DNA of 64,000 nt, taken from the NCBI RefSeq assembly GCF_037652055.1, contig NZ_JBBKAH010000001.1:66221-130220 (forward strand), read 5' to 3'. This document shows positions 1 through 64,000 of this stretch, piece after piece. Source of the DNA: Pelagibius sp. 7325. Lineage in GTDB: Bacteria; Pseudomonadota; Alphaproteobacteria; Kiloniellales; Kiloniellaceae. The position numbers were made by a program, and so were the translations under genes. Numbering within the stretch: position 1 is the stretch's first letter; every line of letters starts with the position of its first letter. The notes under the pieces were generated by a model. The model was not told the DNA's origin. It saw nothing but the letters and a program-made list of their open reading frames with translations, and made no database searches.

Positions 1-52
1 GTGGCGCCGTGCGTGCGATGTCGCAGGGTCGACTGCTTGCCCGCACCGTCCA

Positions 53-131
53 CCCCTCACCCAGCTTCGCCTAAGCGCAGTCTTCGACTTCGCTAAGGCT
101 TCACAACCCTCTCCCGCAAGGGGAGAGGGAA
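53..131. repeat. REP-like palindromic element (family B: ccctcacccagcttcgcctaagcgc...gctaaggc..ccctctccc-N-gggagaggg)
   Basis: Shares the cccctcacccagcttcgcctaagcgc head and the ccctctcccgcaaggggagaggg palindromic tail with copies at 23388-23500, 24119-24200 and 28961-29040. Confidence 0.7.
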
Positions 132-152
132 AAAGGTGCGCCACTCCCGTAC

Positions 153-1997
153 TCACGCCGACTCCTTCAGGCGGACCGCCTGCGGCCGGCGTTCCAGCAG
201 CGGCAGCTCGATGGTGAAGACGGCGCCGCCGCCGGGGTGGTTCTCGGCGCGCAGCACGCCGTCGAAGTCCTTCACGATGTTGTAGGAGATCGAGAGCCCC
301 AGGCCGAGCCCCTCGCCGACGTCCTTGGTGGTGAAGAAGGGATCGAAGATGCGGCCCAGTTCCTCGGCGGCGATGCCGGGCCCGTGGTCGCGCAGGGAGA
401 ACACCACCTGCCCCTTTCCGTCGGGGCCGGCGCGGTCGGTAACGTCGATCTCGATGCGCGGGGCCGGCCGGTCCTTCATGGCGTCGAGCGCGTTGGCGAC
501 GAGGTTGAGGATCACGTGCTGCAGGCGCACCCGCCCGGCCAGCACGGTGAGGCCGCGATCGAATTGCGCGACCGTGACCTCGGCGCCGGCGCGCTCCAGC
601 CTCGTGCGCAGGAAGTCGAGGGTGTCGTCCAGCACCTCGGCCAGCACCACGGGCCGGAGTTCGCGGCGCGGCTTGCGCGCGAAGGTCATCAGGTGCTTGC
701 TGATCTCGGCCATCCGGCCGGTCAGGTCCTTGATGCGCTTCAGGTTACCCATCGCTTCGCCCTGACGGTCGCGCTCGATGAGCATCTGCGCGTTGTCGGC
801 GTAGGAGCGGATGGCCGCCAGCGGCTGGTTGAACTCATGGCTCAAGGCGGCCGACATCTGGCCCAGCGCCGCCAGCTTGCCGGCCTGGACGAGGTCGTCC
901 TGCGCGCGGCGCAGGTCGGCGGTGCGTTCCTCGACGCGGCGCTCGAGTTCTTCCGAGGCGCGGCGCTGGAACTCGATGCGCTCGACCAGGCGCGCGCGGC
1001 GCTGCACGATCACGGTGACGAGGAGCAGCGTGAGGGCGCAGGCCAGCGTCGCCACCACCATCGCCGTCGCCGTCTGCGAATGCGCCAGCTGCGTCGAGGC
1101 CAGCACGTTGAGGGTCCAGCCGGCCTCCGGCATCTGCTGCGACACCATCACGTATTCGCGCGCGCTCTCGCCCTCGCCCGCGCCGGCGACGCTCATCAGG
1201 CGCAGCCCGCCGGCCCGGCTGCGCAGCTCGACGTCCAGCGGGCGCAGGTCGACCGACTCGTAGCGCCGGTTCTCGGCGATGGCGCTCAGCGCCGCGCCGT
1301 CCAGCGGCGCGAGGCTGCGATAGCGCCACTGCGGCCGGCTGGCGATGAAAATGACGCCGTGCGGGTCGGTGACGATGACGTCCTCCTCGCTGGCGGTCCA
1401 TGAGCGCTCGATGTCGTCGAGGCTGACCTTCACCACCACGGCGCCCAGGATCTCCCCGTCCTTGGAGACCTGGGAGGCGAAGTAGTAGCCGCGCTTGCCC
1501 GACGTGGTGCCCAGCGCGAAGTAGCGCCCGAGGCGGCCCTGCATGGCCTGCTGGAAGTAGGGCCGGAAGGAGAAGTTGTTGCCGACGAAGGGCTTGTCGC
1601 CGTCCCAGTTGCTGGCGGCGAAGGTCATGCCGCCGGCATCCATGAAGTAGGTGTCCTCGGCCCCGGTCAGGCGGTTCACCGTCACCGTCAGCTGGTTGGC
1701 GCGCGCCCGCACCGCGGGGTCGTCCGGTGCCTGGAACAGCACCGCCACGTCGTCGTGCAGCGCCAGCAGCTTCGGCACCGACTGGTACTTGCCGAGCGCG
1801 CCGGAGAGGTTGCTGGCGTAGAGGTCGAGCTTGGCGGCGGCGCGGGCCCGGGTCTGCTCCAGGAACAGGTCCTCGGCCCAGGCCTGGGTCAGCAGCACCA
1901 CGGCGGTGCAGGCGGCCAGCGCCGCGCCCAGCCACAGCAGGCCGCGGCCCCAGCCGGCCGTGCCGCCGGGCTCAGCTTTTGAAGAGGGAGTCGGCAC
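153..1997 (-). CDS. sensor histidine kinase (DctB-like: periplasmic sensor, two TM segments, HisKA H-box, HATPase_c)
   Basis: 614-aa ORF. It has an N-terminal TM and periplasmic domain, a second TM (ATAMVVATLACALTLLLVTVIV), the H-box LSHEFNQPL, and G-box motifs (GLGLGLSISYNIV) near the C-terminus. Confidence 0.8.
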   Translation of the reverse strand: MPTPSSKAEPGGTAGWGRGLLWLGAALAACTAVVLLTQAWAEDLFLEQTRARAAAKLDLYASNLSGALGKYQSVPKLLALHDDVAVLFQAPDDPAVRARANQLTVTVNRLTGAEDTYFMDAGGMTFAASNWDGDKPFVGNNFSFRPYFQQAMQGRLGRYFALGTTSGKRGYYFASQVSKDGEILGAVVVKVSLDDIERSWTASEEDVIVTDPHGVIFIASRPQWRYRSLAPLDGAALSAIAENRRYESVDLRPLDVELRSRAGGLRLMSVAGAGEGESAREYVMVSQQMPEAGWTLNVLASTQLAHSQTATAMVVATLACALTLLLVTVIVQRRARLVERIEFQRRASEELERRVEERTADLRRAQDDLVQAGKLAALGQMSAALSHEFNQPLAAIRSYADNAQMLIERDRQGEAMGNLKRIKDLTGRMAEISKHLMTFARKPRRELRPVVLAEVLDDTLDFLRTRLERAGAEVTVAQFDRGLTVLAGRVRLQHVILNLVANALDAMKDRPAPRIEIDVTDRAGPDGKGQVVFSLRDHGPGIAAEELGRIFDPFFTTKDVGEGLGLGLSISYNIVKDFDGVLRAENHPGGGAVFTIELPLLERRPQAVRLKESA

Positions 1998-2154
1998 CGC
2001 TGAGATAGCTCTTCTTGGCCGCGATCTTCTGCTTCACCCGCTCTGCCTCGGCCTCCAGGTTGGCGAGGTAGGCCTCCAGCTCGTCGACCCCCAGGGTGTC
2101 GAGATCCTTCGGCTTGGGCTTCTGCTTGCGCGGCTCCAGGTCTTCCAATTCCAT
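1972..2154 (-). CDS. DUF1192-family small protein
   Basis: C-terminal 60 aa (MELEDLEPRKQKPKPKDLDTLGVDELEAYLANLEAEAERVKQKIAAKKSYLSGADSLFKS) fit the conserved small DUF1192 protein of alphaproteobacteria. The upstream part of the listed ORF is high-GC read-through. Confidence 0.55.
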   Translation of the reverse strand: MELEDLEPRKQKPKPKDLDTLGVDELEAYLANLEAEAERVKQKIAAKKSYLSGADSLFKS

Positions 2155-2311
2155 GGCTTCTGGCCTCCTTTCCCCCCGGCCATGCGGCATTCCGGGCCGT
2201 TTTTCAGACCGCTTTCGGTCTTGCCCGGCCCTTGCCAGGGCGGGGCGCACTATACTAACACCCCCACAAGGAAACATCCCTACAGCCCGTTGATCCCACA
2301 GGAGTCCCCGC

Positions 2312-3310
2312 ATGAGCCTGCCCAGCACCATGAAAGTCGTCGAGATCCGCGAGCCGGGCGGCCCGGAGGTCCTGGTCGCCGCCGAGCGGCCTCTGCCGCA
2401 GCCGGGCGAGGGCGAGGTGCTGATCAAGGTGGCGGCGGCCGGGGTGAACCGGCCGGACTGCCTGCAGCGCCAGGGCAGCTACCCGCCGCCCAAGGGCGCC
2501 TCGGACATCCCCGGCCTGGAGATCGCCGGCGAGATCGCCGCGCTGGGCGCCGGTGTCTCCGGCCTGAAGGTGGGCGATCGGGTTTGCGCCCTGGTGACCG
2601 GCGGCGGCTATGCCGAGTACTGCGCCGCCCCCGCGCCGCAGTGCCTGCCGGTACCCAAGGGCTATTCCATGGAGCAGGCGGCCTGCCTGCCGGAAACCTT
2701 CTTCACCGTCTGGGTGAACGTCTTCCAGCGCTCGGGCCTGAAATCGGGCGAGAGCTTCCTGGTGCACGGCGGCACCTCGGGCATCGGCACCACGGCGATC
2801 CAGCTGGCCAAGGCTTTCGGCTGCACCGTCTTCGCGACCGCCGGCAGCCCGGAAAAGGTCAAGGCCTGCAAGGATCTCGGCGCCGATCATGCGATCAACT
2901 ATAAGAACGAGGATTTCGTTTACGTGGTAAACGAAAATACCGGCGGCAAGGGCGTCGACGTCATCCTCGACATGGTGGGCGGCGACTACATCCCGCGCGA
3001 CATCAAGGCGCTGGCCGAGGACGGCCGCCTCAGCTTCATCGCTTTCCTGGGCGGCCCCAAGGCGGAGGTGAACTTCGCCGCCGTCATGATGAAGCGGCTG
3101 ACCATCACCGGCTCCACCCTGCGCGCGCGGCCGGTGGCGGTGAAGGCGCAGCTGGCCGCCGAGCTGAAGGAGAAGGTCTGGCCGCTGCTGGACGCCGGCA
3201 AGGTCGCCCCGGTCATGGCCGCCAGCTTCCCGCTGGCCGAGGCCGCCAAGGCCCACGCCCTGATGGAAAGCTCGGGCCACATCGGCAAGATCGTGCTCAC
3301 CCTGGACTGA
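2312..3310 (+). CDS. NAD(P)H:quinone oxidoreductase, zinc-type alcohol dehydrogenase superfamily (Qor/PIG3-like)
   Basis: 332 aa. Contains a GroES-like N-domain and the Rossmann motif LVHGGTSGIGTTAIQLAK, ending IGKIVLTLD. Typical MDR quinone reductase. Confidence 0.85.
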   Translation: MSLPSTMKVVEIREPGGPEVLVAAERPLPQPGEGEVLIKVAAAGVNRPDCLQRQGSYPPPKGASDIPGLEIAGEIAALGAGVSGLKVGDRVCALVTGGGYAEYCAAPAPQCLPVPKGYSMEQAACLPETFFTVWVNVFQRSGLKSGESFLVHGGTSGIGTTAIQLAKAFGCTVFATAGSPEKVKACKDLGADHAINYKNEDFVYVVNENTGGKGVDVILDMVGGDYIPRDIKALAEDGRLSFIAFLGGPKAEVNFAAVMMKRLTITGSTLRARPVAVKAQLAAELKEKVWPLLDAGKVAPVMAASFPLAEAAKAHALMESSGHIGKIVLTLD

Positions 3311-3509
3311 CGTCACGGGGGACTGACCCTGGCGTCCATAACGCTTTGATTATCTTGGCCTTGTGGATTTCACAGCGGGAATCCGCCGGGGCGCTTTATT
3401 CCCGCTTGGCGGGGCCCTATATTGGGGGTATTCCCACGTCGGCATGAACAGCGTGCCGCCGGCCGGGCGCAGGAATGGGCGCCGGGTCGGAAGGAAGGAG
3501 GATTATCTT

Positions 3510-4160
3510 ATGCCATTACCGCTGATGCCGAAGGCGACCGCCGTCTGGCTGATCGACAATACCGGCCTGTCCTTCGAGCAGGTGGCCGCTTTCTGCGGCC
3601 TCCATCCCCTGGAAGTGCAGGGCATCGCGGACGGCGAGGTGGCCGTGGGCATCCAGGGCATGGACCCGGTGATGTCCGGCGAACTGACCCGCGCCGAGAT
3701 CGAGCGCTGCGAGGCCGACCCGACGGCGCGCCTGGCCACGGCCAAGAGCGACCTGCCGCAGCCGACCAAGCGCACCAAGGGCCCGCGCTATACGCCGGTG
3801 GCCAAGCGCCAGGACAAGCCCGACGGCATCTACTGGCTGGTGCGCCACCATCCGGAGCTGAAGGATTCCCAGATCGCGCGCCTGATCGGCACCACCAAGA
3901 CGACCATCCAGGCGGTGCGCGAGCGCACCCACTGGAACTCGCCGAACATCCGCCCGCGCGACCCGGTGCTGCTGGGCCTGTGCAGCCAGATCGACCTCAA
4001 CGCCGCGGTAGAGAAGGCCCGCAAGGCGGCGGAAAAGGCCGGCATCACGCTGCCGCAGCCGGACATCGAGCCGGAACAGGCCTCGGCCCCCGCCCGCGAG
4101 CCCTCGGACAACCCCTTCTCGCTGGAGAACTTCGGCCTGCCGAAAAGCGGCAACGACTGA
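3510..4160 (+). CDS. DUF1013-family protein (cell-cycle regulator TrcR-like)
   Basis: Starts MPLPLMPKATAVWLIDNTGLSFEQVAAFCGLHPLEVQGIADGE with an AGGAAGGAGG RBS just upstream. Conserved alphaproteobacterial DUF1013 architecture. Confidence 0.7.
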   Translation: MPLPLMPKATAVWLIDNTGLSFEQVAAFCGLHPLEVQGIADGEVAVGIQGMDPVMSGELTRAEIERCEADPTARLATAKSDLPQPTKRTKGPRYTPVAKRQDKPDGIYWLVRHHPELKDSQIARLIGTTKTTIQAVRERTHWNSPNIRPRDPVLLGLCSQIDLNAAVEKARKAAEKAGITLPQPDIEPEQASAPAREPSDNPFSLENFGLPKSGND

Positions 4161-4315
4161 CGCCTTCCAGCGTCCCGACCAGAAAAACCCCTCGCCTTCG
4201 GACGAGGGGTTTTTTCTTGCGCGCTTCGGGGGGCCGCATGTCTCGGAATTGCATTTGTCATCCGCGGCGGCCTGCCGGTAAGTGAACCTGCTGCCGCGCA
4301 AAAAAGGAGAGTGCC

Positions 4316-5854
4316 ATGAGCACGTCGGCCAAGGACTGGCTTATCGGCAAGGCCCTGAAGGTCGTCGTCGCGGTGCCGCCGCTGCACCGCTTCGTCAATC
4401 GCCGGCTGATCAACAGCTATGCCTACGCCACCGGCTCGCGTCCGCGCGCCTTTTCCATGGCCGCCGACTACACGACCTGGCCGGGGCTGACCGACCGGCG
4501 CTACTCCGGACGCCACCTGGGCGCCCAGCGCGCCTACAACGCCGCGCTGCCGCCGCTGGACGAGGTGCTGGCGCTGTTCAAGCGGACGGAGGACCGCCGC
4601 GCGACCGACACCAGCCTGCTGTTCCCCTTCTTCGCCCAGTGGTTCACCGACAGCTTCCTGCGCACCAAGTGGAAGGAGCCCGAGAAGCAGGACTTCGCCG
4701 AGAACGAAAGCAACCACGAGATCGACCTCTGCCAGATCTACGGCATCAGCGCGGCGCAGATCGACATGCTGCGCGCCCACGAAGGCGGCCGGCTGAAAAG
4801 CCAGATGATCGGCGGCGAGGTCTTTCCCGCCGCGCTGTTCGAGGAGCGCGGCGGCACCATGGTGCTGAAGCCGGAATTCGCGACGCTCTACAGCGAAGCG
4901 AATTTCAACCGCGTCTTCGCCCGCGCCGACGACGCGCAGAAGCGCAGCGCCTTCGCGGTCGGCCTGGAGCACGGCAACTCGACCATCGGCAACGCGCTGA
5001 TGAACACCCTGTTCCTGCGCGAGCACAATCGCGTCGCCGGCGTGCTGCAGCGCGCGCATCCCGACTGGGACGACGAGCGCCTGTTCCAGACCACGCGCAA
5101 CGCCTGCATCGTCCTGCTGCTGAAGATCGTCATCGGCGACTACATCGTGCACATCGCGCCGGCCGACTTCCCGCTGATGGTGGTGCCCGGGATGGCCGAG
5201 GAGGAAAGCTGGTACCGCACCAACTGGATCGCCGTGGAGTTCGCGCTGCTGTACCGCTGGCATGACCTGATCCCGGCGACGGCCACCTTCGGCGGCGAGA
5301 CGCGCGACGGCAGCGCGCTGCGCCACGGCAACGACTGGCTGCTGCAGGTCGGCGTCGACCAGGCCTGCCGCGACGCCTCGCGGCAGCTGGCCGGCAAGAT
5401 CGGCCTCGGCAACACGGCCGAGTTCCTGCTGGACGTGAAGAAGAGCAGCTTGCTGATGGCGCGCACCTGCAACCTGGCGCCCTACAACGCCTACCGCAAA
5501 TACTACGGCAAGCCGCCGGTGGAGAGCTTCGAGGCGCTGACCCGCGATCCGGCGCTGGCCGCCCGGCTGCAGTCGCTCTACGGCTCGATCGACAAGCTGG
5601 AGTGGTTCGTCGGCATCTTCGCCGAAGCCTTCGACGAGAAGGAGATGATGGGCGAGCTGTTGAAGACCATGGTCGCCAACGACGCCTTCACCCAGGCGCT
5701 GACCAATCCGCTGCTGGCCAAGGGCGTCTACAACGCCGACACCTTCTCCAAGGAAGGCATGGCGATCATCGACGAGACCAACGGCCTGGCCGACGTGATC
5801 GTGCGCAACACCGGCATCACCGACAAGGCCGAGGTCGGCTTCAAGATCCGCTAG
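4316..5854 (+). CDS. haem peroxidase of the peroxidase-cyclooxygenase (animal haem peroxidase) superfamily; cyclooxygenase-like fatty-acid oxygenase candidate
   Basis: 512 aa. FFAQWFTDSF, HEIDLCQIYG and LFLREHNRV match the distal-His, catalytic and proximal-His signature blocks of PGHS/COX-type enzymes (AQHFTHQFF, HGVDLGHIYG, LWLREHNRV). Confidence 0.75.
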   Translation: MSTSAKDWLIGKALKVVVAVPPLHRFVNRRLINSYAYATGSRPRAFSMAADYTTWPGLTDRRYSGRHLGAQRAYNAALPPLDEVLALFKRTEDRRATDTSLLFPFFAQWFTDSFLRTKWKEPEKQDFAENESNHEIDLCQIYGISAAQIDMLRAHEGGRLKSQMIGGEVFPAALFEERGGTMVLKPEFATLYSEANFNRVFARADDAQKRSAFAVGLEHGNSTIGNALMNTLFLREHNRVAGVLQRAHPDWDDERLFQTTRNACIVLLLKIVIGDYIVHIAPADFPLMVVPGMAEEESWYRTNWIAVEFALLYRWHDLIPATATFGGETRDGSALRHGNDWLLQVGVDQACRDASRQLAGKIGLGNTAEFLLDVKKSSLLMARTCNLAPYNAYRKYYGKPPVESFEALTRDPALAARLQSLYGSIDKLEWFVGIFAEAFDEKEMMGELLKTMVANDAFTQALTNPLLAKGVYNADTFSKEGMAIIDETNGLADVIVRNTGITDKAEVGFKIR

Positions 5855-5933
5855 CCGGGCTGCCAACACGCACGCTGTCGTCCCGGTCCTTGTCCCTATG
5901 ATGGTCGCACATTTCTGTCGGCGACTGAGGCTG

Positions 5934-6150
5934 TCATCCCGGCCAAGCGAGCGGAGCGAGCGCGAGCCGGGATCTATGGTTGAGGTCGGGCTCCGGACAT
6001 AGCCATGGGCGTCTCAGTGGATGCCGCAGTCGAGCATCCCCAAGCACTGGGCAACGCGGAGCGGAAGAAATCTGGGGCGGGGCCGGCGCTCGTTCGATCC
6101 ATGGACCCCGGCTCGCGCTCGCTGTCGCTCGCTTGGCCGGGGTGACATCT
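5934..6150. repeat. MITE-like element with ~42-bp terminal inverted repeats (family C)
   Basis: gtcatcccggccaagcgagcggagcgagcgcgagccgggatc at 5934-5975 and its reverse complement at about 6104-6148. A second copy with the same termini lies at 63760-63967. Confidence 0.65.
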
Positions 6151-6202
6151 TGGGTGAGCGAGAGATGTATATCGCACAGAGAGCGACTCCCCGAACGGCG
6201 CG

Positions 6203-7198
6203 TCACGCCAGTTCCTTCACCTTGGCCCAGAGCGCGGCGTCGACGGCAAAGCCGCGGTGCAGGGCGTGGCGCAGGGCGTCGCCCTTGGCGAGGCCGGGCA
6301 GGTGCACGCCCTCTTCGGCGGCTACGGCGTCGAGCCAGGACTGCAGCTGCGCGTGAAAGCCGGCGTGCGGCGCGATCGCCAGGATGAAGACGCCGCTGCC
6401 CGGCGACTTGCCGCCCTTGTTGAAGGCCGGCGCGTCCTTCGACCAGTTGGCGCCGGTGAGGCCCGCGGCCAGCAGCTCGACCATCAGCGCGATGTTGGCG
6501 CCGCGCACGCCGCCGAAAGGCAGGACGCTGCCGGCCAGCGCCGCGCGGGCGTCGGTGGTGGGGTGCCCGGCGGGATCGAGCGCCCAGCCTTCGGGGATCT
6601 CGCGCGCAGCCTCGGCATGCTCGCGGATCTTCGCCAGCGAGGCGGCGGAGGACGACTGGTCGATGACAAGCGCGGCGGACTCCTCGCCCGTCGGCACCGC
6701 GAAGGCCAGCGGGTTGGTGCAGAAGACCGGCGCCTTGCCGCCGGAGGCCGCCATCACCGCCGGGCCGGCATTGGCGGCGACCAGCGCGGCGAGGCCGTGC
6801 GCCTCGGCCAGCTTGCGGGCGAAGAAGCCGAGCGCGCCGCAGGGGTAGCCGTTGGCGAGCGTGAGCACGGCGACGCCCAGCGTCTGCGCCCCTTCGGCGA
6901 GGCGCGGCAGCGCGCGCTCGAAGCCCAGATGCGGGAAGCCCTCGGCGACGTCGACACGGGTCACGGCCTCGGTGATCTCTTCGATTACCGGCTCGGCATC
7001 GCCCCGAATGCGGCCGTCGCGCAGCGCGTCCCGGTAGGCGATGAGATGCTTCAGGCCGACGCCGCGGTTGCCCTCGGCCTCGGCCGTGACGAGGGCGCGG
7101 CCGGTGGCCGCCGCGTGCTCCGGCGTGGCGCCGGCGGCCTTCAGGGCGGCCACCGCGGCGGCCAGCGCCTCGTTGAAGCTGACGGTAATCTCGGCCAC
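6203..7198 (-). CDS. Ldh_2 family oxidoreductase (malate/L-lactate/sulfolactate dehydrogenase family)
   Basis: 331 aa. N-terminal MAEITVSFNEALAAAVAALKAAGA and a GHKGxGL-type block (GNRGVGLKHL), typical of the Ldh_2 family. Confidence 0.7.
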   Translation of the reverse strand: MAEITVSFNEALAAAVAALKAAGATPEHAAATGRALVTAEAEGNRGVGLKHLIAYRDALRDGRIRGDAEPVIEEITEAVTRVDVAEGFPHLGFERALPRLAEGAQTLGVAVLTLANGYPCGALGFFARKLAEAHGLAALVAANAGPAVMAASGGKAPVFCTNPLAFAVPTGEESAALVIDQSSSAASLAKIREHAEAAREIPEGWALDPAGHPTTDARAALAGSVLPFGGVRGANIALMVELLAAGLTGANWSKDAPAFNKGGKSPGSGVFILAIAPHAGFHAQLQSWLDAVAAEEGVHLPGLAKGDALRHALHRGFAVDAALWAKVKELA

Positions 7199-7228
7199 GG
7201 CCGGAATCCCTGTCGCGGCCCTACTCTT

Positions 7229-8026
7229 TCACCCCTGCTCCTTCACCGGCACCATATAGTTGAGGCCGAGGCGCCCGCCGTCGGCGTAGATGGTCTGGCC
7301 GGTGATGTAGCTGGCGTCGGACGAGGCGAGGAAGACGGCGACGTTGCCCATCTCCTCCGGCTCGCCGAGGCGGCCCATGGGGGTGCGCGACATGACGTTG
7401 CGCCAGGCCACGGGATCGTTGTTCACCGCGCGCACCATCTCGGTATTGATCGAGCCCGGGCCGATGGCGTTCACGCGGATGCCCTTGTCGGCCAGCGCCA
7501 GCGACATGACCTTGGTGAGCTGGTTCACGCCGCCCTTGGCGACGCAGTAGGGCGTGATGGAAGGGATCGCGACCACGGCGTTGATCGAGGACATGTTCAC
7601 GATGGCGCCGCAGGTGCCGTCTTTGCGGGGCCCCTGCTTCACCATCTGTTTCGCCGCCGCCTGGCCGCAGAGAAAGACGCCCTTCAGGTTCACCCGCAGC
7701 ACCGCGTCGAAGTCGGCTTCCGTGAACTCCAGGAAGTCGCCCGCCTTCACGATGCCGGCGTTGGCGACCAGGGTGTCGATGCGCCCGTAGGCGGCGACGG
7801 CCGAGGCGATCAGCGCGTCCACCTGCGCCTTGTCGCCCACGTCGCAGGCGATGAAGACCGCCTCGTTGCCGGCGCCCTGCAGCCGCTCGGCCGCCTCCTC
7901 GCCCTTGGTCTGGTCGACGTCGGAGAGCACCACCCGGGCGCCCTCGGCGGCGAAGCGCTCGGCGCAGCCGTAGCCGATGCCCTGAGACGCGCCGGTGATC
8001 ACCACGACCTGGTCTTTCACGCGCAT
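7229..8026 (-). CDS. SDR family NAD(P)-dependent oxidoreductase (glucose 1-dehydrogenase-like)
   Basis: 265 aa. TGASQGIG glycine motif, NAG, catalytic Y..K (YCVAKGG) and PGSINT. Confidence 0.85.
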   Translation of the reverse strand: MRVKDQVVVITGASQGIGYGCAERFAAEGARVVLSDVDQTKGEEAAERLQGAGNEAVFIACDVGDKAQVDALIASAVAAYGRIDTLVANAGIVKAGDFLEFTEADFDAVLRVNLKGVFLCGQAAAKQMVKQGPRKDGTCGAIVNMSSINAVVAIPSITPYCVAKGGVNQLTKVMSLALADKGIRVNAIGPGSINTEMVRAVNNDPVAWRNVMSRTPMGRLGEPEEMGNVAVFLASSDASYITGQTIYADGGRLGLNYMVPVKEQG

Positions 8027-8340
8027 GTGTCAAGATTCCCTGAGTTTGCTTGGAACGGCGGCCCCCAATGTGACCGGACGGCGCGGCGGGAGCAAGGGGG
8101 CGGGAACCGCTCCCTTGCCGCCTATCCCCGATGGGAAAGAGGGGCTCCGCATCAGCGGAAGGGGGCCAGGTGAGCGTTGCGCGCGAGGAGCACAGCCGCT
8201 AGAAGCTGTTGCGAATAGCTCTCAATTGCAGCATTCTGTGTACGGGGATACCGATCGCCTTGATGTTCCGGGATCGAGCAACGTCGGTCGGAAGGGGAAC
8301 ATCGGCCTTGGGCCAGAACGCCACGACACTGTCGCTCTTC

Positions 8341-8820
8341 ATGGCGCACCGCAACGCCCTGGTGGACTACGCCAGCGTCATTGTGGGCAACCGCGCGCAG
8401 GCGGAGGACCTGGTGCAGGAGGCCTGGTTGCGGTTCGATGCCGCGTCGCAAAACCGATCCCTCGAAGAACCGCAGGGCTACCTCTACAGCATCGTGCGAA
8501 ACCTGGCTTTGGACGGCTACCGACGTGCGGCGCGGGAACGCAAGGTGGTCAGCACCCGGCAGTTCGAGGAAGACGCCCGCAACGCCGCGGACGCGCGGGC
8601 CGATCCCGAGACAATCGCACTGCATCGCGACGAACTGGAGCAGGTCATGGCGGCCCTGGATGAGCTGCCGGAGCGCACCCGCATCGCCTTGGAAATGCAC
8701 CGCTTCGGCGGCTGCAAGCTGCGCGAGATCGCCGATTTTCTCGGCATTTCACTGGCTATGGCGCATGTCCTGGTCGCCAAGGGCGTCGAGCATTGCAAGC
8801 GCCGCCTGGGCCGGCGGTGA
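8341..8820 (+). CDS. fecI: ECF sigma-70 factor, FecI-like
   Basis: Sigma-70 region 2 (DLVQEAWLRF..YLYSIVRNLALDGYR) and region 4 (LPERTRIALEMHRFGGCKLREIADFLGIS). Followed by a FecR gene and a TonB-dependent receptor. Confidence 0.8.
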   Translation: MAHRNALVDYASVIVGNRAQAEDLVQEAWLRFDAASQNRSLEEPQGYLYSIVRNLALDGYRRAARERKVVSTRQFEEDARNAADARADPETIALHRDELEQVMAALDELPERTRIALEMHRFGGCKLREIADFLGISLAMAHVLVAKGVEHCKRRLGRR

Positions 8821-8943
8821 CTTTTCCGACTCCGTTATTAGAAAAGGGAGGGGCGATTGCGTCTAATTGTTGAGAGCAAGCCGGTTATCGCGGACTCCCT
8901 GCTGCACACCGCTGCCACCCGCCACGCGGACTAAGGAAGAGGC

Positions 8944-9993
8944 ATGTCCATACAGCAGTCCACAGCCGAGGACCGGGCTTCGCAGGAAGCCACGGACTGG
9001 CTTATCCTGCTGCAGGAAGATCCTGACGATTCGGCCCTCCGGCAAAGGTTCGAGGCTTGGCTGGCGCAGAGTCCGGTGCACCGGCACGCCTGGGCGACCA
9101 CCGAGGTTACGGCTGAGGCGATCAAGGCGGCCCCGCCCGCGTTCGCCGATCGTTGGCAGCCCGCCGTCGCAGCCAGGCGGAAAACGGCATACGTCCAAGC
9201 AACGGCTTCGACGGCGCCGGCCTCTGCCCCGTCCGGCCACCGCCCGTTCAAGCATCGTCTGTTTCAGCGCCGCCGGGCAGCCTTGCCCTTCGCCGCACTC
9301 GCGGCGGCAGCCTGCCTCCTGATCGCGATGCTGCCCGATATCCTGATCCTGCAGCAGGCGGACTACCATACCGGTACGGGCGAGTCCCTGACCGTGCAAC
9401 TGGCGGATGGCAGCACGGTCTGGCTGGGGCCCGAGAGCGCCATCGCCGTCGATTACGATGTGGCGTCGCGCGGCATCCGCCTGCTGACAGGAGAAGCGTT
9501 TTTCGACGTGAAAGCGAATGCCGAGCGGCCGTTCCAGGTCGTGGCCGGGCCGGTACGGACGACCGTCGTCGGGACCGCCTTCGACGTCCTACGCGGCGAT
9601 GACTCCGCCAAGGTCGCGGTCGAACGCGGTATCGTGCGGGTCGATCACACCGACAGCGCACCGCCGGTCTCCGAACGGCTGACCGCAGGCCAGACAATCA
9701 GCGTCACCTGGGCCGGCACGGCATCACGCGGCAAAAGCCCGGCCACAGCGGTCGCGAGTTGGCGCCACGGCCAGCTGATCGCCCAGGACCGGCCGATGGG
9801 CGAAGTGATCGACGCCCTGCGCCGCTATTACAGGGGATCGATCATTCTGACCGATGGCAGCCTCGCCGGCCTGCCGGTGACGGGGATCTATAACCTTTCG
9901 GACCCCGAGGAAGCCCTCCGCGCTGTGGCAGAGGCCCACGGCGCCAAGGTTCGACAGATCACCCCCTGGGTCGTTGTGATCCTCTCGTTGTGA
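8944..9993 (+). CDS. fecR: FecR-family anti-sigma factor / transmembrane sensor
   Basis: 349 aa. N-terminal DUF4880-like ATDWLILLQEDPDD, a TM segment (ALPFAALAAAACLLIAML) and a C-terminal FecR domain. Confidence 0.8.
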   Translation: MSIQQSTAEDRASQEATDWLILLQEDPDDSALRQRFEAWLAQSPVHRHAWATTEVTAEAIKAAPPAFADRWQPAVAARRKTAYVQATASTAPASAPSGHRPFKHRLFQRRRAALPFAALAAAACLLIAMLPDILILQQADYHTGTGESLTVQLADGSTVWLGPESAIAVDYDVASRGIRLLTGEAFFDVKANAERPFQVVAGPVRTTVVGTAFDVLRGDDSAKVAVERGIVRVDHTDSAPPVSERLTAGQTISVTWAGTASRGKSPATAVASWRHGQLIAQDRPMGEVIDALRRYYRGSIILTDGSLAGLPVTGIYNLSDPEEALRAVAEAHGAKVRQITPWVVVILSL

Positions 9994-10152
9994 CAAATTA
10001 AGCAACGAACCCAATATCTTACGCCCATTCCGAAAAAATCTTAGAAATCCGCCCGGCGCCAGCGTTGCCTTAGTATGGGCAGCGAATGACACGCATTCGC
10101 ATTAATGTGAAAAGCATCCGCGCGTCATGCCTGCCCCGACGAATCAACCGAG

Positions 10153-12696
10153 GTGGGGAGACTTTTCGTGAAAATGGGGGCCGTGAAGAGAGGTGCAGGG
10201 GCACAGGATGCGGCGAGTCAGGCTGCGGCAAGGTCGAAAGCAGAGCGCCCGCAAAGCGAGGCGGGCCAGCCGACCCCGCAGGCTTGCCGTGCGAACGCCG
10301 CGCAGACGCGGCGGCGGCGCAGACTGCGCCGGGCGGGATTGGCCGGCGCGGTGAGCGTCACCGCCGCGATGATGGCCGCGCCGGCGATCGCGGCGGATCC
10401 CGCTGCGGCGGGCGTCGAGATCGCGCAACTGAGCGAACGCTTCACCTTCAACATCGCGGCGCAGCCGCTGGCCAGCGCTCTTACACAGTTCGGACAGCAG
10501 TCGGGGCTGCAGGTGACCGTCGACGGCGCCATCGTCCGCGACCAGCGCGTGCCCTCCGTCGCCGGCACCATGACCGCCGAGCAGGCCTTACGCCAACTGC
10601 TGACGGGCAGCGGACTGACGTATCGCCTGTCCGGCAACACCACGGTCGCCATTCAGAAGGCCGCCGCCGATGACGGTGCGGTCATGCTGGACCCGATCGT
10701 CGTGGAGACCCAGGTCGAATCAGCCTACGGGCCGGTTGACGGATATCGGGCCACCCGCTCCGCAACCGGCACGAAGATGAACACGGCGATCATGGACACG
10801 CCGGCATCGGTCCAGGTCGTGCCGCGGCAGGTCCTGGAAGACCAAAAGGCGATCCGCCTGGCCGACGCCTTGCGCAACGTCAGCAGCGTGCACAGCAGCG
10901 GCACCACCGGAAACCGAAGCGAGAACTTCATCGTACGTGGCCTGCCCTCCAGCCGAATCGCCACCGACGGCTTCCTGAGCGCCGCCACCTTCGGCGATGT
11001 CGGCTTTCTCAACACGGGCAACATCGAACGCGTCGAAGTGCTGAAAGGCCCCGCGAGCGTGCTCTACGGGGCGGCCGATCCGGGCGGCCTGATCAACATC
11101 GTCACCAAGAAGCCGGAAGAAGACGCGTTCTATACCTTCAGCGGCACCTACGGCAGCTATGACCTGTACCGCGGCGACATCGACTTCAACGTCCCGCTGA
11201 CGGAGGACGGCACGGTACTGTCACGGCTCAACGCGTCATATCAGAATGCGGACAGCTTCCGGAACTACTTCACGCGTGCCGAACGCTTCAGCATCGCCCC
11301 GTCGCTGACGTGGATGCCGAATGACCGCACCACGGTCGAGTTCAAAGCGGAATACTTTGAGCAAGAGCATCAGTACGACCGCGGGCTGGTCGTCGTCGAC
11401 GGTGATCCGCTGGCACTGCCCATAGACCGCTACCTGGGCGAGCCGGGCGACCGGGCCAAAGCGGATGAACTGCGTGTCCAGGCAGGCATCGAGCACGCCT
11501 TGTCGGACGACTGGACGGTCCGCCTGCGGGCACGCACCACCGACTCAAACTCGAACCCGCAGGACACCTATCCCCTGGGCCTTCAGGTCGACGGCCGGAC
11601 TCTGGACCGCCAATTCTACGTATTCGATCAGCACTTCCAAACCTATGCCGCCGAAGCCGGATTGGAAGGCAAACTGACGACGGCGGACGTCGAACACCAT
11701 CTGCTTTTCGGCCTGGATACCCAGCTCACCCGCTTCCATTCCCAGAACTTCACCGCGACGGCGACGAGCATCGACATCTTCGACCCCGTCTATGGCGGCG
11801 ACATCGGGCCGCTCACCAGCCTGGGTCAGCAGCAGCGCAACATCGATCTCTACGGCGGCTATCTGCAGGACATCGTCTCCATCGGCGAGCAGTGGAAGGT
11901 ATTGGTCGGCGGGCGTTTCGATATCGCCAAGACCCAGTACCAGCGGGGAGAGACCTGGGTCACCGACAAGGTGGACACTCAATTCTCACCGCGTATCGGC
12001 GTGGTCTATCAGCCCATCGAGACCGTGAGCCTTTACGCCAGCTACTCCGAATCCTTTATTCCGCTGCTGAGCGGCCAGAGCGTCGGGGACGAACCCTTGG
12101 AACCGGAGACGGGTACCCAGGTCGAGATCGGCATAAAACACACGGCCTTCGACGAGCGGCTTTCGACGACCTTCGCGCTGTTCCAGCTGACCCGTGAGAA
12201 CGTATCGACGAGTGACCTCGCCAATCCCGGATTCAGCATTCAGATCGGCGAGCAACGCTCCCGAGGCGCCGAATTGGAAGTCGCCGGCGAGGTGCTGCCC
12301 GGCTGGCAGGTGATCGGTTCGCTGTCCTACCTCGATTCCGAGGTCACCAAGGACAATACGTTCTCCGAAGGAAACCGTTTGCCCAACGTGCCGGAATGGA
12401 GCGGCAGCATCTGGAGCACCTACGCCTTGCAGGATCCCACCTTCGAAGGACTGGAACTGGGTGCCGGCGTCTTCGTCGTCGGCAAACGTGAAGGAGACCT
12501 GAACAACAGCTTCACTGTGCCGGGCTATGCCCGCGTCGACCTGATGGCCCGCTACGAGCTGGTAGAGGACGTCGATCTGTCGGTGAACATCTACAATCTG
12601 TTCGACACCGAATACGTCGAGGCATCCGCCAGTGCCCGGGAAATCTATACCGGAGCGCCATTGACGGCTTTGGCAACCCTCTCCGTCCGGTTCTGA
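10153..12696 (+). CDS. TonB-dependent siderophore receptor with N-terminal STN signalling domain (FecA-like)
   Basis: Twin-Arg signal region. The STN domain is FNIAAQPLASALTQFGQQSGLQVTVD. Plug and barrel follow, with a terminal LSVRF aromatic residue. The true start is probably an internal GTG/ATG near 10.28 kb. Confidence 0.85.
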   Translation: MGRLFVKMGAVKRGAGAQDAASQAAARSKAERPQSEAGQPTPQACRANAAQTRRRRRLRRAGLAGAVSVTAAMMAAPAIAADPAAAGVEIAQLSERFTFNIAAQPLASALTQFGQQSGLQVTVDGAIVRDQRVPSVAGTMTAEQALRQLLTGSGLTYRLSGNTTVAIQKAAADDGAVMLDPIVVETQVESAYGPVDGYRATRSATGTKMNTAIMDTPASVQVVPRQVLEDQKAIRLADALRNVSSVHSSGTTGNRSENFIVRGLPSSRIATDGFLSAATFGDVGFLNTGNIERVEVLKGPASVLYGAADPGGLINIVTKKPEEDAFYTFSGTYGSYDLYRGDIDFNVPLTEDGTVLSRLNASYQNADSFRNYFTRAERFSIAPSLTWMPNDRTTVEFKAEYFEQEHQYDRGLVVVDGDPLALPIDRYLGEPGDRAKADELRVQAGIEHALSDDWTVRLRARTTDSNSNPQDTYPLGLQVDGRTLDRQFYVFDQHFQTYAAEAGLEGKLTTADVEHHLLFGLDTQLTRFHSQNFTATATSIDIFDPVYGGDIGPLTSLGQQQRNIDLYGGYLQDIVSIGEQWKVLVGGRFDIAKTQYQRGETWVTDKVDTQFSPRIGVVYQPIETVSLYASYSESFIPLLSGQSVGDEPLEPETGTQVEIGIKHTAFDERLSTTFALFQLTRENVSTSDLANPGFSIQIGEQRSRGAELEVAGEVLPGWQVIGSLSYLDSEVTKDNTFSEGNRLPNVPEWSGSIWSTYALQDPTFEGLELGAGVFVVGKREGDLNNSFTVPGYARVDLMARYELVEDVDLSVNIYNLFDTEYVEASASAREIYTGAPLTALATLSVRF

Positions 12697-12720
12697 CCCC
12701 ATGAGGTCTGCCTGCCCGCG

Positions 12721-13008
12721 ATGACCGCCAAGACCGAAGGCGCCGCCATGGCCCTGCGCATAGCCGTCGGTATTGTCGGCGGCTATGCCCTGGCCTGCGC
12801 GGTGGCCATCTGGATTTCCTATGTCCTGCCCCTGGCCCGGGCCGATGCGGTCCTGACCGGTCAGCTCATCAGCTTCATCGTCTACGCCGGTGCCGTGCTG
12901 TGGGTCTTCGCCGTGCGCAGCGCGCTGCGCGCCACCGTCGGCATTTCGCTGGCGATCCTGGCGTTCAGCGCCCTCGCATGGCTCTGCGCCCCCGCGATCT
13001 CAGCGTGA
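12721..13008 (+). CDS. DUF3649-family small membrane protein
   Basis: 95-aa double-TM protein that conventionally follows TonB receptors and precedes PepSY-TM proteins. Confidence 0.55.
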   Translation: MTAKTEGAAMALRIAVGIVGGYALACAVAIWISYVLPLARADAVLTGQLISFIVYAGAVLWVFAVRSALRATVGISLAILAFSALAWLCAPAISA

Positions 13009-13021
13009 AGGAGGCCGCATC

Positions 13022-14572
13022 ATGAAGGGTGCGTTCCGCCCGTCGATGAGCTGGCTGCACACCTGGGCCGGTCTCGTTGTCGGCTGGGTACTGTTCTTCA
13101 TCTTCCTGACGGGGACCGCCGGCTACTTCGATGCCGAAATCGATCGCTGGATGCAGCCGGAGCGCCCGCTGATCGAGCAGAAGGCAAGCGCCCCCCAGGA
13201 GGCCGACGGCGCGCGCCGCTTCCTGGAACGCCAGGCAGGGAATGCCGAACGCTGGCTCATCGTTCTGTCCGGCGACCGGCTGCCCGACGTCAGGCTGTTC
13301 TGGCGCAACCCGCCGACGGCGGCCGGCGCCGCCGCGGGAGAAGAATACCTGGAGCCGGCCACCGGCAATCCCGTTTCCTACCGCAAAACCGGCGGCGGCC
13401 AGTTGCTGTACAAGATGCACTACCGCCTGCACTACCTGCCCGAGGTAGCCGCCTACTGGCTGGTCGGGCTCTGCACCATGGCGATGCTGGTCGGTATCGT
13501 AACCGGCGTGATCGTTCACAAGAGGATCTTTCGCGACTTCTTCACGCTGCGCCTCGCCAAAGGGCAGCGGTCCTGGCTGGATGCGCACAACGGGCTCAGC
13601 GTCCTCGCCCTGCCTTTTCATCTGATGATCACCTATTCCGGGCTGATGTTCCTAGTCAGTTTCTACATGGCCCCGGTTGTTGTCGCGTCCTACGGACTGG
13701 AGGGCGCCGGCCGGGGCGTTTACTTCGACGAACTGTTCGAACGGGGCACAGGCGTAGCGCGCAGCGGCGAGGCCGCGCCGCTGGCGCCCTTGGGGCCCAT
13801 GGTCGCTGAAGCGGAACACCGCATGGGCGTCGGCGCGGTCTCCTTCATCGATGTCAGCCATCCCGGCGACACCAACGCGCGGGTGGCGGTTACCGGTGGC
13901 GCGCCGCACCCCACGCGCCGGGACCAGCGTTTGCTGTTCGACGGTGTGAGCGGCAGGCTGCTCTCCGAGTCCGGGCCGCGCAGCGCGCCGCTCGTCGTGT
14001 TCGAAAGCCTGCTGGGGCTGCACGAGGGGCTGTTTGCAGGCCCCGTGCTGCGCTGGCTGTATTTTCTCTCAGGCGCCATGGGCACGGCGATGATCGCCGC
14101 CGGGCTGATCCTCTGGACAGTGAAGCGGCGCGCAAGAGCCGGCGATACGACAGGCTTTCGCCTGGTCGAGTGCCTGAACATCGGCACCCTCGCCGGGCTG
14201 CCGATCGCCCTTGCCGCCTACTTCTGGGCCAACCGCCTGATTCCCGTCGGGATCGATGACCGTGCCGCCTGGGAAGGGCACAGTTTGTTCCTCACCTGGG
14301 CCGTGCTGCTGATCCATCCCTTCCTGCGCCCGGCGGCGCGCGCCTGGCGCGAGCAACTGTGGCTCGCCGCCGCGGCCTTTGCCCTGTTGCCGGCGGTGAA
14401 CGCGCTGACGACCGCGCGCCACCTGGGAATCACCCTGCCAGCCGGAATATGGGATCTGGCGGGCATCGACCTGGCCTTCCTGACGACCGGCCTGGCCTTC
14501 GCCGCCGCCGCGCTGGCGGTGACACCGCACACAGGCTCCGCCAGGGCGCCGCGCCGGAGACCGGCCGAATGA
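13022..14572 (+). CDS. PepSY-associated TM helix protein (PiuB-like siderophore-interacting membrane protein)
   Basis: Starts MKGAFRPSMSWLHTWAGLVVGW after a GAAGGAGG RBS. Multiple TM helices, with conserved His residues in the TM segments. Confidence 0.8.
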   Translation: MKGAFRPSMSWLHTWAGLVVGWVLFFIFLTGTAGYFDAEIDRWMQPERPLIEQKASAPQEADGARRFLERQAGNAERWLIVLSGDRLPDVRLFWRNPPTAAGAAAGEEYLEPATGNPVSYRKTGGGQLLYKMHYRLHYLPEVAAYWLVGLCTMAMLVGIVTGVIVHKRIFRDFFTLRLAKGQRSWLDAHNGLSVLALPFHLMITYSGLMFLVSFYMAPVVVASYGLEGAGRGVYFDELFERGTGVARSGEAAPLAPLGPMVAEAEHRMGVGAVSFIDVSHPGDTNARVAVTGGAPHPTRRDQRLLFDGVSGRLLSESGPRSAPLVVFESLLGLHEGLFAGPVLRWLYFLSGAMGTAMIAAGLILWTVKRRARAGDTTGFRLVECLNIGTLAGLPIALAAYFWANRLIPVGIDDRAAWEGHSLFLTWAVLLIHPFLRPAARAWREQLWLAAAAFALLPAVNALTTARHLGITLPAGIWDLAGIDLAFLTTGLAFAAAALAVTPHTGSARAPRRRPAE

Positions 14573-14886
14573 CGGCATTGTCCCTGCTGCTTGCCTACGG
14601 GGGATTCGCCGGCCTTGCCCTGGCCCAGGAGCGGCACGCCCGTCAGGCCTTGCAGCGCACCCTGTCGAACCGCCTGCAGCAGTGGTTCCGCATGAGCGGG
14701 GCGCTCTGCCTGTCCGCTGCATTGATCGCCTGCATCACAGCGGCCGGCACCGCCAGCGGCATCGTCCTGTGGTGTGGCGTCCTCTCGGCTGCCGCGGTGG
14801 CACTGCTGCTGATGCTGTGCCTTGCGCCGCGCTGGTTCTTCATGCCGCCCTTGCTGCTGATCCCCTTTGCCTTCTCCGTGACATGA
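14568..14886 (+). CDS. DUF3325-family membrane protein
   Basis: MTALSLLLAYGGFAGLALAQERHARQALQ... Its ATG overlaps the PepSY stop in an ATGA junction. Usual partner of PepSY-TM proteins. Confidence 0.55.
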
Positions 14887-14924
14887 AACCGCCGGAGCCT
14901 GGCGAGAGGCCAAGGGACTAGACC

Positions 14925-16823
14925 TCACCCGCCCTTCGGATAGCCGATCTCGGCCAGGGTCGCCTTGATCTCGTCGAGGATCTGGGGGTCGTCGATGGTG
15001 GCGGGGACCTTCACCTCGGTGCCGTCGGCGAGCTGGCGCATGGTGGCGCGCAGGATCTTGCCGGAGCGGGTCTTGGGCAGGCGCTTGACCACCGCCGCCG
15101 ACTTGAAGGCCGCCACCGGGCCGATGCGGTCGCGCACCATCTGCACGACCTCCTTCGCCACGTCGGCGGGCGAGTCGGTGGCGCCGGCCTTCAGCACCAC
15201 GAAGCCGACGGGGAGTTGCCCTTTCAGCCTGTCGGCGACGCCGATGACGGCGCACTCGGCGACGTCGGGATGCGCGGCCAGCACCTCCTCCATCGCGCCG
15301 GTGGAGAGCCGGTGGCCGGCAACGTTGATGATGTCGTCGGTGCGCGCCATGACGTGGACGTAGCCGTCCGCGTCGATGATGCCGGCATCGCCGGTCTCGT
15401 AGTACCCGGGGAAATGCCTCAGGTAGGAATCGTGGTAGCGCTGCTTGGCGTTCCACAGCGTCGGGAAGCAGCCCGGCGGCATCGGCAGCTTGCCGACCAG
15501 CGCGCCGATGGTGCCGGGCGGCACCTCCTTGCCGTCGGCGTCCAGCACGCGCAGGTCCCAGCCAGGCACCGGCCTGGTTGGCGAGCCGGGCTTGACGGCC
15601 AAGTGTTCGATGCCCATGCAGTTGGCGGCGATCGACCAGCCGGTCTCGGTCTGCCACCAGTGGTCGATGACCGGCACCTTCAGCTGATCCTGCGCCCACT
15701 CCAGGGTGTCGGGGTCGCAGCGCTCGCCCGCCAGGAAGAGGACGCGGAACTTGGAAAGGTCGTAGTCGCCGATCAGCTTGCCGTCGGGGTCCTGCTGGCG
15801 GATGGCGCGAAACGCCGTCGGCGCGGTGAAGAGGCTGACCGCCCCGTGCTGCTGGATGACGCGCCAGAAGGCGCCGGCGTCCGGCGTGCCGACCGGCTTG
15901 CCCTCGTAGACCACCGTCGTCGCGCCGTGCAGCAGCGGGCCGTAGCAGATGTAGGAGTGGCCGACCACCCAGCCGACGTCGGAGGCCGACCACCAGACCT
16001 CGCCCGGGTCGATGTTGTAGATGTTCTTCATCGACCACTTCAGCGCCACCGCGTGGCCGCCGTTGTCGCGCACGATGCCCTTGGGCTGGCCCGTGGTGCC
16101 GGAGGTGTAGAGGATGTAGAGGGGATCGGTCGCGGCGACCGGCACGCACTCCTGCGGCGCGGCGGCGGCGACGGTCTCGGCCCAGTCGTGGTCGCGCCCG
16201 GCCTGCATCTCCGCGTGCGCCTGCGGACGCTGCAGGATGAGGCAGAACTCCGGCTTGTGGATCGCCATCTGGATCGCCGCGTCCAGCAGCGGCTTGTAAG
16301 GCACCACCCGCGTCGGCTCGATGCCGCAGGAGGCCGAGAGGATGGCCTTGGGCCGCGCGTCGTCGATGCGCGTCGCCAGCTCGTTGGCGGCGAAACCGCC
16401 GAACACCACCGAGTGCACCGCCCCCAGCCGCGCGCAGGCCAGCATGGCGATCAGCGCCTCCGGCACCATCGGCATGTAGATGATGACGCGGTCGCCCTTG
16501 GCCACGCCGCGCGCCGCCAGCGCGCCGGCACAGCGCGCCACCTGGTCCTGCAGCTGGCGGTAGGTGAGATGCGAGACGGTGTCGGTGACCGGGGAGTCGT
16601 AGATGATCGCCGCCTGCTCGCCGCGCCCGTCCTTCACATGACGGTCGACCGCGTTGTAGCAGGTGTTCAGGGTGCCGCCGGCAAACCAGCGGTAATAGGG
16701 CGGATCGGAATCGTCGAGGACCTTGTCCCACTTCTCGATCCAGTGAATGTCCTCCGCCGCCTTGCCCCAGAACCCCGCCGGGTCCCGCATCGCGGATTTG
16801 TAGACGTCGTCGAAACGCCCCAT
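14925..16823 (-). CDS. prpE: propionate--CoA ligase / acetyl-CoA synthetase family (PrpE-like)
   Basis: Starts MGRFDDVYKSAMRDPAGFWGKAAEDIHWIEKWDKVLDD. AMP-binding motifs YTSGTTGQPKG and core Acs-like blocks. 632 aa. Confidence 0.8.
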   Translation of the reverse strand: MGRFDDVYKSAMRDPAGFWGKAAEDIHWIEKWDKVLDDSDPPYYRWFAGGTLNTCYNAVDRHVKDGRGEQAAIIYDSPVTDTVSHLTYRQLQDQVARCAGALAARGVAKGDRVIIYMPMVPEALIAMLACARLGAVHSVVFGGFAANELATRIDDARPKAILSASCGIEPTRVVPYKPLLDAAIQMAIHKPEFCLILQRPQAHAEMQAGRDHDWAETVAAAAPQECVPVAATDPLYILYTSGTTGQPKGIVRDNGGHAVALKWSMKNIYNIDPGEVWWSASDVGWVVGHSYICYGPLLHGATTVVYEGKPVGTPDAGAFWRVIQQHGAVSLFTAPTAFRAIRQQDPDGKLIGDYDLSKFRVLFLAGERCDPDTLEWAQDQLKVPVIDHWWQTETGWSIAANCMGIEHLAVKPGSPTRPVPGWDLRVLDADGKEVPPGTIGALVGKLPMPPGCFPTLWNAKQRYHDSYLRHFPGYYETGDAGIIDADGYVHVMARTDDIINVAGHRLSTGAMEEVLAAHPDVAECAVIGVADRLKGQLPVGFVVLKAGATDSPADVAKEVVQMVRDRIGPVAAFKSAAVVKRLPKTRSGKILRATMRQLADGTEVKVPATIDDPQILDEIKATLAEIGYPKGG

Positions 16824-16949
16824 GGTCACATCGCTCCCATTTGTGGGCCCTGGACCGAGCCCTTGTTCTTTCGTGGCCGTGCCCGCCCCGGCCTTCACCC
16901 TGAGGAGAGGCCCCAAAGGGGAGCCTCATCCTGAGCCCCCAAAAAGGAG

Positions 16950-16991
16950 CCTCATCCTGAGGAGCGCCGGAACGGCGCGTCTCGAAGGACG
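16950..16991. repeat. half-copy of family-A repeat (cctcatcctgaggag-N-cgtctcgaagg), left boundary of island 1
   Basis: cctcatcctgaggagcgccggaacggcgcgtctcgaaggacg. It is the reverse complement of 21062-21104, and the same arms form complete palindromic units at 40421-40525 and 42695-42797. Confidence 0.7.
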
Positions 16992-17272
16992 AGGCAGCCG
17001 GGCTGCGCCCGGCTTCAACGTCGCGGGGGCCGCCCGCCCCCGCACCCCCGGATTTGCTTTCATTTCCGGGGGTTAGCGGTTCCAGGCAGCCAAAAGCCTT
17101 GACCCGAGAATACGTCCGAGAGCAGGCGAAAAAAAGCCTAGCGACGGAGGGGGAAGAAGGCGTTGAGATGGATCAAGGGGGTATGTTTCTACGCCGCGTC
17201 AAACTGGCCTTGGCGAGTTCAATCGACCCCGCCCATAAGCCTTTGTGGCTGTTTCAGATTCGGCGAAGCGCC

Positions 17273-19219
17273 CTACGCATACCAACTTGGTGGAACTAGG
17301 AATCTACCGCGTCTCCATTCCTCAACTATCGCACGCTCAAACCAGTCCTCATTCAAATGCGCATGATCCAACACAATCAACTGCAATCCGTTGATGACTT
17401 GACACTCGCGATGCATTAGCTCGAACAATGCATGTACAGCATGTCGATCTTTGTCCTCCAAAGGATCTAAGCTTCCTTCTTGGTCACGCTCCGCTGGATA
17501 ATGAGCTTGCGATGGCTGATCGAAAATGAGAACCCCAGGAACTGGTCGATCCCGCTTCCGAAACCACCAATGCAATGCAAGGTACGTCAACACGTGATAG
17601 CCAACCCAATTTTCACCACTACCCATTCGATTGAGTGGAATTGGACCATCATCGGTATCAGCGACGACTGTCAATTTCTTAAGATCAAGCCGCAGCGCAC
17701 TACCACTGTGCTCCAAATCCAACGCCTCAGCATAGATTGACATTTGCTTGCTGATTAAGTTGAGGTAGGTGTCTGTTTTCTGCGCAATTTCATCGATATC
17801 AACAGCCGCTTCAAGAGCTTGCACCCTACGCTTAGCTGCTTCAATCTGGGGCACTAGGTCTACGGCAACATCAGGTGGTCGGATGCCGTCTATAAATGCT
17901 CCGATACGACCCACCACCCGCGCGCGTTCCAATAGAATATCCTGCTGGGCTCTTGCCCGCTCATCTTCAGCAATTGCTCTCGCCAAAGAAGCCTGCGTTT
18001 CCACTAGCGATTTCTCTAATGCGTCGCGCTTACTCGTGAGCTGCTCAAGATGCCTTTGCAGGTGAGGCTGCTCCAGCTCTACCGATTCCAATTGCCTTGT
18101 CACATCAGAAAGCGCCGCTTCGATCTGTATTGATGCTGGCGTTGGAACAGCTAGTTCAGACTCGCAAACGGGACAAGCATGCCCTAAGTCTGCCCCAGAC
18201 TTGAACAAGCCAATCGCGCTAAGCCTAGCGCGCTGCTCGCTGCGTTCGCGAGAGTATGCGCTCTGCTCAGACATCAAGAGTCGCGCTGCTCGCAATTCTT
18301 CCGACGTCTGCTCGAGGGCCTCGCGCAAAGTCCCCTGCTCTTCGCGCAACCGATTAATAGTGGTGCCGAAGTCTGGAAGCGAGACGTTAGTTGCCAAATC
18401 GACCTGACTTGCCGCGCTTAGGACTTGCAGAGTGTCATCAACTACGACCGGCTCAAACTCCTGAGGAACGATATTGACACGCTTGCCGTCATTGATCAGC
18501 CGACGGAGCCTAACCAAGTCAACAACCTGCCGTTCTTCCTGCAGAGATGCCCGCTGCTGCAACTCCGCCAATAACTCCCTAGCCATATCGAGTTCATGCT
18601 GCCGAAGGAAGTGTTGATCATCGACCGCTCCAAGAAAGTATGGCAGGGTATCCTTAATGGCTTGCGGGATAAATTGCTCACCTTGTCGATGGAAGAGTCG
18701 TTCTCGATTATCTATTTCGTCCTGCTTCTGAAAACATAAAAAAAGAGCGTGTCGGATAGTTGCTTGCAGCGGCAAACGAGTGCCGCTTTGGGGGCGATGT
18801 TCATTTTCCGTTATGCCAACGAACCGTGTCAGCATTCGGACAATTTCACCCTCAACCACATTCGATTTGAGTTCGTCGAACACCGGCGGAGCTTCAAAGG
18901 CACCTCTTCGAATGTAAATTTCGCCACCACGATCGGTGCCGGGCCCCGGATTCTTCCGAGCAATAAACAGAACATCCTCACCCTTAACAACCTCAAGACC
19001 GAACCACGACACATAGCGCCGAACAATACCCTCAGCAACGTGACAATGACTGCGACCTAGACAGTAGTCGATAATATCAATAATTGCCGACTTTCCCGTC
19101 TTCGACTCCCCCGTAATGACGTTCAACCCCTCCATCTTAAACGGGAGGGTCCTTTGTTCCCCTTGGTGCGAGTACAGAACTATCGACTTGATTCTCATGC
19201 TCACGGTTTTATACCCCAA
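17273..19219 (-). CDS. SMC/Rad50-like P-loop ABC ATPase with coiled-coil and CxxC hook; candidate ABC-three-component (ABC-3C) system ATPase
   Basis: 648 aa. N-terminal strand plus Walker A (LNVITGESKTGKSAIIDIIDYCLG). Long heptad-rich middle with CPVCESEL. C-terminal LIFDQPSQ (Walker B/D-loop-like, DUF3732-like tail). Low GC. Confidence 0.7.
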   Translation of the reverse strand: MGYKTVSMRIKSIVLYSHQGEQRTLPFKMEGLNVITGESKTGKSAIIDIIDYCLGRSHCHVAEGIVRRYVSWFGLEVVKGEDVLFIARKNPGPGTDRGGEIYIRRGAFEAPPVFDELKSNVVEGEIVRMLTRFVGITENEHRPQSGTRLPLQATIRHALFLCFQKQDEIDNRERLFHRQGEQFIPQAIKDTLPYFLGAVDDQHFLRQHELDMARELLAELQQRASLQEERQVVDLVRLRRLINDGKRVNIVPQEFEPVVVDDTLQVLSAASQVDLATNVSLPDFGTTINRLREEQGTLREALEQTSEELRAARLLMSEQSAYSRERSEQRARLSAIGLFKSGADLGHACPVCESELAVPTPASIQIEAALSDVTRQLESVELEQPHLQRHLEQLTSKRDALEKSLVETQASLARAIAEDERARAQQDILLERARVVGRIGAFIDGIRPPDVAVDLVPQIEAAKRRVQALEAAVDIDEIAQKTDTYLNLISKQMSIYAEALDLEHSGSALRLDLKKLTVVADTDDGPIPLNRMGSGENWVGYHVLTYLALHWWFRKRDRPVPGVLIFDQPSQAHYPAERDQEGSLDPLEDKDRHAVHALFELMHRECQVINGLQLIVLDHAHLNEDWFERAIVEEWRRGRFLVPPSWYA

Positions 19220-19704
19220 CTAGATAAGATAGTTGACGTCGTACCCGCCTTTGCGAACCATCGCCCAAGCAGACGAGCGCTCGAGACACAGCCCTGGGCA
19301 TCATATGTCAGGCTATGGATGAACTTCTGTGACACAGCCAATTTTTGTGCACCGAGTTGCAAGCCGCCGTCTGTCGAAATTGTCAGAGCTCCTTTATCAA
19401 TGCAGAAGCGAACCGCTTCCTGAAGCGTCGGCCGAAGACCCTTTGCTCTCTGAACATACCCGACCATGACTTCGGGGTTCCGTTCGCGCCAAGTGTACAT
19501 TGATGTTAAGGTCGTTGAAGGGAGTGCATTCCGCGTCCTTGCATGCAATGCAATCGGCAACCCGCAAAATGGGAGCACAAATGGACAGGGAGCAGCAGTA
19601 CTTTTCTGATACTCCTTCACGAACTCGATGGCGAGCATTCCACAGAATGCCGGATTAAAAAGTGTTGCCTCTTCCTTCGGCCTAGCATCCCATTTTGGAA
19701 GCAT
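19201..19704 (-). CDS. hypothetical protein; candidate middle component of the three-gene system
   Basis: 167-aa ORF overlapping the downstream ATPase start by 19 bp and abutting the upstream gene stop. Low GC, no recognisable motif. Confidence 0.55.
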   Translation of the reverse strand: MLPKWDARPKEEATLFNPAFCGMLAIEFVKEYQKSTAAPCPFVLPFCGLPIALHARTRNALPSTTLTSMYTWRERNPEVMVGYVQRAKGLRPTLQEAVRFCIDKGALTISTDGGLQLGAQKLAVSQKFIHSLTYDAQGCVSSARLLGRWFAKAGTTSTILSSWGIKP

Positions 19705-20897
19705 TAGCCATCACCTTTTGATTTCTTCTCAGAGAACAAGGCCTGATAGTCGGGATGCCAACCCACCCTCACACTGTCTGCAAGAATCTGATACGAACCG
19801 GTACAAAGCCAACGCTCATGTCTATTTCGAAAAGGTAGCTCGCTCCGGTTGGCCCAATGATATAAGGTGCGCCCAAAAACTTTTTTTAGGTCGTCTGATG
19901 ACAAGTCAGCAGTATCTTGCTGAGCCAATGATTCACTCTGCCAGCGTTCGATAAGCGCTTCGTCATAGCGGCTCGATTCACCGTCAAGAAGGACATTCTC
20001 TCGTGCCCACGCAGTTCGTTGCGCTGAGGCTCGGTAATAGTCGCGCTTTCCCAATTCGACGACGGGGTCAGAGAGACCAACGCACTTCATCTGTTTGACG
20101 AAGATGTGGTTATCAGATGCGAGTTCCGCGTCCGGAACTTCTGAGACCTCTTGGTGGAGCATGAGATCACCCATACGAAATTGAGAAGCGATCTCGTCGA
20201 TTTTCTGTCGAAGCGACAGAAGAGATATCGGCGGTGCCGACGCATCGGTTAGAGCTTTGACGATAGTCGCAAACCACCAACCTTCCAAGTGATCGACGAG
20301 CTTTGCAACGTGTTGTGCCGGGGAAGCGAAAGCTAGTCTTTCTTCAATCTCGCTGCGCACATCAGTAATTGTTGGAGCATTATCATGGACCACAATTGCT
20401 GCAACGAGATCTTTTCTCATCTGACTCGGCAAAGACAGGAAAGCTTCCCGGGCGACTGTTGTCGCCTTGTTGCTAGATGAAGCAGCGATTCGACTCAAGA
20501 TATCGAGAGCTTCTGCTTCGTCATTATCATTGCGACCAACTCGCAACTTCGCGGCTACAGAATCTTTCGGCGCCGTAGCAGTTGTGATAATCGAAAACTT
20601 GCACTCATACAGGGCTTGAGGATTCGAAACGATCTGTTCGCTCCAGATTCGCAACGTCTTCCAGAGATCTGAGCTAGCATCCGTGAGACTAGATGCAATA
20701 GAATGATGTTTGAGTTGAAACTGCGATGTTATTCCGGCTGCAGTCTCAAAAGAGACATCGTCAAACTTTTCGACGCACAAAAGACGATTCGGGAATCGAG
20801 CGCTTTCTTCAATGGCGAGTAGAAGAGCTTCTCTGCACTGATACAGATAACCGACCATAGATGCAGCCGCGCTGTACTTAGACGGACCATTTGTCAT
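19704..20897 (-). CDS. hypothetical protein with N-terminal PD-(D/E)xK-like nuclease motif; candidate effector of the three-gene system
   Basis: 397 aa. The N-terminus GYLYQCREALLLAIE...CVEKFDDVSFE...FQLKHH resembles the E-x(n)-DD-x(n)-QxK REase-like core seen in Cap4/DUF4297-type effectors. The rest is alpha-helical and unassigned. Confidence 0.55.
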   Translation of the reverse strand: MTNGPSKYSAAASMVGYLYQCREALLLAIEESARFPNRLLCVEKFDDVSFETAAGITSQFQLKHHSIASSLTDASSDLWKTLRIWSEQIVSNPQALYECKFSIITTATAPKDSVAAKLRVGRNDNDEAEALDILSRIAASSSNKATTVAREAFLSLPSQMRKDLVAAIVVHDNAPTITDVRSEIEERLAFASPAQHVAKLVDHLEGWWFATIVKALTDASAPPISLLSLRQKIDEIASQFRMGDLMLHQEVSEVPDAELASDNHIFVKQMKCVGLSDPVVELGKRDYYRASAQRTAWARENVLLDGESSRYDEALIERWQSESLAQQDTADLSSDDLKKVFGRTLYHWANRSELPFRNRHERWLCTGSYQILADSVRVGWHPDYQALFSEKKSKGDG

Positions 20898-21061
20898 CTC
20901 AGCTGAGGCTCTTACACATGTTCGCCCAGAAAACGAACTTTATATTACCGCATTATCGCAATGGTTGTCATGGTTAATGTATGCGCCAGCTCGTTCGATT
21001 TGGGCGATCATCCTCTCGCCGCGTCGCTCTCTTGGACAGGAATTGGAAAATCAAGGTCACG

Positions 21062-21104
21062 CCGCATCCTTCGAGACGCGCCTTCGGCGCTCCTCAGGAT
21101 GAGG
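21062..21104. repeat. half-copy of family-A repeat (cgtctcgaagg-N-ctcctcaggatgagg), right boundary of island 1
   Basis: ccgcatccttcgagacgcgccttcggcgctcctcaggatgagg, the reverse complement of 16950-16991. Confidence 0.7.
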
Positions 21105-21126
21105 CTCAGGGGGTGGGGAGAGGGCT

Positions 21127-21415
21127 TTACGCCGCGGCCGGGTTGACCAGCGGGGCGCGTTCGCCGGGCCTGAGCACGGTGGCGTCGTAGGGGCGGCGGG
21201 CGAAGACGTCGCGCACCATGGGGGCGAAGAACTGCAGCGGCAGGGTGTCGTAGTCGGGGTCGAAGCTCGCCTGGTCCCAGCGCTCGCAGAAGTCGGCACA
21301 GTCGTCGAAGTAGGGGTGGCCGCGGTGGCGCTCGCGCCGATCGCGGTCGAAGCCGGCGAGGTGGTGGCCGTAGTAGTAGAGCTGGAACTCGCCGTGGCGG
21401 CGCGTCACCCGCATC
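21127..21415 (-). pseudogene. truncated 3' duplicate of the HD-domain gene at 26095-26700
   Basis: Encodes VTRRHGEFQLYYYGHHLAGFDRDRRERHRGHPYFDDCADFCERWDQASFDPDYDTLPLQFFAPMVRDVFARRPYDATVLRPGERAPLV. This matches the C-terminal ~95 aa of the full-length HD protein with 3 substitutions, and the DNA is about 95% identical over ~285 bp. The 5' end is cut off by a family-B REP element. Confidence 0.75.
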
Positions 21416-21490
21416 CCTCTCCCACGCAGGGAAGAGGAAAACCAAAAGCACCCCTCCCCTCCCTCCCCCATCAAGGGGGAGGGGGTTATA
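21413..21490. repeat. REP-like element family B (partial)
   Basis: catccctctcccacgcagggaagagg followed by ccctcccctccctcccccatcaagggggaggggg palindromes. Confidence 0.5.
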
Positions 21491-21699
21491 GCGGGGCCTC
21501 CCCCATACTCCTGCCTTCGCCGAAGCGGCTCCGGGCAGGCAGGTCGAGACGCCGCCTTCCGGCGGCTCCTCAGGATGATGTGGAAGGGGGATACGGCAGG
21601 GCCCGGGCCGCGTCCGGTTGAGGCGGGCGCGCTTCCATGATCCAATGCAGCCGGATGCGGCAGGGCGGGGGCGGCCAGGCGGAGATCCGGCGGTGAAGG

Positions 21700-22869
21700 G
21701 TGCGAATGACGGCGGGTGCGGCTTGCCGCGCGGGCGGCGCGGTCGCAGCGGAACGCCCGCGTTCCGGGGCGCGGCGATTGCGTAGCAGGCCGATGCGGCC
21801 GGCGCGGGCGCTGCTGCTGGCGATCGGGACGGCCTGCGGCGCCGCCGGGTGCGCGACGCCAGCGGCGCCGCTCTATTCCACGGACACGGCGCCGGTCGCG
21901 CTGGTCGATATCACGGGCGCCGGGGGCCGCGACCTGCGCGCGGCCTTCCGGGCGGCGGCCTGCCGCCGCCTGCCGGCGGAGGGACCGGCCTGCGACGAAG
22001 TCGTGCTGCGGCTGGCGGGCGAGGCTCCCGAGGCGGCACCGGCGGACGCGGCCCCGGCAGCGCCGCCGGAGGTGACGGAGCGGGAACTCGCCCAGCGCTT
22101 TCGCATCGGCTTCGTGCCCGGGCTGTTCGCCCAGTGCTTCGACGACTACTCGCGCGCCTTCGGCGACGCGCAGAGCGCGATGGAGGCAGCGGGCTTCACC
22201 GCCGCCTATTTCCAGGTGCCGGGACGCAGCAGCGCCGCCCGCAACGCGGACCGCCTGGCGGCGATGATCGCCGGCCTGCCGCCGGACCCCCGGCCCTTCA
22301 TCCTCTTCGCCCACTCCAAGGGGCTGATCGACACCTTGGAGATGGCGCTGCGCCATCCCGAGGCGCTGGGGCAGGTCGCCGCGGTCGTCGGCGTCGCCGC
22401 CGCGGCCAACGGCAGCCCGCTGGCCGACATCCAGTCGACGCTGTACCGCAACGGCGTCGCCGGCTTCCCGCTGCCCGGCTGCGCGCCCAGCGACGGCGAA
22501 GAGATCGAGGACCTGCAGAGAGACCGCCGCCTGGCCTGGTGGCAGCGCCACCGCAAGGACATCACGGTGCCGCTCTATTCCCTGGTCGCCGCGCCGGAGG
22601 CCGACAGCCTGTCGCCGCTGGTCCGCTATTCCTACGACCGCCTGGCGCGCATCGATCCGCGCAACGACGGCAAGCTGCTGTGGTACGACCAGATCATGCC
22701 GCAGAGCGGCCTGCTGGGCTATGTGAACGCCGACCACTGGACCATCGCCTTCGATGCTTACCGCGAGATCGATGCCCTGGCCCTGACGTTCGAGGACCGG
22801 GTGCCGCGCGGCATCCTCATCCGCGCCGCCACGGAGGTGGTCGCGGCCTCGCTGGCCGGCGGCGAATAG
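21700..22869 (+). CDS. putative lipoprotein, alpha/beta-hydrolase (serine esterase/lipase-like)
   Basis: Signal/lipobox region ALLLAIGTACGAAGC and a nucleophile-elbow-like FAHSKGLID block. The probable start is the internal M at about 21793. Confidence 0.55.
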   Translation: MRMTAGAACRAGGAVAAERPRSGARRLRSRPMRPARALLLAIGTACGAAGCATPAAPLYSTDTAPVALVDITGAGGRDLRAAFRAAACRRLPAEGPACDEVVLRLAGEAPEAAPADAAPAAPPEVTERELAQRFRIGFVPGLFAQCFDDYSRAFGDAQSAMEAAGFTAAYFQVPGRSSAARNADRLAAMIAGLPPDPRPFILFAHSKGLIDTLEMALRHPEALGQVAAVVGVAAAANGSPLADIQSTLYRNGVAGFPLPGCAPSDGEEIEDLQRDRRLAWWQRHRKDITVPLYSLVAAPEADSLSPLVRYSYDRLARIDPRNDGKLLWYDQIMPQSGLLGYVNADHWTIAFDAYREIDALALTFEDRVPRGILIRAATEVVAASLAGGE

Positions 22870-23012
22870 CGGCGGCTGGTCGCTGATTAAGCGGGGATAC
22901 TTTGTCGCGCCCTACGCGCCGAGAAGCTGTCCGAGTTGCGGGGAGAAGGTTGCGTAGGCCGAGGCGCCAGCGTGCGACAGCGGCAGCTTGGAAGGACTGA
23001 GGACTTCGATAA

Positions 23013-23375
23013 ATGGAACACATCCGCGGCATCGGGAAGCTGAAGAAGTTCTCCGAGTCCCTGACGCTCTGCCGCTTTAGTACGCTTCGGCTGTTCACCC
23101 TGGATCACCAGGGACGCTATGCCTTTATTCACTGCCGCCTGAAGACTGAGCGCTTCGACCCGCCGCTGGCCATGGACCTGCGTTTCGACGGCGTGTCGAG
23201 CGTTCAGATCAAGGGCGTGGGCGGCGGTATCCTCTCCCAGATCACCGGGTTCGCCGTCGTGGACATCAGTGCCAAGGGTTGGGAAGGCATCAACTGGGAA
23301 GCCATCGACTATGAGGAAGGCAGGATCCGTTGGTACGCGGAAGACTTTCAAATCCTCGATGTGGTGCGGGTTTGA
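23013..23375 (+). CDS. hypothetical small protein (orphan)
   Basis: 120-aa ORF with moderate GC sitting between two family-B REP elements. No recognisable motif. Confidence 0.35.
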   Translation: MEHIRGIGKLKKFSESLTLCRFSTLRLFTLDHQGRYAFIHCRLKTERFDPPLAMDLRFDGVSSVQIKGVGGGILSQITGFAVVDISAKGWEGINWEAIDYEEGRIRWYAEDFQILDVVRV

Positions 23376-23387
23376 GGGGCTAAGGGC

Positions 23388-23500
23388 CCCCTCACCCCGA
23401 CCCTCTCCCCGCTGGGGAGAGGGAGTCCCCCTCACCCAGCTGCGCCTAGGCTCGTTCCTCGCCAAGGCTTCGCATCCCTCTCCCGCGAGGGGAGAGGGGA
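23388..23500. repeat. REP-like element family B (tandem/double copy)
   Basis: ccctcaccccgaccctctccccgctggggagaggg followed by ccctcacccagctgcgcctaggc...gccaaggcttcgcatccctctcccgcgaggggagagggg. Confidence 0.7.
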
Positions 23501-23594
23501 ATCATCCCTGGCCAGCAGATCGTCATGGTTCCGGCGGAAAAGCGCCGCAATCGTCCGCCACAAAAACGCTGGAGACTTTCAAAGGGGGGGGGAA

Positions 23595-24098
23595 ATGCGG
23601 AGACATGCGGTCCTGCTTCTGCTGGGGCTCGGCCTGCCGGTGCTGCTGGCCGGCTGGATCAGCCTGGATTACACCACGGAGAGCGGCGCGGCCTGGTTCG
23701 CGGAGAACAGGCGCGACCTGCTGCGGCTGAACGCTGCTCTGCTGGCACGGCCGCAGATCACCTGGGTCGAACCGGCCCTGCGGCTTCAGTTCATACCCAA
23801 TTCGAAGAACTTTTCCGCCGACGACCTGGCGGCGTACCGCGAGGTCGAGGTCATGACCAAGGACCTGGGGGTTATCAATATCCAAGCGGCCCGCGTGGGC
23901 TCGCAGATCGACGGCGAGTTGATCACGATCCGCTATCTGCTGAAGCGCAGAGGATTCCTGTTCACCAGCAGCGACGCATTGATCGTCGCGTACACTCCGA
24001 ATAGCAAATACCTCGCGCACTGGCAGGAAGAGCCGGGGGCACAGATCGTCCCGCTGGATGTCGAGGGCTGGTACGCGATCGTCGATCACGACGACTGA
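23595..24098 (+). CDS. hypothetical exported protein
   Basis: N-terminal signal peptide MRRHAVLLLLGLGLPVLLAG. 167 aa, no known domain. Confidence 0.5.
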   Translation: MRRHAVLLLLGLGLPVLLAGWISLDYTTESGAAWFAENRRDLLRLNAALLARPQITWVEPALRLQFIPNSKNFSADDLAAYREVEVMTKDLGVINIQAARVGSQIDGELITIRYLLKRRGFLFTSSDALIVAYTPNSKYLAHWQEEPGAQIVPLDVEGWYAIVDHDD

Positions 24099-24118
24099 GG
24101 GTCTCCCGGATCCTCGAG

Positions 24119-24200
24119 CCCCCTCACCCAGCTTCGCCTATTCGCGCACGCGCGCTAAGGCTGCGCATCCCTCTCCCACGCTGGGGGAGAGGGGTTTGGA
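24119..24200. repeat. REP-like element family B
   Basis: cccctcacccagcttcgcctattcgcgcacgcgcgctaaggctgcgcatccctctcccacgctgggggagagggg. Confidence 0.7.
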
Positions 24201-24201
24201 C

Positions 24202-25155
24202 CTACTGCCCTTCCGGGAGGGCCTGGAGGTTGTAGAGGGCGCGCAGCAAGGGTTCGTTGGAAAGCACGCCCATGCCGCCGAACCAGCGCTGGAAGATCGG
24301 CAGGATGTCGCGCGAGCGGTAGAGCGCGGCCAGGGTGCGGTCGACGGCCAGCAGGAAGTCGGGCGAGTCGCGGCGCACGGCGAGCGCATAGGGCTCATAG
24401 GAGATGAGGCGGTTGAGCAGCGTCAGCTTTTCCGGCTCGCGCGCGCGGCCGATGAGGTTCACCAGCAGGATGCGGTCGCCGAAGAAGGCGGCGATCTGCT
24501 TGTCCTCCAAGGCGGCGAGCCCGGCGTCGTAGCCGTTGAACAGCACGACCTCCACATCGACGAGGTTCAGGCGGACGATGGCCTCGCGCACGGCGTCCTC
24601 CGCCGTGGTGCCGCCCACCACGCCGACGCGCCGGCCGTTGAAGTCCACCGCCGCGCTGAAGTCGAGTTCGTCGTGCACCAGGAACTCGATGCCGGTCGCG
24701 AAGGTCAGCAGCGAGAAGGCGACCTGCTCGCGGCGCTTCAGGGTTTCCGTCGTCGAGCCGCAGAGGATGTCGATGTCGCCGTCCTGCAGCGCCTGGAAAC
24801 GGGTCTCGGCCGTCACCGCGCGGTATTCGACGGCGAGATCCGGCAGGTTCAGGCTTTGCTTCAGGTCCTCGGCCACCGCCAGGCAGAGGTCGATGGTGTA
24901 GCCGACCACCGCCCCGGGGGCGCCGTGGTGCAGCCCGGTCGCCTCGGAGACCATGAAGGAGAACGGCACCGACTGCTCGCGGTGGCCGACCACCAGGGTC
25001 TTCGTATCGACGATTTTGCGCAGCGTCGGGTCGAGAGACGGGTCAAGCGTTTGCGCGGCAGCGCCGGGCCCCATCGCGAGCGCGGCGAGGGCGAGCAGCG
25101 CGGCGGCCAGGGGCGCGCGCCGTCGCTGTGCCGCGATGAAGCCCAAGCGCGCCAT
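24202..25155 (-). CDS. ABC transporter substrate-binding protein (amino-acid family, SBP_bac_3)
   Basis: Signal peptide, then a periplasmic type-II SBP fold (VGHREQSVPFSF..., GVVGGTTAEDAV...). Confidence 0.75.
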   Translation of the reverse strand: MARLGFIAAQRRRAPLAAALLALAALAMGPGAAAQTLDPSLDPTLRKIVDTKTLVVGHREQSVPFSFMVSEATGLHHGAPGAVVGYTIDLCLAVAEDLKQSLNLPDLAVEYRAVTAETRFQALQDGDIDILCGSTTETLKRREQVAFSLLTFATGIEFLVHDELDFSAAVDFNGRRVGVVGGTTAEDAVREAIVRLNLVDVEVVLFNGYDAGLAALEDKQIAAFFGDRILLVNLIGRAREPEKLTLLNRLISYEPYALAVRRDSPDFLLAVDRTLAALYRSRDILPIFQRWFGGMGVLSNEPLLRALYNLQALPEGQ

Positions 25156-25177
25156 GATCAGATGGCCTCCGCCATGG

Positions 25178-25838
25178 TCAGAAAGCCTCCGCCAGGGCCG
25201 TGTTCACCAGGGCATAGAACATCTGCTGGCCGGCGTTGATCGAATAGACCGGCTTGAAGCGCTTGTGCTCGCTGTCCGGCACGACGCGGCCGTAGAGATT
25301 GTCGAGCACGAACTGGCGCCCGTCGTCGATCTCCATCACCGCGACGGCATGGCCGACGGGTTTCGAGCCGCCGGCGCTCACCTGGCCCGCGACCATCCAG
25401 ATCTTCTCGATGTCGAAGCCGCCGAAGTAGGCCGACACGATGTAGACATGCGCGTAGTCGTCGCAGTCGCCGTAGCCGCGGGCGATGGTCTCCCCCGGTG
25501 TCGACCAGACGTCGCCGCGTTCGGACTGGTATTTCACCAGGGAGAAGGTTTCCTTGTAGAAGGCCTTCATCTGGGCCTCCTGCGGCTGGTCCTCGATGGT
25601 CGTCAGGAAGGCGCGCCAGGCACGCACGTCGGCCGAGCTGCTCTTGGCATAGCCCTGGTATTCCTTCAGCAGGCGGTTGTAGTACTGGTGCTGCTGGGTC
25701 TTGTCGGCGAAGGAATTCGGCAGCTTGAAGATGACCTCGTAGCGCGCCTCGGCCGCGTTGAAGGACGCGCCGGCGAGGACCAGCGCGGCGGCCAGCGCCG
25801 TGATGCTTCCGGAAGACGTCCGCTTTACCCAGGACATG
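25178..25838 (-). CDS. transglutaminase-like cysteine peptidase (BTLCP family)
   Basis: RGYGDCDDYA catalytic Cys block, with downstream conserved His (VGHAVAV) and Asp (VLDN). N-terminal signal peptide. Confidence 0.8.
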
Positions 25839-26094
25839 ACGGCACCTCCGCTGCGACACTGCCGGGAAGGAGAGGCGATCACCTGTTACCGCTGCGGGTC
25901 CGGCGGCGGGACCGGGTGCGCGCACACGCGCGATGGTCCGGGAGGCCGGCGCCGGGCCGGTCCCGCCATCTTAGTCCGCCCGGAGTTCGCGTCCAGGCTT
26001 TGTTTTCAACGAAGGCTACGCGGATGGGGTGCAGGGTGGGAGACGCCCTCCCCCGGGGGCGGGCGGCGGGCGCCCGAAGCGGGAGCGGAAGGGC

Positions 26095-26700
26095 CTAGGG
26101 GCCGACGGTCACCAGCGGGGCGCGTTCGCCGGGCCTGAGCACGGTGGCGTCGTAGGGGCGGCGGGCGAAGACGTCGCGCACCATGGGGGCGAAGAACTGC
26201 AGCGGCAGGGTGTCGTAGTCGGGGTCGAAGCTCGCCTGGTCCCAGCGCTCGCAGAAGTCGGCGCAGTCGTCGAAGTAGGGGTGGCCGCGGTGGCGCTCCC
26301 GGCTGTCGCGGTCGAAGCCGGCGATGAGGTGGCCGTAGTAGTAGAGCTGGAACTCGCCGTGGCGCCGCGTCACCCAGGTGCACTGCTCGCGCACGAAGGG
26401 CTTCAGGATCGCCGCGGCGTAGTCGGCGTGGCTGAAGGGCGCATGGATGTCGCCGATGTCGTGCAGCAGCGCCGTCACGATCCAGTCGGTGTCGGCGCCG
26501 TCGCGAAAGGCGCGCGTCGCGGTCTGCAGCGAGTGGCCGAGGCGCGTCACCTTGTAGCCGGAGATGCCGTCCTCCAGTGCGGCCATCGCCGCCAGCAGGC
26601 GCTCGGCGGTGTGCCGGTGGTGGTCGTACACCAAGTCGGTGAGGTAGGCGTATTCCTCCTTGGTGCCGTCCTTCATCTGCGTGAAATTGACGGATTCCAT
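26095..26700 (-). CDS. HD-domain metal-dependent phosphohydrolase/oxygenase-like protein
   Basis: Starts MESVNFTQMKDG. HD motifs are DHHRHTAERL, LLHDIGD and HADYAAAI. Its 3' end is duplicated at 21127-21415. Confidence 0.75.
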   Translation of the reverse strand: MESVNFTQMKDGTKEEYAYLTDLVYDHHRHTAERLLAAMAALEDGISGYKVTRLGHSLQTATRAFRDGADTDWIVTALLHDIGDIHAPFSHADYAAAILKPFVREQCTWVTRRHGEFQLYYYGHLIAGFDRDSRERHRGHPYFDDCADFCERWDQASFDPDYDTLPLQFFAPMVRDVFARRPYDATVLRPGERAPLVTVGP

Positions 26701-26863
26701 CGGCGCTCTCCGTTCGCTCTCTGAAAGCCTGCGTCCTGCAGGCTCGCTCTCGCAGGAATCCTGGGGGCCGCGCCGGGCAGCGTCAAGCGGCGGGCGCGAT
26801 TGGTCCGGGGAAGTCGTGGGAATGGACCCGTGGGACGGGACGGCGGAGCGGGGCGGCAAGGCG

Positions 26864-27331
26864 TCAGCCGCCCGTCCCGGTTCCCCGGCCGTCGGGGCGC
26901 CGGTCAGAGGCGATGCAGTCGCCGCCCTTCAGGGCTTCGAGAATGGTGTGCAGCAGGGAATAGGTCAGCGGCTTCGGGTAGCGCGGCGCGCCTTCCATCA
27001 GCGCGTCGTCGGAGATCGATTCGCTGTAGCCGCTGATGATCGCAAAGGGGATGCCGAGCGCCTTCAGACGGCGCGCGAAGGGCGCGACGGAGCGGCCCAT
27101 GAGTTCCTCGTCCAGCAGCGCGCAGGACGGCGGATCGGCCTCCAGCAGGGAGATCGCGCCTTCCACGCTGCTGGCGGGACCGAGCGGCCGGCAGCCGATC
27201 GATTCGAGCATATCGCAGATCTCGAGGCCGACGAGGAACTCGTCCTCGACGACGAGAACCGCCGTGCTCTCCTGCGGGTCGGCATCGCCGGGCGAGGCCG
27301 GGGCCGGGTTCTGCGGTACAGACTTGTTCAT
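26864..27331 (-). CDS. single-domain response regulator (REC)
   Basis: VLVVEDE acidic pocket, phospho-acceptor region ALLDEEL, and conserved S/T (IISGY) and K (KP). Confidence 0.7.
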   Translation of the reverse strand: MNKSVPQNPAPASPGDADPQESTAVLVVEDEFLVGLEICDMLESIGCRPLGPASSVEGAISLLEADPPSCALLDEELMGRSVAPFARRLKALGIPFAIISGYSESISDDALMEGAPRYPKPLTYSLLHTILEALKGGDCIASDRRPDGRGTGTGG

Positions 27332-27542
27332 GCGCCGTGTCGCCTCCCTGGGGTTTGGGAATCACGGGGGGTTGGGGATCTGCGGGTTTCGGATCAGAAC
27401 GTCCGGGGGGCTGAATGGTTGCCTGCCGCCGTAAGCCGCGCGGGCGACACGCGGGCGTCGGGTCTGTTCCGCGGGCCGCGAAGGCGTGCTACCAACCCCG
27501 GCGCGGCAGGCCGGTTCCGGCAGAAAACAGGGGGAGACCAGG

Positions 27543-28046
27543 ATGGCAGCGGACAACGCCGGAGCGATCGCGGTGCGGCCCGTGCGGCGGGAGGATCACG
27601 CCCAATGGCTGGCGCTGTGGCATGCCTACAACGTGTTTTATGGCAGGTCCTGGGGGCGGAACGGCGAGCCGCCGGTCGAGCCCGAGGTGACGGCGGCGGC
27701 CTGGGCGCGCTTCTTCGACGACTCCCAGCCGCTGTGGGCGCTGGTGGCGGCCGAGGCAAGCGCCGGGGGTGACGAAGGCAGGCTGCTGGGCTTCACCCAT
27801 TACCTCTTTCACCTGGGCACCAACTTTATCCAGCCGCTCTGCTACCTGGAGGACCTCTTCACCGTGGAGGCGGCGCGCGGCCGCGGCGTCGGGCGGGCGC
27901 TCATCCAGGCGGTCTGCGACGCGGCGCAGGCGGCGGGTTCGGCGCGGGTCTACTGGCAGACCCACGAGAGCAACGCCACGGCCCGGCGGCTCTACGACCG
28001 CGTGGCGGAGCGCCCGGGATTCATCATCTACCAGCGGGATCTGTAG
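27543..28046 (+). CDS. GNAT family N-acetyltransferase
   Basis: Motif A RGRGVGRALIQAVCDAAQAAG and a C-terminal Y..RL..F block. Confidence 0.8.
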   Translation: MAADNAGAIAVRPVRREDHAQWLALWHAYNVFYGRSWGRNGEPPVEPEVTAAAWARFFDDSQPLWALVAAEASAGGDEGRLLGFTHYLFHLGTNFIQPLCYLEDLFTVEAARGRGVGRALIQAVCDAAQAAGSARVYWQTHESNATARRLYDRVAERPGFIIYQRDL

Positions 28047-28062
28047 CGGCGGGGCGGCGCGC

Positions 28063-28092
28063 TTCCCTCTCCCAGGGGGGGAGAGGGCTCCC
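28063..28092. repeat. REP-like family B tail (ccctctccc-N-gggagaggg hairpin)
   Basis: cttccctctcccagggggggagagggctcccc. Confidence 0.5.
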
Positions 28093-28236
28093 CGGCCCTG
28101 CGGCAAAACGTCCCTGCGACCTTGTCGCAACTCGTGGCGGGCGGGGGTGGCGGCTATATCCCGGTCACTGGACCGCAGATCCTGACTGGCAACGAACAAG
28201 AAACCATCCCCCCTAACCGCAAGGCCTTAGATTTCG

Positions 28237-28950
28237 ATGCGTCACCTTCCCTATGCCGTGGGCGGCTTCATGCTGCTGCCCTTCGCGGTCTGGCTCGTCT
28301 TCGAGCTGACCATCCTGCCGGGCTCGACCGTGAACCTGGACCTGCCGCTGGTGGCCGCCCTGACGGCGACCTGCGTGCCGGTGCTGGCGTGGTTCTTCCT
28401 GGTGAACCTCGGCTTCCTCGCCAACTCCATGGGCGGCGCCGACGAGTTCGCGCGGCCCGAGGCGCGCAGCGTGCGCCTGCTGATCGCGCTGTTGCCGTGG
28501 ATCTCCCTCCTCGGCAGCCTCCTGAGCGTGCCCTACCTCGCCGCCGAGGGCTATCCGCCGGCACTGCTGGCGCTGCCGCCGGCGGTGGGTGCCGCGATCT
28601 TCTTCGCCATCCGCTCCGGTGAGAAAGCGCGCAACCAGGAGCGCGGGCGTCTTAAGGATTTCGAGGGCCGGGCGGCGGTGGCGCGCGCGGCGGCGCCGAA
28701 GGCGCGCCCCGGTGCGCTGAAAACCGCCGGGCGGATGCTGCTGGGCCTGCTCTACGCCGTGCCGCTGGCCGGCTGGCTGCTGCAGGACGCGGTCGAGGGC
28801 AGCGGCAGCGCCAAGGCCTTCTTCGCCTTCAACGGCTTCCTGCTGCTGGCCGCGGCGATCGCCGTATTCGGCTACCCGGTGCTGATCGTCGCCGCGCTGA
28901 CCGCGGTGCCGGTGATCTTCGCCGGCCTCTTCGTGCTGACCTGGAGCTGA
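28237..28950 (+). CDS. hypothetical polytopic membrane protein
   Basis: 237 aa with 6-7 hydrophobic helices and no conserved motif. Confidence 0.55.
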   Translation: MRHLPYAVGGFMLLPFAVWLVFELTILPGSTVNLDLPLVAALTATCVPVLAWFFLVNLGFLANSMGGADEFARPEARSVRLLIALLPWISLLGSLLSVPYLAAEGYPPALLALPPAVGAAIFFAIRSGEKARNQERGRLKDFEGRAAVARAAAPKARPGALKTAGRMLLGLLYAVPLAGWLLQDAVEGSGSAKAFFAFNGFLLLAAAIAVFGYPVLIVAALTAVPVIFAGLFVLTWS

Positions 28951-28960
28951 CGGGGGCTCG

Positions 28961-29040
28961 CCCCCTCACCCAGCTTCGCCTAAGCGCGATCTTAGATCGC
29001 GCCAAGGCTGCGCATCCCTCTCCCACGCAGGGGAGAGGGG
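28961..29040. repeat. REP-like element family B (between convergent genes)
   Basis: cccctcacccagcttcgcctaagcgcgatcttagatcgcgccaaggctgcgcatccctctcccacgcaggggagagggg. Confidence 0.7.
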
Positions 29041-29043
29041 ACA

Positions 29044-31113
29044 TCAGGCGGCCTTCACGGACTCCAGGAAGTCGTGCACCTCGCGCTGCAGCTCGCCGGC
29101 CTGGGCGGTCAGCGCGTCGGCGGCGCTGAGCACCTGGGCGGCGGCCGAGCCGGTCTGCGCGGCCCCGTCGTTCACGCCGCCGATGTTGGCGGAAACGTCG
29201 GAGGTGCCGGCGGCGGCCTGCTGCACGTTGCGGGCGATCTCGTTGGTCGCGGCGTTCTGCTGCTCCACCGCCGCGGCGATCGCGGAGGCATTCTCGTTGA
29301 TGCTGGCGATGATGCTGCGGATGCCGTCGATGGCGCTGACCGCGTCGCCGGTGGCCTCCTGCATGCCGCCGATCTGCTTGGAGATCTCCTCGGTGGCCTT
29401 GGCGGTCTGCGTCGCCAGTGATTTCACCTCGCCGGCGACGACGGCAAAGCCCTTGCCCATCTCGCCGGCGCGCGCCGCCTCGATGGTGGCGTTCAAGGCC
29501 AGCAGATTGGTCTGCTCGGCGATGTCGGAGATCAGGCCAATGACCTCGCCGATCTTCTGCGCGGCCTCGTCCAGGCCCTTCACCCGCTGGGTGATGTTCT
29601 CGGTCTCGCTCACCGCCTTGCCGGTGTAGTCGTTCGACTGCGCGACCTGGCGCGAGATCTCGCCGATCGACGACGACAGCTCCTCGGCGCCCGACGCGGC
29701 GGTCCGCACGTTGGAGGAAGCCTCCTCCGCGGCGCCGGTCACCACCTTGGCCTGGGTCGCCGTCTCCTCGGCGATGGAGGACATCTTCCGGGCGACCTCG
29801 CGCATCTCCGCGCAGGAGGCCGTGACGGCGCCCAGCACCTGCTTGGACTTTTCGTCGAAGCCCTTGCAGAAAGCCTCGATCTGGCGGGCACGCGCCTCAC
29901 GGCCCGCCTGCTCCTTCTGCTGGTCGGCGGCCAGCTCGCGCGCCTTCACGCCGTTCTGCTTGAAGACTTCGACGGTGCCGGCCATGACGCCGATCTCGTC
30001 GCGATCGTCGGCGTGCGGCACGGCGACCGAGAAGTCGTCGGCGGCCAGCTTCTGCATGGCGCCGGCCAGCGAGGCGATGCGCCCGGAAACGTTGCGCCCG
30101 ATGTAGAAAGCCAGGCTGATGGCCGCGGCGAAGGAAACCAGGGTGACGATGCCGAGCAGCAGCACGCCTTCGCTTTTCTTCCAACGCAGGTCGGCCACGC
30201 CCGCCGTCATCGCGGCGTGGATCGCTTCCTCGGCGATGTCGGCGCTCTCGATGAGGCCCTCGAAGGAGGCATCGAAAATCTCGTCGGCCTCGCTGCCGGC
30301 GGCGCCCACCTGCACGACCGAGCGGGCGCGCTCGACGGCGAGGTCGCTCAGCTCCTGAATGGCGGTCAGCAGCTCGGAGGCACCGGCCATGCCGTAGGTG
30401 TCGCCGAGCTGGGCGACGAGGGCCTGAGCTTCGGCGAAGTTGCCGGTCGCCTCGGCGATGTCCTCGCCGGCGTCGCCGCCGAGCACCTCTTCCACCATCA
30501 GGTGGCCGTTGGCCAGCAGGTAGCGCGCGGTGCCGGCCAGGCGCTGCGCCTCGGCACTGTTGGCCAGGAAGCCGCCGTTGGCACCCTCGGCGATGCCGGT
30601 GATGAGGGAATCGTAGAGCGCGTCGAAGCGCTCGTCGGCGCCGCTGCCGACGCCCTGGCGCTCGGCCAGCGAGGCGTGGCGGGTCTGCGCGACGGCGACG
30701 AAGGCGTCGAGATCCTTCAGCAGGGTATCGACGTTCCGGCGCACCACCGGATCGGTGCTGGCGTAGAAGCGGCCCTCTTCGTTCTCACCGCCGTTGAGGA
30801 TCGCGTTGGCATAGAAGCGCGCGTCCTCCAGCAGATCCCACACGACCTGAATGTCCTCGCCGGCGTCGCCGGCCATGATCTCCTCGAAGATCAGGTGGGC
30901 CCCGGTGGCGGACAGCTTGATCTCCATCGCGGCGTCGCCCAGCGGTGCCAGGCGTTCGGCGACCAGCACGCCGTCCTCGCCCAGGCTGTTGGCGGTCCAG
31001 CCGCCGATGAGTCCGGCCAGGCCGGTCAGCACCGCCAAGACGAAAAAAGCGGAGAAGGTCTTGGCCTTGACGCTCAGGCTCTTCAGAAAATGCGATGCTT
31101 TGGCGGCAGACAT
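29044..31113 (-). CDS. methyl-accepting chemotaxis protein
   Basis: N-terminal TM and periplasmic helical sensor, a second TM, HAMP, then the highly conserved MCP signalling domain ([31 protein letters not shown]). Confidence 0.9.
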
Positions 31114-31429
31114 GGCGGCACTCACTCCTCGAGCCGCGCTGGTCCCCTCACGCGGCAATTTGTCGCAAAGAAGTGCCTAGAGCTAACACCAGAGCATTAA
31201 CAGAGATTGAGTCGGCCGCCAGGAAATGAATGGGAATAAGCGCGAAGCGCCGCTTCGGATTTCTTCTTATCTAATTCGGCACTTCTGCTTGATCGTCTTT
31301 AAACTGGAACGACAAAGCGTGTTGTTCTGGGGATGAGATTTGGACGCGCTGGAAGACGGGGCCGGGATCACCTTCCGTCGGATGATCCCGGCCCCGCTGG
31401 CAATCCGGTGAATCGCCGGCCGCTGGGGT

Positions 31430-32572
31430 TCACACCTTACGCGGCCGGATCCGCACCAGATCCTCGAGGACGCCGTCGAGGCCGTTGGCGACAACGACGT
31501 TACCCACCTTCTCGGACACCTTCTCCAGCGCCTCGAGCTCCTTCAGCCGCAGGAGGATCGGGTTGTCCTCCATCAGCTTGGCGGTGTTGAGGAGGGAGCG
31601 CGTCGCCGCGGTCTCCTCACGCCGCTTGATGACGTTGGCCTGCGCGGTCTTCTCCGCCTCGATGACCCGGTTCATCAGTTCCCGCACGTCACCGGGCAGG
31701 ATGATGTCCTTCACACCGACGGAGGGGACCTTGAGGCCCGCGTCGCCGAGCTTGGGCAGTACCAGCGCCTCGATCGCCTGGTTGATGCCCAGCTTGTCGC
31801 CGAGCACCTCCTCCAGCGTCCGCGTGCCGATGACCTGCCGCAGCGCGAACTGAAGCTCCTTGTAGAGGAAGTCCTTCAGGTCCGCGGTCAGCGTCACCGC
31901 CTTCACCGGATCGACGATCCGGAAGACGGCGGTGAGGTTGGCCCGGATGCCGATCCGGTCCTTGGTCAGCAGCTCCTGGCCGGTCACCTCCAGCGCCTGC
32001 AGACGCAGGTCGAAGGCCACCGCCTGGACCTTGCGCACCGCCTTCACGAAGGCATAGCGGCCCGGCTTCAGCTGCCGGTCCAGCACGCCGTCGACGTAGA
32101 GCAGAACGACGCTGTCGGCGGCCACCTCGACCACCGCCACCAGGTCACGCACGGCCGGGTCCTTCGCCGCCAGCCGCACCAGGGGCGCGACCAGCCGCTG
32201 CGGCACGGCGACGGCCTCGGTGGCATCCACCGTCTCCAGGCTCATCTCCCGCAGGTGCCGGGCGTAGAATGCCTTGCGCTGCGGCGCGACCACGTCGACC
32301 AGCTTGCCGTCGGCGTAGACGAAGCCGGCCTCGCCGTCACCCATGTCGGCGACGAGGAAGTAGGCCTCGACCACCCGCGGGTGGGTCAGGTACAGCGCGT
32401 CCAGCGCCACGTCCTTCACCGGCTGTGCCCGCAGGTCCAGCGTCACCACGCCGAAGCTGCCGCGGCCGCGCAGGATGCGGTGCACGCCCGGCTCCAGCAC
32501 CCGAACGAAAGCCCGATTGCGGTAGAGCAGACCGAGCTCGTAGTCGGCAATCTTCACGGTCCTGTAGAACAT
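31430..32572 (-). CDS. SPFH/band-7 (slipin-like) domain protein
   Basis: Starts MFYRTVKIADYE. The C-terminal half is a band-7 domain (TKDRIGIRANLTAVFRIVDPVKAV...ILPGDVRELMNRVIEAEKTAQANVIKRREETAA). Confidence 0.75.
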   Translation of the reverse strand: MFYRTVKIADYELGLLYRNRAFVRVLEPGVHRILRGRGSFGVVTLDLRAQPVKDVALDALYLTHPRVVEAYFLVADMGDGEAGFVYADGKLVDVVAPQRKAFYARHLREMSLETVDATEAVAVPQRLVAPLVRLAAKDPAVRDLVAVVEVAADSVVLLYVDGVLDRQLKPGRYAFVKAVRKVQAVAFDLRLQALEVTGQELLTKDRIGIRANLTAVFRIVDPVKAVTLTADLKDFLYKELQFALRQVIGTRTLEEVLGDKLGINQAIEALVLPKLGDAGLKVPSVGVKDIILPGDVRELMNRVIEAEKTAQANVIKRREETAATRSLLNTAKLMEDNPILLRLKELEALEKVSEKVGNVVVANGLDGVLEDLVRIRPRKV

Positions 32573-32943
32573 CGGACCAATCCTTTCTTCTTTTCTTCTT
32601 GTCTCTCTTTTCTCGTTGTCGCCCGCGCGAGAGGCCGGAACCGAAGAATGAATTTCGGGAATAAGGTTGAGGAACACCGGAAGAGCCCCGACAGCGTGGG
32701 CCGGGCGGCCCCGGCGCCCTCCCTCCACCGGCCGCGCGGGCCGCCAGGGTTCCGCCCGCAAGAAATCGCGGGACGGCGTGCCGGCGGTCCTTGCGGACAG
32801 CGTCGGAGGGCGCGGTGGAGACGCGCGGAAGCCCTTGCCGCCCGGCCCCTGCCCTTCCCCGCAACCTTTCGGCGGCGGTTCTGGACGAGGCCTGGCGCTC
32901 TTCCGGCATCCTTCGTCTTTGGATCAGCTTTACAGGCTGAGTT

Positions 32944-33016
32944 TCGCGATGGCGGGAGTTGAACCCGCGACAGCTGGAGTGAAAATCCAGTGCTCTAACC
33001 CACTGAGCTACATCCA
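32944..33016 (-). tRNA. tRNA-like gene, anticodon UUC (Glu by anticodon; Val-like body), acceptor stem only 4 bp
   Basis: Minus-strand read: D-arm GCTCAGTGGGTTAGAGC, anticodon arm CTGGA-TTTTCAC-TCCAG, T-arm GCGGGTTCAACTCCCGC. The 5' ATGGATG and 3' CATCGCG acceptor strands pair at only 4 positions, and there is no encoded CCA. Confidence 0.5.
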
Positions 33017-33092
33017 TGGCGCCGAACACGGGAATTGAACCCGTGACCCCCGGATCGACAATCCGGTGCTCTCACCACTGAGCTAGTTCGGC
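33017..33092 (-). tRNA. tRNA-Asp (anticodon GUC)
   Basis: Minus-strand read GCCGAACTAGCTCAGTGGTGAGAGCACCGGATTGTCGATCCGGGGGTCACGGGTTCAATTCCCGTGTTCGGCGCCA. Perfect 7-bp acceptor stem, GTC anticodon, encoded CCA. Confidence 0.85.
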
Positions 33093-33598
33093 CGCAAGGT
33101 ACTCATTGCCCGACACACGCAAGACGCATTACGAGCGTCCAGCGCGCCGGCCGGGTGCACGAACCCGGACCTGAAGGGCGGTCTGCCAAGTACCAAACGA
33201 ATGAAGGCTCCTGATCCTCTCGCGAGGGATGCCTATCGTCGTTTTCTCTGTGATGCTGTCATCTATTCCTGCCTCCGTTGTTCGCATTGCGCCGGGGCAG
33301 GAGTCGCGCGGAAACCGCGGGGCTCTAGACCCGGTGGGTGTGTGCCCCTTCCGGGCGCAAGTGACGATCCATAAAGGTCATCGGGTTTCCGTTTCGCGTT
33401 GACCGCGCGCGGGGTTGCGTGCGGGAGGCGGGATATAGTCCAGGTCCGATTCCGGAATCAAGAAAAACTTGCGGTTGATGGCAAGAAAGACCGATCGTGT
33501 AAAATCGGCGGGCAAGGCGATGACAAAAGTTGCGTGCGCGAAAGTGGGGCGCTACCTCTCTTTGCCGGAAAAGGGGCCGCAGGCAGGTGGGAGCGACG

Positions 33599-35230
33599 AT
33601 GGACGACGCACGTAACCCTTTCGAGACCGACCTGGCGCGCGGGCCGGCGAATCACGTGGCGCTCAGCCCCTTGAGCTTCCTGCCGCGCGCGGCAGCCGTC
33701 TACCCTGAGCGCTGCGCCGTCATTCACGGCGATCTCCGCTACACCTGGGCGCAGGTCTACGACCGCTGCCGCCGCCTCGCTTCGGCGCTCGCAAAGCGCG
33801 GCATCGGCAAGGGCGACACCGTCGCCGTCATGGCGCCCAACACGCCGCCCTGCCTGGAAGCGCACTTCGGCGTCGCCGCCGCCGGCGCGGTGCTGAACGC
33901 CCTCAACGTGCGCCTGGACGCCGCCACCATCGCCTTCACCCTGAACCACGGCGAAGCCAAGGTCCTCATCACCGACCGCGAGTTCTCCGGCGTCATCGAG
34001 GACGCGCTGAAAGAGGTCAGCCACGAAATCCTGGTCATCGACATCGACGATCCTCTCGGCGAAGGCGGCGCGCTTTTGGGCGAGACGGACTACGAGTCCT
34101 TTCTGGCGACCGGCGATCCCGAGTTTCCTTGGCGCCTGCCGGACGACGAATGGGAGTCGCTGTCGCTGCTCTACACCTCCGGCACAACCGGCAATCCCAA
34201 GGGCGTCGTCTACCATCACCGCGGCGCCTACCTGAACGCCATCGGCAACATGCAGGTCTGGGGCATGGGACCGCACCCGGTCTATCTCTGGACCCTGCCG
34301 ATGTTCCACTGCAACGGCTGGTGCTTTCCCTGGACGGTGACCGCGCTGGCCGGCACCCACGTCTGCCTGCGCCAGGTGCGCGCCAAGGCGATCTACGACG
34401 CCATCGCGGACCACGGCGTGACGCACCTCTGCGGCGCGCCCATCGTCATGCAGCTGCTGCTGGGCGCGACCGACGACGACAAGCGCGTCTTCGATCACCA
34501 GGTGAAGTTCATGACCGCGGCGGCGCCGCCGCCGGCCGCCGTGCTGGCCGCGATGCAGGACGCGGGCATCGAGGTGACTCACGTCTACGGCCTGACCGAG
34601 GTCTACGGCCCCGCCGTGGTCTGCGCCTGGCACCGTGAATGGGACGAGCTCGACATCGAGCTGCAGGCGGCGATGAAGTCGCGCCAGGGCGTGAACTATC
34701 CGGTGCTGGAAGGCCTGATGGTCGCCGATGCCGAGACGCTCGCCCCCGTGCCGCGTGACGGCGAGACCCTGGGCGAGGTCTTCATGCGCGGCAACGTGGT
34801 GATGAAGGGCTACCTGAAGAACGCGGCGGCGACCGAGAAGGCCTTCGCCGGCGGCTGGTTCCACACCGGCGACCTGGGCGTCTGGCATCCCGACGGCTAC
34901 ATCGAGCTGAAGGACCGCTCCAAGGACATCATCATCTCCGGCGGCGAGAACATCTCCTCCATCGAGATCGAGAACGCGCTCTACGGCCATCCGGCGGTGG
35001 CCGGTGCCGCCGTGGTCGCCAAGCCCGACGACAAGTGGGGCGAGACCCCTTGCGCCTTCGTCGAGCTGAAGCCGGGCGCAACAGCCGACGAGGCGGAGCT
35101 CATCGCCTTCTGCCGCCAGCGCCTCGCCTCCTTCAAGGCGCCCCGCAAGGTGGTCTTCGGCCCGCTGCCCAAGACCTCCACCGGCAAGATCCAGAAGTTC
35201 GTGCTGCGCAGCCAGGCCCGCGATCTTTAG
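33599..35230 (+). CDS. AMP-dependent acyl-CoA synthetase (medium-chain fatty-acid--CoA ligase-like)
   Basis: Starts MDDARNPFETDLARGPANHVALSP. AMP-binding motifs YTSGTTGNPKGV, YGLTE and SGGENISS. Confidence 0.85.
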   Translation: MDDARNPFETDLARGPANHVALSPLSFLPRAAAVYPERCAVIHGDLRYTWAQVYDRCRRLASALAKRGIGKGDTVAVMAPNTPPCLEAHFGVAAAGAVLNALNVRLDAATIAFTLNHGEAKVLITDREFSGVIEDALKEVSHEILVIDIDDPLGEGGALLGETDYESFLATGDPEFPWRLPDDEWESLSLLYTSGTTGNPKGVVYHHRGAYLNAIGNMQVWGMGPHPVYLWTLPMFHCNGWCFPWTVTALAGTHVCLRQVRAKAIYDAIADHGVTHLCGAPIVMQLLLGATDDDKRVFDHQVKFMTAAAPPPAAVLAAMQDAGIEVTHVYGLTEVYGPAVVCAWHREWDELDIELQAAMKSRQGVNYPVLEGLMVADAETLAPVPRDGETLGEVFMRGNVVMKGYLKNAAATEKAFAGGWFHTGDLGVWHPDGYIELKDRSKDIIISGGENISSIEIENALYGHPAVAGAAVVAKPDDKWGETPCAFVELKPGATADEAELIAFCRQRLASFKAPRKVVFGPLPKTSTGKIQKFVLRSQARDL

Positions 35231-35519
35231 AGGGGAGGGTTTAGCGGGGCGCCTTAGCTGATTCATCCTCTTCTTGGGAATTGCCCGGAGAGGTCCGCTG
35301 GTAACGGCATGTCCGACGTGGCGACTGGAATGTTGATGGGCGCCTTTGTTCCAGGTCCGAACATCACTCCTTTACCCCCTGTGGCGGGCAAACCTTGATC
35401 CGGCTGCGCCGGGCACACCCAACAAAGCTCCAAAGAAAAGCGTGCGCGTAGAAGACTGCCATTCTCCGAAGCCGATCCGGCGGAGCATATACCGCGCTTT
35501 TACAGATGTTTACGCGCGA

Positions 35520-36926
35520 CTATTTCGTTGAAGCCAGTGAACGCTCTATTTTATGAAGCCAGCCCTCGATCTCCTGAGTCGCATTCTCATGGGGCGACGC
35601 TTTGCGAATCTCATCAAGTTCAGAACGTGCAATGGCTACTGTCCGCCAAAGATTCTGGTCGGGGTTCTGACCCAGTAATCTGTCCCTTATTCCTTGTTTG
35701 ACCCGAGATCTATCGCTTTTCGAAAGACTCTCTGGAGCCATCAAGAAAATGAGCCTTTGTGCGATCTGCTGAAACCTTGGATCGTTGAACTTCCGAATGA
35801 GGCTTGCCCTTTGAGACCAAGGTGTTTCTGCAAAATTTCGCATCACCATTTCGTCATGTTTGCCTGGAAACCCTTCGAAAATCCTTTGCTCTAAAGCTCT
35901 TGGTTCCGGCCACTCTTCTCTCATTTTCGTTGCGAGCTTCACTAGGATGGCCCTTCGCTCGGGGGACGCGAGAAACGCAGCTTCTTCTGCCACTCTCTTG
36001 GATGGCACAATCCCAAGGTGCGCTCCGGCCTCATACTGGCTAGCAGCAATAGGAAACATGTTCTCCTTGAAACGTCGAATCCGAAATGTATGGCTCGTGA
36101 TGAGCATCTCCTGTGATGAGATCGTATTCGAGAAGAATCTTCGCCAGTCGGCCTCCAATTTGGCCACAAACTTGGCTGATTTCTGTTTGTTATCAGAACC
36201 GATTGGAAGCCCCCACCAACCAGGGCGGCCGTCCTTAGAAGGTTCTGCAAAAAAGATAGGCTTCCCTGTATTCACTAGCCGAGACGCAAATTCTCGATCG
36301 GAACAGTCCAAGAACAGGGCCCATAGCGCTTGGGACCTCGATGCGATTTTCTTGCAAATGTGAATGACGGCCAGCACATCTCCCAAGGCATCATGCGCAT
36401 CGGTGTGAGCGTATCCATTCAATGGGGCAAGCCGATCCAAACGAAATATAGGGCGACCAGATGCAATGTTAGGCACTACAAGTGCATGCGGTGAGATCCT
36501 CGACATAGCACGCACTAGAGGCAAAACGTCCGCCCTAGCGTTGCCATGAGTGACGGTTAGGTAAGGCGGGTTCAATGTTTGCCACAGCGCCCGTTGCAGA
36601 AGCGGCTCATCGAACTGGAATGAGTTGTACCCAATGAAGAGTGCAGGAGACCAGGATCGCAACCTCTCCTGTATACTCGCCATCATATCGGGAAATTGTG
36701 GCAGATTAGGGTTGTCAATTTGACTTGGCGAAATGCCGGTAACGATCATCGCACTGGGCGACGGGACTATCCATGGCAATCGTCGGCACCTGATATTTAT
36801 GCGATCAAGCTCTTTAAAGCTCTTGTCGGTCAATATGGCCGCAAACTGAATAATTTGATCAAACTCAACATTCGTTCCGGTTGTTTCGGTATCATAAAAT
36901 ACAAAATTTCGAGTATCGCCAGACAC
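35520..36926 (-). CDS. exodeoxyribonuclease I (SbcB)-like DEDDh 3'-5' exonuclease
   Basis: 468 aa. Exo I motif FYDTETTG, Exo II FIGYNSFQFDE, Exo III HTDAHDALGDV, plus a long C-terminal helical/SH3-like region collinear with E. coli ExoI. Low GC. Confidence 0.8.
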   Translation of the reverse strand: MSGDTRNFVFYDTETTGTNVEFDQIIQFAAILTDKSFKELDRINIRCRRLPWIVPSPSAMIVTGISPSQIDNPNLPQFPDMMASIQERLRSWSPALFIGYNSFQFDEPLLQRALWQTLNPPYLTVTHGNARADVLPLVRAMSRISPHALVVPNIASGRPIFRLDRLAPLNGYAHTDAHDALGDVLAVIHICKKIASRSQALWALFLDCSDREFASRLVNTGKPIFFAEPSKDGRPGWWGLPIGSDNKQKSAKFVAKLEADWRRFFSNTISSQEMLITSHTFRIRRFKENMFPIAASQYEAGAHLGIVPSKRVAEEAAFLASPERRAILVKLATKMREEWPEPRALEQRIFEGFPGKHDEMVMRNFAETPWSQRASLIRKFNDPRFQQIAQRLIFLMAPESLSKSDRSRVKQGIRDRLLGQNPDQNLWRTVAIARSELDEIRKASPHENATQEIEGWLHKIERSLASTK

Positions 36927-36936
36927 ATTATCGCTC

Positions 36937-38499
36937 TCAATAATATGAATATGGCGGAGGTTCGACGCCCTCTAGGCCAAATGTATAGTAGTATTTGCGC
37001 GCAGCTCGCCAGCCTCGAACAAAGCTAGGGAGACGCGGGTTCGGGCAATTTGGGCCACGCCATGCTCTCTTGTCGAGCCATTGGCCGAGGATGAGTTCCT
37101 CGGCCGAGGGCGAGAGGCCTTTTCGCTTGTACTTGATCTTCAGAATGCGCTGCCTCTTCCTCATTGCAAGCCGTAGGCTCACAAGCAACCAGCGATCCAA
37201 CTCCTTAAGCGTTTCAGCGTCTTCAAGAAGGGCGTAAAATCCCATCAAGCCCCGCATCTCGCGTAGCTTGTCGCCACCGTTGAGAAATTTAGTGATCTCT
37301 TCCTCTTCGAGTCCGCCATAGAGGTATCCTCGCAACTCAAGAACGAGTCCAAGAAGGTCCCAGTCGTATGGCTTGCGTACCGTGCGGCAGCGGTTCTTAT
37401 TGAATCCAAATTTTTTAGGATACTGAATCAGATAGACTTGTATAAGCCGTGACATTTTCGCGATTATACGTGCCCGGACATGATCGGGGATCTTAAGGCC
37501 GCCCTTGGTAAACCGATATCCAAGATAGTCGAATCCAGAATAACTTCTAATTTCCGCTTCATCTTTGCCAATGATAGCGATTCCGGGCGATTTCTTCTCA
37601 TTTATTATGAGGCCACTGTTCTGGCAGTGCTCGATAAACGTCTCTTCAAGTTCCTCCGCTTCAGCGTAGGTCGAGCAAAGGGCAACTACGTCGTCCGCGT
37701 ACCTGACAAAGCGTCCTGATTTCCGTTCCAAGGAACGATCAAGCTCGTGGTTGGCGAGATTCGCAAGAAGAAGTGAGACAGACGAGCCTTGCGGCGTGCC
37801 AATGTGCCGCCTCGCGAAATCTCCAATTAGATAGTCAGAAACGCTCGCAAACTGGTGTCGCATGAACTCCTTTAGTACGAAGCGCTCATGGGGCGTAACA
37901 GCTACAAGCTCTCTATCGTCAATACATCGCTCCATGTATCGAGTTGGGATAGTGTCGAAGTATTTTTGAAAATCGATCTGCACGGCAAACAATCTTTGAT
38001 CAGTCATGAACCCTTTCAGGGCCAAGATAGCATCAAACACATCACGTTCAGGGTGGTAAGCGTAAGAAAAGGGCGAAAGTCTCTTGATATTCCGATCCCT
38101 GGCCCTTCGAAGCACCACGTTTGCCAGCGCCGCATCTGGGATGGCAAAAGCCATAATCTCCCTGACTCCGCCTTGAGGCTTAGGAATCTGATACCTGACC
38201 GCCGGTACCGGCTCGTAGGTGGCATCAAGGACCTTTTTCCAAATCGTCTTTGCGATGATGTTAGCGTTTCTCGCGCAATGGGTAGGATCAAAGTGTCGAT
38301 GAACTTTCGCCAGCGAGGATGCTGGCTTCGGCAGTCCTGCTTTCAATCCAGTCCGCTTCTCAAATTTTTGCCGATCCTGACGCGCCTTTGCATCGCGGCC
38401 ATTGTTTCGCCGCCCTGCGCGCCGGCAAAGTCTTTTGATTTCCTGTTTTAGAGCTTTTTCCATGAGGGCGGCGAGGGGTCTTAGATCAAGGGTTTCCAC
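36937..38499 (-). CDS. reverse transcriptase (retron/group-II-intron-like RT fold, no maturase/endonuclease; unclassified defence-type RT)
   Basis: 520 aa. RT motifs are 0 VRYQIPKPQGGVREI, 1/2 AFAIPDAALANVVL, A FAVQIDFQKYFDTIP, B' IGTPQGSSVSLLLANL, C VRYADDVVAL and the thumb-like GFDYLGYRF. A ~150-aa helical C-terminal extension follows. Low GC, 10-bp gap to the ExoI-like gene. Confidence 0.85.
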   Translation of the reverse strand: METLDLRPLAALMEKALKQEIKRLCRRAGRRNNGRDAKARQDRQKFEKRTGLKAGLPKPASSLAKVHRHFDPTHCARNANIIAKTIWKKVLDATYEPVPAVRYQIPKPQGGVREIMAFAIPDAALANVVLRRARDRNIKRLSPFSYAYHPERDVFDAILALKGFMTDQRLFAVQIDFQKYFDTIPTRYMERCIDDRELVAVTPHERFVLKEFMRHQFASVSDYLIGDFARRHIGTPQGSSVSLLLANLANHELDRSLERKSGRFVRYADDVVALCSTYAEAEELEETFIEHCQNSGLIINEKKSPGIAIIGKDEAEIRSYSGFDYLGYRFTKGGLKIPDHVRARIIAKMSRLIQVYLIQYPKKFGFNKNRCRTVRKPYDWDLLGLVLELRGYLYGGLEEEEITKFLNGGDKLREMRGLMGFYALLEDAETLKELDRWLLVSLRLAMRKRQRILKIKYKRKGLSPSAEELILGQWLDKRAWRGPNCPNPRLPSFVRGWRAARKYYYTFGLEGVEPPPYSYY

Positions 38500-39456
38500 T
38501 GACGAAGCGTACCTAAGGGCTTATCGTCACCCCTCAGCGCATTGGTGCCTCGACACCAGGTAACTTGACCCCTCGCCTAGGCTACTACGCCATTCAAAAA
38601 AAGTGTCGAGATTAGCTGGCGACGTCAAGCTATTTGAGCGTTAACAACTGGAAGAAAAATGAAAAACTGCCATAGACCAGTCTGCTAGGCGAACAAAAGG
38701 TTAGCCAGAAAGGGGCCTGCATGCCATGACGAGCGTGTTGCCAAGTACATAGCAACGATCTTGGATCTCGTTACTTATCAGGCGGCAATCGCCTCGACCC
38801 GCGTTCTATACGCGCCCGCCTGCGGCTACACAATTCGACTACTCTGCTGGTCACAATCCGCGGAGCACCGGGCGTGACCGTGCTGCCCAAGTTGGTCGCA
38901 ACAACGACACCGATCGCCTTCTGTGAGATCGCTAAGCCAATTACGCAGTGCCAGATTGGCCTGATCAGCCGTTCTATGGATTTGCCCGGTCCAGCAATGC
39001 TCGCCTTTGCAGATTTCGCCCCATTCCACGTGCCAGCAAGGAAAGGAACCTGCTGACGGACTTCTAGCGGGAGTCGAGGCGAATGATCGCTGCTGCTGCC
39101 AACTGTTTCTCAGAACTCCAGTCTGAATTTGGCATGATCCGCTCCGGCTCAACTTGAGTCCCGTGGCCCGGCTGCGGGCAGACCGGCGTCCAGCCTTAGC
39201 GAGGACGCTTCCCCCAAATACAAAACCGCGCCCTTCGGTCCCTCTCGAACTGAGGGTGAAGGACGCGGTGGAAGCGTCGGATGCCTGCTTGTCTGTCCGT
39301 CGTGCCGGCGACTGCTTTTGTGGCTGCTTTTCGCTTCTGCTTTTGCTGCTCTCCTGAAGGGTTCCTTCCCTTCGGCACGGGCCTGCCTGGCTGCCAGATG
39401 ACCGGCGCCTGCGTATCAGGCGTTGCTTGACTGAGGCTTTGTGCTTGGGAGTTTGG

Positions 39457-39624
39457 CTAGCTGTCCATGTGTCCCGCGATTTCGTCCTTGATCCGGAGTT
39501 TTTCGCGTTTAAGTTCAATAATCCGGAGATCGTCGGGATGCGGCCTGTGTTCTTCCTCGTCGATTGCGTTTTCGATAGCCGCGTGCTTGGTTCGCAACGA
39601 CGCGATACGCTCATCTGCTGGCAT
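39457..39624 (-). CDS. DUF465 (YdcH-like) small protein
   Basis: MPADERIASLRTKHAAIENAIDEEEHRPHPDDLRIIELKREKLRIKDEIAG. A paralogue lies at 42432-42647. Confidence 0.6.
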   Translation of the reverse strand: MPADERIASLRTKHAAIENAIDEEEHRPHPDDLRIIELKREKLRIKDEIAGHMDS

Positions 39625-39740
39625 TCGGAACCTCCAATGAGCCTCTAGGTACCCGAATATGCTAGACCAGGGACCGTTCGATTGCAATTCGATGACGCCC
39701 CCGGCGCGTGGAAAAACTTAGGTTAAGTTAGGTTAAGTCT

Positions 39741-40337
39741 GTGACCCAAAATCAGCGGTTGATCGTCGGCATCAGCGGGGCAAGCGGCGTGCGCTATGGC
39801 GTGCGCCTGCTGGAGATGCTGCGCGATCTGCCGGTTGAGAGCCACCTGGTGATGTCCAAGGCGGCGGAGATCACCCTGGCCTACGAGACCGAGCTGAAAG
39901 TGGCCGAGGTGACGGCCCTGGCCGACAAGGTCTATCCCGCCGGCGACGTCGGCGCGGCGATCTCCAGCGGCTCCTTCCAGACCCTCGGCATGGTGATCGC
40001 CCCCTGCTCGGTGCGCTCTATGTCGGAAATCGCAACCGGCGTCACCTCGAACCTGCTGACCCGCGCCGCCGACGTGGTGCTGAAGGAACGCCGCCGCCTG
40101 GTCCTCATGCTGCGCGAGACGCCGCTGCACACCGGCCACCTGCGCTCCATGCTGGCGCTGTCGGAGATGGGCGCGATCATCGCGCCGCCGGTGCCCGGCT
40201 TCTACGCCAACCCGCAGTCGATCGACGACATGGTCGACCACACCCTCGGGCGCGTGCTCGACCTCTTCGGCCTCGACGCCGGCACGGTGAAACGCTGGGG
40301 CGAGGACGCCGGCAAGATCCGCCCCCTGCGGGGCTGA
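39741..40337 (+). CDS. ubiX: flavin prenyltransferase UbiX
   Basis: GTG start. Contains LIVGISGASG, the MSKAAE block and full-length collinearity with UbiX/Pad1. Confidence 0.9.
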   Translation: MTQNQRLIVGISGASGVRYGVRLLEMLRDLPVESHLVMSKAAEITLAYETELKVAEVTALADKVYPAGDVGAAISSGSFQTLGMVIAPCSVRSMSEIATGVTSNLLTRAADVVLKERRRLVLMLRETPLHTGHLRSMLALSEMGAIIAPPVPGFYANPQSIDDMVDHTLGRVLDLFGLDAGTVKRWGEDAGKIRPLRG

Positions 40338-40420
40338 AGGGCAAGGTCCGCCCCCTGCGCGGCTGAAGGGCAAGGTCCGTCCGCTGCGGAGTTAGCGCCG
40401 CACAGGGCCGGCCCGCCGCC

Positions 40421-40525
40421 CATCCTTCGAGACGGCTGCTGCGCAGCCTCCTCAGGATGAGGTCAATCATTTTATGTTCCACCCTCATCCTGAGGAGCCG
40501 CCGCAAGGCGGCGTCTCGAAGGATG
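40421..40525. repeat. complete palindromic family-A unit (MITE/REP-like): arm - 20-bp AT-rich core - inverted arm
   Basis: ccatccttcgagacg..ctcctcaggatgagg / tcaatcattttatgttccac / cctcatcctgaggag..cgtctcgaaggatgg. Confidence 0.75.
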
Positions 40526-40558
40526 GACCACAGGCAGGGTGCCTTTTCCCGCAGCCCG

Positions 40559-41131
40559 CTAGCCGAGGTCCTCGAGAATGCGGATGGCGTGGACCGGCGC
40601 CACTTGCGGGCAGGCGCCGTGCAGGATGGCGGCGAGGTCGGCGAAGTCGTCGTCGGTCGGCCGCGGCTTGAAGCGGGTGAGATAGAGATGGAGGTTGGCG
40701 GCGGCCTCCTCCGGCGCGCCTTCACCGGCCACGATTTCGATCTCCTGATAGAGCACCAGCTGCTCCAGCATCTCGGCCTGCAGCTCCAGCGACTTCACCT
40801 CTTCGCGGAAAGCCTCGCCGAGGTCGTCGGGCACGGCGGTCTGCTGCTTCAGCCAGCGCCGCGCGGCGCGCAGCGGTCCCACCACGTTGTCGTGCCAGGG
40901 CCGCGAGGCCGAGCGCAGCAGGCCGATGTCGCCGCCGTCGAACCGCCGTCCCTGCACGCCGGCCCAGGCGCAGAACAGCAGGAGGTTCACGTCCAGCCCG
41001 TGGCGGTCCTGCAGCTCCAGGCAGGCCTCGGCCACGCCGGGGCGTGCATAGAGGGCGCCGGAGAACTGCCAGAAGGGCGTCTCCTCCGGGGAAACGGAAC
41101 CGCTGCGTTCCCGATACCCATGCTTGGTCAT
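40559..41131 (-). CDS. TIGR02444/DUF2390-family hypothetical protein
   Basis: 190 aa. FWQFSGALYARPGVAEACLELQDRHGLDVNLLLFCAWAG matches this conserved proteobacterial family. Confidence 0.6.
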   Translation of the reverse strand: MTKHGYRERSGSVSPEETPFWQFSGALYARPGVAEACLELQDRHGLDVNLLLFCAWAGVQGRRFDGGDIGLLRSASRPWHDNVVGPLRAARRWLKQQTAVPDDLGEAFREEVKSLELQAEMLEQLVLYQEIEIVAGEGAPEEAAANLHLYLTRFKPRPTDDDFADLAAILHGACPQVAPVHAIRILEDLG

Positions 41132-42249
41132 GGCCGGAATTCTCCGAGATAGATACCAAGCCCCTGGGCAGTGTGCACCAAGGGCCCGTCCAGATCGACG
41201 GCTTTGTAGCCGGCGATGGCCTCGCTGATCGGGATGTCGATGACCTGGCGCCCGCTCCAGGCGACCATGCGGTCGAAGTGCCCCTCGGCAATGAGGTCGA
41301 CGGCGCGCACGCCGAAGATCGAGGCCATGAGGCGGTCGCGGTCGGTCGGCAGGCCGCCGCGCTGCAGATGGCCCAGGACGGTGACCCGGGTCTCCGAGCC
41401 GGTCTCCTCGGCGATGCGCGCGGCCAGGTAGTGGCCGACGCCGCCGTAGGTCTGGGCGCCGCTGGCCTGGGTCTGCCTGACCGCCTCGCCGGCCTCGGTC
41501 TTGACCGCCTCGGCCACCACCACCAGGGCGAAGTTGCGCCCCTGGGCCTTCAGCGCCTCGATCTTGGCGGCGATGCCCGCCAGGCTGTAGGGGATCTCGG
41601 GGATCAGGATCACGTCGGCGCCGCCGGCGATGCCGGCCGCGATGGCGATGTGGCCGGCGTCGCGGCCCATGACCTCCAGCACCATCACCCGCGAATGGCT
41701 GGCCGCCGTCGGCTGCAGCTGGTCGAGGGCGTCGGTGGCGACCTTCACCGCCGTGGCATAGCCGATCGAGAGCTCGGTGTGGCCGAGGTCGTTGTCGATG
41801 GTCTTGGGGATGGTCACCAGGTCGATGCCGCCCTGCTGCGCGAGGCGCCGGAGGATCGCCTGGCTGCCGTCGCCGCCGATGCCGATGAGGGCGTCCAGTT
41901 CGAGCTGGCGGTAGCCCTCGATGACCTCGGCGGAGCGGTCGCGGCGGCTGCCGTCGGGCATCGGGTAGTCGAAGGGGTCACCCTTGTTGGTGGTGCCCAG
42001 GATGGTGCCGCCGCGGCGCAGCAAGGTGCCATCCAGCAGGTCGAGGCTGAGCGCCATGGTCTCCGCCTCCACGGGGCGGGCCAGCAGTCCGGCGGTGCCG
42101 TTGCGGATGCCGACCACCTGCCAGCCGTAGTGGCCGGTGGCGCGCAGCACCACCGCCCGCAACGCGGCGTTGAGACCGGCGCAATCGCCGCCACTGGTGA
42201 GAACCCCGATCCGCTTCGGACTTGCCATCTGGCCTGTTTTCCCCGTCAC
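41128..42249 (-). CDS. pfkA: 6-phosphofructokinase (ATP/PPi-dependent PFK family)
   Basis: IGVLTSGGDCAGLNA, IGGDGS, TIPKTIDNDL and MGR motifs. Probable start at MASPKRIG, about 42228. Confidence 0.85.
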   Translation of the reverse strand: MTGKTGQMASPKRIGVLTSGGDCAGLNAALRAVVLRATGHYGWQVVGIRNGTAGLLARPVEAETMALSLDLLDGTLLRRGGTILGTTNKGDPFDYPMPDGSRRDRSAEVIEGYRQLELDALIGIGGDGSQAILRRLAQQGGIDLVTIPKTIDNDLGHTELSIGYATAVKVATDALDQLQPTAASHSRVMVLEVMGRDAGHIAIAAGIAGGADVILIPEIPYSLAGIAAKIEALKAQGRNFALVVVAEAVKTEAGEAVRQTQASGAQTYGGVGHYLAARIAEETGSETRVTVLGHLQRGGLPTDRDRLMASIFGVRAVDLIAEGHFDRMVAWSGRQVIDIPISEAIAGYKAVDLDGPLVHTAQGLGIYLGEFRP

Positions 42250-42431
42250 CCCTGCCGCCTTCGCAACGAAAAACGCTTTTCGGGGCAGACTTTAGCAGCT
42301 TATGGGACTAGAAATCTCGGGTTGCGGGCAGTCTGCGCGCAATCGGGGCGGCCAGCCCGCAAGACTCCCGCCCCAAGACTCCCAAGGGGATCGCCAAGCG
42401 GGTATACTCCCGGGCGCGTCCCACACCTCGC

Positions 42432-42647
42432 ATGAGCGCAATGGATCAACCGGATCTCGACCAGCTGCGTCGCAAACTCGCCGAGCTCAAATCGGAGCAC
42501 CGCGACCTCGACGACGTCATCAGCCATCTCGCGGAAACCCGCCCCTTCGACCAGCTTCAGCTGCAGCGCCTGAAGAAGCGCAAGCTGGCGCTGAAGGACC
42601 AGATCCTGAAGCTGGAAGACGCCATGCTGCCGGATATCATCGCTTAG
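42432..42647 (+). CDS. DUF465 (YdcH-like) small protein
   Basis: LRRKLAELKSEHRDLDDVISHL...LQRLKKRKLALKDQILKLE. Confidence 0.7.
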   Translation: MSAMDQPDLDQLRRKLAELKSEHRDLDDVISHLAETRPFDQLQLQRLKKRKLALKDQILKLEDAMLPDIIA

Positions 42648-42694
42648 CCGGATCGCTTAGCAGGCTGCTGAGAAAGGGCGCCCGACCTGCAACA

Positions 42695-42797
42695 CATCCT
42701 TCGAGACGGCGCTGACGCGCCTCCTCAGGATGAGGTAAGACTATGAAATGATTGACCTCATGCTGAGGAGCACGCGAGCGCGTGCGTCTCGAAGCAC
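42695..42797. repeat. complete palindromic family-A unit (MITE/REP-like)
   Basis: catccttcgagacg..ctcctcaggatgagg / taagactatgaaatgattga / cctcatgctgaggag..cgtctcgaagcacg. Confidence 0.75.
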
Positions 42798-42853
42798 GAG
42801 GTCAATCAGGCCGTCAGGACTTTTTCAGCAACCGATCAGGGCGGAGTCGCCGG

Positions 42854-43609
42854 TCAGCTTTCGCCGCGGCCGCTGCGTTTGTGCTCGTACATCGCCCGGT
42901 CGGCGGCGTTGAGGGCGTCGTCCGCGCGCTGGCCGCTGGAAAGGGTGTGGACTCCGTAGGCCACCGAGATGCGCAGGCGGCGGCCGTCCCACTCGACCTC
43001 CTCGGCGGCGATCGCCCCGGCCAGCCGGGCGGCCTTGGCGGCCGCCGGCTCCAGGGCCGACTGCGCCAGGATGACGCCGAACTCGTCGCCGCCCAGGCGG
43101 CCGACCACGTCGGACGCGCGGGTGTCGCGCAGCAGCACCTCGCAGACCCGCTTCAGCACCGCGTCGCCGGCGGCATGGCCGTGGGTGTCGTTCACGACCT
43201 TGAGGTCGTTCACGTCGAAATAGAGCACCGCGCCGGCGGCACCGTAGCGTTCCTCGAAGGCGGCCATGCGGCTCAGCTCGCGCACGAAGGCGCGGCGGTT
43301 CAGCACCGGCGCCAGGGTGTCCTGGTCGGCCAGCTGCTCCAGGTAGCCGACGCGCTGGCGCGACTCCTCGAGCTCCTGGCGCAGGGAGTAGACCTCGGCC
43401 ATCAGCTGCTGCAGGGCCTTGCGGACCTTGGGCGTCAGCTCGGTCTCGGGGATCCCCATGACAGAGGCCACGTCCTCGGGCTGCGGCACCGGCCGGGCCT
43501 GCTCGGCTGCGCGGTAGGCCGCCCCGGCGCGCGCGGCGGTGCCGGGCGCCACCCCGGGCGCCACCCCGGGCGTCAGGGGGGCCGATCCGCCTGTCTTGCT
43601 TACCTTCAT
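42854..43609 (-). CDS. GGDEF-domain diguanylate cyclase
   Basis: RAFVRELSRM...LYFDVNDLKVVNDTHGHAAGDAVL...RLGGDEFGVIL. The N-terminus carries a PGVA-type tandem repeat. The start is uncertain (ORF extends to 43897). Confidence 0.75.
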   Translation of the reverse strand: MKVSKTGGSAPLTPGVAPGVAPGTAARAGAAYRAAEQARPVPQPEDVASVMGIPETELTPKVRKALQQLMAEVYSLRQELEESRQRVGYLEQLADQDTLAPVLNRRAFVRELSRMAAFEERYGAAGAVLYFDVNDLKVVNDTHGHAAGDAVLKRVCEVLLRDTRASDVVGRLGGDEFGVILAQSALEPAAAKAARLAGAIAAEEVEWDGRRLRISVAYGVHTLSSGQRADDALNAADRAMYEHKRSGRGES

Positions 43610-43974
43610 CCTGGCTTCCAACGATTTCCCGGCCGTCCCGGGAGTGTTAACGGTCCGTTCACCTAAGCGTCCTGGCGAGCCGATTACGGCCGCAAGTCTA
43701 GCACGAAGCTTAGGGGACGAGGGTAAAGGCTTCCTTGCGGGCCGGGAGTGGCGCCGCGGCGACCCTTGCGGGGCAAAACCCCGGAAAACGGGCCTTTCCA
43801 CCCCACGCGGAGGCGGGTTGCGCGACGGGTTGCGCGGCTGCCGGCTTGCCCGGATAATGCGCGCCTTTTCCCGGGCTGCCGCCCGACGGCAAGGCAACGG
43901 GCGGCAGAGCCAAAGGTTTCAGCAAAGCTTTCAGCAGAAGTTTCAGCAGACGTTTCAGGGGGGACGCGAACAGC

Positions 43975-44472
43975 ATGGCGGAGCAGCAGCCGCAGGTCGG
44001 AATCATCATGGGCAGCCAGTCGGACTGGCCGACCATGAAGCACGCCGCCGAGGTGTTGGAGCGGCTGGGCGTCGCCCACGAGGTCCGCATCGTTTCCGCC
44101 CACCGCACCCCGCAGCGGCTCTACGACTACGCCACCACGGCACGCGAGCGCGGCCTGAAGGTCGTCATCGCCGGCGCCGGCGGGGCCGCCCATCTGCCCG
44201 GCATGGCCGCCGCCATGACGCCGCTGCCGGTCTTCGGCGTGCCGATCGAAAGCAAGGCGCTGAAGGGCCAGGACTCGCTGCTCTCCATCGTGCAGATGCC
44301 CGGCGGCATTCCGGTCGGCACCCTGGCCATCGGCAAAGCCGGCGCCATCAACGCCGGCCTGCTGGCCGCCGCCGTCATCGCCCTCAGCGATCCCCAGGTC
44401 GCCACGGCGCTGGACGACTGGCGCCGGCAGCAGACGGCCGCCGTCGCCGAACGGCCCCAGGACGAAGCCTGA
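43975..44472 (+). CDS. purE: 5-(carboxyamino)imidazole ribonucleotide mutase
   Basis: [26 protein letters not shown]...[23 protein letters not shown]. Confidence 0.9.
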
Positions 44473-44514
44473 ACGTCTTTTCCGCCCCCCGCGTCTCCCG
44501 AAGGAAACCCGATC

Positions 44515-45621
44515 TTGCCCGAATTGACCGGCCCCCTTGACCGCCCCTTGAGCCCAGGCGCCACCATCGGCATTCTCGGCAGCGGCCAGCTGGGCCGCAT
44601 GGCGGCGCTGGCCGCCGCGCGCCTCGGCTACCGCTGCCACGTCTACGGGCCGGAAGCGGACGCCCCGGCGAACCAGGTGTGCGACGCCGCGACGGTGGCA
44701 GCCTACGACGACGTCGCGGCCCTGACCCGCTTCGCCGCGGCGGTCGACGTAGTGACCTTCGAATTCGAGAACATCCCGCTGGCGACCGTCGAGGTACTGG
44801 AGAAGCTGGCGCCGCTGCGGCCCGGCGCCGCCGTGCTGTCGATCTGCCAGCACCGCCTGCGCGAGAAGGACTTCTGCAACGGCGTTTCGGTGCCGACCAC
44901 CGCCTACCGCGCCGCCGAGGACGTCGGCGGCCTGCGCCGGGCGGTCGAAGCGATCGGCACGCCCTGCATCCTGAAGAGTGCCGAGCTGGGCTATGACGGC
45001 AAAGGCCAGGTGCGCATCACGGCAGAGAGCGATCTGGCGGAAGCCTGGGCCGCGATGCGCGGCCACGCGGCGGACGCCGTCGGCATCGTCGAGGCCATCG
45101 TCCCGTTCCGCATGGAGATCTCGGCGATCGTCGCGCGTTCGGCCGACGGCAGCGTGCGCACCTATGTGCCGGTGGAGAATCGTCACAAGAACCACATCCT
45201 GGACGAGACCATCGCGCCGGCCAACCTGCCGGACGAACTCTCCGACCGCGCCGAGGCCATCGCCCGCCACCTGGCCAAGGAGATGGGACTGATCGGCCTG
45301 CTGGCGGTCGAAATGTTCGTCACCCACGACAACAAGATCCTGGTCAACGAACTGGCGCCACGGCCGCACAACTCCGGACACTGGACCCTCGACGCCTGCG
45401 TCACCTCGCAGTTCGAACAGTTCATCCGCGCCGTCGCCGGCCTGCCGCTGGGCTCGACCGAGCGCCTCTGCGACGCGGTGATGAAGAACCTTCTGGGCGA
45501 CGAGGTGAACGACTGGCTGCGGATCCTCTCCGAGCCCGGCAACAAGCTGCATCTCTACGGCAAGGCCGAAGCGCGGCCGGGCCGCAAGATGGGCCACGTC
45601 ACCCGCCTGATCCGGCGCTGA
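44515..45621 (+). CDS. purK: 5-(carboxyamino)imidazole ribonucleotide synthase
   Basis: ATP-grasp fold immediately downstream of purE (IGILGSGQLGRM, C-terminal GHVT). Confidence 0.9.
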   Translation: MPELTGPLDRPLSPGATIGILGSGQLGRMAALAAARLGYRCHVYGPEADAPANQVCDAATVAAYDDVAALTRFAAAVDVVTFEFENIPLATVEVLEKLAPLRPGAAVLSICQHRLREKDFCNGVSVPTTAYRAAEDVGGLRRAVEAIGTPCILKSAELGYDGKGQVRITAESDLAEAWAAMRGHAADAVGIVEAIVPFRMEISAIVARSADGSVRTYVPVENRHKNHILDETIAPANLPDELSDRAEAIARHLAKEMGLIGLLAVEMFVTHDNKILVNELAPRPHNSGHWTLDACVTSQFEQFIRAVAGLPLGSTERLCDAVMKNLLGDEVNDWLRILSEPGNKLHLYGKAEARPGRKMGHVTRLIRR

Positions 45622-45639
45622 CCGCACCGGGCCTGGCGG

Positions 45640-46014
45640 CTATGGCTGCGGGCAGAAGCGTTTCAGCGCATCCAGCAACTGCTCGCTGAGCACCGGCTTG
45701 ATGAGGATATCGGCCGGATGGTCGGCCTTGATCCGCTGCTGGGTTTCCGGTTCGGTCGAGCCGGTCACATAGACGGTCGGTACTGGCTTGTGGCGATGAA
45801 TTTCAAACGCCGCGTCGACGCCGTCCTTTTCGCCCTGCAGGCGGACGTCCATGAAAATCAGAGCCGGGTCGTTCTCCCGGGCGAGCTTCACCGCCTCGTC
45901 CGCCGACAGTGCGATTCCGCAAACCTCATAACCTGCCGACTCGACGATCACCCTGAAGTACTCGGCAATGATCTGTTCGTCCTCGACGATGAGAACCTTT
46001 GGTGTGGTCTGCAT
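45640..46014 (-). CDS. single-domain response regulator (REC)
   Basis: KVLIVEDE, phospho-acceptor FMDVRL, and TGS/K (VYVTGS ... KP). Confidence 0.8.
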   Translation of the reverse strand: MQTTPKVLIVEDEQIIAEYFRVIVESAGYEVCGIALSADEAVKLARENDPALIFMDVRLQGEKDGVDAAFEIHRHKPVPTVYVTGSTEPETQQRIKADHPADILIKPVLSEQLLDALKRFCPQP

Positions 46015-46028
46015 GCGAAAGCCTCAAT

Positions 46029-47594
46029 TCAGGATCGGGGAGTCTTGTCCAAAGGTATCGTAAACGCGATGCAGAATCCGTCTTCACCAAAACGCCGTGT
46101 CTGCGCGCGCAGCTGTGCCGCCAAGGAGCGCACAATCATACTGCCGACGGTGCCGCCGTCGCCGGCCGGGCCGGCAAGGCCGACACCGTTATCGCTAACG
46201 CTGAGCTGAAGGCGATTGCCGTCGATCCGCTTCGCCACTACCTCGATCCGACCCGCGCGCCCGTCCGGAAATGCGTGTTTGGCGGCATTGGACAGCAACT
46301 CCGTTACCAGAAGGCCGATAGGAACAGCCTGTTCGAGATCCAATCCGATCTCGTCAACCGAGGTATCGATACTGATCCCGCGATCATCCAGTCCGGCACC
46401 GCGGCCCTGCTGATCGCAGAGATCGGTCAGGAAGCTTCGCAGGTCCACCGTCGCCAGATCCTGCGCGGAGATGAGCTTCTGATGCACGAGACTGATGGCA
46501 TGCAGTCGCGAACGGATTCCGGCCAGACGCTGGTCCAGAGGTGAATCGTTTCCGCGCATGGCTTCCAGGGCCAGCATGGCATCGATGAACTGGAGATTGT
46601 TCTTGACGCGGTGATAGACCTCCTGCAGCAGCACATCGCGCTCATGCAGCAGTCGCCGCAGCTGAGCATTCGCGGCAATGATGTCCTTCGCGTCGGCGTT
46701 CTCGCGCTGGGCGCTCCAGAACAGCAAGCCGACCAGTGAACTCATCATCGTAATCGCCAGGAGGCTGAGACGAAAATTGACGTCGAAGATTCCCGCCTCG
46801 ACCGCGGCAAGGGTCAGCCCGCAGAACGCAAACGGGCCCAGGACAACGAAGGGCAAGGTACGCCTGAGCGTCGCACCACCGGGCCCGGGCCCCATGACGA
46901 GGAACATCCAGCCCCAGGTCGGGCGGGCCAACATTAAAGCCACGAACATCAGGAAGAAGCCGACCGCGGTGTGGAGGGACATCGCCGTGTAGACGAACAC
47001 CGCGTAGAGTGACTCGGCATCGAAGGCATATCCCACCAAGGCCAGGGTGGTGACGAGGAGACCGGCCAGCACCAGCAGCCCGTAGAGGTCGCCATTCAGA
47101 AAGCGTCCGCGGCGACGGCGAACCAGCAGGCAGCCCGCCGCCAGCATCAGGCAGGTCGCCGTGGCGGGCGACATATAGACCTCCGCCAGCGCCCCCGAAA
47201 AACTGAAGAGAAACTGGTCCAGGCCGATTTGCAGCGGGCTAGCCAGAAGCGCCAGATCAGCCAGGGCGAGACAGAGAAGGAAGCCTGCCCCCAGTCTCTT
47301 GGATCCGGGTCTCACGAAGCGCCGCCGGGACACTCCGCCAAGCGTCAGCAAAGCGCAGAGAAGCAGGCCCACCGCAGTGGTGATCGCCATGCTGCGGCTT
47401 CCGGTCGCCTCGCCGCGAGCCGCGGCAACGTCCATGCCCCAGCCGACGAACAGGACGACGCCCGCCAGAACGGCGACGATTGCACAAAGGACCCGCGCGC
47501 CCCCGCGCGCCCGTCTCGCGCGGATACGGGAGGTCAGCGACGCACTATCATAGATTGAAATCGTGCCGGGAAAAGGGGATACGGCCATCACCAT
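46029..47594 (-). CDS. membrane-anchored sensor histidine kinase (HisKA_2/HWE-type)
   Basis: About 8 N-terminal TM helices, then the H-box EVYHRVKNNLQFIDAMLAL and an ATPase region (LVTELLSNAAKHAF...DNGVGL). Confidence 0.75.
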   Translation of the reverse strand: MVMAVSPFPGTISIYDSASLTSRIRARRARGGARVLCAIVAVLAGVVLFVGWGMDVAAARGEATGSRSMAITTAVGLLLCALLTLGGVSRRRFVRPGSKRLGAGFLLCLALADLALLASPLQIGLDQFLFSFSGALAEVYMSPATATCLMLAAGCLLVRRRRGRFLNGDLYGLLVLAGLLVTTLALVGYAFDAESLYAVFVYTAMSLHTAVGFFLMFVALMLARPTWGWMFLVMGPGPGGATLRRTLPFVVLGPFAFCGLTLAAVEAGIFDVNFRLSLLAITMMSSLVGLLFWSAQRENADAKDIIAANAQLRRLLHERDVLLQEVYHRVKNNLQFIDAMLALEAMRGNDSPLDQRLAGIRSRLHAISLVHQKLISAQDLATVDLRSFLTDLCDQQGRGAGLDDRGISIDTSVDEIGLDLEQAVPIGLLVTELLSNAAKHAFPDGRAGRIEVVAKRIDGNRLQLSVSDNGVGLAGPAGDGGTVGSMIVRSLAAQLRAQTRRFGEDGFCIAFTIPLDKTPRS

Positions 47595-47917
47595 GCATGG
47601 GCAAAATAGGTACCAATTGACTACTAAATGCTGACAAATCGGACGATACGATGATGACAGCCCGCCCTACCACTGTGAAGTGTGTTTATCGTGTGACCGC
47701 CGGCAGGTGAAGGCCCAGCCACGAACGCCCCGGCAAGATTCCAGCAATGACTATAACGCGCAGCGGCGCGGCGTTTTGCCGGCTACCCGAGGTCACCTCC
47801 AATATCATTTGTCACCGCCGGTTAATTCTTTGAGGTCAATGAAGCTGCGATAGTCTCAATGCAAGGGCGTGACAATCCGGCAGGCCACCCGCTTATACTG
47901 CTCCTCCACGGATCGAC

Positions 47918-48433
47918 TTGATGCAGCAGATCACCGACGCGGATCAGATCCAGAGCGCCCTCATCCGGCGGCTCTATCTCTACTGGCGGAGCAAGTGCCG
48001 CGACGGCGCGATTCCGCGCCGCGCGGACATCGATCCCGTCGACATCCCGAAGCTGGTGCCGAACATGCTGATCGCGGACATCGAGCAGGATCCCTTTCGC
48101 GTGCGTTACCGGCTGGTCGGCACCAAGGTCGTGGAGATGACCGGTTTCGAATTCACCGGCAGGTACCTCGACGAGATCGTGCTGCCCGATGACGAAGGCC
48201 CCTTCCTGGAATGCTACCAGACCGCCTGCGCCAGCAGATTGCCGGTGATGGCGCGCATCAAGTGGCACCTGGCGGACGACACCGTCGGCGAATACGATAT
48301 CTGCATCTTCCCCTTGTCCGACGACGGCATCACCGTGAACAAGGCGGTATCGATCGAATGCTACGAGAACGTCGGGCGGGACTACCTCTTCCTCAGCCGC
48401 AGCGGTTCGCAGACCGGCCGCAAGACACCCTGA
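47918..48433 (+). CDS. PAS-like small protein (DUF1457-type)
   Basis: 171 aa, typical of alphaproteobacterial PAS-like DUF1457 proteins. Divergent from the kinase gene. Confidence 0.45.
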   Translation: MMQQITDADQIQSALIRRLYLYWRSKCRDGAIPRRADIDPVDIPKLVPNMLIADIEQDPFRVRYRLVGTKVVEMTGFEFTGRYLDEIVLPDDEGPFLECYQTACASRLPVMARIKWHLADDTVGEYDICIFPLSDDGITVNKAVSIECYENVGRDYLFLSRSGSQTGRKTP

Positions 48434-48440
48434 GAAAAAT

Positions 48441-49196
48441 TCAGCGGCGCGCCGCGCTTCTGAGCGGGCCGCGTCCCACCGTGCGGCGCCCTGACCCTTC
48501 GCGGCGCCGCGCGGCCAGCTTTTCAAAAAGACGGTCAGGCAGATTCAGCGCCGCAGTGACGCCCTTGCCGAGCCGCCCGGCGACCTGCAGGACCTCGGCG
48601 ATGCGCCGATCGAGGAAGGCCCAGGTGGCGGCATAGTCTTCCGACTTGTCGTTCAGCCAGAACAGCAGCGTCGAGGAGTAGACGCCGGAGAGCAGCGCGC
48701 GCTTGGTATAGAAATTATAGTCCGTCGCCTTGTCGCCGGCGGCGTACCAGATGGCATCGACGGTGCGGTAGAGGCAGCCCATGCCGGTCGCCGCGTTCTG
48801 CGGCAGGGCGAAGAAGGCCAGCCCGCTGCGCACCGCCTCCCGGTGGGCGGCAACCGCCTCCAGGCGCGCGCGCACGCCGGCGGTGATCTTCTCGCGCACC
48901 TTCATCGAGGCGAGGTCCAGCCCCTCCAGGCTTTCCAGCATCTGCCGGTCGGCCGCCGTGCTGAAAGCCCGAATCACTTCCTGGGGGCCACCGGGAAACA
49001 GGCGGTGCGCCTCGCCGGCCGGCAGCGCCAGGTCGCGCGCGCCGGCGTCGATCGCGGTCCAGGTCCAGCCGTCGAAAGGCACATGGCGCAGCGCCGCGTC
49101 GAGCAGGCTGCTGCGCTGTTGGGCGAGCTTCTTCAGCGCCGCCTCGCGGCCCGCGGCGGGGCCGGATTCTGTCTGCTCGGCGCGGTTCTCAGACAT
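48441..49196 (-). CDS. COQ9-family protein (rpsU-divergently transcribed protein)
   Basis: 251 aa with C-terminal COQ9-like helices. Conserved position between def and the divergent rpsU. Confidence 0.65.
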   Translation of the reverse strand: MSENRAEQTESGPAAGREAALKKLAQQRSSLLDAALRHVPFDGWTWTAIDAGARDLALPAGEAHRLFPGGPQEVIRAFSTAADRQMLESLEGLDLASMKVREKITAGVRARLEAVAAHREAVRSGLAFFALPQNAATGMGCLYRTVDAIWYAAGDKATDYNFYTKRALLSGVYSSTLLFWLNDKSEDYAATWAFLDRRIAEVLQVAGRLGKGVTAALNLPDRLFEKLAARRREGSGRRTVGRGPLRSAARR

Positions 49197-49800
49197 GGTT
49201 CTCTTCCCTTTCTTGCGCGATGGCATCCGGCTCGTCCGCTTCGTCCGCCTCGTCCAATGGGCGGCCGATCTCGCTGGTGAAGGCCAGCCGGGAAAGGTCG
49301 GTCATCCGCTGCGGATAGAGGATGCCGTCCAGGTGGTCGCATTCGTGCTGCACGACGCGGGCGTGGAAGCCCGCCGCCTCGCGCTCGATCGCCGCCCCGT
49401 CGAGATCGAGCCCGCGGTAGCGGATGCGCGTCCAGCGCGGCACCTGGCCGACCAGGCCCGGGACCGAGAGGCAGGCCTCCGGGCCCAGCGCCTCGTCCTC
49501 GGTGAGAGGCTCGATTTCCGGGTTGATGAGAACGGTCAGCGGCACGTCCTCGCGGCCGCATTCGCCGCTCCCGGCCTCCCCATCCTCCAGCGCGGCGCGG
49601 CGGCCGGCGACGAAGAAGATCACCACCCGCAGGGGCACGTGGACCTGGGGCGCGGCGAGGCCGGTGCCGCCGGCATCCTCCATGGTCTCCAGCATGTCCC
49701 GCACGAGGTGGCGGATTTGCGGGGCTGTCGGGTCGGGAACCGGCGCCGCCGGGCGGCGCAGCACCGGATGCCCCATGCGTGCGATCTTGAGAATTGCCAT
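49189..49800 (-). CDS. def: peptide deformylase
   Basis: GTGLAAPQV, EACLSVPG and HECDHLDG motifs. Confidence 0.85.
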   Translation of the reverse strand: MAILKIARMGHPVLRRPAAPVPDPTAPQIRHLVRDMLETMEDAGGTGLAAPQVHVPLRVVIFFVAGRRAALEDGEAGSGECGREDVPLTVLINPEIEPLTEDEALGPEACLSVPGLVGQVPRWTRIRYRGLDLDGAAIEREAAGFHARVVQHECDHLDGILYPQRMTDLSRLAFTSEIGRPLDEADEADEPDAIAQEREENHV

Positions 49801-50126
49801 GAGTTGAATATGGCGCTGCCCCAGGCCGGGGTAAAGGCGTCCCGCTAGGGACGCGCCCGGCCTCCGGCCCCCAAGACGTTATGATGAATTTATTCTTATT
49901 TTCTAGCCTGACTTTTCGGTGTTTTCAGCAGGCGGGCCGGCCGCGTCCGCGGGGAAAAACCCAGAAACCCCTTCCTTTTTGCCCGTCCCTATGATACCAA
50001 GCGCCCTGTTTCCGCAGCAGTGCTGCCGCGGAAGCGGTTGTTTTGCCCCAACATCTGAGCAATCCAGCCCGAAGGTCTGTCGGGAGGCAGGCTTTTGACG
50101 GCTTACGAAAGGAGCACGGAGCGTCT

Positions 50127-50330
50127 GTGCAAGTACAGGTTCGCGACAATAACGTCGATCAGGCCCTGCGCGCGCTGAAGAAGAAGCTGCAGCGCGAGGG
50201 TGTCTTCCGGGAAATGAAACTGCGCCGCAACTTCGAGAAGCCTTCCGCGCGCAAGAAGCGCGAGCGGGCCGAGGCTGTGCGCCGCTATCGCAAGCTGCTG
50301 CGCAAGCGGATGGAGCGCGAGGGCTTCTAG
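50127..50330 (+). CDS. rpsU: 30S ribosomal protein S21
   Basis: GTG start after an [41 protein letters not shown]... Confidence 0.9.
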
Positions 50331-50551
50331 GCCCCCGCCGAGCTTCTCAGTGCCTGACCCGGTGCGCGCCCGATTCCAGGGGCGCGCCTGCCGGGAGGGC
50401 TCCGGAAGGCGCGATTGCGAAGCCGGGCCGGTCGCCGCGACCGCCCGGTTTGTGATTCCGGCGGACTCCCTGCCGGAAAATCCACGCCAGAGAACTGTAT
50501 GATGTCAGGCCGCCGCCCCGGGTGCGCGGCCTTTTTGCGTTTGCGCGGTCC

Positions 50552-51169
50552 CTAAGCCGCCTGGGCGTCCGACAGCGGCACCAGCCTGGCCATGTGCACG
50601 GCGGGCACGGCGGCGCCGTTGCCGCCGGGAATCGCCATGCGGCCGAGTTCCTGGTAGCCGAGCCTGCGGTAGAGCGGCAGCCCGGTGAGCGTGGCCCAGA
50701 GTTCCAGCAGCCGGTGGCCGGCGGCGACAGCCTCGCGCTCGGCATGACGCACCATGCGCGAGCCGAGTCCCCTGCGGGCGTAGTGCGGATGCACGAAGAT
50801 CGAGCGGATCTTGGCCGAGGTGGGCGACAGGCAGTAGGCCGGCTCCGCCATGCCGGCGCCGCCTGCGTTCGAATGCGGCAGATGGCGCGACCAGCCGCCA
50901 CTGGCAATCACCCTGCCCCCAGCCTCCGGCCCCGCAGCCGCGAGAACATAGTAGGTGCCGTCATCGATCAGGGCGGGATCGTAGGTACCGTGGCAGAGGA
51001 AGGCCTCGACCTCTGCCGGCGAATAGTCCGCGGCGCTCAAGGCCTGAACAGAGAGGAAGTGCATGGCATCGATGGCGGGAATGTCGCCGCGCCGCGCTGC
51101 GCGCAGGACAAAGGCCTGGGGATCGCCGGGAGTCGCTTTAGGGGGCTGTGAGGAGGGTTGGGACGTCAT
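50552..51169 (-). CDS. GNAT family N-acetyltransferase
   Basis: HPHYARRGLGSRMVRHAEREAVAAG motif A and a C-terminal YRRLGY block. Confidence 0.7.
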   Translation of the reverse strand: MTSQPSSQPPKATPGDPQAFVLRAARRGDIPAIDAMHFLSVQALSAADYSPAEVEAFLCHGTYDPALIDDGTYYVLAAAGPEAGGRVIASGGWSRHLPHSNAGGAGMAEPAYCLSPTSAKIRSIFVHPHYARRGLGSRMVRHAEREAVAAGHRLLELWATLTGLPLYRRLGYQELGRMAIPGGNGAAVPAVHMARLVPLSDAQAA

Positions 51170-51513
51170 CGGATTCACCGGGTTCGGGAGCCGGATCGAG
51201 GTGCGTGTGATGCCGAGCCTCCGGATGGAAGGTTGAGGGCGCCAGCCCCTGCAGCGGAGTCGCCGCATGAACCGCCGCGGAAGTTGGAGCCCGACCGCAT
51301 CCGGCCCCGGCACCACACGCCGGGAGCAAGCTGACAGCGGAATGTTTCAGGCTGTTGTCGCGGCAAGCGGAAAAGTGTTTTCTTTGTTTCTATCCGGGCG
51401 CTTCCGCCTGGTTTTCCGTTCGGCAGCCGGACAAAGAGAAAGGGGGGCCGAGCCCCCCTTTTCACACACGTCGCGCCGCACCGGTGAACGCCGGGGCAAA
51501 GGTCGTCAAGGCC

Positions 51514-53223
51514 TCACGCCACCAGCACCTGCTCCATGCGCTGCAGAGCGGTGCCGCGTGCCTCCAGCTGACCGAGGTCGGCGAAGAGTTCGGCGGCGCG
51601 GCGGTAGTCGCTGGCAGCGGCCATACCCTGGCCCAGGCGCGAGCGGCAGTCGCCGCGGCCCATGTAGGCCCAGGGTTCGGCCGGGTTCAGCGCCACGTCA
51701 CGCTCGAAGTCCTGCAGCGCTGCGTCGAGCCGCCCCTGGCGCAGCAGGAAGCGCGCGCGCTGCTGGATGTAGGTGGCATTGCCGGTCTCCATCTCGACCG
51801 CACGGGTGAGGTCGTCCAGCGCACCGTCGCGGTCGCGCATCCGCTCGCGCCAGCGCGCCCGCTCGGCGAGGATGCGCGCGCAGTTCGGCGCCAGGCGTAG
51901 CGCCTCGTCGCAGTCGGCCAGCGCCTTGGCGTAATCCCTGATCTCGCCGTAGCAGCGCGCGCGGTCGAGGTAGAGCGAGGCGCGCGCCTCGCCGCGGATC
52001 AGGGCCGCGTTGAAATCGAGCACCGCATAACGCAGCTGGCCGAGCTTGCTGTAACACTGGCCGCGGCGCGCGTGCGCCTGCCAGGAACCCGGATCGAACT
52101 CCAGTTCGCGGGTGAAGTCGTCGATGGCCCCCTGATAGTCCTCCAACTGCTGCAGCAGGCGGGCACGGTTGCCGTAGGCGGGCGCGAAAGTCGGATCGGC
52201 GGCAATGGTGCGGTCGAAGTCCTCCAGCGCCTCGGTCAGCTTGCCCTGCCCTTCGCGGGCGATGCCGCGGCGGTTGAGGATGCAGGGCTCCTCGGGGGCG
52301 AAGCCGGCGGCAGCGGTGAGGTCGGCCTCCGCCTCGGCATAGCGCTTCAGGCGGGCGTAGGCGGCGGCACGGTGGAACAGCGTCACCGCCTGGGCGCCGC
52401 CGAGGTCGAGCGCGCGGGTGAAGTCGGCCACCGCCTTCAGGTCGTCGTAGCGGTCCAGGTGGCAGAGGCCGCGGTTGGAATAGGCCGCCGCGAAGCCGGC
52501 ATCGTAGCGGATGGCGGTATCGAAATCGCACAGCGCGCCGGTCAGGTCGCCCTTTTCCCGGCGCACCATGCCCATGCCGTTATGCGCGGCCGCCCATCCG
52601 GCGCCCATCGCCCCGGCGCGCTCGAAATCATCGATGGCGAGGTAGGTGTAGCCGAGCCCGCGGTAGCTGTAGGCCCGCTCCAGATAGATGCGGCCCGCGT
52701 CAACACGGTCGGCGCCCGCATCACCGGCCAGCGCTGCGGAGAACTCGGCGACGGCGCCCTGGTGGTCGCCCGCCTCGGCACGGGCGAGGCCTCGGGTGAA
52801 GCATCCGTCTGCGGCAGCGGCGCGGGTGTCGCGGGGGAACGCGGATGCGACTCCGCGGCAGCCGTCGGGCAGGCTCTCGCCCAGCGACTCGACCAAAAGA
52901 TCGCGGGCGTCGGTGGTCGCCGGCCAGGCAGGGCTGCCGGCCGCGCTGTCGGCCGCGCTGTCGGCCGCGCTGTCGGCCGCGCTGTCGGCCGCGACCTCGC
53001 AGCCGGCGGTCCGGGCGGTGGTCCGGGCGGCAGCGGAGTCGAGGTTCACCATGAAGCCGAGGGCCAGAGGATCGAGGGCAACCGATGCCCTGACGCGGCC
53101 CTCTTGGGGCGGGTCCGTCGGCACGAAATCGCAGTGAATCCGGGGCGACAGCAGCCGCGTGCCATTCCCGCCCGTCACTTTCTCTTGCTGGCCAGCCATC
53201 CAGATTTCCCCTTCGCCGCGCAT
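51514..53223 (-). CDS. tetratricopeptide (TPR) repeat protein
   Basis: More than 10 consecutive 34-aa TPR units (A..Y.N.G......G....A...F..A). The N-terminal region contains an (AADS)x4 tandem repeat. Confidence 0.75.
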   Translation of the reverse strand: MRGEGEIWMAGQQEKVTGGNGTRLLSPRIHCDFVPTDPPQEGRVRASVALDPLALGFMVNLDSAAARTTARTAGCEVAADSAADSAADSAADSAAGSPAWPATTDARDLLVESLGESLPDGCRGVASAFPRDTRAAAADGCFTRGLARAEAGDHQGAVAEFSAALAGDAGADRVDAGRIYLERAYSYRGLGYTYLAIDDFERAGAMGAGWAAAHNGMGMVRREKGDLTGALCDFDTAIRYDAGFAAAYSNRGLCHLDRYDDLKAVADFTRALDLGGAQAVTLFHRAAAYARLKRYAEAEADLTAAAGFAPEEPCILNRRGIAREGQGKLTEALEDFDRTIAADPTFAPAYGNRARLLQQLEDYQGAIDDFTRELEFDPGSWQAHARRGQCYSKLGQLRYAVLDFNAALIRGEARASLYLDRARCYGEIRDYAKALADCDEALRLAPNCARILAERARWRERMRDRDGALDDLTRAVEMETGNATYIQQRARFLLRQGRLDAALQDFERDVALNPAEPWAYMGRGDCRSRLGQGMAAASDYRRAAELFADLGQLEARGTALQRMEQVLVA

Positions 53224-53707
53224 CCGCCCCCTGCTCCCGGACCCTGCCCCGGATGATGGGTGGACGATTTTTCTTAGGACGGCGAGCTTGCCCGAGGCCG
53301 CAGGTCGGCTCTGTGAGGAAAATCACACTTCCCGGAAAATGGCGGAATTCCGCGAAAAATACCGGCCCCCGGGCCTTCGGCGCCGGGCCGGACCCCGAAT
53401 CGAGGGGCCGCCCAGCAAATCCGCGGAATTTCACCCGAAAAGGGGGGCCGATCGGCGGCCGATGAGCCGCGGCCCGGATGAGGGCTTCTCCCCATACCGG
53501 AAGCACGACGACGCGGCCGGGCGGCTTCTCTCTGCGCTTCGCTGCCTGTCATGCGGGCGTCATGAAGACGTCACGTAGCTGTGCAATACACCGCCTGGAA
53601 TAAATCCAGGTCGAGGGCATCGTTGAACCGCCCCTGTGCCAGCCACCAAAGCCGGCCACCAAAGCCGGCCACCAAAGCCAGCCAAAAGAGTCCAACGGGA
53701 GAGAGCA

Positions 53708-55603
53708 ATGAAAGACGACATCCGTAAACCGATCTCCGCCGACGCGTGGGATGAAATCAACTTCCCGCGGCCGGCCGAGAACGACTTCGACCGCGTCGTG
53801 GAACGCGCCATCTCGCGCCGGGGCTTCCTGGGTGGCGCGCTGGCCTTCGGGTCGGGCGCGGCCGTCATGAGCGCCGGCCTGCTGAACCTGAAGCCGGCGT
53901 GGGCGCAGCAGACGTCGCGCTTTGCGTTCGAACCGATCCCCACCGCCACCGACAACACCGTGCACGTGCCTGAAGGCTATAGCTGGCAGCGCCTGGCCAG
54001 CTGGGGCGACCCGCTGTTCTCCGGCGTGCCCGAACTCGACCAGCAGACCGGCGGCGCCGCCGAGGACGCCGACAAAGTCGTCGGCGAGAATACCGATGGC
54101 ATGGAGCTGTTCCTGATCGACGGCCGGCAGGTGCTCGCCGTGAACCAGGAGTACACCAACAACGAGGTGAACCTGCCGCAGGCGGACAAGGGGACGCCGC
54201 GCGATGCCAGCGACGTCCTGAAGCTGCAGAACCTGCAGGGCGTCACCGTGATGGAGATCGCCGAAGGCGCGGACGGCTGGAGCATTGTCAAGGACAGCCC
54301 CTTCAACCGCCGCATCACCCACAACACGCCGATGCGGATTTCCGGCCCCGCCGCCGGTCACGACCTGCTGAAGACCGCTGCCGACCCCACCGGCACCCGG
54401 AGCCTCGGCACCTTCAACAATTGCGGTTCGGGCAAGACGCCCTGGGGCACCTACCTGACCTGCGAGGAAAACTTCAACGGCTACTTCGGCGCGACGGCAG
54501 AGCCGCAACTCAGCGCGCAGGTCGCCGCCGGATACGAGCGCTACGGCATCGCAGCCGAGGGCTGGGGCTACGACTACCACAAGTGGGACGAACGCTTCGA
54601 CACCTCGAAGAACCCCAACGAGCCGCACCGCGCCGGCTGGGTGGTCGAGATCGATCCCTCGGATGCGAGCAGCACCCCGATCAAGCGCACCGCGCTGGGC
54701 CGCATCAAGCATGAAAATGCCGCGACCACGCTGGCCCCAGATGGCCGCGTGGTGGTCTATCTGGGCGACGACGAGCGTGGCGAGTTCCTCTACAAGTTCG
54801 TCTCGCGCGACATCTATGTTCCCGGCGGCGACACCTCGACGCTGCTGGACATCGGCCAGCTCTACGTCGCCAAGTTCAACGACGACATGACCGGCGCGTG
54901 GGTCGCCCTGACCCCGGCGGCGACCGGCATGTCAGAGGCGGAGATCCTCATCTTCAGCCGCACCGCCGCCTCCAAGGTCGGCGCCACCACCATGGACCGT
55001 CCCGAGTGGGTGGCCGTGAACCCGGTCTCGGCGGAAGCCTACTGCGCGCTGACCAACAACAAGAACCGCGGCGTGAAGACCAACGCGGGCGGCGACGCAC
55101 AGCCAGTCGGCGGCCCCAATCCGCGCGAGGCCAACAACTACGGCCAGATCGTGCGCTGGCGCCCGGCGGCCGGTGATCACGCTGCCGAAAGCTTTGAATG
55201 GGACCTCTACGTCATGGCCGGCAATCCGACCGTGCATGAAGGCCCCAATGCCGGTTCGTCGAACATCAACGACGGCAACCTCTTCAATTCGCCCGACGGC
55301 ATGGCGATCGACACCACCGGCGTGCTGTGGATCCAGACCGACGGCGACGATTCCAACGAAAAGGACTTCGCCGGCCAGGGCAACAACCAGATGCTGGCGG
55401 GCGACCCGGTGACGGGCCGCATCGAGCGCTTCCTCACCGGGCCGAAGGGCTCGGAGGTGACCGGCCTGTGCTGGTCGGCCGACCGCCGCACGATGTTCGT
55501 CGGCATCCAGCATCCCGACGCGCCCTTCCCGGACGGCGACGGCAAGCTACCGCGTTCCTCGATCGTCGCGGTGAAGCGCAACGACAACGCCCTCGTCGGC
55601 TGA
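53708..55603 (+). CDS. phoX: PhoX-family alkaline phosphatase (DUF839), Tat-exported
   Basis: Tat motif SRRGFLGGALAFGSGAAVMSAGL. Conserved PhoX blocks NNCGSGKTPWGTYLTCEEN and NSPDGMAIDTTG. Confidence 0.85.
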   Translation: MKDDIRKPISADAWDEINFPRPAENDFDRVVERAISRRGFLGGALAFGSGAAVMSAGLLNLKPAWAQQTSRFAFEPIPTATDNTVHVPEGYSWQRLASWGDPLFSGVPELDQQTGGAAEDADKVVGENTDGMELFLIDGRQVLAVNQEYTNNEVNLPQADKGTPRDASDVLKLQNLQGVTVMEIAEGADGWSIVKDSPFNRRITHNTPMRISGPAAGHDLLKTAADPTGTRSLGTFNNCGSGKTPWGTYLTCEENFNGYFGATAEPQLSAQVAAGYERYGIAAEGWGYDYHKWDERFDTSKNPNEPHRAGWVVEIDPSDASSTPIKRTALGRIKHENAATTLAPDGRVVVYLGDDERGEFLYKFVSRDIYVPGGDTSTLLDIGQLYVAKFNDDMTGAWVALTPAATGMSEAEILIFSRTAASKVGATTMDRPEWVAVNPVSAEAYCALTNNKNRGVKTNAGGDAQPVGGPNPREANNYGQIVRWRPAAGDHAAESFEWDLYVMAGNPTVHEGPNAGSSNINDGNLFNSPDGMAIDTTGVLWIQTDGDDSNEKDFAGQGNNQMLAGDPVTGRIERFLTGPKGSEVTGLCWSADRRTMFVGIQHPDAPFPDGDGKLPRSSIVAVKRNDNALVG

Positions 55604-55968
55604 TACGACAGGTTGCAGGTACCACAAGGGGCGCACCGGCAGCGGTGCGCCCCTTTTGCGTTCGCCCGACGTTTGCCGTAACCGGCGCCGGCCGCAGACG
55701 CGGTCCAGTTATTCAATATAAATCAATACATTGATGACCCTACCCGGAATTGCCGCGGTGCCCCTGCATCCCCCCAGGCGGCGTTTTCGTAGGTGGCGGC
55801 AGAGAACAAAGGAAACCATTTCCCCCTTCACGGCACATGCGACTGAAACATTCACGCTGCAGGGTCCCGCCGGCCGCCATCTCCGCTCCCCACAGCCCGG
55901 ACACCCCAGGCTCGACTCGGGCGCGGCGGCAGCCCTATTCTTGGCCCTGGTTCACGCAGGTCGCAGCG

Positions 55969-58650
55969 ATGTCCAAACCCTTAAGCTCCACAGGCAACAG
56001 CCTGCGCCGCTTCGCCGCGGCGCTGCACTGCGTCGGCCTGCCCGCGGCGGTCGCCACCGCGGCGACGGGCGGTGCGCCGCTGCGCCTGATCGGGGCCAAC
56101 CAGGCCTTTGCCGATGCGACCGGCTTGGACAGCGCGTCGATCCCGGGTCGCGGGCTGGACGGGATCCCTGCCGAACTCTGCCCGTTGTACGACCGCCGCG
56201 GAGGGCACCGGAGCTGGCTGGTGATCCACCGCGAAACGGCGCCGCGCCAAGACGCTGCGCGGCAGACCTCCGCCGGCAAGGGCGAAACCGCAGCGGACGG
56301 CGGCTCCGCGTCCGACGATTTCCGCAGCCTGGTGGAGGAGATCGGCAACGGCGTGCTGGTGCATCGCGACTTCAAGCCGCTCTATGCCAACCGCGCCTGT
56401 GCGCGGCGCATCGGCTTCGAGGACGGCGCCGCCCTGCTGCGCGAGCCGACGCTGCTGCGCTTCCTGCCGGTCGAGATCCACAACGGCGCCCTGCGCCGCC
56501 ACGCCCGGCTGCTGGCCGGCGAGCCGCCGGGACCGGCGCGCATCCTGTCCTGCCTGACCCGCGCGGGCGAACCTTTCTGGGTCGAAGCCACAGAGAAGCG
56601 CATTCTCTGGCAGGGTGAGCCCGCCGTGCTGGTTTCGCTGAACGACGTCACCGAGCAGGTGAACACGCGGCGCAGCGAACTGATGCTGCGCGAGGCGATC
56701 GACAATCTCTCGGACAGCTTCATCCTCTACGACGCCGACCAGCGGGTGGTGCTGACCAACCGCCGCTTCCACGAGACCCTGCCGTTCCAGCCCGGCCCGG
56801 TGGAGATTATCGGCAAGTCCATGCGCGAGCTGATCGAGACCAGCGTCAGGCACAACGCCATCACCGACCCGCGGGTCTGGCAGAATCCCAAAGGCTTCGC
56901 CGACGCCTTCATCGAAGACCGCCTGCGCGGCCGCACCGCCGTGCGCGAGGATGCCTGGCCCGACGGGCGCTGGGACATCGTCAAGGAACAGCACACGCGC
57001 TCAGGCGGCTTTGTCAGCGTGCGCACCGACATCACCGAGCGCAAGCGCGCGGAGATCGCGCTACGCGACCAGGAAAGCCGCCTGGAGCAGGCGCTGGCGG
57101 AACGCACCGCCCAGCTGAAAGGCGTGCTCGCCAACATCGCCCAAGGCGTCACCGTCACCGCGCCGGACATGACGGTGCTGCTGGTCAACCAGGGTTACCT
57201 CGATATCTTCGACCTGCCGGAGGAGATGGGTCGGCCGGGCATCCCACTGTCGGAATACATCCGCCGGGGCGTCGCCAAGGGGCATTACCCGCGCGCCGAC
57301 GTGGAGGCCGCGGGCGGCGAGGAGAACTTCATCCAGCAGCGCCTGGCGCTGCTGTCGCGGCCGCGGCGCGGCGTCTTCCAGTCCACCCTGCCCGATGGCC
57401 GCGTCATCGAGATCCGCCAGCAGCGTCTGCCGGACGGCTGCGTGGTCGCCACCTACAACAACATCACCGACCGCGTGCGCACCGAACGCGAGCTGCAGCG
57501 CCAGCGCGAGAAGAGCTATCAGAACGAGAAGCTGAGCGCGCTGGGCGCCCTGCTCGCCGGCGTATCGCATGAGCTGAACAACCCCCTGTCCGTCGTGATC
57601 GGCCAGGCGGCGCTGCTGGAAAGCATGGCCGGCGACAGCGAAATCGCCGAGCGTGCCGTGAAGGTGCGCACCGCCGCCGACCGCTGCGCCAAGATCGTGA
57701 GAACCTTCCTCTCCATGGCGCGCCAGCGCCCGGCCGACCGCCGCGCCATCCAGGTGAACGACCTGATCAAGGACGTGCTGGGGCTGGTCGAGCACCAGCT
57801 CAGCACCACCGACGTCGTGGTGACCTGCGAGCTGGCGCCGGGCCTGCCGACGGTCGCCGGCGACTCCGACCAGCTGAGCCACGTGCTGCTGAACCTCTTC
57901 ATCAACGCCCAGCAGGCGATGCTCGACACGCCGCGGCCGCGCCGCCTGATCATCGCCACGGACTACCTGGAAGCCAGCCGTGAGGTCCGCATCACGGTGC
58001 GCGACAACGGCCCGGGCGTCCCCCACGACATCCGCTCGCGTATCTTCGACCCCTTCTTCACCACCAAGCCGGTCGGCCAGGGCACCGGCGTGGGGCTGTC
58101 GGTCTGCCACGGCATGGTCAGTGCGCACGGCGGCAGCATCAGCGTCGGCGAGGCTCCCTTTGACCGGCCGGAGGGTGAGGCCGGGGGCGGCGGCGCCGTC
58201 TTTACCGTGCTGCTGCCGGCCGGTACCGCGGCCGCCGAGGCGGCGAGCGAGAGCGCGCCGCCTCGGCGTGCGGCCACCCGTCAAGAGGTGCTGGTCATCG
58301 ACGACGAACCGGACATCACCGGCTTCCTGGTGGAAGTGCTGGAAGCCGCGGGCCACACGGTGGACGTGGCCGCCAGCGGCGAGGAAGCGCTGGCCCAGCT
58401 GCGGGACAAGGACTACTCGGCCATCATCTGCGACCTGCGTATGCCGCACCTCGACGGTCCCGGCCTCTACGAGAAGCTGAAGACGGTGAAGCCCCAGTTG
58501 GTCGAGCGCATGATCTTCGCCACCGGCGATCTGCTGAACGCGGAGACCGAGCGCTTCCTCAAGGCCAGCGGCCGTCCCTGCGTCGAAAAGCCTTTCATGC
58601 CGTCGCAGATTCGCCAACTGGTAGAAGAACTCGGCGGCGGCTCCGAGTGA
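55969..58650 (+). CDS. hybrid sensor histidine kinase/response regulator with multiple PAS domains
   Basis: Three PAS-like segments, H-box [14 protein letters not shown] boxes ([26 protein letters not shown]) and a C-terminal REC (VLVIDDEPD...ICDLRMP). Confidence 0.85.
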
Positions 58651-58904
58651 GCGAACCAGCGTAGGCGAATGGTCCGGGCCGTTCCCCGCCCTTTAAACGC
58701 CCCCGATTTGTCATAGGACGTCCAGGCTGACGCCGGGCTAGCCTCGCAGACAATCATCACACGGCGGGCTTCGACAGGTGAAGGCCCTCGGGGGTGAACG
58801 CCCCTGGCCGTCAGCGACAACAAGCATTGCAGAGGAAACACCCCCTGGGCGAAAGCCAAGGCGGGAGAGCCCCCGACAGTTAGAGGCGGAGTGCCGGGCC
58901 GGCA

Positions 58905-60491
58905 ATGCTGTTCAATTCCCACATCTTCATTTTTGCCTTCCTGCCGCTGGTGCTCGCCGGCTTCTTCGCCGCCGCCAGCCTGGGCGGACGGCGCCCGGCG
59001 ATTCTGCTGCTGGTCGCCGCCTCGCTGTTCTTCTACGGCTGGTGGAACCCCGCCTTCCTGCTGCTGCTCGGCATTTCGGTCGCCGTCAACTACAGCCTCG
59101 GGCTCGCCATCGCCGCTGCGCACAGTGCCAAAGGCAGCCGCTCAGCGCGGCCCTTGCTGTGGCTCGGCGTCGCCGTCAACCTGGGCCTCATCGGCTACTT
59201 CAAGTATGCCGGCTTCCTGGCCGGCAGCGTAAACGGCCTGATCGGCACCCATCTCGACGCCGGCGGCATCGTGCTGCCGCTGGCGATCTCCTTCTTCACC
59301 TTTCAGCAGATCGCCTACCTTGTCGACCTCAGCCAGGGTGAGCCGGCCGAGCGCGACTTCGCGCGCTACTGCCTCTTCGTTGTGTTCTTCCCGCAGCTCA
59401 TCGCCGGGCCCATCGTGCACCACCGCGAAATGCTGCCCCAGTTCGCTGAGGACCGCACCTTCCTGCCGCGCGCCGACAATCTGGCCATCGGCTTTACCAT
59501 TTTCGTCATCGGCCTGTTCAAGAAGGTGGTCATCGCCGACAACCTGGCGACGGTCGCCACGCCGGTGTTCGGCGCCGCCGAGAGCGGCGCCGATCTGCAC
59601 TTCTTCCAGGCCTGGGGCGGTGCCTTCGCCTACAGCCTGCAGCTCTACTTCGACTTCTCCGGCTATTCCGACATGGCGATCGGCATCGCGCGCCTGTTTG
59701 GCATCAAGCTGCCGCTGAACTTCGACGCGCCCTACCGCGCCACCTCGATCATCGACTTCTGGCGGCGCTGGCACATGACGCTGTCGCGCTTCCTGCGCGA
59801 CTATCTCTACATTCCACTGGGCGGCGGCCGCAGAGGCCCCGTCAGGCGCCACGTGAACCTGATGATCACCATGCTGCTGGGCGGCCTGTGGCACGGCGCC
59901 GGCTGGACCTTCGTCGTCTGGGGCGGCCTGCACGGCGCCATGCTGGTGGTCAACCACCTGTGGCGCGGTGTCTTCCCGCGGCCCCTGGCGACCTGGTGGT
60001 CCGTCGCTTTCGCGCGCCTCTTCACCTTCCTCGCCGTGACGCTGGCGTGGGTCTTCTTCCGCGCCGAGAGCTTCCAAGGTGCACTCAATGTCTTCAGCGG
60101 CATGGTGAACCTGCCGCAGAACCTGCCCCAGAAGCTTGGACCCGTTGCCGACGTCCTGCTCACCATCGGCTTCCGCTTCGAGGGCGCGCCCTATGTCGGC
60201 TTCGAGGACAAGATGTCGATTCTCTGGCTGGCGTTCTGGATCGGCTTCCTGTGGATCATGCCGACAACCCAGGCGCTGCTGCGCAACTTCAACCCGGCCT
60301 TCGCCTTCCGCGCCGAGGCCTACCGCCCACAGATCGCGCGCATCGCCGGCGAATTCCCCGGCGCCGCGCGCCTGCAAACGGCGCTCGCCTGGCAGCCGAC
60401 CGTCGCGTGGGCGGCGGCCACCGCCGTCATCGCGGCCATCGCCTTCCTGAGCCTGACGCGGGTGTCCGAATTCCTCTATTTCCAGTTCTAG
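58905..60491 (+). CDS. MBOAT family O-acyltransferase (AlgI/DltB/PatA-like)
   Basis: Multi-TM. Conserved His in WHMTLSRFLRDYLYIPLGG and a LWHGAGW block. Confidence 0.9.
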   Translation: MLFNSHIFIFAFLPLVLAGFFAAASLGGRRPAILLLVAASLFFYGWWNPAFLLLLGISVAVNYSLGLAIAAAHSAKGSRSARPLLWLGVAVNLGLIGYFKYAGFLAGSVNGLIGTHLDAGGIVLPLAISFFTFQQIAYLVDLSQGEPAERDFARYCLFVVFFPQLIAGPIVHHREMLPQFAEDRTFLPRADNLAIGFTIFVIGLFKKVVIADNLATVATPVFGAAESGADLHFFQAWGGAFAYSLQLYFDFSGYSDMAIGIARLFGIKLPLNFDAPYRATSIIDFWRRWHMTLSRFLRDYLYIPLGGGRRGPVRRHVNLMITMLLGGLWHGAGWTFVVWGGLHGAMLVVNHLWRGVFPRPLATWWSVAFARLFTFLAVTLAWVFFRAESFQGALNVFSGMVNLPQNLPQKLGPVADVLLTIGFRFEGAPYVGFEDKMSILWLAFWIGFLWIMPTTQALLRNFNPAFAFRAEAYRPQIARIAGEFPGAARLQTALAWQPTVAWAAATAVIAAIAFLSLTRVSEFLYFQF

Positions 60492-60515
60492 CCCAATTCT
60501 AGCAGAGCCGACGCC

Positions 60516-61673
60516 ATGACCAGCCTCTCCAACGAGTTTTCCGGCCCCCCGGCCCTGCCGGAGCACGGCGCCGGTGCCGGGCGCGCGGCCGGCAGCAAGG
60601 GCCGCCGGTGGCTGTTCAACCGCTACAGCCTGGTGCTGGCGGCCGGCATCGCCCTGCTGGGCGGCGGCACCGCCGCGCTGAACAGCGTGGTCGACCCCTT
60701 GTGGTACTGGCAGGGCAACCAGATCGATGGACGGAACTTCATCTTCAACGAGCGCATCGCCAAGCTGAACCTGCTGCTGCAGGAGCCGGACGCCTACGAC
60801 TGCCTGATCTTCGGCAGCTCGCGCGTCACGCTGCTGGACCAGACAGGCGTCGAAGGCTACCGCTGCGCGAACCTCGCTTTCTCAGCCGGCAAGGCGGTGG
60901 AGTTCCTGGCCTACGCCCGCTATCTGGCCGGCCGCGGCCTGCGGCCCAAGCTGGTGATCGTCGGGATTGACGACTTCAACTTCCTCGACGAGCCGCACCA
61001 GCCGGTCGACATTCCCGACTTCGTACAGAACGGCGAGGCGCCGCCGGGTCTGCTGCACAGCTACCTCTCGCTCACGGCGCTGGACTTCACGCAGCGCACC
61101 CTGCGCCACGACTCGCCCCTGCCGCGTTACTACGACGAGCATTTCGTCGGCCACGTCCTGCCGGACACGCCGCCCTTCGATCCCCCCGAGACTCTGGAGA
61201 CCCCGCAGTACGAAGGCGATTTCCTGGCATCCCGCGCGGCACTCTACCGCGAGCTCCGCGAGGCTTTCCCCGAAGCCGCCTTCTGGGGATTCGTGCCGCC
61301 GATCTCCGCTTGGAAAGTGGCCGAGACGCGCTATCTCGGCGGCATTCTCGACGGCTACCTGGAAGCGATTCCGGAGACGGCGAAGATCTTCGATGTGCTC
61401 TACGACTTCTCCGCACCGACCGCCGTCACCCGCCGCGTCGACAACACCTACGACGGTTCGCACTATGCGCCGACGGTTTACAAGGTCATCGTCGAGCGCC
61501 TGCAGCAGGCCTCGCCCGAGGTGCCGGGCGACGGCTTCGGCCTGCCGGTTCATGCAATGACCCCGCAGCAGTACCGCGAGGCCTTTCTCACCCGCTTCGA
61601 CGCCTTCCTGGCGGCCGAGTTTCCCGACCTCGCCAGGACCCGCCTCGCCCGGAGCCAGGCGGCAAACCGCTAA
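60516..61673 (+). CDS. periplasmic partner of the MBOAT acyltransferase (AlgJ/AlgX/DltD-like)
   Basis: N-terminal TM anchor, then LIFGSSRVT (GDS-like block). Immediately downstream of the MBOAT gene, as in algI-algJ, dltB-dltD and patA-patB pairs. Confidence 0.5.
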   Translation: MTSLSNEFSGPPALPEHGAGAGRAAGSKGRRWLFNRYSLVLAAGIALLGGGTAALNSVVDPLWYWQGNQIDGRNFIFNERIAKLNLLLQEPDAYDCLIFGSSRVTLLDQTGVEGYRCANLAFSAGKAVEFLAYARYLAGRGLRPKLVIVGIDDFNFLDEPHQPVDIPDFVQNGEAPPGLLHSYLSLTALDFTQRTLRHDSPLPRYYDEHFVGHVLPDTPPFDPPETLETPQYEGDFLASRAALYRELREAFPEAAFWGFVPPISAWKVAETRYLGGILDGYLEAIPETAKIFDVLYDFSAPTAVTRRVDNTYDGSHYAPTVYKVIVERLQQASPEVPGDGFGLPVHAMTPQQYREAFLTRFDAFLAAEFPDLARTRLARSQAANR

Positions 61674-62158
61674 CCCTCATCGGTGCCTGACCGGGCCACG
61701 AGACCACAGGCCACGGCGTAGTCTGAGAGACGCTGCCGCAGATGGCCGATCGCCTCGGGGTGCGCGAGGAACTCGGTGATCTCCATCATGCGCCAATACT
61801 GCCCCTCGTCGCCGAATCGGACGGCGGCGATTTCCGCTTCGCCGATCGCGGCCGCCAGAAAGTAGGACGCCTGCCCGGCGACCAGAGCGCTGGGATAGCG
61901 GCGGCACCAGTGGATGCGGTCCGGTACCAGCGCGAGTCCGAACTCCTCCTCGACCTCACGCAGGGCGCACTGCACCGGCGTCTCGCCGCCTTCGCGCCCG
62001 CCGCCCGGCAGGTCCCACAGACCGGGCCAGGGAATCGTCGGCTTGTCGTCGCGCCGGTAAACAACCAGCCGACGGCCGCAAACCAGCGCGATCTTTGCGC
62101 CCATGAAGGCTTCTTCCGGCATCGGGCCAGCATGCCGCCAGGCGGCGCGATGGTCCAT
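61670..62158 (-). CDS. NUDIX hydrolase
   Basis: Nudix box GGGREGGETPVQCALREVEEEFGL. Confidence 0.8.
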   Translation of the reverse strand: MDHRAAWRHAGPMPEEAFMGAKIALVCGRRLVVYRRDDKPTIPWPGLWDLPGGGREGGETPVQCALREVEEEFGLALVPDRIHWCRRYPSALVAGQASYFLAAAIGEAEIAAVRFGDEGQYWRMMEITEFLAHPEAIGHLRQRLSDYAVACGLVARSGTDEG

Positions 62159-62196
62159 GGCAAGCTGTAAGAGAATCCTCTAGGCTCTGACGCAAG

Positions 62197-63693
62197 ATGA
62201 CCGAACTGCTGCAGACCACCACGCCAGAGACCGCCGCGCCGGAGGCCTTCATGGACCCGGAAGCCGCGGTCGAGCGCCTCGTCGCGCTGTACAGCCAGGC
62301 GACCAGCTTCCTGTGCGACGGCTTCCACGCCCTGTTGGCCGGCAAGGCGGCGCCGCGGCGCCTGCGTGCCTTCTACCCGCAGGTGGCGATCACCACCACC
62401 AGCTTCGCGCACATCGATTCGCGACTCTCCTACGGCCACGTTCCGACCCCCGGCCACTACGCGGCCACCGTCACGCGGCCCGACCTGTTCCGCGACTACC
62501 TGAGCCAGCAACTCGGCCTGCTGCTGAAGAACCACGGCGTGCCGCTGATCGTCGGCCCGTCGCAGACGCCGATCCCGCTGCATTTCGCCTTTCCCGACGG
62601 CATGCACGTGGAGGGCGCCCTGGTCGAACGGCTGGAGCGGCCCCTGCGCGACCTCTTCGACGTACCGGACCTGTCGATCACCGACGACGCCATCGTCAAC
62701 GGCACCTTCGAGCCGCGCCCGGGCAAGCCGCTGCCGCTGGCCCCCTTCACCGCGCCGCGCGTCGACTATTCGCTGCATCGCCTTGCCCACTACACGGCGA
62801 CGGCGCCTGAGCATTTCCAGAATTTCGTCATCTTCACGAACTACCAGTTCTACATCGACGCCTTCCGCGCCCTGGCGCGCGAGGCGCTGGGCAAGACGGC
62901 ACCGGGAGGCGACGGCAACGACTACGAAGCCTTCGTCGAGCCGGGCAACCTGGTGACGCCGCGCGGTGCCCTGGGGCCGGGCAGCACGCCGGACGACCGC
63001 CTGCCGCAGATGCCCGCCTACCACCTGAAGGGGCCGAACCACAGCGGCATCACCATGGTGAACATCGGCGTCGGCCCGTCCAACGCCAAGACCATCACCG
63101 ACCACATCGCCGTGCTGCGGCCGCATGCCTGGCTGATGCTGGGCCACTGCGCGGGCCTCAGGAACACCCAGGCGCTGGGCGACTACGTGCTGGCCCACGG
63201 CTACGTCCGCGAGGACCACGTGCTGGACGCCGACCTGCCGACCTGGGTGCCGATCCCGCCGCTGGCCGAGGTGCAGGTGGCGCTGGAAGACGCCGTCGAG
63301 GAAGTCACCGGACTGGAAGGCTACGAGCTGAAGTCGATCATGCGCACCGGCACGGTCGCCACCATCGACAACCGCAACTGGGAACTGCGCGACCACCGCG
63401 AACCGGTGCAGCGCTTTTCACAGTCGCGCGCCATCGCGCTGGACATGGAGAGCGCGACGATCGCCGCCAACGGGTTCCGGTTCCGGGTGCCATACGGCAC
63501 CCTGCTGTGCGTTTCCGACAAGCCGCTGCACGGCGAGTTGAAGCTGCCCGGCATGGCGACCGCCTTCTACAAGCGCCAGATCGACCAGCACCTGAAGATC
63601 GGCCTGCGCGCCATGGAAATGCTGCGCGCCATGCCGCCGGAACGCCTGCACTCCCGAAAGCTGCGGAGTTTCTCGGAGACGGCGTTTCAGTAG
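62197..63693 (+). CDS. amn: AMP nucleosidase
   Basis: 498 aa. N-terminal regulatory domain plus a C-terminal PNP/UDP-phosphorylase-like catalytic domain (MVNIGVGPSNAKT). Confidence 0.8.
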   Translation: MTELLQTTTPETAAPEAFMDPEAAVERLVALYSQATSFLCDGFHALLAGKAAPRRLRAFYPQVAITTTSFAHIDSRLSYGHVPTPGHYAATVTRPDLFRDYLSQQLGLLLKNHGVPLIVGPSQTPIPLHFAFPDGMHVEGALVERLERPLRDLFDVPDLSITDDAIVNGTFEPRPGKPLPLAPFTAPRVDYSLHRLAHYTATAPEHFQNFVIFTNYQFYIDAFRALAREALGKTAPGGDGNDYEAFVEPGNLVTPRGALGPGSTPDDRLPQMPAYHLKGPNHSGITMVNIGVGPSNAKTITDHIAVLRPHAWLMLGHCAGLRNTQALGDYVLAHGYVREDHVLDADLPTWVPIPPLAEVQVALEDAVEEVTGLEGYELKSIMRTGTVATIDNRNWELRDHREPVQRFSQSRAIALDMESATIAANGFRFRVPYGTLLCVSDKPLHGELKLPGMATAFYKRQIDQHLKIGLRAMEMLRAMPPERLHSRKLRSFSETAFQ

Positions 63694-63759
63694 GGACTGG
63701 CGACTCCCTCGACAACGACAGTCACCGTTTTCTTCCGGCCGTCTCCAAACTGTCACCCC

Positions 63760-63967
63760 GGACAAGCGAGCCTGAGCGAGCGCGATCCGGGGTCTATGGC
63801 AGGTCCAAGCTCCCGGCAAAGCAGGAGGGCCCGCATCTGGGCCGGGCATAGGCGTCGGCGCAGCGCACTACAGGGGCTTTCAGCCGAGCGAGCGACTGCG
63901 AAGCCTGGCGCCCGACACTTCAATGGATCCCGGCTCGCGCTCGCTCCGCTCGCTTGGCCGGGATGAC
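63760..63967. repeat. MITE-like element family C (second copy)
   Basis: ctgtcaccccggacaagcgagcctgagcgagcgcgatccgggg at 63761-63803 and gatcccggctcgcgctcgctccgctcgcttggccgggatgac at about 63926-63967. Same termini as 5934-6150. Confidence 0.65.
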
Positions 63968-64000
63968 ATGCTGAGTAACCGACAGGGATGCGTGAACATC

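What the first reader, a model, noticed from the sequence alone, without database searches (positions are those of the whole stretch)
17273..19219. Rad50-like CxxC hook inside the coiled coil of the island ATPase
The 648-aa protein has the N-terminal ABC ATPase strand and Walker A (GESKTGKS). A roughly 350-residue heptad-rich insert follows, containing CPVCESEL near its middle, in the position of the Rad50/SbcC zinc hook. The C-terminus carries LIFDQPSQ (Walker B/D-loop-like). The Walker A and B halves are therefore split by an antiparallel coiled coil, as in SMC-type ATPases, but the protein is much shorter and sits in a defence-like operon.
Basis: seen in the sequence. Interest (0 to 1): 0.6.

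Follow-up and report, generated by a model that had tools for sequence, protein, structure and literature searches.

The report
Lamassu LmuB zinc hook, already known
The CxxC motif in the middle of this ATPase's coiled coil is real and conserved, but it is the already described zinc hook of LmuB, the Rad50-like sensor of the Lamassu anti-phage system, so this is an ordinary new copy of a known system.

Summary
The minus-strand ORF 17273..19219 encodes an ABC ATPase. Its Walker A (GESKTGKS) and Walker B (LIFDQ) halves are separated by a ~300-residue helical insert. A single CPVC lies at the exact midpoint of that insert.

It is the third gene of a three-gene, low-GC island (50.6% vs 66.6% GC). 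All three genes match Lamassu models:
- LmuA: Cap4-like nuclease plus CTD7.
- LmuC: MC3.
- LmuB: DUF3732; PADLOC LmuB 7e-123.

All three have solved cryo-EM homologues (9hqu, 9ny5, 9uxh). The closest one, Salmonella LmuB, has CPMC aligned to this CPVC.

The motif is invariant in 78 clade members and present in 139 of 145 family representatives. It is deleted only in the Vibrio-type clade.

An AlphaFold2 model puts it in the loop between two long helical arms. Its top fold matches are Lamassu LmuB chains, followed by Rad50.

The literature already describes the LmuB zinc hook, shows that defence is lost when it is mutated, and describes the natural Walker B E-to-Q change.

Corrections:
- The gene is on the minus strand.
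- The likely start is the ATG at 19198, giving 641 aa.
- The insert is ~300 residues, not ~350.

Interest is low.

The parts
19704..20897 (-). lmuA: effector, 397 aa. N-terminal Cap4-like PD-(D/E)xK nuclease domain (about residues 1-260, window 20118-20897) and C-terminal CTD7 oligomerisation/docking domain (residues 266-386, window 19740-20102).
   Evidence: Pfam CTD7 5.9e-32. PADLOC LmuA PDLC03848 4.2e-53 over residues 8-385. A profile of 30 orthologues hits Salmonella LmuA 9hqu_C at 7e-37 and V. cholerae LmuA 9nxx_A at 2.9e-33, full length, and DUF4297 (Cap4-type) 9c1m_A at 4.9e-4. 15 of 30 orthologues weakly match Pfam Cap4_nuclease; the window protein itself does not.
20706..20771 (-). 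Putative LmuA nuclease catalytic residues: E43, D46, D47 (EKFDD, 20757-20771) and Q61, K63, H64 (QLKH, 20706-20717).
   Evidence: All six are invariant in 30 orthologues. K63 aligns with the Lys that differs between 9hqu_C (IQSK) and the K-to-A mutant chain 9hqx_A (IQSA).
19201..19704 (-). lmuC: middle component, 167 aa. Its start overlaps the lmuA stop (TAATG).
   Evidence: Pfam MC3 4.3e-43. PADLOC LmuC 9.1e-13. PDB chains named 'Lamassu C'/'LmuC': 9uxh_D 5.4e-5, 9ny5_C 6.2e-5, 9hqu_D 0.039. Junction sequence.
17273..19198 (-). lmuB: Rad50/SMC-like ABC ATPase sensor, 641 aa from the ATG at 19198.
   Evidence: Pfam DUF3732 1.5e-51. PADLOC LmuB PDLC03859 7.4e-123 over residues 1-639. PDB 9hqu_A 1.9e-59 and 9ny5_D 8.8e-47, full length. 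Foldseek: 9uxh_F 5e-36, 9hqu_A 2.6e-35.
19088..19111 (-). LmuB Walker A / P-loop, GESKTGKS (residues 30-37).
   Evidence: G30, G35 and K36 are conserved in 144-145 of 145 representatives.
18215..18619 (-). Ascending coiled-coil arm (residues 194-328), with helix breaks at 224-227, 241-252 and 265-277.
   Evidence: DSSP of the AlphaFold2 model. Heptad and periodicity test. The break at 265-277 matches folding point FP1 (aa 266-276) reported for Salmonella LmuB.
18134..18214 (-). Hook loop (residues 329-355), IGLFKSGADLGHACPVCESELAVPTPA. The CPVC zinc-hook motif is at 18164-18175 (residues 342-345).
   Evidence: A non-helical loop between the two arms, with single bridge residues at 341 and 348 and pLDDT 51-69. 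C342, P343 and C345 are invariant in 78 sequences. CxxC in 139 of 145 representatives and CPxC in 45 of 49 genome loci. Aligned to CPMC of 9hqu_A.
17723..18133 (-). Descending coiled-coil arm (residues 356-492), with breaks at 440-448 and 466-467.
   Evidence: DSSP. Strongest 3.5-residue periodicity at 356-439. The breaks roughly mirror those of the ascending arm about the CPVC: mirrors 435-446 and 460-463.
17507..17623 (-). C-terminal head motifs: signature-like GSGEN (17609-17623) and Walker B plus D-loop LIFDQPSQ (17507-17530), with Gln in place of the catalytic Glu. The H-loop LDHA lies at 17360-17371.
   Evidence: D560-Q561 and H612 are present in 145 of 145 representatives. The natural E-to-Q change is described in PMC10586767; the pattern hhhhD[Q/S/T/E] is given in PMC12663957.
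16947..16995 (.). REP-like palindromic element at the lmuB-distal border of the low-GC island. It is the inverted partner of 21061-21107.
   Evidence: Inverted repeats I1 and I2: 23 nt at 100% and 22 nt at 91% complementarity. The core CCTCATCCTGAGGAG occurs 8 times in the window against 0.14 expected.
21061..21107 (.). REP-like palindromic element at the lmuA-proximal border of the island. A promoter-like site at 20971-20942 (minus strand) lies between it and lmuA.
   Evidence: GC rises from ~0.47 to ~0.68 across 20.9-21.1 kb.

Best explanation
The 17.2-20.9 kb island is a complete short (type II) Lamassu anti-phage/anti-plasmid system of the Cap4-CTD7-MC3 sub-family. It sits in Pelagibius sp. 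7325 and is arranged lmuA-lmuC-lmuB on the minus strand. The protein in the finding is LmuB, the Rad50-like sensor.

**LmuB architecture**
- Its ABC head is formed from residues 1-190 and 493-641.
- Residues 194-492 fold back as a ~20 nm antiparallel coiled coil.
- The CPVC at the turn (residues 342-345) is half of a zinc hook. Two protomers each contribute two cysteines to one Zn site, which joins the LmuB dimer at the end far from the heads.

**Proposed mechanism, by homology with the solved Salmonella and Vibrio complexes**
1. The resting complex is LmuA1-LmuB2-LmuC1.
2. The LmuB coiled coils are folded. The hook-proximal region, together with LmuC, holds the CTD7 domain of one LmuA monomer, which keeps the nuclease monomeric and inactive.
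3. DNA ends or hairpins made during phage or plasmid replication bind the LmuB heads. ATP-driven head engagement opens the complex and releases LmuA.
4. ATP hydrolysis is slow because Walker B is D-Q rather than D-E.
5. Free LmuA tetramerises through CTD7. Paired Cap4 domains then cut DNA indiscriminately, which aborts the infection.

**Shown here:** gene content and order, motif presence and conservation, the helix-loop-helix topology, and homology to solved Lamassu chains.

**Inferred from homologues:** zinc binding, stoichiometry, DNA-end sensing, LmuA release and tetramerisation, and the defence phenotype.
For: **Family matches for all three genes**
- Pfam: CTD7, MC3, DUF3732.
- PADLOC: LmuA 4e-53, LmuC 9e-13, LmuB 7e-123.
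- All three proteins have solved Lamassu counterparts.
- Foldseek ranks six Lamassu LmuB chains first (5e-36 to 1e-26), then Rad50, JetC and SMC heads.

**The hook**
- CPVC aligns with CPMC of Salmonella LmuB.
- It is invariant in the clade, present in 139 of 145 representatives and in 45 of 49 loci.
- It lies in the loop between helical arms 194-328 and 356-492, at the exact midpoint of the insert.

**ATPase and nuclease residues**
- Walker B D-Q is invariant.
- The LmuA catalytic set E43, D46, D47, Q61, K63, H64 is invariant, and K63 aligns to the K-to-A site of the solved mutant.

**Operon and context**
- The lmuA-lmuC-lmuB order is conserved in essentially all related loci that have enough flank.
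- The genes are translationally coupled.
- The island is low-GC (0.506 vs 0.666), consistent with horizontal acquisition.

**Literature**
- The zinc hook, ATP-binding and nuclease mutants all lose defence. The sequestration and tetramer mechanism, and the name of the Cap4-CTD7-MC3 sub-family, come from 10.1101/2025.03.14.643221.
- CxxC distribution, DNA-end sensing and LmuA tetramers come from PMC12663957.
Against: - No experiment exists for this locus.
- Identity to the solved LmuBs is only 22-25%.
The apex position rests on secondary structure, arm symmetry and the alignment to solved chains, not on a measured distance.
- pLDDT in the hook loop is low (51-69), as expected for a monomer modelled without zinc or a partner.
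- In the Salmonella map the zinc atom itself could not be resolved.
- The window LmuA does not itself reach any Pfam Cap4_nuclease match. The Cap4 assignment comes from profile-level and orthologue-level evidence.
- The heptad signal is only moderate (z = 2.4).
Confidence: 0.9

Rival explanations
1. The CxxC region is mainly a docking platform for LmuC and the LmuA CTD7 domain, rather than a zinc-mediated dimerisation hook. The cysteines would serve a local structural role, and dimerisation would come mostly from coiled-coil and partner contacts.
For: In the Salmonella structure, LmuA and LmuC sit next to the hook motifs and contact both LmuB subunits, and zinc density could not be discerned. 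The V. cholerae clade has lost the CxxC yet still forms a functional LmuA1B2C1 complex whose coiled-coil apex contacts LmuC and the LmuA CTD (deletions seen).
Against: There are two cysteines per protomer with an invariant CPxC spacing, as in Rad50/SbcC hooks. The motif is conserved in 139 of 145 representatives. The hook motifs of the two protomers are juxtaposed in the solved structure, and the hook mutant loses defence. The two roles are not mutually exclusive.
Confidence: 0.12
2. The protein is a compact genuine Rad50/SbcC DNA-repair ATPase, not a defence sensor.
For: It has a CxxC hook, a split ABC head and a coiled coil. There are weak N-terminal matches to Rad50, SMC and RecN models, and Rad50 structures appear among the fold matches.
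Against: The NCBIfam Rad50 score is 24 bits against a cut-off of 1000. No Mre11/SbcD-type partner is present; the partners are LmuA and LmuC. The C-terminal half is DUF3732. Lamassu chains outrank Rad50 by more than 20 orders of magnitude in E-value. The gene lies in a low-GC island.
Confidence: 0.02
3. The operon is an inactive remnant: a decayed Lamassu that no longer functions.
For: Two public gene calls truncate LmuB (437 aa and 617 aa). No strong promoter or terminator signals exceed the shuffled background.
Against: All three ORFs are intact and full length relative to homologues. Every catalytic and structural motif checked is retained. The truncated calls reflect start-codon choice, not sequence lesions.
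Confidence: 0.05

Closest known systems
Salmonella enterica Lamassu LmuACB (PDB 9hqu/9hqx/9hr5; Li et al., bioRxiv 10.1101/2025.03.14.643221), Cap4-CTD7-MC3 sub-family
   Same: Same three components. LmuB aligns full length (E 1.9e-59) and carries a CPxC hook at the same alignment position. The LmuA CTD7 and the catalytic Lys align. The helix break at 265-277 matches FP1 at aa 266-276. The hook, Walker A and nuclease are each required for defence in that system.
   Different: Only ~25% identical in LmuB. LmuC similarity is marginal (E 0.039). The host is a marine alphaproteobacterium with a 67% GC genome. This copy is untested experimentally.
Vibrio cholerae DdmABC / Lamassu Vc-Cap4 (PDB 9ny5, 9nyg, 9nxx, 9uxh; PMC12663957)
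   Same: Same sub-family and operon logic. LmuB matches at E 8.8e-47, LmuC at ~6e-5, and the LmuA profile at 2.9e-33. Walker B is D-Q. The mechanism is DNA-end sensing followed by LmuA tetramer activation.
   Different: The Vibrio LmuB has lost the zinc hook. The protein here retains a single CPVC.
Rad50 / SbcC (Mre11-Rad50, SbcCD)
   Same: An ABC head split by an antiparallel coiled coil with an apical CxxC zinc hook, and DNA-end recognition. It is the proposed evolutionary source of LmuB. Structural matches follow those to Lamassu.
   Different: It is much longer and partners an Mre11/SbcD phosphoesterase. It has a catalytic Glu in Walker B and works in repair, not abortive defence. Family thresholds are not met here.
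ABC-3C systems (Pfam naming: DUF3732 ATPase, MC1-n middle components, CTD1-12 effectors)
   Same: This is the same system under its earlier bioinformatic name. RefSeq already annotates the three proteins this way.
   Different: None; it is a synonym of Lamassu.

Membership tests
Lamassu (short / type II, Cap4-CTD7-MC3 sub-family) | LmuB: SMC/Rad50-like ABC ATPase of ~650 aa with a DUF3732 C-terminal head half | tested here: met
   Pfam DUF3732 1.5e-51. PADLOC LmuB 7.4e-123 over the full length. PDB LmuB chains 1.9e-59 and 8.8e-47. Foldseek top six hits are Lamassu LmuB.
Lamassu (short / type II, Cap4-CTD7-MC3 sub-family) | LmuC middle component of MC3 type, encoded between lmuA and lmuB | tested here: met
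   Pfam MC3 4.3e-43. PADLOC LmuC 9.1e-13. PDB LmuC chains. The position in the operon is shown and is conserved in related loci.
Lamassu (short / type II, Cap4-CTD7-MC3 sub-family) | LmuA with a CTD7 C-terminal domain | tested here: met
   Pfam CTD7 5.9e-32. 30 of 30 orthologues match CTD7. It aligns to the Salmonella LmuA CTD.
Lamassu (short / type II, Cap4-CTD7-MC3 sub-family) | LmuA N-terminal Cap4-type nuclease domain with a catalytic Lys | tested here: met
   The profile matches full-length Cap4-type LmuAs at 7e-37 and 2.9e-33, and DUF4297 at 4.9e-4. 15 of 30 orthologues touch Pfam Cap4_nuclease. E43, D46, D47, Q61, K63 and H64 are invariant. K63 aligns to the K-to-A site. Caveat: the window protein alone gives no Pfam Cap4 match.
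Lamassu (short / type II, Cap4-CTD7-MC3 sub-family) | Walker B of the form hhhhD[Q/S/T/E] (natural E-to-Q) with an intact Walker A | tested here: met
   VLIFDQ at residues 556-561 and GESKTGKS at 30-37. D-Q is present in 145 of 145 representatives. The definition is from PMC12663957.
Lamassu (short / type II, Cap4-CTD7-MC3 sub-family) | CxxC zinc hook at the coiled-coil apex (present in many but not all LmuB) | tested here: met
   CPVC at residues 342-345 lies in the inter-arm loop, at the insert midpoint, aligned to CPMC of 9hqu_A, and is conserved. Tested at the sequence and predicted-topology level only.
Lamassu (short / type II, Cap4-CTD7-MC3 sub-family) | Zinc coordination by four cysteines from two protomers | not testable with these tools
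   Needs a multimer model with metal, or biochemistry. Zinc was also unresolved in the Salmonella map.
Lamassu (short / type II, Cap4-CTD7-MC3 sub-family) | Protection against phage or plasmids by abortive infection | not testable with these tools
   Shown only for homologues.
Rad50 / SbcC | Family-level sequence match (NCBIfam/TIGRFAM Rad50 or SbcC thresholds) | tested here: not met
   Rad50_Sulf scores 24.3 bits against a cut-off of 1000, and only over residues 1-60.
Rad50 / SbcC | Adjacent Mre11/SbcD phosphoesterase partner | tested here: not met
   The neighbours are LmuC and LmuA upstream and acetyl-CoA synthetase downstream.
Rad50 / SbcC | Split ABC head plus antiparallel coiled coil plus apical CxxC hook | tested here: met
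   This feature is shared, which is why the protein works like Rad50 without being a member.
Canonical SMC (Smc, MukB, JetC) | Globular hinge dimerisation domain at the coiled-coil apex | tested here: not met
   Only a 27-residue loop with CPVC separates the arms. There is no SMC hinge match in Pfam.

The most novel reading that the evidence does not exclude
The most novel reading not excluded concerns the cassette, not the protein. The Lamassu operon forms a minimal 4.1-kb low-GC unit with no integrase or transposase. It is bracketed precisely by an inverted pair of a genome-wide REP-like palindromic element (16947-16995 and 21061-21107). A DRT9 island 15 kb away also has a pair of these elements near one border. 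REP-like elements might therefore act as landing pads or recombination substrates for gain and loss of small defence cassettes in this genome. A smaller possibility is that this invariant-hook clade could be used to separate the hook's dimerisation role from its role in sequestering LmuC and LmuA, by comparison with the hook-less Vibrio clade.
Probability: 0.1. Interest if true: 0.35.

Novelty: already known. Interest (0 to 1): 0.1.

Why it matters
It matters little beyond annotation.

- **Scan validation:** a sequence-only reader correctly recognised Rad50-like architecture. The feature is the published LmuB zinc hook of Lamassu, whose structure, mutational requirement and phylogenetic distribution are already described.
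- **Locus relabelling:** the Pelagibius locus can be relabelled from 'DUF3732 / ABC-3C' to Lamassu (Cap4-CTD7-MC3).
- **Start-site correction:** the RefSeq LmuB start should move upstream to the ATG at window 19198. This restores 24 conserved N-terminal residues of the ATPase head.
- **Genome context:** the window holds at least two defence systems, Lamassu and DRT9, each on its own low-GC islet.

Tried and rejected
- **+ strand reading:** translating the given coordinates on the + strand gives only stops. The gene is on the minus strand.
- **Contig lookup:** The look-up of encoding contigs for the 437-aa NCBI call (P0049) found nothing on record. The listing of cluster members gave the host and accessions instead.
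- **Pfam on LmuA N-terminus:** scanning residues 1-260 alone at E up to 10 gave no family. Scans of orthologues and a profile search were needed to reach Cap4/DUF4297.
- **Alignment problems:** the first mafft run on 145 representatives timed out and was repeated in a faster mode. Two align_proteins attempts failed because the lmuA segments of L027 and L029 contain stops.
- **Model geometry:** model coordinates are not exposed. The head-to-hook distance and arm packing could not be measured, so I used DSSP, arm symmetry and Foldseek alignment instead.
- **Rad50/SbcC and canonical SMC membership:** considered and rejected (see the membership tests).
- **tRNA or integrase-linked island insertion:** considered, but no tRNA or recombinase lies next to the Lamassu island.
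- **Promoter and terminator scans:** counts were not clearly above the shuffled background.
- **Source genome:** it is not in the species-representative genome set (best hit 72%), so no empty-site comparison was possible.
Full report
**1. Observation**

The coordinates 17273..19219 hold an ORF on the minus strand: 648 aa from a TTG. The + strand reading is full of stops.

- Walker A GESKTGKS at residues 30-37.
- A single CxxC (CPVC) at residues 342-345.
- A signature-like GSGEN at residues 526-530.
- LIFDQPSQ at residues 557-564.
- An H-loop LDHA at residues 610-613.

The ATG at 19198 lies 2 nt after the stop of the upstream gene (TGAGCATG). The 24 residues that follow it are conserved in homologues and modelled as beta strands at pLDDT ~95. 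I therefore take it as the start.

RefSeq instead starts at an internal TTG (617 aa). That TTG follows a GGAGG-like sequence, which probably explains the choice. A second NCBI call starts at Met205 (437 aa).

**2. What it is**

The ORF is the last of three co-directional, translationally coupled genes. They sit in a low-GC islet: 0.506 GC against 0.666 for the rest of the window.

Family matches:

| Gene | Window (minus strand) | Length | Pfam | PADLOC |
|---|---|---|---|---|
| lmuA | 19704..20897 | 397 aa | CTD7 of ABC-3C, 5.9e-32 | LmuA, 4.2e-53 |
| lmuC | 19201..19704 | 167 aa | MC3, 4.3e-43 | LmuC, 9.1e-13 |
| lmuB | 17273..19198 | 641 aa | DUF3732, 1.5e-51 | LmuB, 7.4e-123, full length |

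All three have solved counterparts in Lamassu cryo-EM complexes:
- LmuB: 9hqu_A at 1.9e-59 and 9ny5_D at 8.8e-47.
- LmuA: 9hqu_C and 9nxx_A.
- LmuC: 9uxh_D, 9ny5_C and 9hqu_D.

The host is Pelagibius sp. 7325 (Rhodovibrionaceae, Alphaproteobacteria). RefSeq already names the proteins 'ABC-three component system protein', 'three component ABC system middle component' and 'DUF3732 domain-containing protein'.

**3. The hook**

Sequence evidence:
- In the alignment to Salmonella LmuB, the query's CPVC sits directly on that protein's CPMC. The V. cholerae-type LmuB has no cysteines there.
- C342, P343 and C345 are invariant in 78 homologues of 51-73% identity.
- In 49 LmuBs taken from genome loci (23-72% identity), CPxC is present in 45. 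It is cleanly deleted in four, from the Vibrio, Aeromonas and Bacillota group.
- Among 145 representatives (32-53% identity) of a family with 2,469 representative clusters, CxxC is present in 139 and CPxC in 131.

Structural evidence:
- The AlphaFold2 model has mean pLDDT 82.1.
- It shows an ascending helical arm at residues 194-328, a non-helical loop at 329-355 that contains CPVC, and a descending arm at 356-492.
- The head halves lie on either side.
- The hook centre (343.5) equals the insert midpoint (343.0).
- Breaks in the ascending arm mirror breaks in the descending arm about that centre.
- The break at 265-277 corresponds to folding point FP1 (aa 266-276) of Salmonella LmuB.
- The heptad signal is moderate (z = 2.4; 3 of 200 shuffles reach it). 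The 356-439 arm has a clean 3.5-residue periodicity.
- Foldseek ranks Lamassu LmuB chains first (5e-36 to 1e-26), then Rad50, SbcC, JetC and SMC heads.

**4. ATPase motifs**

The following are conserved in 143-145 of 145 representatives:
- Walker A residues G30, G35 and K36.
- Q-loop Q159.
- Walker B D560 followed by Q561.
- H-loop H612.

The Gln in place of the catalytic Glu is a described Lamassu feature. It is thought to slow ATP hydrolysis.

**5. Effector**

- The LmuA C-terminal domain is CTD7.
- The N-terminal 260 residues give no Pfam match on their own.
- A profile of 30 orthologues matches the Cap4-type LmuAs of Salmonella (7e-37) and V. cholerae (2.9e-33) over the full length, and a DUF4297 protein at 4.9e-4.
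- 15 of 30 orthologues touch Pfam Cap4_nuclease.
- E43, D46, D47, Q61, K63 and H64 are invariant.
- K63 aligns to the residue that differs between the wild-type and K-to-A Salmonella chains.

The system is therefore of the Cap4-CTD7-MC3 sub-family named by Li et al..

**6. How it most likely works**

These steps are inferred from the solved homologues:
1. LmuB dimerises. The zinc hooks are juxtaposed and the coiled coils are folded.
2. Together with LmuC, the hook-proximal coils hold the CTD7 of a single LmuA, which keeps the nuclease monomeric.
3. DNA ends or hairpins bind the heads. ATP-dependent head engagement opens the complex and frees LmuA.
4. Free LmuA tetramerises through CTD7, which forms an active Cap4 cleavage site.
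5. That site degrades DNA and aborts the infection.

In the Salmonella system the nuclease, the zinc hook and the ATP-binding/head-engagement motifs are each required for protection.

For this locus, only the parts list, motif conservation, topology and homology are shown. Everything else is inferred.

**7. Context**

- The lmuA-lmuC-lmuB order is conserved in essentially all related loci that have enough flank. These span Alphaproteobacteria, Acidobacteriota, Bacteroidota, Bacillota and one Nitrosopumilaceae MAG.
- The islet is bracketed by an inverted pair of a REP-like element (16947-16995 and 21061-21107). The core of that element occurs 8 times in the window against 0.14 expected.
- No tRNA, integrase or transposase lies next to the islet.
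- The downstream neighbour is acetyl-CoA synthetase.

**8. Comparison and novelty**

- The LmuB zinc hook ('CPxCG or similar', in many but not all homologues) is stated in a 2023 review (PMC10586767).
- Its distribution across the LmuB phylogeny (0, 1 or 2 copies in short Lamassu) is given in PMC12663957.
- Its functional requirement is shown in 10.1101/2025.03.14.643221.
- The protein works like Rad50/SbcC but fails Rad50 membership. It scores 24 bits against a cut-off of 1000, has no Mre11/SbcD partner, and is about half the length.
- It has no SMC hinge.

**Verdict**

The feature is already known, and this locus is an ordinary, intact Lamassu system. Interest is 0.1.

Noticed in passing
window 35520-38499 (minus strand); low-GC patch ~35.5-39.7 kb: A second defence islet. 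A Drt9-type reverse transcriptase (36937..38499; PADLOC Drt9 6e-156; Pfam RVT_1) is followed by an SbcB-like DEDDh exonuclease (35520..36926; PADLOC RTasSbcB 7e-125; Pfam RNase_T plus Exonuc_X-T_C). GC is 0.50-0.56. An unassigned 262-aa ORF lies at 38826..39614.
   Followed up: partly
window 16893-16995, 21061-21107, 21566-21580, 40448-40497, 42721-42770: A REP-like palindromic element with core CCTCATCCTGAGGAG occurs 8 times against 0.14 expected by chance. Inverted copies bracket the Lamassu islet exactly, and a head-to-head pair lies near the DRT9 islet border.
   Followed up: partly
window 32948-33014 (minus strand): Rfam finds a second tRNA-like match (58.8 bits, model positions 4-67 of 71) immediately next to tRNA-Asp (33017-33092). 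ARAGORN did not call it. It may be a second tRNA or a partial tRNA copy.
   Followed up: no
window 19127-19198 (minus strand); lmuB 5' end: Public annotations truncate LmuB. RefSeq WP_340115254.1 starts at an internal TTG preceded by GGAGG (617 aa) and so loses 24 conserved N-terminal residues. Another NCBI call starts at Met205 (437 aa) and so loses the whole Walker A half.
   Followed up: yes
L027:4305-5462 and L029:386-1561: In two related loci (an Eremiobacterota MAG and a Bacteroidales MAG) the lmuA-matching segment contains in-frame stops (7 and 1). This may reflect decayed effectors or frame drift in the tblastn segment.
   Followed up: no
window 8944-14572 (+ strand): An iron-uptake cluster lies upstream: a FecR-like sensor (8944..9993), a TonB-dependent receptor with an STN domain (10153..12696) and a PepSY-TM protein (12890..14572).
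   Followed up: no

Follow-up and report, generated by a model that had tools for sequence, protein, structure and literature searches.

A short open reading frame of 93–95 aa in Pelagibius sp. 7325, annotated as a hypothetical protein, is best explained as a non-functional remnant of the 3′ end of an HD-domain gene. The remnant comprises the 3′ end of an HD-gene allele with the native gene tail and the REP element downstream of it, and it stands at the ancestral position. The arrangement around it would have arisen by recombination between two haplotypes of a cargo hotspot. The probability of this reading is put at roughly 0.78. The window referred to below is the whole stretch of 64,000 nucleotides that was analysed, and its relevant features are listed in Table 1.

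A pairwise alignment, proposed in an earlier note on this DNA, confirms the duplicate. Positions 21146–21410 (copy A) align with positions 26111–26375 (copy B) as an ungapped direct repeat of 265 nt (8 mismatches, 97.0% identity, blastn E-value = 2e-126). The spacing of the copies is 4965 nt, and each is coding sequence of the minus strand. The earlier note had placed the duplication correctly, but its extent and identity (285 bp, ~95%) are replaced by 265 nt at 97%. Within the tract the copies differ by three residue changes (H/L125, L/I126, R/S133) and four silent changes. Beyond it the C-terminal ends are wholly unlike, i.e. the fragment ends in ...PLVNPAAA* and the intact gene in ...PLVTVGP*. 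The three differences previously counted over 95 aa thus hold for the tract and not for the tails. A shuffling test detected no similarity of the copies past the breakpoint, and the 64-kb window contains no pieces of the HD gene other than copies A and B.

Two other descriptions of the repeat were considered and set aside. An older, longer duplication that was homogenised by gene conversion is without support, as the shuffling test gives no significant homology past the tract. A REP-to-REP tandem duplication of ~476 nt, suggested by a repeat termed D19, was rejected; the two REP-A units are ~80% alike, as against 97% for the duplicated tract (tract D).

Table 1. Features of the HD–acs region, in order of position in the window.
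Feature	Positions	Strand	Remarks
acs/propionyl-CoA synthetase-type gene	14925–16826	-	conserved far flank of variable slot
Lamassu (ABC-3C) defence island, low GC	17181–21060	-	fills variable HD–acs slot
LmuB, SMC-like ATPase	17273–19219	-	Lamassu
LmuC/MC3, middle component	19201–19704	-	Lamassu
LmuA/CTD7, effector	19704–20897	-	Lamassu
Native tail NPAAA (stop 21127–21129), short REP remnant, REP-A unit (21061–21107)	21061–21145	-	ancestral downstream flank of HD gene
Fragment open reading frame	21127–21414	-	95 aa from ATG at 21414, or 93 aa from GTG at 21408
Copy A, duplicated tract D	21146–21410	-	HD codons ~108–196, 5′-truncated; 97% to 26111–26375
Truncated REP-B element	21411–21437	+	distal hairpin only; forms junction J2 with fragment
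Segment M, 4700 nt	21411–26110	.	missing at this locus in relatives; four accessory genes and REPs
M: REP cluster	21411–21590		
M: lipoprotein/esterase-like gene	21790–22869	+	
M: REP-B copies	~23427–23504 and ~24117–24197		
M: 167-aa secreted protein	23595–24098	+	
M: solute-binding protein	24202–25155	-	
M: LapG/transglutaminase-like protease	25178–25837	-	
Novel C-terminal tail TVGP and stop codon of intact HD gene	26095–26110	-	from edge of segment M; junction J1 at ~26110/26111
Intact HD-domain gene, 201 aa (WP_340115262.1)	26095–26700	-	MIOX/PhnZ-like type
Copy B, duplicated tract D	26111–26375	-	inside intact HD gene

The protein of the intact gene scores narrowly above the Pfam HD threshold (23.1 against 22) and falls below the NCBIfam equivalog cut-off for PhnZ/TmpB-type HD-domain oxygenases (32.8 against 214.6 bits). 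Its likeness to MIOX and to PhnZ/TmpB is confined to the H...HD metal site at residues 47–85, and the match to PhnZ in the PDB covers this H...HD region only. The C-terminal region of the full-length protein, which is the counterpart of the fragment, has no family match in Pfam or NCBIfam. Copy A begins at HD codon ~108 and therefore lacks the H...HD site. The original description of a duplicated 3′ fragment devoid of the N-terminal HD motif is borne out. The TVGP tail is found only in Pelagibius sp. 7325 and is absent from every other member of the HD cluster. It is read off the inserted block, where close relatives have the tail NP(D/A)AA.

Relatives were drawn from the 90% cluster of the HD protein, which provides three useful lineages. 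These are L082–L084, a Kiloniellaceae metagenome-assembled genome (MAG) with about 85% nt identity; L085, whose HD protein has 95% aa identity; and L086–L088, with 80% aa identity in HD. All three have one HD gene each and share the order acetyltransferase, HD, variable cargo, acs, SDR, Ldh_2, and in L085 a response-regulator gene lies upstream, as in the window. Whether related genomes carry a single or a double copy had been raised as a check, and the answer is a single copy. In blastn alignments, the HD sequences of the relatives stop at position 26111 when aligned to copy B. With copy A, the alignment continues through the fragment and past it, and takes in the HD 3′ end, the stop codon and the REP-A downstream in each relative (L085 shows 93% identity over 21410–21071, and L082 reaches 21115). 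Homology to the relatives resumes at 17180, in the acs upstream region. Because the relatives match the flank of the fragment and not that of the intact copy, the fragment and its left flank mark the ancestral end of the HD gene, still at its original position beside the variable HD–acs slot. The empty site, a second point to be checked, shows the HD end and REP-A, then the variable slot and acs, with M absent.

Pattern scans of metagenomes gave one match, an 86% relative with a single HD gene. A search of genome contigs with the HD protein yielded no second HD piece, and the distant homologues found in it (72% identity or less; Paracoccaceae, Mesorhizobium) have no neighbours in common with the window.

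As judged from gene content, the HD–acs slot is a hotspot for variable cargo, and the slot occupied by the Lamassu island is separate from M. In Pelagibius sp. 7325 the slot is filled by an island of 50% GC, in which an SMC-like ATPase (LmuB), a middle component and an effector are found together in one operon. This combination identifies a Lamassu system (Lamassu and ABC-3C are equivalent names in the literature). The cargo in L082 (positions 10766–12786) is a 583-aa protein without a Pfam or other family match. In L086/87 it is a Band_7 protein together with a PDC-S06/AAA_13 candidate defence protein (L086 positions 2084–7384), and L088 has a variant of the latter cargo (positions 1637–6163).

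A 7-nt sequence, ATCAAGG, is present at both edges of the Lamassu island (17172–17178 and 21050–21056). One copy is in the conserved acs-side flank and the other is just inside the island, beside REP-A. The pair could be a target duplication or an att core, or it could be due to chance, for which a rough estimate is a few percent.

Segment M is lineage-specific DNA flanked by the duplication. The loci of the relatives show no counterpart of M except REP copies. The best non-self homologue of its largest gene, the lipoprotein gene, is in L081 (67%), where the context is different and not syntenic. Pfam and NCBIfam searches of M gave no integrase or recombinase, and PADLOC, a defence-system library, gave no matches in it. 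The composition of M is host-like (GC 0.62–0.72), and it carries the REP-B family of the genome itself. Insertion of the low-GC island had been offered earlier as one cause of the duplication and truncation, but the DNA between the repeats is M and not the island.

The differences between the two copies were compared with those found among strains. Across the tract there are 8 differing sites between copies A and B, 7 between B and L085 and 11 between A and L085. The divergence of the two copies is thus similar to that between two strains of the population. At each of the three residue differences (125, 126 and 133) both states segregate among 13 close relatives, and the NPAAA tail of the fragment is also found among them. 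Of the 8 nucleotide differences, four are clustered in a stretch of 7 nt, in which copy B agrees with L085 at 4/4 sites and copy A with L082 at 3/4 (sites 71, 74 and 77), and at site 72 copy A is unique, with C in place of the A present in all others. Since the residue differences match polymorphisms in close relatives, they point to two natural alleles that were joined by recombination, and not to decay of a copy. The polymorphic sites could instead be recurrently mutable positions. A former view, that the fragment is ancestral at every difference when polarised with distant homologues, was dropped; closer relatives show polymorphism at these sites, with some of the changes on each copy, and the result was an artefact of outgroup choice.

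The joint between the fragment and the REP element (J2) is at 21410/21411. Complete REP-B copies are ~80 nt (23427–23504, 24117–24197 and 28960–29046). The remnant at J2, 96% identical to positions 29012–29038, has only the distal hairpin, which places the joint inside a REP. The REP did not insert into the HD gene. The fragment had been described as cut off exactly where a REP-B element begins. REP-B is indeed at the point of truncation, but as a distal hairpin and with the joint within it. The interpretation given in the earlier note is supported in part. With a full-length parental REP-B, microhomology at J2 would amount to 1 nt. The sequence TCACCC at J2 matches the 5′ box of REP-B; this match would demand an extra internal deletion.

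REP-A and REP-B are short palindromic units that are repeated intergenically well above chance, and they are present in the loci of the relatives as well. REP-A family sites are at 16907–16995, 21061–21107, 21540–21580, 40420–40515 and 42695–42795. The normal form of REP-A is an inverted pair, i.e. ATCCTTCGAGACG...CTCCTCAGGATGAGG, an AT-rich loop, and then the reverse complement. Two single REP-A units in opposite (divergent) orientation bracket the Lamassu island. In enterobacteria, REP elements occur at the join points of REP-mediated duplications. The novel joint described here is also inside a REP, in a REP-rich intergenic region, but its partner is a coding sequence and not a second REP.

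On the minus strand, the present order is: HD 5′ part, D, new tail, M, truncated REP-B, D, native tail, REP-A, Lamassu, acs. This is the configuration of an insertion-duplication remnant. There are two direct copies, one in an intact open reading frame and one truncated; the fragment is unconserved as a separate gene and is without the catalytic motif; and the single uninterrupted HD gene of the relatives has flanks that match the outer flanks of the repeat pair. Two parental haplotypes would suffice to produce it. One would carry HD with its native tail, REP-A, Lamassu and acs, and in the other block M would begin 5 codons before the HD stop. One new illegitimate joint (J2, between the inside of REP-B and HD codon ~108) and one homologous exchange would be needed. 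A circularised piece consisting of D and M could have entered by a single crossover in D (insertion-duplication). Alternatively, a linear piece extending from inside HD through Lamassu to acs could have been integrated, with its homologous end at acs and its illegitimate end in REP-B. The two routes are indistinguishable because both need the same two parental haplotypes, neither of which has been observed; no relative with M or the TVGP tail is present in searchable collections. In one version of the model the Lamassu island may have arrived together with the fragment.

The first route has direct experimental precedent. In E. coli, DNA with one-sided homology was mostly integrated in circularised form by a single crossover, duplicating 109–950 bp of the homologous locus (PMC3240628). 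A single-crossover (Campbell-type) insertion-duplication likewise leaves an insert flanked by a target duplication of a few hundred bases, in which one copy completes the gene and the other is truncated. The present case differs in that it would be a natural event without a vector, the donor circle is hypothetical, and the intact copy has gained a new 4-residue tail from the inserted DNA. In homology-facilitated illegitimate recombination (HFIR), as defined in PMC3240628, a homologous end and an illegitimate joint bring foreign DNA beside a conserved anchor gene. An integration of the HFIR type would account for the position of the fragment next to the Lamassu island. HFIR however usually deletes recipient DNA and uses 3–10 bp of microhomology, whereas the visible result here is a duplicated flank.

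Other explanations of the arrangement were weighed against recombination between haplotypes. In a purely intragenomic origin, M would have been copied into HD from another place in the genome, and the 265 nt re-copied, by replication template switching or by REP/RAYT-associated illegitimate recombination within one chromosome; the 8 differences would have arisen later by mutation. Such an origin would fit the REP-B at J2, the REP clusters that line the whole region, and the host-like composition and REP-B content of M. It is considered unlikely, though worth keeping in mind. All three residue differences are standing polymorphisms, even those on the supposedly unconstrained fragment; the four clustered nucleotide differences match alleles of the relatives at most of the sites; and a second copy of M is absent from the 64-kb window. 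M could also be regarded as a small integrative element, site-specific for the HD 3′ end and equipped with a replacement 3′ end, so that the repeats are attL and attR. The topology is indeed that of islands in gene ends, where an intact gene at one end and a displaced 3′ fragment at the other form direct repeats around accessory DNA. In such islands the element restores the gene end; here the replacement stops short of the stop codon, and copy B ends in a tail and stop codon of unrelated sequence. The length of the repeat (265 nt), the host-like composition of M, its lack of integrase, recombinase and PADLOC matches, and the failure to find a similar element elsewhere make this origin very improbable. 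An assembly artefact, i.e. a collapsed or chimeric repeat, might be feared in a draft contig of 432 kb. With 8 differences between the copies, unique sequence running on from both sides of each, and one flank of each orthologous to relatives, an artefact has practically no likelihood.

A different question is whether the 93–95-aa open reading frame is a genuine small gene that is expressed and encodes the C-terminal module of the HD protein as a stand-alone unit. The frame is open, it has both an ATG and a GTG start with GGGAGAGGG directly upstream of the former, and databases hold entries of similar length. NCBI's annotation pipeline (PGAP) calls it as a protein, and the GTG-start form is identical to WP_340115256.1 (‘hypothetical protein’, RefSeq, Pelagibius sp. 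7325). The ATG (21414–21412) is wholly REP-derived. Against a functional gene, no sigma-70-like promoter was detected upstream of the fragment, the exact product is confined to the contig of this strain, the H...HD motif is missing from it, and relatives are without such a gene at this place. Almost all database proteins of this length come from contigs of 1–5 kb (contig-end partials). One short homologue (P0011), which is on longer contigs, represents the 3′ half, still open, of an HD pseudogene that decayed in place, with stops and an internal deletion. The short homologues thus being partials or decayed pseudogenes, and the exact frame being confined to one genome, no intact and conserved small gene emerges; such a gene is what the earlier note had named as contrary to its reading. 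A functional small gene is accordingly held to be most improbable, and the fragment is taken as a non-functional remnant of the HD-gene 3′ end. Its expression is possible, as the frame is still open with a possible start and a Shine-Dalgarno-like sequence, and on these signals the fragment may be expressed. There is also a slight chance that it is not inert. The REP has given it a start codon and a ribosome-binding-like sequence, and the Lamassu operon follows directly downstream on its strand. It might therefore act as a translated 93–95-aa protein or a transcribed leader, recruited either as a partner or an antagonist of the HD enzyme or in control of Lamassu expression.

As a remnant left by recombination, the fragment is an ordinary scar of the genome and belongs to a known kind of gene remnant. 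It is mis-annotated as a hypothetical protein and would be better annotated as a pseudogene remnant. It is also a footprint of the HD–acs slot as a cargo hotspot in Pelagibius/Kiloniellaceae genomes. In Pelagibius sp. 7325 two cargo blocks, the accessory block and the Lamassu system, are stacked there. Stacking would have proceeded via recombination anchored on the conserved flanking gene, with a duplicated piece of the flank left behind. The 4.7-kb segment M is prone to loss, because the 265-nt direct repeats can recombine, deleting M and restoring a single gene.

Several other segments of the window are absent from one or more of the relatives. A second low-GC island at 35218–39337 is absent from L082; it contains a DRT9-type defence reverse transcriptase (36937–38499), an SbcB-like exonuclease (35520–36926) and a 262-aa open reading frame without a family match. 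The region 8030–14923 (~6.9 kb), between the SDR gene and acs, is absent from L082 and L086 and is another lineage-specific insertion. The block at 28026–33614 is absent at this position in L082. It carries a chemoreceptor gene (29044–31158), a Band_7 protein gene (31430–32761) and a tRNA-Asp gene (33017–33092), and the last adjoins a tRNA-like sequence at 32948–33014 (Rfam, 58.8 bits; not called by ARAGORN). In L086 the Band_7/tRNA part of this block is found directly downstream of HD, and it has therefore moved relative to HD.

Follow-up and report, generated by a model that had tools for sequence, protein, structure and literature searches.

The Pelagibius sp. 7325 locus within the window (the whole 64,000-nucleotide stretch of DNA that was analysed) is a DRT9 system that encodes its own exonuclease I (ExoI)-like enzyme, and is an undescribed form of a known system rather than a new system. 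Its three co-inherited parts are a structured non-coding RNA (ncRNA), a reverse transcriptase (RT) that is predicted to prime from protein, and an ExoI-like exonuclease expected to act 3'-5' on single-stranded DNA. The DRT9 mechanism was established in 2022–2025 (PMC9226505, PMC12483538, PMC12489045), and work in 2025–2026 showed that the lethality of DRT9 and DRT10 in uninfected E. coli is held in check by host exonuclease I. In the literature searched, we found no description of an ncRNA-RT-ExoI cassette.

Organization of the locus

The RT and ExoI-like genes are both intact and transcribed from the minus strand, as seen in an ORF check of the window, with the GTG start of the exonuclease gene 10 nt past the RT stop codon (Table 1). 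They lie in a low-GC islet, with a GC fraction of 0.49–0.56 over 35–39 kb vs about 0.68 in the surroundings; att-like flanking repeats, an integrase and a terminator were sought for the islet and none was found. The initial annotation described these features correctly, including the 520- and 468-aa open reading frames, the gap between them, the low-GC island and all of the motifs that it quoted from the two translations. It is mistaken, however, in calling the genes fused, as they are adjacent in an operon, and its range of 35520–38499 leaves out part of the ncRNA as well as the -35 box. RefSeq gives only generic names to both proteins.

The maximal RT open reading frame (36937..38499, 520 aa) opens at a GTG at 38497–38499. 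Because this codon falls within the candidate template loop of the ncRNA, and RT homologues and the PADLOC model begin at Met13 of the 520-aa frame, the true start is probably the ATG at 38461–38463.

Table 1. Features of the Pelagibius sp. 7325 DRT9 locus, in window coordinates.
Feature	Coordinates	Strand	Basis
Putative -35 box of the ncRNA, promoter-like (TTGACG)	38623..38628	-	Conservation
Weak -10 (CACTTT)	38600-38605	-	17-nt spacer from the -35 box
DRT9-type ncRNA, ~128-130 nt	38464..38593	-	Profile, folding, covariation, covariance model
Candidate template loop, GGAAACCCUUGAUCUAAGA	38479..38497	-	Position mapped against Sen-type locus L143
DRT9 (UG28) RT, 508 aa from ATG	36937..38463	-	PADLOC, PDB homology; WP_340115271.1
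ExoI (SbcB)-like DEDDh 3'-5' exonuclease, 468 aa, GTG start	35520..36926	-	PADLOC, Pfam, fold; WP_340115270.1

The reverse transcriptase and its upstream RNA

The PADLOC Drt9 model matches the RT from end to end (E 6e-156, 518 bits; residues 13–520 against positions 1–487 of 488), with the next DRT model (UG17) at 76 bits and the generic PADLOC RT model at 114 bits; on Sen-type, intermediate and Pectobacterium RTs the Drt9 model scores 505–707 bits. The solved DRT9 RT, a single 499-aa sequence common to PDB entries 9ioa, 9iob, 9nlv, 9nlx, 9vku and 9vma, is aligned by phmmer with residues 66–465 (E 8.8e-57) and is a distant relative, with roughly 35–40% identity. The active site is YADD (FVRYADDVV), and the protein ends with the tyrosine-rich PPPYSYY, a putative priming tail in which Y517 is invariant and Y520 is at least 90% conserved among 20 homologues; the tails of Sen-type RTs read NYDYV and EYTY. 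Judged by its sequence, the RT belongs to DRT9/UG28, a clade of the UG/Abi Class 2 RTs.

DRT9/UG28 is a characterised DRT type. The initial annotation was right in proposing an RT-based defence locus, and also in rejecting a group II intron. Pfam reports RVT_1 only, with no maturase or endonuclease domain, TIGR04416 scores 138 bits over the RT core only, far under its cut-off of 300, and no intron RNA was found in an Rfam search of 30–44 kb. A retron is also rejected, with retron RT models at E 1e-10 to 1e-12 vs 6e-156 for Drt9, and an upstream RNA that matches a DRT9-type model and no Rfam retron family.

That upstream ncRNA, a part that defines DRT9 systems, had been overlooked. Its conserved core is present in 48 of 53 DRT9 loci searched with an nhmmer profile, and it is composed of a 5' hairpin (38580–38591), a closing stem (38567–38577 with 38470–38480), a stem-loop designated SL2 (38542–38560) and further stem-loops, with a minimum free energy of -55.3 kcal/mol (z -3.5). 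There are five helices, and 27 of the 31 pairs are compensatory, i.e. pairing is kept through changes on both sides; 93% of cells are paired vs 35–54% with the partners slid, and the observed values were reached by none of 500 shuffles. The alpha-type covariance model R1 has a single match in the window, on the minus strand at 38462–38591 (91.6 bits, E 5.5e-20). Upstream of Sen-type RTs it has no match, even with filters off, and in an intermediate locus (L053) its match is marginal and correctly placed (E 0.037); by inspection and folding, the window ncRNA and the Sen-type RNA agree in architecture and position. Rfam at permissive thresholds reported tRNAs only over 30–44 kb, and no family for a DRT9 RNA. 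In about 47 DRT9 loci, conservation upstream of the RNA is confined to TTGAC, which is located about 30 nt ahead of the conserved GGCG at the 5' end. Since a consensus promoter scan did not include 38623–38628 among its calls, we infer from this conservation that the TTGACG there is the -35 box of the ncRNA.

The candidate template loop lies directly 5' of the 3' strand of the closing stem, which is the position of the U4 template in the Sen-type RNA; in the Sen-type locus L143, ACUUUUAC corresponds to the published U123–126. In SenDRT9 this U4 templates poly-dA, and altering it abolishes defence. By analogy, the loop at 38479..38497 would be the template here; it reads UUGAUCU, with a longest U run of 2 and no U4, and the loop in most alpha-type loci contains CCCUKACUYU. 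Runs of T were rejected as a means of locating the template, as the T7 tract at 38596–38602 in the window lies within the promoter region and shows no conservation. Across the loci, there is no clean correlation between loop sequence and presence of the exonuclease. The altered loop suggests that not all systems designated as DRT9 make poly-dA; should the product prove to be a different repeat, the complement of some part of CCCUUGAUCUAAG, it would constitute a new product class.

The exonuclease and its distribution

The exonuclease contains Pfam domains RNase_T and Exonuc_X-T_C, and matches the PADLOC model RTasSbcB (PDLC03817) at residues 8–459 (positions 2–435 of 436; E 7e-125, 415 bits). 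Its AF2 model (pLDDT 89.5, pTM 0.88) predicts a full-length three-domain ExoI fold, with exonuclease, SH3-like and C-terminal helical domains, and Foldseek matches the model to 4js4, 1fxx and 4rg8 with TM scores of 0.81–0.84 over about 480 columns; the next matches, TREX1 and RNase T, are to the nuclease domain only. Residues D12, E14, D106, H178 and D183 align with E. coli D15, E17, D108, H181 and D186, and the DEDDh residues are invariant or nearly so in an alignment of 19 sequences, which bears out the full-length ExoI-like architecture and catalytic set that had been noted earlier. We class the enzyme as ExoI-like and not as an sbcB orthologue, because NCBIfam PRK11779 scores 167.8 bits, under its equivalog cut-off of 260, identity to E. 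coli SbcB is 20–24%, and the family forms a long branch from SbcB in a neighbour-joining tree. E. coli R148 and Y207, which we take to be the residues that contact the SSB tail, align by BLASTP with Ser and Leu, respectively.

The exonuclease is co-inherited with the RT, and its place beside it is no accident. The DNA shared with relatives is precisely the ncRNA, RT and exonuclease (38593 to 35557), bounded by the ncRNA start on one side and by the 3'-terminal part of the exonuclease gene on the other, and the flanks are unrelated in loci L145, L147 and L149. The identities of the RT and exonuclease to those in the window drop together (92/79, 80/52, 74/47, 67/44, 59/36, 58/37 and 56/37%), and in ten loci the two genes are on the same strand, with spacings between a 4-nt overlap and a 31-nt gap. 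The exonuclease is present in every one of the 13 informative relatives with RT identity of at least 67%. The pairing is genuine and recurs among these relatives, but does not extend to loci L158–L160, whose intact RTs (62–66% identity) are without the exonuclease, nor to about 46 of 50 reference-genome DRT9 loci (~90%). An obligatory role throughout the RT clade is ruled out by L158–L160, and because the gene is missing beside both these RTs and some 90% of the reference-genome loci, the exonuclease is accessory to DRT9. It is also absent from six viral contigs with DRT9. The carriers without it are mostly alphaproteobacteria, and therefore a need arising in hosts without sbcB cannot explain all of the distribution. 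The initial annotation would have given up its reading had the RT clustered with a characterised type and the exonuclease been an unrelated neighbour; the RT does cluster with a characterised DRT, and the exonuclease is co-conserved with it.

In a plasmid collection DRT9 is essentially absent, the sole matches being at 31–34% identity; a blastn search with a Pectobacterium DRT9 query gave no match among complete E. coli genomes, and an exact-sequence search with a 387-aa exonuclease call matched no contig. The exonuclease family also has uses beyond DRT9, since about 32 of 80 metagenomic homologues are located behind an ImmA/IrrE (CapP-like) peptidase, and others are beside UG6 and Drt1a-like RTs or have no detected partner. 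The RTasSbcB model scores 622 bits on UG6-linked copies vs 415 bits on the copy in the window; as the top scores are UG6-linked, and the text of Mestre (PMC9226505) mentions no exonuclease partner for UG6 or UG28, it is doubtful that this model was built for DRT9. The supplements of Tang 2025 (PMC12483538) include no ncRNA sequence and no mention of an exonuclease.

Proposed role and comparison with known systems

Tolerance of DRT9 and DRT10 depends, according to published work, on degradation of their protein-primed cDNA by the host ExoI (SbcB). A delta-sbcB strain is not transformable with wild-type SenDRT9, and ExoI degrades poly-dA, a degradation that is blocked by T5 gp58 (PMC12483538). 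DRT10 is likewise dependent on ExoI, with its catalytic activity required and RecJ and ExoVII no substitute (10.64898/2026.04.29.721553), and the DRT10 product is degraded by ExoI and resistant to RecJf (PMC12632851). Because host ExoI is required in this way, a built-in silencer is the likeliest role of the exonuclease, and we assign a probability of roughly 0.55 to the reading that this is a DRT9 abortive-infection system in which the encoded ExoI-like enzyme would silence the cDNA until phage factors override it. As in characterised DRT9, where it is a hexamer, the RT-ncRNA complex would copy a short ncRNA loop repeatedly, yielding long single-stranded cDNA with its 5' end covalently attached to a C-terminal tyrosine of the RT. 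With its 5' end blocked, such a cDNA should be removable only by a 3'-5' exonuclease, which in E. coli is the host ExoI and here would be the same-operon enzyme of the cassette. In uninfected cells the cDNA would be erased continuously, and the system would thus be tolerated regardless of host nucleases; upon infection, phage factors, which might act by capping or coating DNA 3' ends, by ExoI inhibition or through larger dNTP pools, would allow the cDNA to build up and arrest the cell. The analysis itself establishes to which family each part belongs, how the RNA is structured, the fold and catalytic residues of the exonuclease, and that the cassette is co-inherited; it is the silencer role, the trigger and the product sequence that we infer. 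More tentatively, the locus may be a self-contained guard circuit, in which the protein-primed cDNA would not be poly-dA, because the template loop has no U-run, and would be erased by the ExoI-like enzyme for as long as neither that enzyme nor the 3' end of the DNA is blocked by a phage; the ExoI-like family would then be a 'cDNA eraser / 3'-end sensor' recruited independently by at least three UG/Abi groups (UG28, UG6 and Drt1a-like) and by ImmA/IrrE-type sensors.

The exonuclease could instead be an effector, activated by the RT or its cDNA and degrading single-stranded replication or packaging intermediates of the phage, or host DNA ends. Its gene is downstream, in the usual effector position, the family also accompanies UG6 and Drt1a-like RTs, and an RT with a separate effector is a common arrangement (e.g. 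retrons, DRT8, and UG6 with its hydrolase; general knowledge and PMC9226505). Characterised DRT9, however, requires no protein effector, close RT relatives are intact without the exonuclease, and ExoI-fold enzymes need free single-stranded 3' ends and are poor lone weapons against dsDNA phages; as published genetics also have ExoI antagonising DRT9 and DRT10 rather than executing their function, we think this role unlikely. Trimming of the RT product or its second strand to an active form, comparable to the trimming of retron msDNA by host exonucleases, would accord with a loop that differs from the poly-dA template and whose product may need processing, and in DRT10 SbcB appears to degrade one cDNA strand selectively (10.64898/2026.04.29.721553). 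ExoI (fold matches 1fxx and 4js4) is processive, though, and degrades single-stranded DNA completely, as it does the products in the published work, and most DRT9 loci work without the exonuclease, which leaves such a maturation factor a poor prospect.

There is a still smaller chance that the two genes travel together without functional coupling, and that the exonuclease acts independently in defence or anti-defence. The ImmA/IrrE-linked and partnerless homologues would agree with this, as would the near-relative RTs without the gene and the Hyphomonas adhaerens copy, which is 1.7 kb off and on the opposite strand. Against it are the tight same-strand spacing in ten loci, the shared DNA block with differing flanks, the co-divergence of the two proteins, and the ExoI-DRT9 genetics (PMC12483538), which offer a concrete functional rationale for pairing the two genes. 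A categorically new RT system, outside the known DRT, retron and Abi types, was the proposal of the initial annotation, which could not place the RT and exonuclease pairing among known effector types; the generic RefSeq names and the undescribed pairing are compatible with it, but it is refuted by the end-to-end Drt9 match, the solved DRT9 structures, and the DRT9-style ncRNA and priming tail, and its likelihood is negligible.

As a natural, co-evolving unit, the ncRNA-RT-ExoI cassette provides independent comparative evidence for selection on the opposition of cDNA synthesis and 3'-5' degradation, as a portable part of the system, and it directs attention to phage proteins that inhibit ExoI or bind 3' ends as triggers. 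The presence of the exonuclease family beside UG6 and Drt1a-like RTs suggests that the principle reaches uncharacterised RT systems. The RefSeq proteins can be renamed as DRT9 RT and DRT-associated ExoI-like exonuclease, with the RT start shifted to Met13.

Among known systems, SenDRT9 (Salmonella enterica / E. coli; 9nlv, 9ioa, 9vku) shares with the Pelagibius locus the RT family, YADD and a tyrosine-rich C-terminal tail, a same-strand ncRNA directly upstream with a 5' hairpin, long closing stem, internal stem-loops and a loop before the closing strand, and an organization as a small mobile islet. The differences are the distant RT, a Sen-type RNA that is missed by the alpha-type covariance model, and a Pelagibius loop that reads UUGAUCU in place of the essential U4 and an RNA without a 3' terminator hairpin. 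SenDRT9 is described as RT and ncRNA with an occasional SLATT partner and relies on host sbcB, whereas the Pelagibius cassette encodes its own ExoI-like exonuclease. That enzyme resembles E. coli SbcB (1fxx/4js4) in its three-domain fold and DEDDh residues, and would be expected to share the 3'-5' degradation of single-stranded DNA that neutralises DRT9 and DRT10 products, but it is a member of a distinct mobile family that occurs beside RTs or ImmA/IrrE peptidases and is not a housekeeping orthologue.

DRT10 (UG17; PMC12632851, 10.64898/2026.04.29.721553) is similar in having a Class 2 UG/Abi RT, an ncRNA and protein-primed repetitive cDNA, and in its specific requirement for host SbcB for tolerance. 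It differs in its RT, the UG17 model scoring 76 bits vs 518 for Drt9 on the Pelagibius protein, and in having a SLATT membrane effector and no reported encoded exonuclease. Loci with a UG6 RT and a C-N hydrolase (L066, L068–L070 and L082) also have a member of the exonuclease family downstream in the same operon, and PADLOC files the RTasSbcB exonuclease model under DRT; they are distinguished by a Class 3 RT of about 1,080 aa, the hydrolase partner, and a defence function that is not demonstrated.

Reverse transcriptase locus and its upstream RNA

The reverse transcriptase (RT) and exonuclease genes of Pelagibius sp. 7325, an alphaproteobacterium, lie in an islet of ~4.4 kb, flanked by an acyl-CoA synthetase gene on one side and ubiX on the other. 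Both ORFs and their 10-nt spacing on the minus strand are as the initial annotation described them, all motifs that it quoted are found in the translations, and the low-GC island is real (0.49–0.56 over 35–39 kb, with ~0.68 around it); the genes are adjacent only, rather than 'fused'. RefSeq gives both proteins generic names, and no integrase or att-like repeats were found for the islet.

Features of the Pelagibius sp. 7325 window (window coordinates)
Feature	Position	Strand	Details
LmuB	17273-19219	minus	PADLOC E 3e-123; Pfam DUF3732
LmuC	19201-19704	minus	PADLOC E 9e-13; Pfam MC3
LmuA	19704-20897	minus	PADLOC E 4e-53; Pfam CTD7
tRNA match, second	32948-33014	minus	Rfam, 58.8 bits; model positions 4-67
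tRNA match, first	33020-33092	minus	Rfam, 73.5 bits
Exonuclease ORF	35520-36926	minus	468 aa; 10 nt from RT ORF
RT ORF	36937-38499	minus	520 aa from GTG (38497-38499)
Probable RT start	38461-38463	minus	ATG, giving 508 aa
ncRNA	38462-38591	minus	Covariance model, 91.6 bits, E 5.5e-20
Low-GC stretch	38830-39450		~620 nt; no convincing ORF or Pfam match
DUF465 gene	39457-39687		Next after low-GC stretch
DUF465-like ORF	42432-42647		Second in window

The low-GC stretch lies upstream of the ncRNA promoter and is not shared with L145, a relative of 85% identity. Two adjoining Rfam tRNA matches (32948-33092) lie about 2.2 kb from the islet, beyond the acyl-CoA synthetase gene; ARAGORN calls one tRNA only (tRNA-Asp), and the second match may be a truncated tRNA copy. 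A full set of Lamassu / ABC-3C defence genes occupies a second low-GC islet (17273-20897, minus, GC ~0.50).

The RT contains RVT_1 (Pfam) with the motif FVRYADDVV, and its residues 13–520 match positions 1–487 of 488 in the PADLOC Drt9 (UG28) model (E 6e-156, 518 bits), the runners-up being the next DRT family at 76 bits and a generic PADLOC RT model at 114 bits. Six solved DRT9 entries (9ioa, 9iob, 9nlv, 9nlx, 9vku and 9vma) represent a single 499-aa sequence, to which the homology is clear but distant (E 8.8e-57, roughly 35–40% identity). Since RTs of Sen-type (like SenDRT9 of Salmonella enterica; 707 bits), intermediate (533), Pectobacterium (544) and near-relative (505) loci all score highly on the Drt9 model, they constitute one named family. 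Models for group II intron and retron RTs stay well short of their cut-offs, in keeping with the earlier view that this is not a group II intron. The annotated GTG, also the start in RefSeq WP_340115271.1, falls within the candidate template loop of the ncRNA; because Met13 is where both the homologues and the PADLOC model start, the true start is probably the ATG at 38463.

The RT ends in PPPYSYY, with Y517 invariant and Y520 at least 90% conserved among 20 RT homologues, and Sen-type RTs have NYDYV or EYTY at the end; in published work, DNA synthesis is probably primed by two conserved C-terminal tyrosines (PMC12483538). RTs of the window clade, with or without an exonuclease, stop soon after the conserved PP-Y (YSYY, YEYY, YGYY), and more distant RTs from alpha-type (window-like) loci have ~10 extra residues (e.g. 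KYGFYSDFDDLFDY).

DRT9 is defined as an RT and an upstream ncRNA, both required for defence (PMC9226505), and the initial annotation missed this RNA, for which Rfam has no family. When upstream regions were compared across 60 DRT9 loci drawn from reference genomes, an iterated nhmmer profile picked out a core shared by 48 of 53 loci, the window among them, with a TTGAC universal in the alignment ~30 nt ahead of the conserved GGCGUAGUAGCC 5' end. Across loci the ncRNA measures 125–175 nt and stops shortly ahead of the RT ATG; the two strands of its long closing stem covary from locus to locus. The fold of the window RNA has an energy of -55.3 kcal/mol (z -3.5; matched by 0 of 200 shuffles), and in an alignment of 22 sequences, two-sided changes preserve pairing at 27 of the 31 consensus pairs. 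Paired cells amount to 93%, compared with 35–54% when partners are slid by 1–3 columns, and the covariation score is 0.68 compared with at most 0.17, values reached by none of 500 shuffles. A covariance model built from this alignment has a single strong match in the window. Of the alpha-type loci outside the training set, 14 were tested, and each had the ncRNA ahead of its RT gene; UG6 and ImmA/IrrE loci gave no match.

The poly-dA of SenDRT9 is templated by a U4 run in a loop (U123-126), and mutants of this run lose defence or make a different product; in the E. coli DRT9 structure U124-127 sit beside the C-terminal loop. In the Sen-type locus L143, where the RT has 79% identity to the solved protein, the motif ACUUUUAC is directly 5' of the closing stem's 3' strand, and counting 122 nt back from its first U arrives 7 nt past a -10-like box, in agreement with the published numbering. 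The window and Sen-type RNAs share a common plan of 5' hairpin, closing stem, internal stem-loops and a loop ahead of the closing strand. The Sen-type RNA escapes the alpha-type covariance model even when search filters are switched off, so homology to the characterized ncRNA rests on architecture and position. The window loop is GGAAACCCUUGAUCUAAGA (the commonest alpha-type loop, in most loci, is CCCUKACUYU) and differs from the U4 run, so that the product may not be pure poly-dA. From their sequences, the RT and ncRNA are assigned to DRT9/UG28, although the loop lacks the U4 template and a poly-dA product is putative.

The exonuclease and its associations

The exonuclease contains RNase_T and Exonuc_X-T_C (Pfam), with conserved DEDDh residues, and matches end to end RTasSbcB, the PADLOC model of RT-associated SbcB (E 7e-125). 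Its AlphaFold model (pLDDT 89.5, pTM 0.88) superposes over the whole length on E. coli and Methylocaldum ExoI (TM 0.81–0.84), the next matches, TREX1 and RNase T, covering the nuclease domain only. Together with a full-length match to the ExoI model PRK11779 that is under the cut-off (167.8 bits; cut-off 260) and 24% identity to E. coli SbcB, this indicates a predicted complete ExoI-fold enzyme of a divergent family, and not an sbcB orthologue.

RT and exonuclease matches share a contig in at least ten cases, and in ten loci where neither gene is disrupted the exonuclease gene comes second, on the RT strand, at spacings between a 4-nt overlap and a 31-nt gap. DNA similarity of the window to every relative starts at 38593, at the first ncRNA bases, and similarity to L145 stops at 35557, inside the exonuclease gene near its 3' end; by these bounds the conserved unit is exactly ncRNA, RT and exonuclease (~3.07 kb). 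A neighbour-joining tree places the exonuclease-linked RTs in a single clade around the window, with L001 and L006 in a neighbouring clade and L022 apart.

The exonuclease is nevertheless only an accessory, and several loci depart from this arrangement. Just 4 of ~50 reference-genome DRT9 loci have the gene, and it is missing beside the intact RTs of L158–L160 (62–66% identity). Hyphomonas adhaerens MHS-3 (L151, ARYH01000002.1), a named isolate, has a looser arrangement of the same RT and ExoI-like families: two unknown genes (347 and 110 aa) come after a DRT9 RT and its ncRNA, and the ExoI-like gene is convergent on the opposite strand 1.7 kb downstream of the RT, flanked by DNA methylase and SNF2 helicase genes. 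Six IMG/VR viral contigs (L152–L157) encode alpha-type DRT9 RTs, none with the exonuclease. Decayed loci include Zymomonas mobilis AN0101 (L042; RT frameshift at residue 312, no exonuclease), L040 (frameshifts in both genes) and L041 (several RT frameshifts).

Neighbouring genes were scanned for 80 metagenomic relatives retrieved with the exonuclease alignment, and a DRT9 RT precedes the gene in only two, the two closest. In ~32 of the 80 it lies directly downstream (6–67 nt) of a ~175-aa ImmA/IrrE gene (Peptidase_M78, PADLOC capP-like), a recurrent two-gene module (L071, L073-L075, L081, L083, L092, L099, L107, L110, L113-L115, L120, L124-L127, L129, L131, L132, L134, L135 and others); conjugative plasmids of rhizobia and Methylocystis carry comparable pairs. 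Five loci (L066, L068, L069, L070 and L082) have a UG6 RT ~1 kb upstream, in the order RT (~1,080 aa; PADLOC RT_UG6 >1,100 bits), weak C-N-hydrolase-like gene and ExoI-like gene; the published UG6 text names a hydrolase and a DnaG-type primase, and no exonuclease. The RTasSbcB model scores best on a UG6-linked copy (622 bits, compared with 415 for the window copy). Drt1a-like RTs adjoin the exonuclease in two or three loci (L063 and L080, divergent; L072, same strand but only 30% identity), and may be a third linked RT group or a defence-island coincidence; the neighbour scan detected no partner for the remaining relatives. With these varied partners and a position on a long branch away from E. 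coli SbcB, the exonucleases form a mobile, defence-associated ExoI-like family recruited by several RT groups.

A possible silencing role

Wild-type SenDRT9 yields no transformants in delta-sbcB E. coli, which tolerates the RT-dead mutant; poly-dA is degraded by ExoI, and phage T5 gp58 binds its 3' end and blocks degradation (PMC12483538). DRT10 has the same sbcB dependence, requiring ExoI catalytic activity, with no rescue by RecJ or ExoVII (10.64898/2026.04.29.721553), and its product is degraded by ExoI and resists a 5'-3' exonuclease because the 5' end is protein-linked (PMC12632851). A maker of 5'-blocked ssDNA in one operon with its own processive 3'-5' ssDNA exonuclease is, by analogy, most plausibly a DRT9 that carries its own silencer, a reading to which we give a probability of about 0.55. 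Family membership, RNA structure, exonuclease fold and co-inheritance come directly from the analysis, and the silencer role, its trigger and the product are inferred: the RT would produce single-stranded DNA with a blocked 5' end, which the cassette's own exonuclease would erase in uninfected cells; on infection, phage factors that shield 3' ends, block the exonuclease or increase dNTP levels would let product build up, with growth arrest as the outcome.

Alternatively, the exonuclease could be the effector, which we consider unlikely, or a maturation factor, which is a little less likely again. Its place directly after the RT would be consistent with an effector. Its absence beside near-relative RTs might suggest an unrelated hitch-hiker, an improbable reading: the pairing proposed initially holds in 13 of 13 informative relatives with RT identity of at least 67%, co-inheritance is observed amid unrelated flanks (a relaxase/T4SS element in L145, TetR and a peptidase in L147, CTP synthase and enolase in L149), and RT/exonuclease identities to the window drop in parallel (92/79, 80/52, 74/47, 67/44, 59/36, 58/37, 56/37). 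The candidate new RT system first put forward gives way to the Drt9 model and solved-structure matches, and a wholly new system now has hardly any probability left.

Comparison with described DRT systems

In the literature DRT9 comprises an RT and ncRNA with an occasional SLATT partner (7/124; Mestre 2022, PMC9226505; Tang 2025, PMC12483538), and SbcB is treated as a host factor. A full-text literature search returned no paper in which an RT system encodes an ExoI or the name 'RTasSbcB' appears, and the DRT10 papers mention no such enzyme; PADLOC already catalogues the gene family as DRT-associated. The cassette bears directly on how DRT9-type systems stay silent and get triggered.

What the first reader, a model, noticed from the sequence alone, without database searches (positions are those of the whole stretch)
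38460..39456. ~1 kb ORF-poor region upstream of the RT with short inverted repeats - candidate ncRNA/template
Between the RT start (38499) and the next convincing gene (39457) there is no credible ORF; the only long one is an S/R-rich low-complexity frame. An 11-bp inverted repeat, ggcgaggggtc (38469-38479) / gacccctcgcc (38567-38577), spans the RT start in the manner of retron a1/a2 repeats. Further small palindromes (ggtgcctcgacacc, agctggcgacgtcaagct) follow. Defence RTs of the retron, DRT2, DRT3 and DRT9 types all depend on an adjacent structured ncRNA.
Basis: inference. Interest (0 to 1): 0.65.

Follow-up and report, generated by a model that had tools for sequence, protein, structure and literature searches.

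The report
Template RNA of a DRT9-like defence
The 130 bases just upstream of the reverse transcriptase encode a conserved, folded non-coding RNA of a DRT9-type anti-phage system, but it lacks the poly-U template that defines known DRT9 RNAs and the operon carries its own exonuclease I; the other ~860 bases of the flagged region are unrelated.

Summary

- **RT family:** the RT (real start ATG 38463, not GTG 38499) is a UG28/DRT9-family enzyme. An exonuclease I-like gene follows it.
- **Extent of the element:** similarity to the closest homologous loci exists only at 38465-38593. A conserved -35 box (TTGAC) lies 35-38 nt upstream in 46 of 54 distinct loci.
the 11-bp inverted repeat is the closing stem of this RNA. 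It is 100% paired in 16 relatives, and 8 of its 11 pairs show compensatory changes. The "ggtgcctcgacacc" palindrome is an internal hairpin that also covaries. The third palindrome overlaps the promoter.
- **Wider support:** a covariance model built here finds the element directly upstream of the RT in all 5 independent test loci, and in about 50 loci in all.
- **Comparison with DRT9:** the topology matches published DRT9 ncRNAs, with the single-stranded loop just 5' of the closing stem. The loop reads GAAACCCUUGAUCUAA with no U-tract, there is no terminator hairpin, and the model does not detect canonical DRT9 RNAs.
- **Verdict:** a new variant of a known kind.
- **Not tested:** what DNA the system makes. 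This needs experiment.

The parts
Evidence: The -10 is weak, and the consensus scan found no promoter.
38464..38593 (-). ncRNA of the UG28/DRT9-like module; structured core 38470-38592, with the predicted 5' end near 38591-38593
   Evidence: This is the only stretch upstream of the RT that is conserved with the closest loci. CM R1 scores 95 bits, E=7e-30. Fold z-score is -3.3. Covariation is shown.
38580..38591 (-). SL1: 5' hairpin GGC-GUAGUA-GCC
   Evidence: 99-100% paired. GC/AU/GU variants occur (GGC/GCC, AGC/GCU, GGU/ACC).
38567..38577 (-).
   Evidence: The 11 bp pair with 38470-38480. Pairing is 100% in 16 sequences, and 8 of 11 pairs carry changes on both sides. In 47 sequences pairing is 97.8%. 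Window G:C versus L063 A:U is a compensatory pair even at 92% RT identity.
38543..38558 (-).
   Evidence: 96-97% paired. 5 of 6 pairs or 6 of 6 pairs carry compensatory changes.
38513..38537 (-). P4 hairpin (CUGAGGG ... CCCUUAG), variable in length between loci
   Evidence: It is part of the minimum-energy fold. A hairpin of different sequence sits at the same place in relatives. Only 62% of cells pair in the MAFFT register, so support is weak.
38497..38509 (-). P5 hairpin (CGCU-UCGUC-AGUG) immediately 5' of the loop
   Evidence: Variants CGCU/AGCG, CACU/AGUG, CGCC/GGCG, CACA/UGUG and UGCG/CGCA occur in relatives. 73-85% of cells pair.
38481..38496 (-). Single-stranded candidate template loop GAAACCCUUGAUCUAA, between P5 and the 3' strand of P2
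   Evidence: CCCU is invariant in the subclade. The loop is identical in L063 and L067 and near-identical in L069, although stems differ. It holds the same position as the U-tract loop of canonical DRT9 RNA (PMC12483538). A templating role is inferred.
38470..38480 (-).
36937..38463 (-). UG28/DRT9-family reverse transcriptase, 508 aa, with YADD motif and C-terminal ...PPPYSYY
   Evidence: PADLOC Drt9 E=6e-156 over 487 of 488 profile positions. Solved DRT9 RT 9ioa/9nlv matches at E=9e-57. Y505 and Y508 are invariant in 25 homologues.
35520..36926 (-). Exonuclease I (SbcB)-like DEDDh 3'-5' exonuclease; it starts 10 nt after the RT stop
   Evidence: PADLOC RTasSbcB E=7e-125. Pfam RNase_T plus Exonuc_X-T_C. 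E. coli ExoI 1fxx matches at E=5e-27 with catalytic motifs kept. The same gene follows the RT in L063-L070, L072, L039, L001, L006 and L022.

Best explanation
Window 38464-38593 (minus strand) encodes the non-coding RNA partner of a compact defence operon: promoter, ncRNA, UG28/DRT9-family RT, exonuclease I-like gene.

**Anatomy of the RNA.**
- It is transcribed from a sigma-70-type promoter (-35 TTGACG at 38628-38623) and starts at about 38592.
- The closing stem encloses three hairpins and a 16-nt single-stranded loop, GAAACCCUUGAUCUAA. The loop lies directly 5' of the 3' strand of the stem.

**Proposed mechanism (inferred from solved DRT9 and DRT10 systems).**
1. The RT binds the RNA as a scaffold.
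2. It primes on its C-terminal tyrosines.
3. It copies a few loop nucleotides over and over, making long repetitive single-stranded DNA attached to the protein.
4. The co-encoded exonuclease I removes this DNA from its 3' end in uninfected cells.
5. Phage factors that protect 3' ends or block the nuclease let the DNA accumulate, and the infected cell dies.

**Shown here:** RNA conservation, covariation, promoter conservation, the protein families and the gene order.

**Inferred:** RT binding, templating, the nature of the product and the regulation.
For: **RT family.**
- PADLOC Drt9 E=6e-156.
- The solved DRT9 RT matches at E=9e-57.
- The YADD motif and invariant C-terminal tyrosines are present. 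In SenDRT9, Y496 and Y498 prime synthesis (PMC12483538).

**The RNA is a conserved element.**
- Conservation with the nearest loci is confined to 38465-38593.
- RNAalifold finds three helices; 14 of the 18 predicted pairs show compensatory changes.
- On 47 sequences, 96% of cells pair against 32-62% when partners are slid. 145 cells carry double changes against 10-31 in the slid controls, and 0 of 500 shuffles reach the observed values.
- The subclade structure of 31 pairs gives 88.5% paired against 36-50% slid.
- CM R1 finds the element abutting the RT start in 5 IMG/VR loci gathered only after the model was built. It also finds it in further loci outside the training set.

**Promoter.** The -35 TTGAC is conserved at a fixed distance in 46 of 54 loci.

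**Resemblance to canonical DRT9 RNA.**
- The topology is the same: 5' hairpin, long-range stem, loop 5' of the 3' arm (PMC12483538, PMC12489045).
- The relative L001 shares UUACUUU with the canonical template loop AACUUACUUUUACUU.

**Exonuclease.** Host ExoI is the known silencer of DRT9 and DRT10 products (PMC12483538; bioRxiv 10.64898/2026.04.29.721553). Here an ExoI-like gene is fused into the operon.
Against: - No transcript data are available.
- CM R1 does not detect canonical DRT9 ncRNAs even with filters off at E<=10, so homology of the RNAs is not demonstrated.
- The loop has no U-run of 3 or more. Nor does the rest of the RNA. Deleting a single U abolishes SenDRT9 defence (PMC12483538).
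- There is no terminator between the RNA and the RT, and no Shine-Dalgarno sequence before the ATG. The structure could therefore act, wholly or partly, as a cis-acting leader.
- Helix P4 is poorly supported in the alignment used.
Confidence: 0.8

Rival explanations
1. It is a canonical DRT9. The RNA templates poly-dA as in SenDRT9, using the two uridines of CCCUUG (or U108/U110) by slippage. The loop differences are neutral drift.
For: The RT is UG28 by profile. The RNA topology is shared. Some relatives keep UUU or longer runs: L001 and L023 have UUU, and L026 and L034 have U4-5. ExoI degrades poly-dA (PMC12483538).
Against: The window loop has no run longer than UU. Most of the clade conserves ACUCU or ACUUA rather than a U-tract. 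In SenDRT9, removing one U of the U4 abolishes defence, and the U-tract is described as universal (PMC12483538). The window loop sequence is kept unchanged in L063 and L067 and near-unchanged in L069, at RT identities of 75-92%, which suggests that the specific sequence matters.
Confidence: 0.25
2. It is a cis-acting 5' leader only. The structure controls translation or stability of the RT-ExoI mRNA and is not used as scaffold or template.
For: There is no terminator between the RNA and the RT. The ATG lies 6 nt after a GC-rich 11-bp stem, and no Shine-Dalgarno sequence is present. Covariation proves structure, not a role in trans.
Against: All characterised class 2 UG RTs of this lineage (DRT2, DRT9, DRT10) need their upstream RNA as scaffold and template (PMC12483538, PMC12489045, bioRxiv 10.1101/2025.10.16.682844). 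The conserved single-stranded loop with invariant CCCU sits at the template position. The larger sister clade keeps the same RNA but has a normal spacer and SD before the ATG, so the RNA is conserved independently of the translation-start context.
Confidence: 0.08
3. It is a retron-like msr/msd with a1/a2 repeats flanking the template.
For: An 11-bp inverted repeat lies next to an RT gene.
Against: Drt9 is by far the best profile for the RT; the strongest named retron-type model among the 25 shown scores 40 bits against 518. The repeat closes a 123-nt multi-hairpin RNA, and with the corrected start it does not span the RT start. There is no Rfam retron match. The C-terminal tyrosines indicate protein priming.
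Confidence: 0.02
4. The whole ~1 kb (38460-39456) is one long functional non-coding region or hides a further gene of the system.
For: The intergenic gap is unusually long and has no credible ORF.
Against: Nothing beyond 38593 is conserved in loci with 84-92% identical RTs. Upstream neighbours differ in every related locus. tblastx and plasmid blastn find nothing. Fold z-scores are near 0 for 38580-39180. The distal part holds a terminator-like hairpin that belongs with the DUF465 gene.
Confidence: 0.03

Closest known systems
DRT9 (UG28 RT plus ncRNA; SenDRT9 and the E. coli system; PDB 9NLV, 9IOA)
   Same: - The RT matches the Drt9 profile over its full length and the solved RT over residues 55-453.
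- It has the YADD motif and C-terminal tyrosines.
- The ncRNA lies immediately upstream on the same strand.
- The RNA has a 5' hairpin, a long-range stem enclosing hairpins, and a single-stranded loop just 5' of the stem's 3' strand.
- There is a functional link to exonuclease I.
   Different: - The RNA is about 125-130 nt rather than 188 nt.
- It has no poly-U tract (GAAACCCUUGAUCUAA against AACUUACUUUUACUU).
- It has no 3' terminator hairpin SL6.
- The covariance model built here and the canonical RNAs do not find each other.
- The window RT scores 518 bits on the Drt9 profile, against 707 for a canonical-type RT.
- ExoI is encoded in the operon rather than borrowed from the host.
DRT10 (UG17 RT plus ncRNA plus SLATT)
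   Same: - It is a class 2 UG RT with a structured ncRNA.
- A hairpin lies directly 5' of the template loop.
- The loop is heteropolymeric with an A-B-A' pattern. DRT10 has ACUUAUUACU; here CU-UGAU-CU, and relatives have CUUACUUA.
- SbcB restrains the product (bioRxiv 10.64898/2026.04.29.721553; 10.1101/2025.10.16.682844).
   Different: - The RT matches RT_UG17 at only 76 bits, against 518 for Drt9.
- There is no SLATT gene.
- The RNA lies directly before the RT rather than before a SLATT gene.
- DRT10 primes on serine, whereas this RT ends in tyrosines.
Retron msr/msd
   Same: A structured RNA lies upstream of an RT, and an inverted repeat is present.
   Different: - The RT family differs.
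- The repeat is an internal stem of a small scaffold RNA.
- Protein priming is expected rather than 2'-5' branching.
- No covariance-model match was found.

Membership tests
DRT9 / UG28 system | RT belongs to the UG28 clade | tested here: met
   PADLOC Drt9 E=6e-156, 518 bits, profile positions 1-487 of 488; the next specific UG model scores 76 bits. PDB DRT9 RT matches at E=9e-57.
DRT9 / UG28 system | [quoted passage not shown] | tested here: met
   The conserved 129-nt block abuts the ATG. Covariation is shown. CM hits abut the RT start in about 50 loci.
DRT9 / UG28 system | ncRNA homologous to the published DRT9 ncRNA (188 nt, SL1-SL6) | tested here: inconclusive
   The topology is alike, and a relative shares UUACUUU. 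However, CM R1 gives no hit on three canonical-type loci with filters off at E<=10. No Rfam family exists to test against. The SL6 terminator is absent.
DRT9 / UG28 system | Conserved poly-uridine (U4) template tract in the loop | tested here: not met
   The loop is GAAACCCUUGAUCUAA, and the 129-nt RNA has no U-run of 3 or more. The T7 run at 38596-38602 lies upstream of the conserved block, in the promoter, and is absent from the closest relatives.
DRT9 / UG28 system | C-terminal tyrosines for protein priming, and a YADD active site | tested here: met
   The protein ends ...PPPYSYY. Y505 and Y508 are invariant in 25 homologues. RYADDVV is present.
DRT9 / UG28 system | Product is protein-linked poly-dA | not testable with these tools
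   This needs cDNA sequencing or Southern blotting.
DRT10 / UG17 system | UG17 RT with an adjacent SLATT effector | tested here: not met
   RT_UG17 scores only 76 bits. The neighbouring genes are ExoI-like and DUF465, and there is no SLATT.
Retron | Retron-clade RT with msr/msd bounded by a1/a2 repeats | tested here: not met
   Drt9 is by far the best profile; the strongest named retron-type model among the 25 shown scores 40 bits against 518. There is no Rfam match. The repeat is the closing stem of a multi-hairpin RNA.

The most novel reading that the evidence does not exclude
This mainly alphaproteobacterial branch of UG28 may have replaced the poly-U template with a short heteropolymeric one, so that it writes tandem-repeat DNA rather than poly-dA.

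- In this window, CU-UGAU-CU would give a 6-nt repeat (AGATCA)n, by the A-B-A' realignment logic shown for DRT10.
- In the larger sister clade, the conserved ACUCU would give (AG)n.
- The window's subclade has in addition captured an exonuclease I as a built-in antidote. That would make the module independent of host SbcB.
Probability: 0.35. Interest if true: 0.75.

Novelty: new variant of a known kind. Interest (0 to 1): 0.55.

Why it matters
DRT9 is currently described as an RT that makes DNA homopolymers from a "universally conserved" poly-U template and is held in check by the host's exonuclease I.

This locus, and about 50 relatives collected here, have the same kind of RT and the same RNA topology. 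They differ in three ways:
- the template loop is conserved but is not poly-U;
- the RNA family is invisible to models of the canonical one, and the reverse also holds;
- in the window's subclade, the exonuclease is written into the operon.

If the loop is the template, the family bridges DRT9 homopolymer synthesis and DRT10 telomerase-like repeat synthesis, and the product can be predicted from sequence.

The cis-encoded ExoI is independent genomic support for the silencer model. It also suggests how such toxic-DNA systems could move into hosts that lack sbcB.

In practical terms, the covariance model lets these ncRNAs be annotated.

Tried and rejected
- **Rfam.** An E-value scan of 30000-45000 and of five related loci found nothing at the element.
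- **The T7 run as poly-U template.** The run at 38596-38602 was my first candidate. I rejected it because it lies outside the conserved block, between the -35 box and the RNA start, and is absent from the closest relatives.
- **Published ncRNA sequence.** I looked for a SenDRT9 ncRNA sequence in the paper supplements and found none. I used canonical-type loci from IMG/VR and a Bacillus plasmid instead.
- **A gene or pseudogene in 38594-39456.**
  - ORFs of 35 aa or more show nothing protein-like.
  - The 262-aa ORF has no Pfam or PADLOC match.
  - tblastx against all loci found nothing.
  - blastn against plasmids found nothing.
- **Island-end direct repeats.** No convincing pair was found.
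- **Source genome.** An exact look-up of the neighbouring UbiX-like protein, meant to find the source genome or an empty site, is not on record.
- **Second copy of the element.** A CM hit at 51409-51521(-) scores 9 bits, E=0.23, and has no RT-sized ORF beside it, so I treat it as chance.
- **A conserved partner gene downstream of the RT in the larger sister clade.** None was found.
- **Literature.** I found no description of UG28 with a cis-encoded SbcB or a non-U template in the library. PADLOC does carry an "RTasSbcB" model.
Full report
**1. What is at the coordinates**

The minus strand carries, from right to left:
- a small DUF465 gene (39457..39687);
- about 860 nt without a credible gene;
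- the element described below;
- an RT gene (ORF 36937..38499);
- a 468-aa gene (35520..36926) that starts 10 nt after the RT stop.

The block from about 35400 to about 39700 has about 50-58% G+C, against 65-72% in the flanks.

The RT matches the PADLOC Drt9 (UG28) profile at E=6e-156 over 487 of 488 profile positions. The downstream protein matches PADLOC "RTasSbcB" at E=7e-125 and the Pfam families RNase_T and Exonuc_X-T_C.

The RT profile match starts at residue 13 of the ORF. Homologues are mostly about 505-520 aa and begin M-[EQ]-x-A-[LI]-K. The start is therefore ATG 38463, not GTG 38499.

The RT also matches the solved DRT9 RT (9IOA, 9NLV) at E=9e-57. It has the YADD motif and ends in ...PPPYSYY, with Y505 and Y508 invariant in 25 homologues. 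In SenDRT9 the C-terminal Y496 and Y498 prime DNA synthesis (PMC12483538).

**2. Checking the observation**

- The two smaller palindromes exist at 38544-38557 and 38614-38631.
- A perfect repeat of this length occurs in 3.3% of shuffles of the region, so it is not compelling alone.
- No ORF in the region has a family match or any similarity to related loci.

**3. How much of the region belongs to the RT**

I collected 58 genome loci, 12 metagenome contigs carrying the closest RTs, and 7 viral contigs.

In blastn against the nearest loci (RT 92% and 84% identical), the upstream 1.3 kb matches only at 38465-38593, at 94.6% and 80.6% identity. Nothing beyond that point matches.

The genes upstream of the RT differ in every locus. 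They include an integrase remnant, a peptidase M78, a TetR-family gene, pPIWI_RE, CTP synthase and others.

A fold z-score scan shows structure only at two places:
- the proximal element (z = -3.6, minus strand);
- a hairpin at 39204-39278. On the minus strand this looks like an intrinsic terminator followed by UUUUGUAUUU, about 180 nt after the DUF465 stop.

**4. The element is a conserved, structured RNA with its own promoter**

- **Conserved block.** An alignment of the upstream regions shows a conserved block that abuts the RT start in nearly all loci.
- **Promoter.** TTGAC lies 35-38 nt upstream of the block in 46 of 54 distinct loci, within otherwise unconserved sequence. This places a sigma-70-type -35 box at 38628-38623 and the RNA 5' end near 38592. 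The -10 is weak.
- **Third palindrome and T7 run.** The third palindrome is this promoter DNA. The T7 run at 38596-38602 lies between the promoter and the RNA start and is absent from the closest relatives, so it is not a template.
- **RNAalifold.** On 39 sequences it finds a 5' hairpin, a long-range stem and an internal hairpin. 14 of the 18 predicted pairs show compensatory changes.
- **Covariance model.** R1 finds the element directly upstream of the RT in about 50 loci. These include loci not used to build it and 5 independent IMG/VR loci (35-138 bits).
- **Pair counts on 47 sequences.** 96% of cells pair, against 32-62% when partners are slid. 145 cells have changes on both sides against 10-31, and no shuffle of 500 reaches the observed values.
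- **Subclade structure.** In the window's subclade, a five-helix structure of 31 pairs is 88.5% paired against 36-50% slid. The 11-bp stem is 100% paired, and 8 of its 11 pairs have compensatory changes. Even the closest relative differs by a G:C to A:U double change.

Helix P5 is moderately supported, and P4 is weakly supported in the alignment used.

**5. Comparison with known DRT ncRNAs**

Published DRT9 RNAs have these properties (PMC12483538, PMC12489045):
- they are 188 nt long with six stem-loops;
- they have an irregular loop holding a U4 tract that templates poly-dA;
- deleting one U abolishes defence;
- host ExoI degrades the product in uninfected cells.

I recovered canonical-type loci whose RTs are 79%, 57% and 59% identical to the solved enzyme. 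Their RNAs read ...GAUAACUUACUUUUACUUGGG... followed by a terminator hairpin. The fold is a 5' hairpin and a long-range stem enclosing hairpins, with the U-tract loop just 5' of the stem's 3' strand.

The window RNA has the same layout. It differs in these respects:
- it is about 125-130 nt long;
- it lacks the terminator hairpin;
- its loop reads GAAACCCUUGAUCUAA, and no U-run of 3 or more occurs anywhere in the RNA.

Loop sequences in relatives vary:

| Loci | Loop sequence |
|---|---|
| L001 | CCCUUACUUUAAA (shares UUACUUU with the canonical loop) |
| several loci | CCCUUACUUA |
| the larger sister clade | CCCU[GU]ACUCU |
| 2 of about 45 loci | U4 or longer |

The window's loop is unchanged in L063 and L067 and near-unchanged in L069, relatives whose RTs are 75-92% identical. 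R1 does not detect the canonical RNAs even with filters off, and Rfam has no family for either.

By profile the RT is UG28 but divergent: 518 bits against 707 for a canonical-type RT.

**6. The exonuclease**

The ExoI-like gene follows the RT in the window, in all six fetched RTs that are 75% or more identical, and in several more distant loci (L070, L072, L039, L001, L006, L022). It is absent from L071, L073, L074 and most of the sister clade.

It aligns with E. coli ExoI at E=5e-27 and keeps the DEDDh motifs. SbcB is the known host silencer of DRT9 and DRT10 products, so the likeliest role is a built-in silencer. This is an inference. I found no paper describing the arrangement, although PADLOC holds a model for it.

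**7. Mechanism and confidence**

- That 38464-38593 is the RT's structured RNA partner: about 0.8.
- That the loop at 38481-38496 is the template: plausible by position and conservation, but untested.
- What is made is open.
  - The canonical reading is poly-dA from UU.
  - The alternative is a heteropolymeric repeat. DRT10 uses ACUUAUUACU with flanking repeats, and 2-nt flanks suffice in some DRT10 systems (bioRxiv 10.64898/2026.04.29.721553; 10.1101/2025.10.16.682844). CU-UGAU-CU would then give (AGATCA)n.

**8. Verdict**

The ncRNA is real but is about 130 nt, not 1 kb. It is not retron-like. It is a new variant of the DRT9 kind rather than a canonical member, because the defining poly-U tract was tested and is not there.

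Noticed in passing
window 35520-36926 (-): An exonuclease I (SbcB)-like gene is joined to the RT with a 10-nt gap. It recurs after the RT in the window's subclade but not in most other UG28 loci. Host SbcB is the published silencer of DRT9 and DRT10, so this looks like a captured antidote.
   Followed up: partly
window 38463 vs 38499 (-): The longest-ORF start (GTG 38499) lies inside the ncRNA. Profile and homologue lengths place the RT start at ATG 38463. That ATG is 6 nt after a GC-rich 11-bp stem and has no Shine-Dalgarno sequence, unlike the sister clade, which has a 25-35-nt spacer with AGGA/GGGA.
   Followed up: partly
window 39204-39278 (-), and 39312-39350: A strong hairpin (-45 kcal/mol, z = -4.9) is followed by UUUUGUAUUU on the minus strand, about 180 nt after the DUF465 stop. 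It is probably that gene's terminator. Just upstream of it are three AAAAGCAG-like repeats. Neither is related to the RT system.
   Followed up: partly
loci L002-L037 and others (about 30 loci): The larger sister clade of UG28 loci, mostly alphaproteobacterial, conserves CCCU[GU]ACUCU in the loop instead of a U-tract and has no conserved partner gene. This contradicts the "universally conserved poly-U" description of DRT9 ncRNAs.
   Followed up: partly
L062 (Thioclava plasmid NZ_CP149928.1, locus 3830-5960): A UG28-profile RT (484 bits) is directly followed by a SLATT gene. The ncRNA model built here does not hit its upstream region, so this may be a third RNA type in the family.
   Followed up: no
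L063/L064, L065, L070, L071, L075-L081: The ncRNA-RT(-ExoI) module sits in varied mobile or defence contexts: next to relaxase/NikA, an integrase remnant plus AlwI-type restriction genes, pPIWI_RE, ThsB-TIR, and on IMG/VR viral contigs.
   Followed up: no
window 32948-33092 (-): Two adjacent tRNA genes (Rfam 73.5 and 58.8 bits) lie 2.4 kb from the low-GC block. An acyl-CoA synthetase-like gene lies between them and the block. No flanking direct repeats that would mark island ends were found.
   Followed up: partly
window 51409-51521 (-): A weak hit of the ncRNA model (9.4 bits, E=0.23) with no RT-sized ORF beside it. I treat it as chance.
   Followed up: yes
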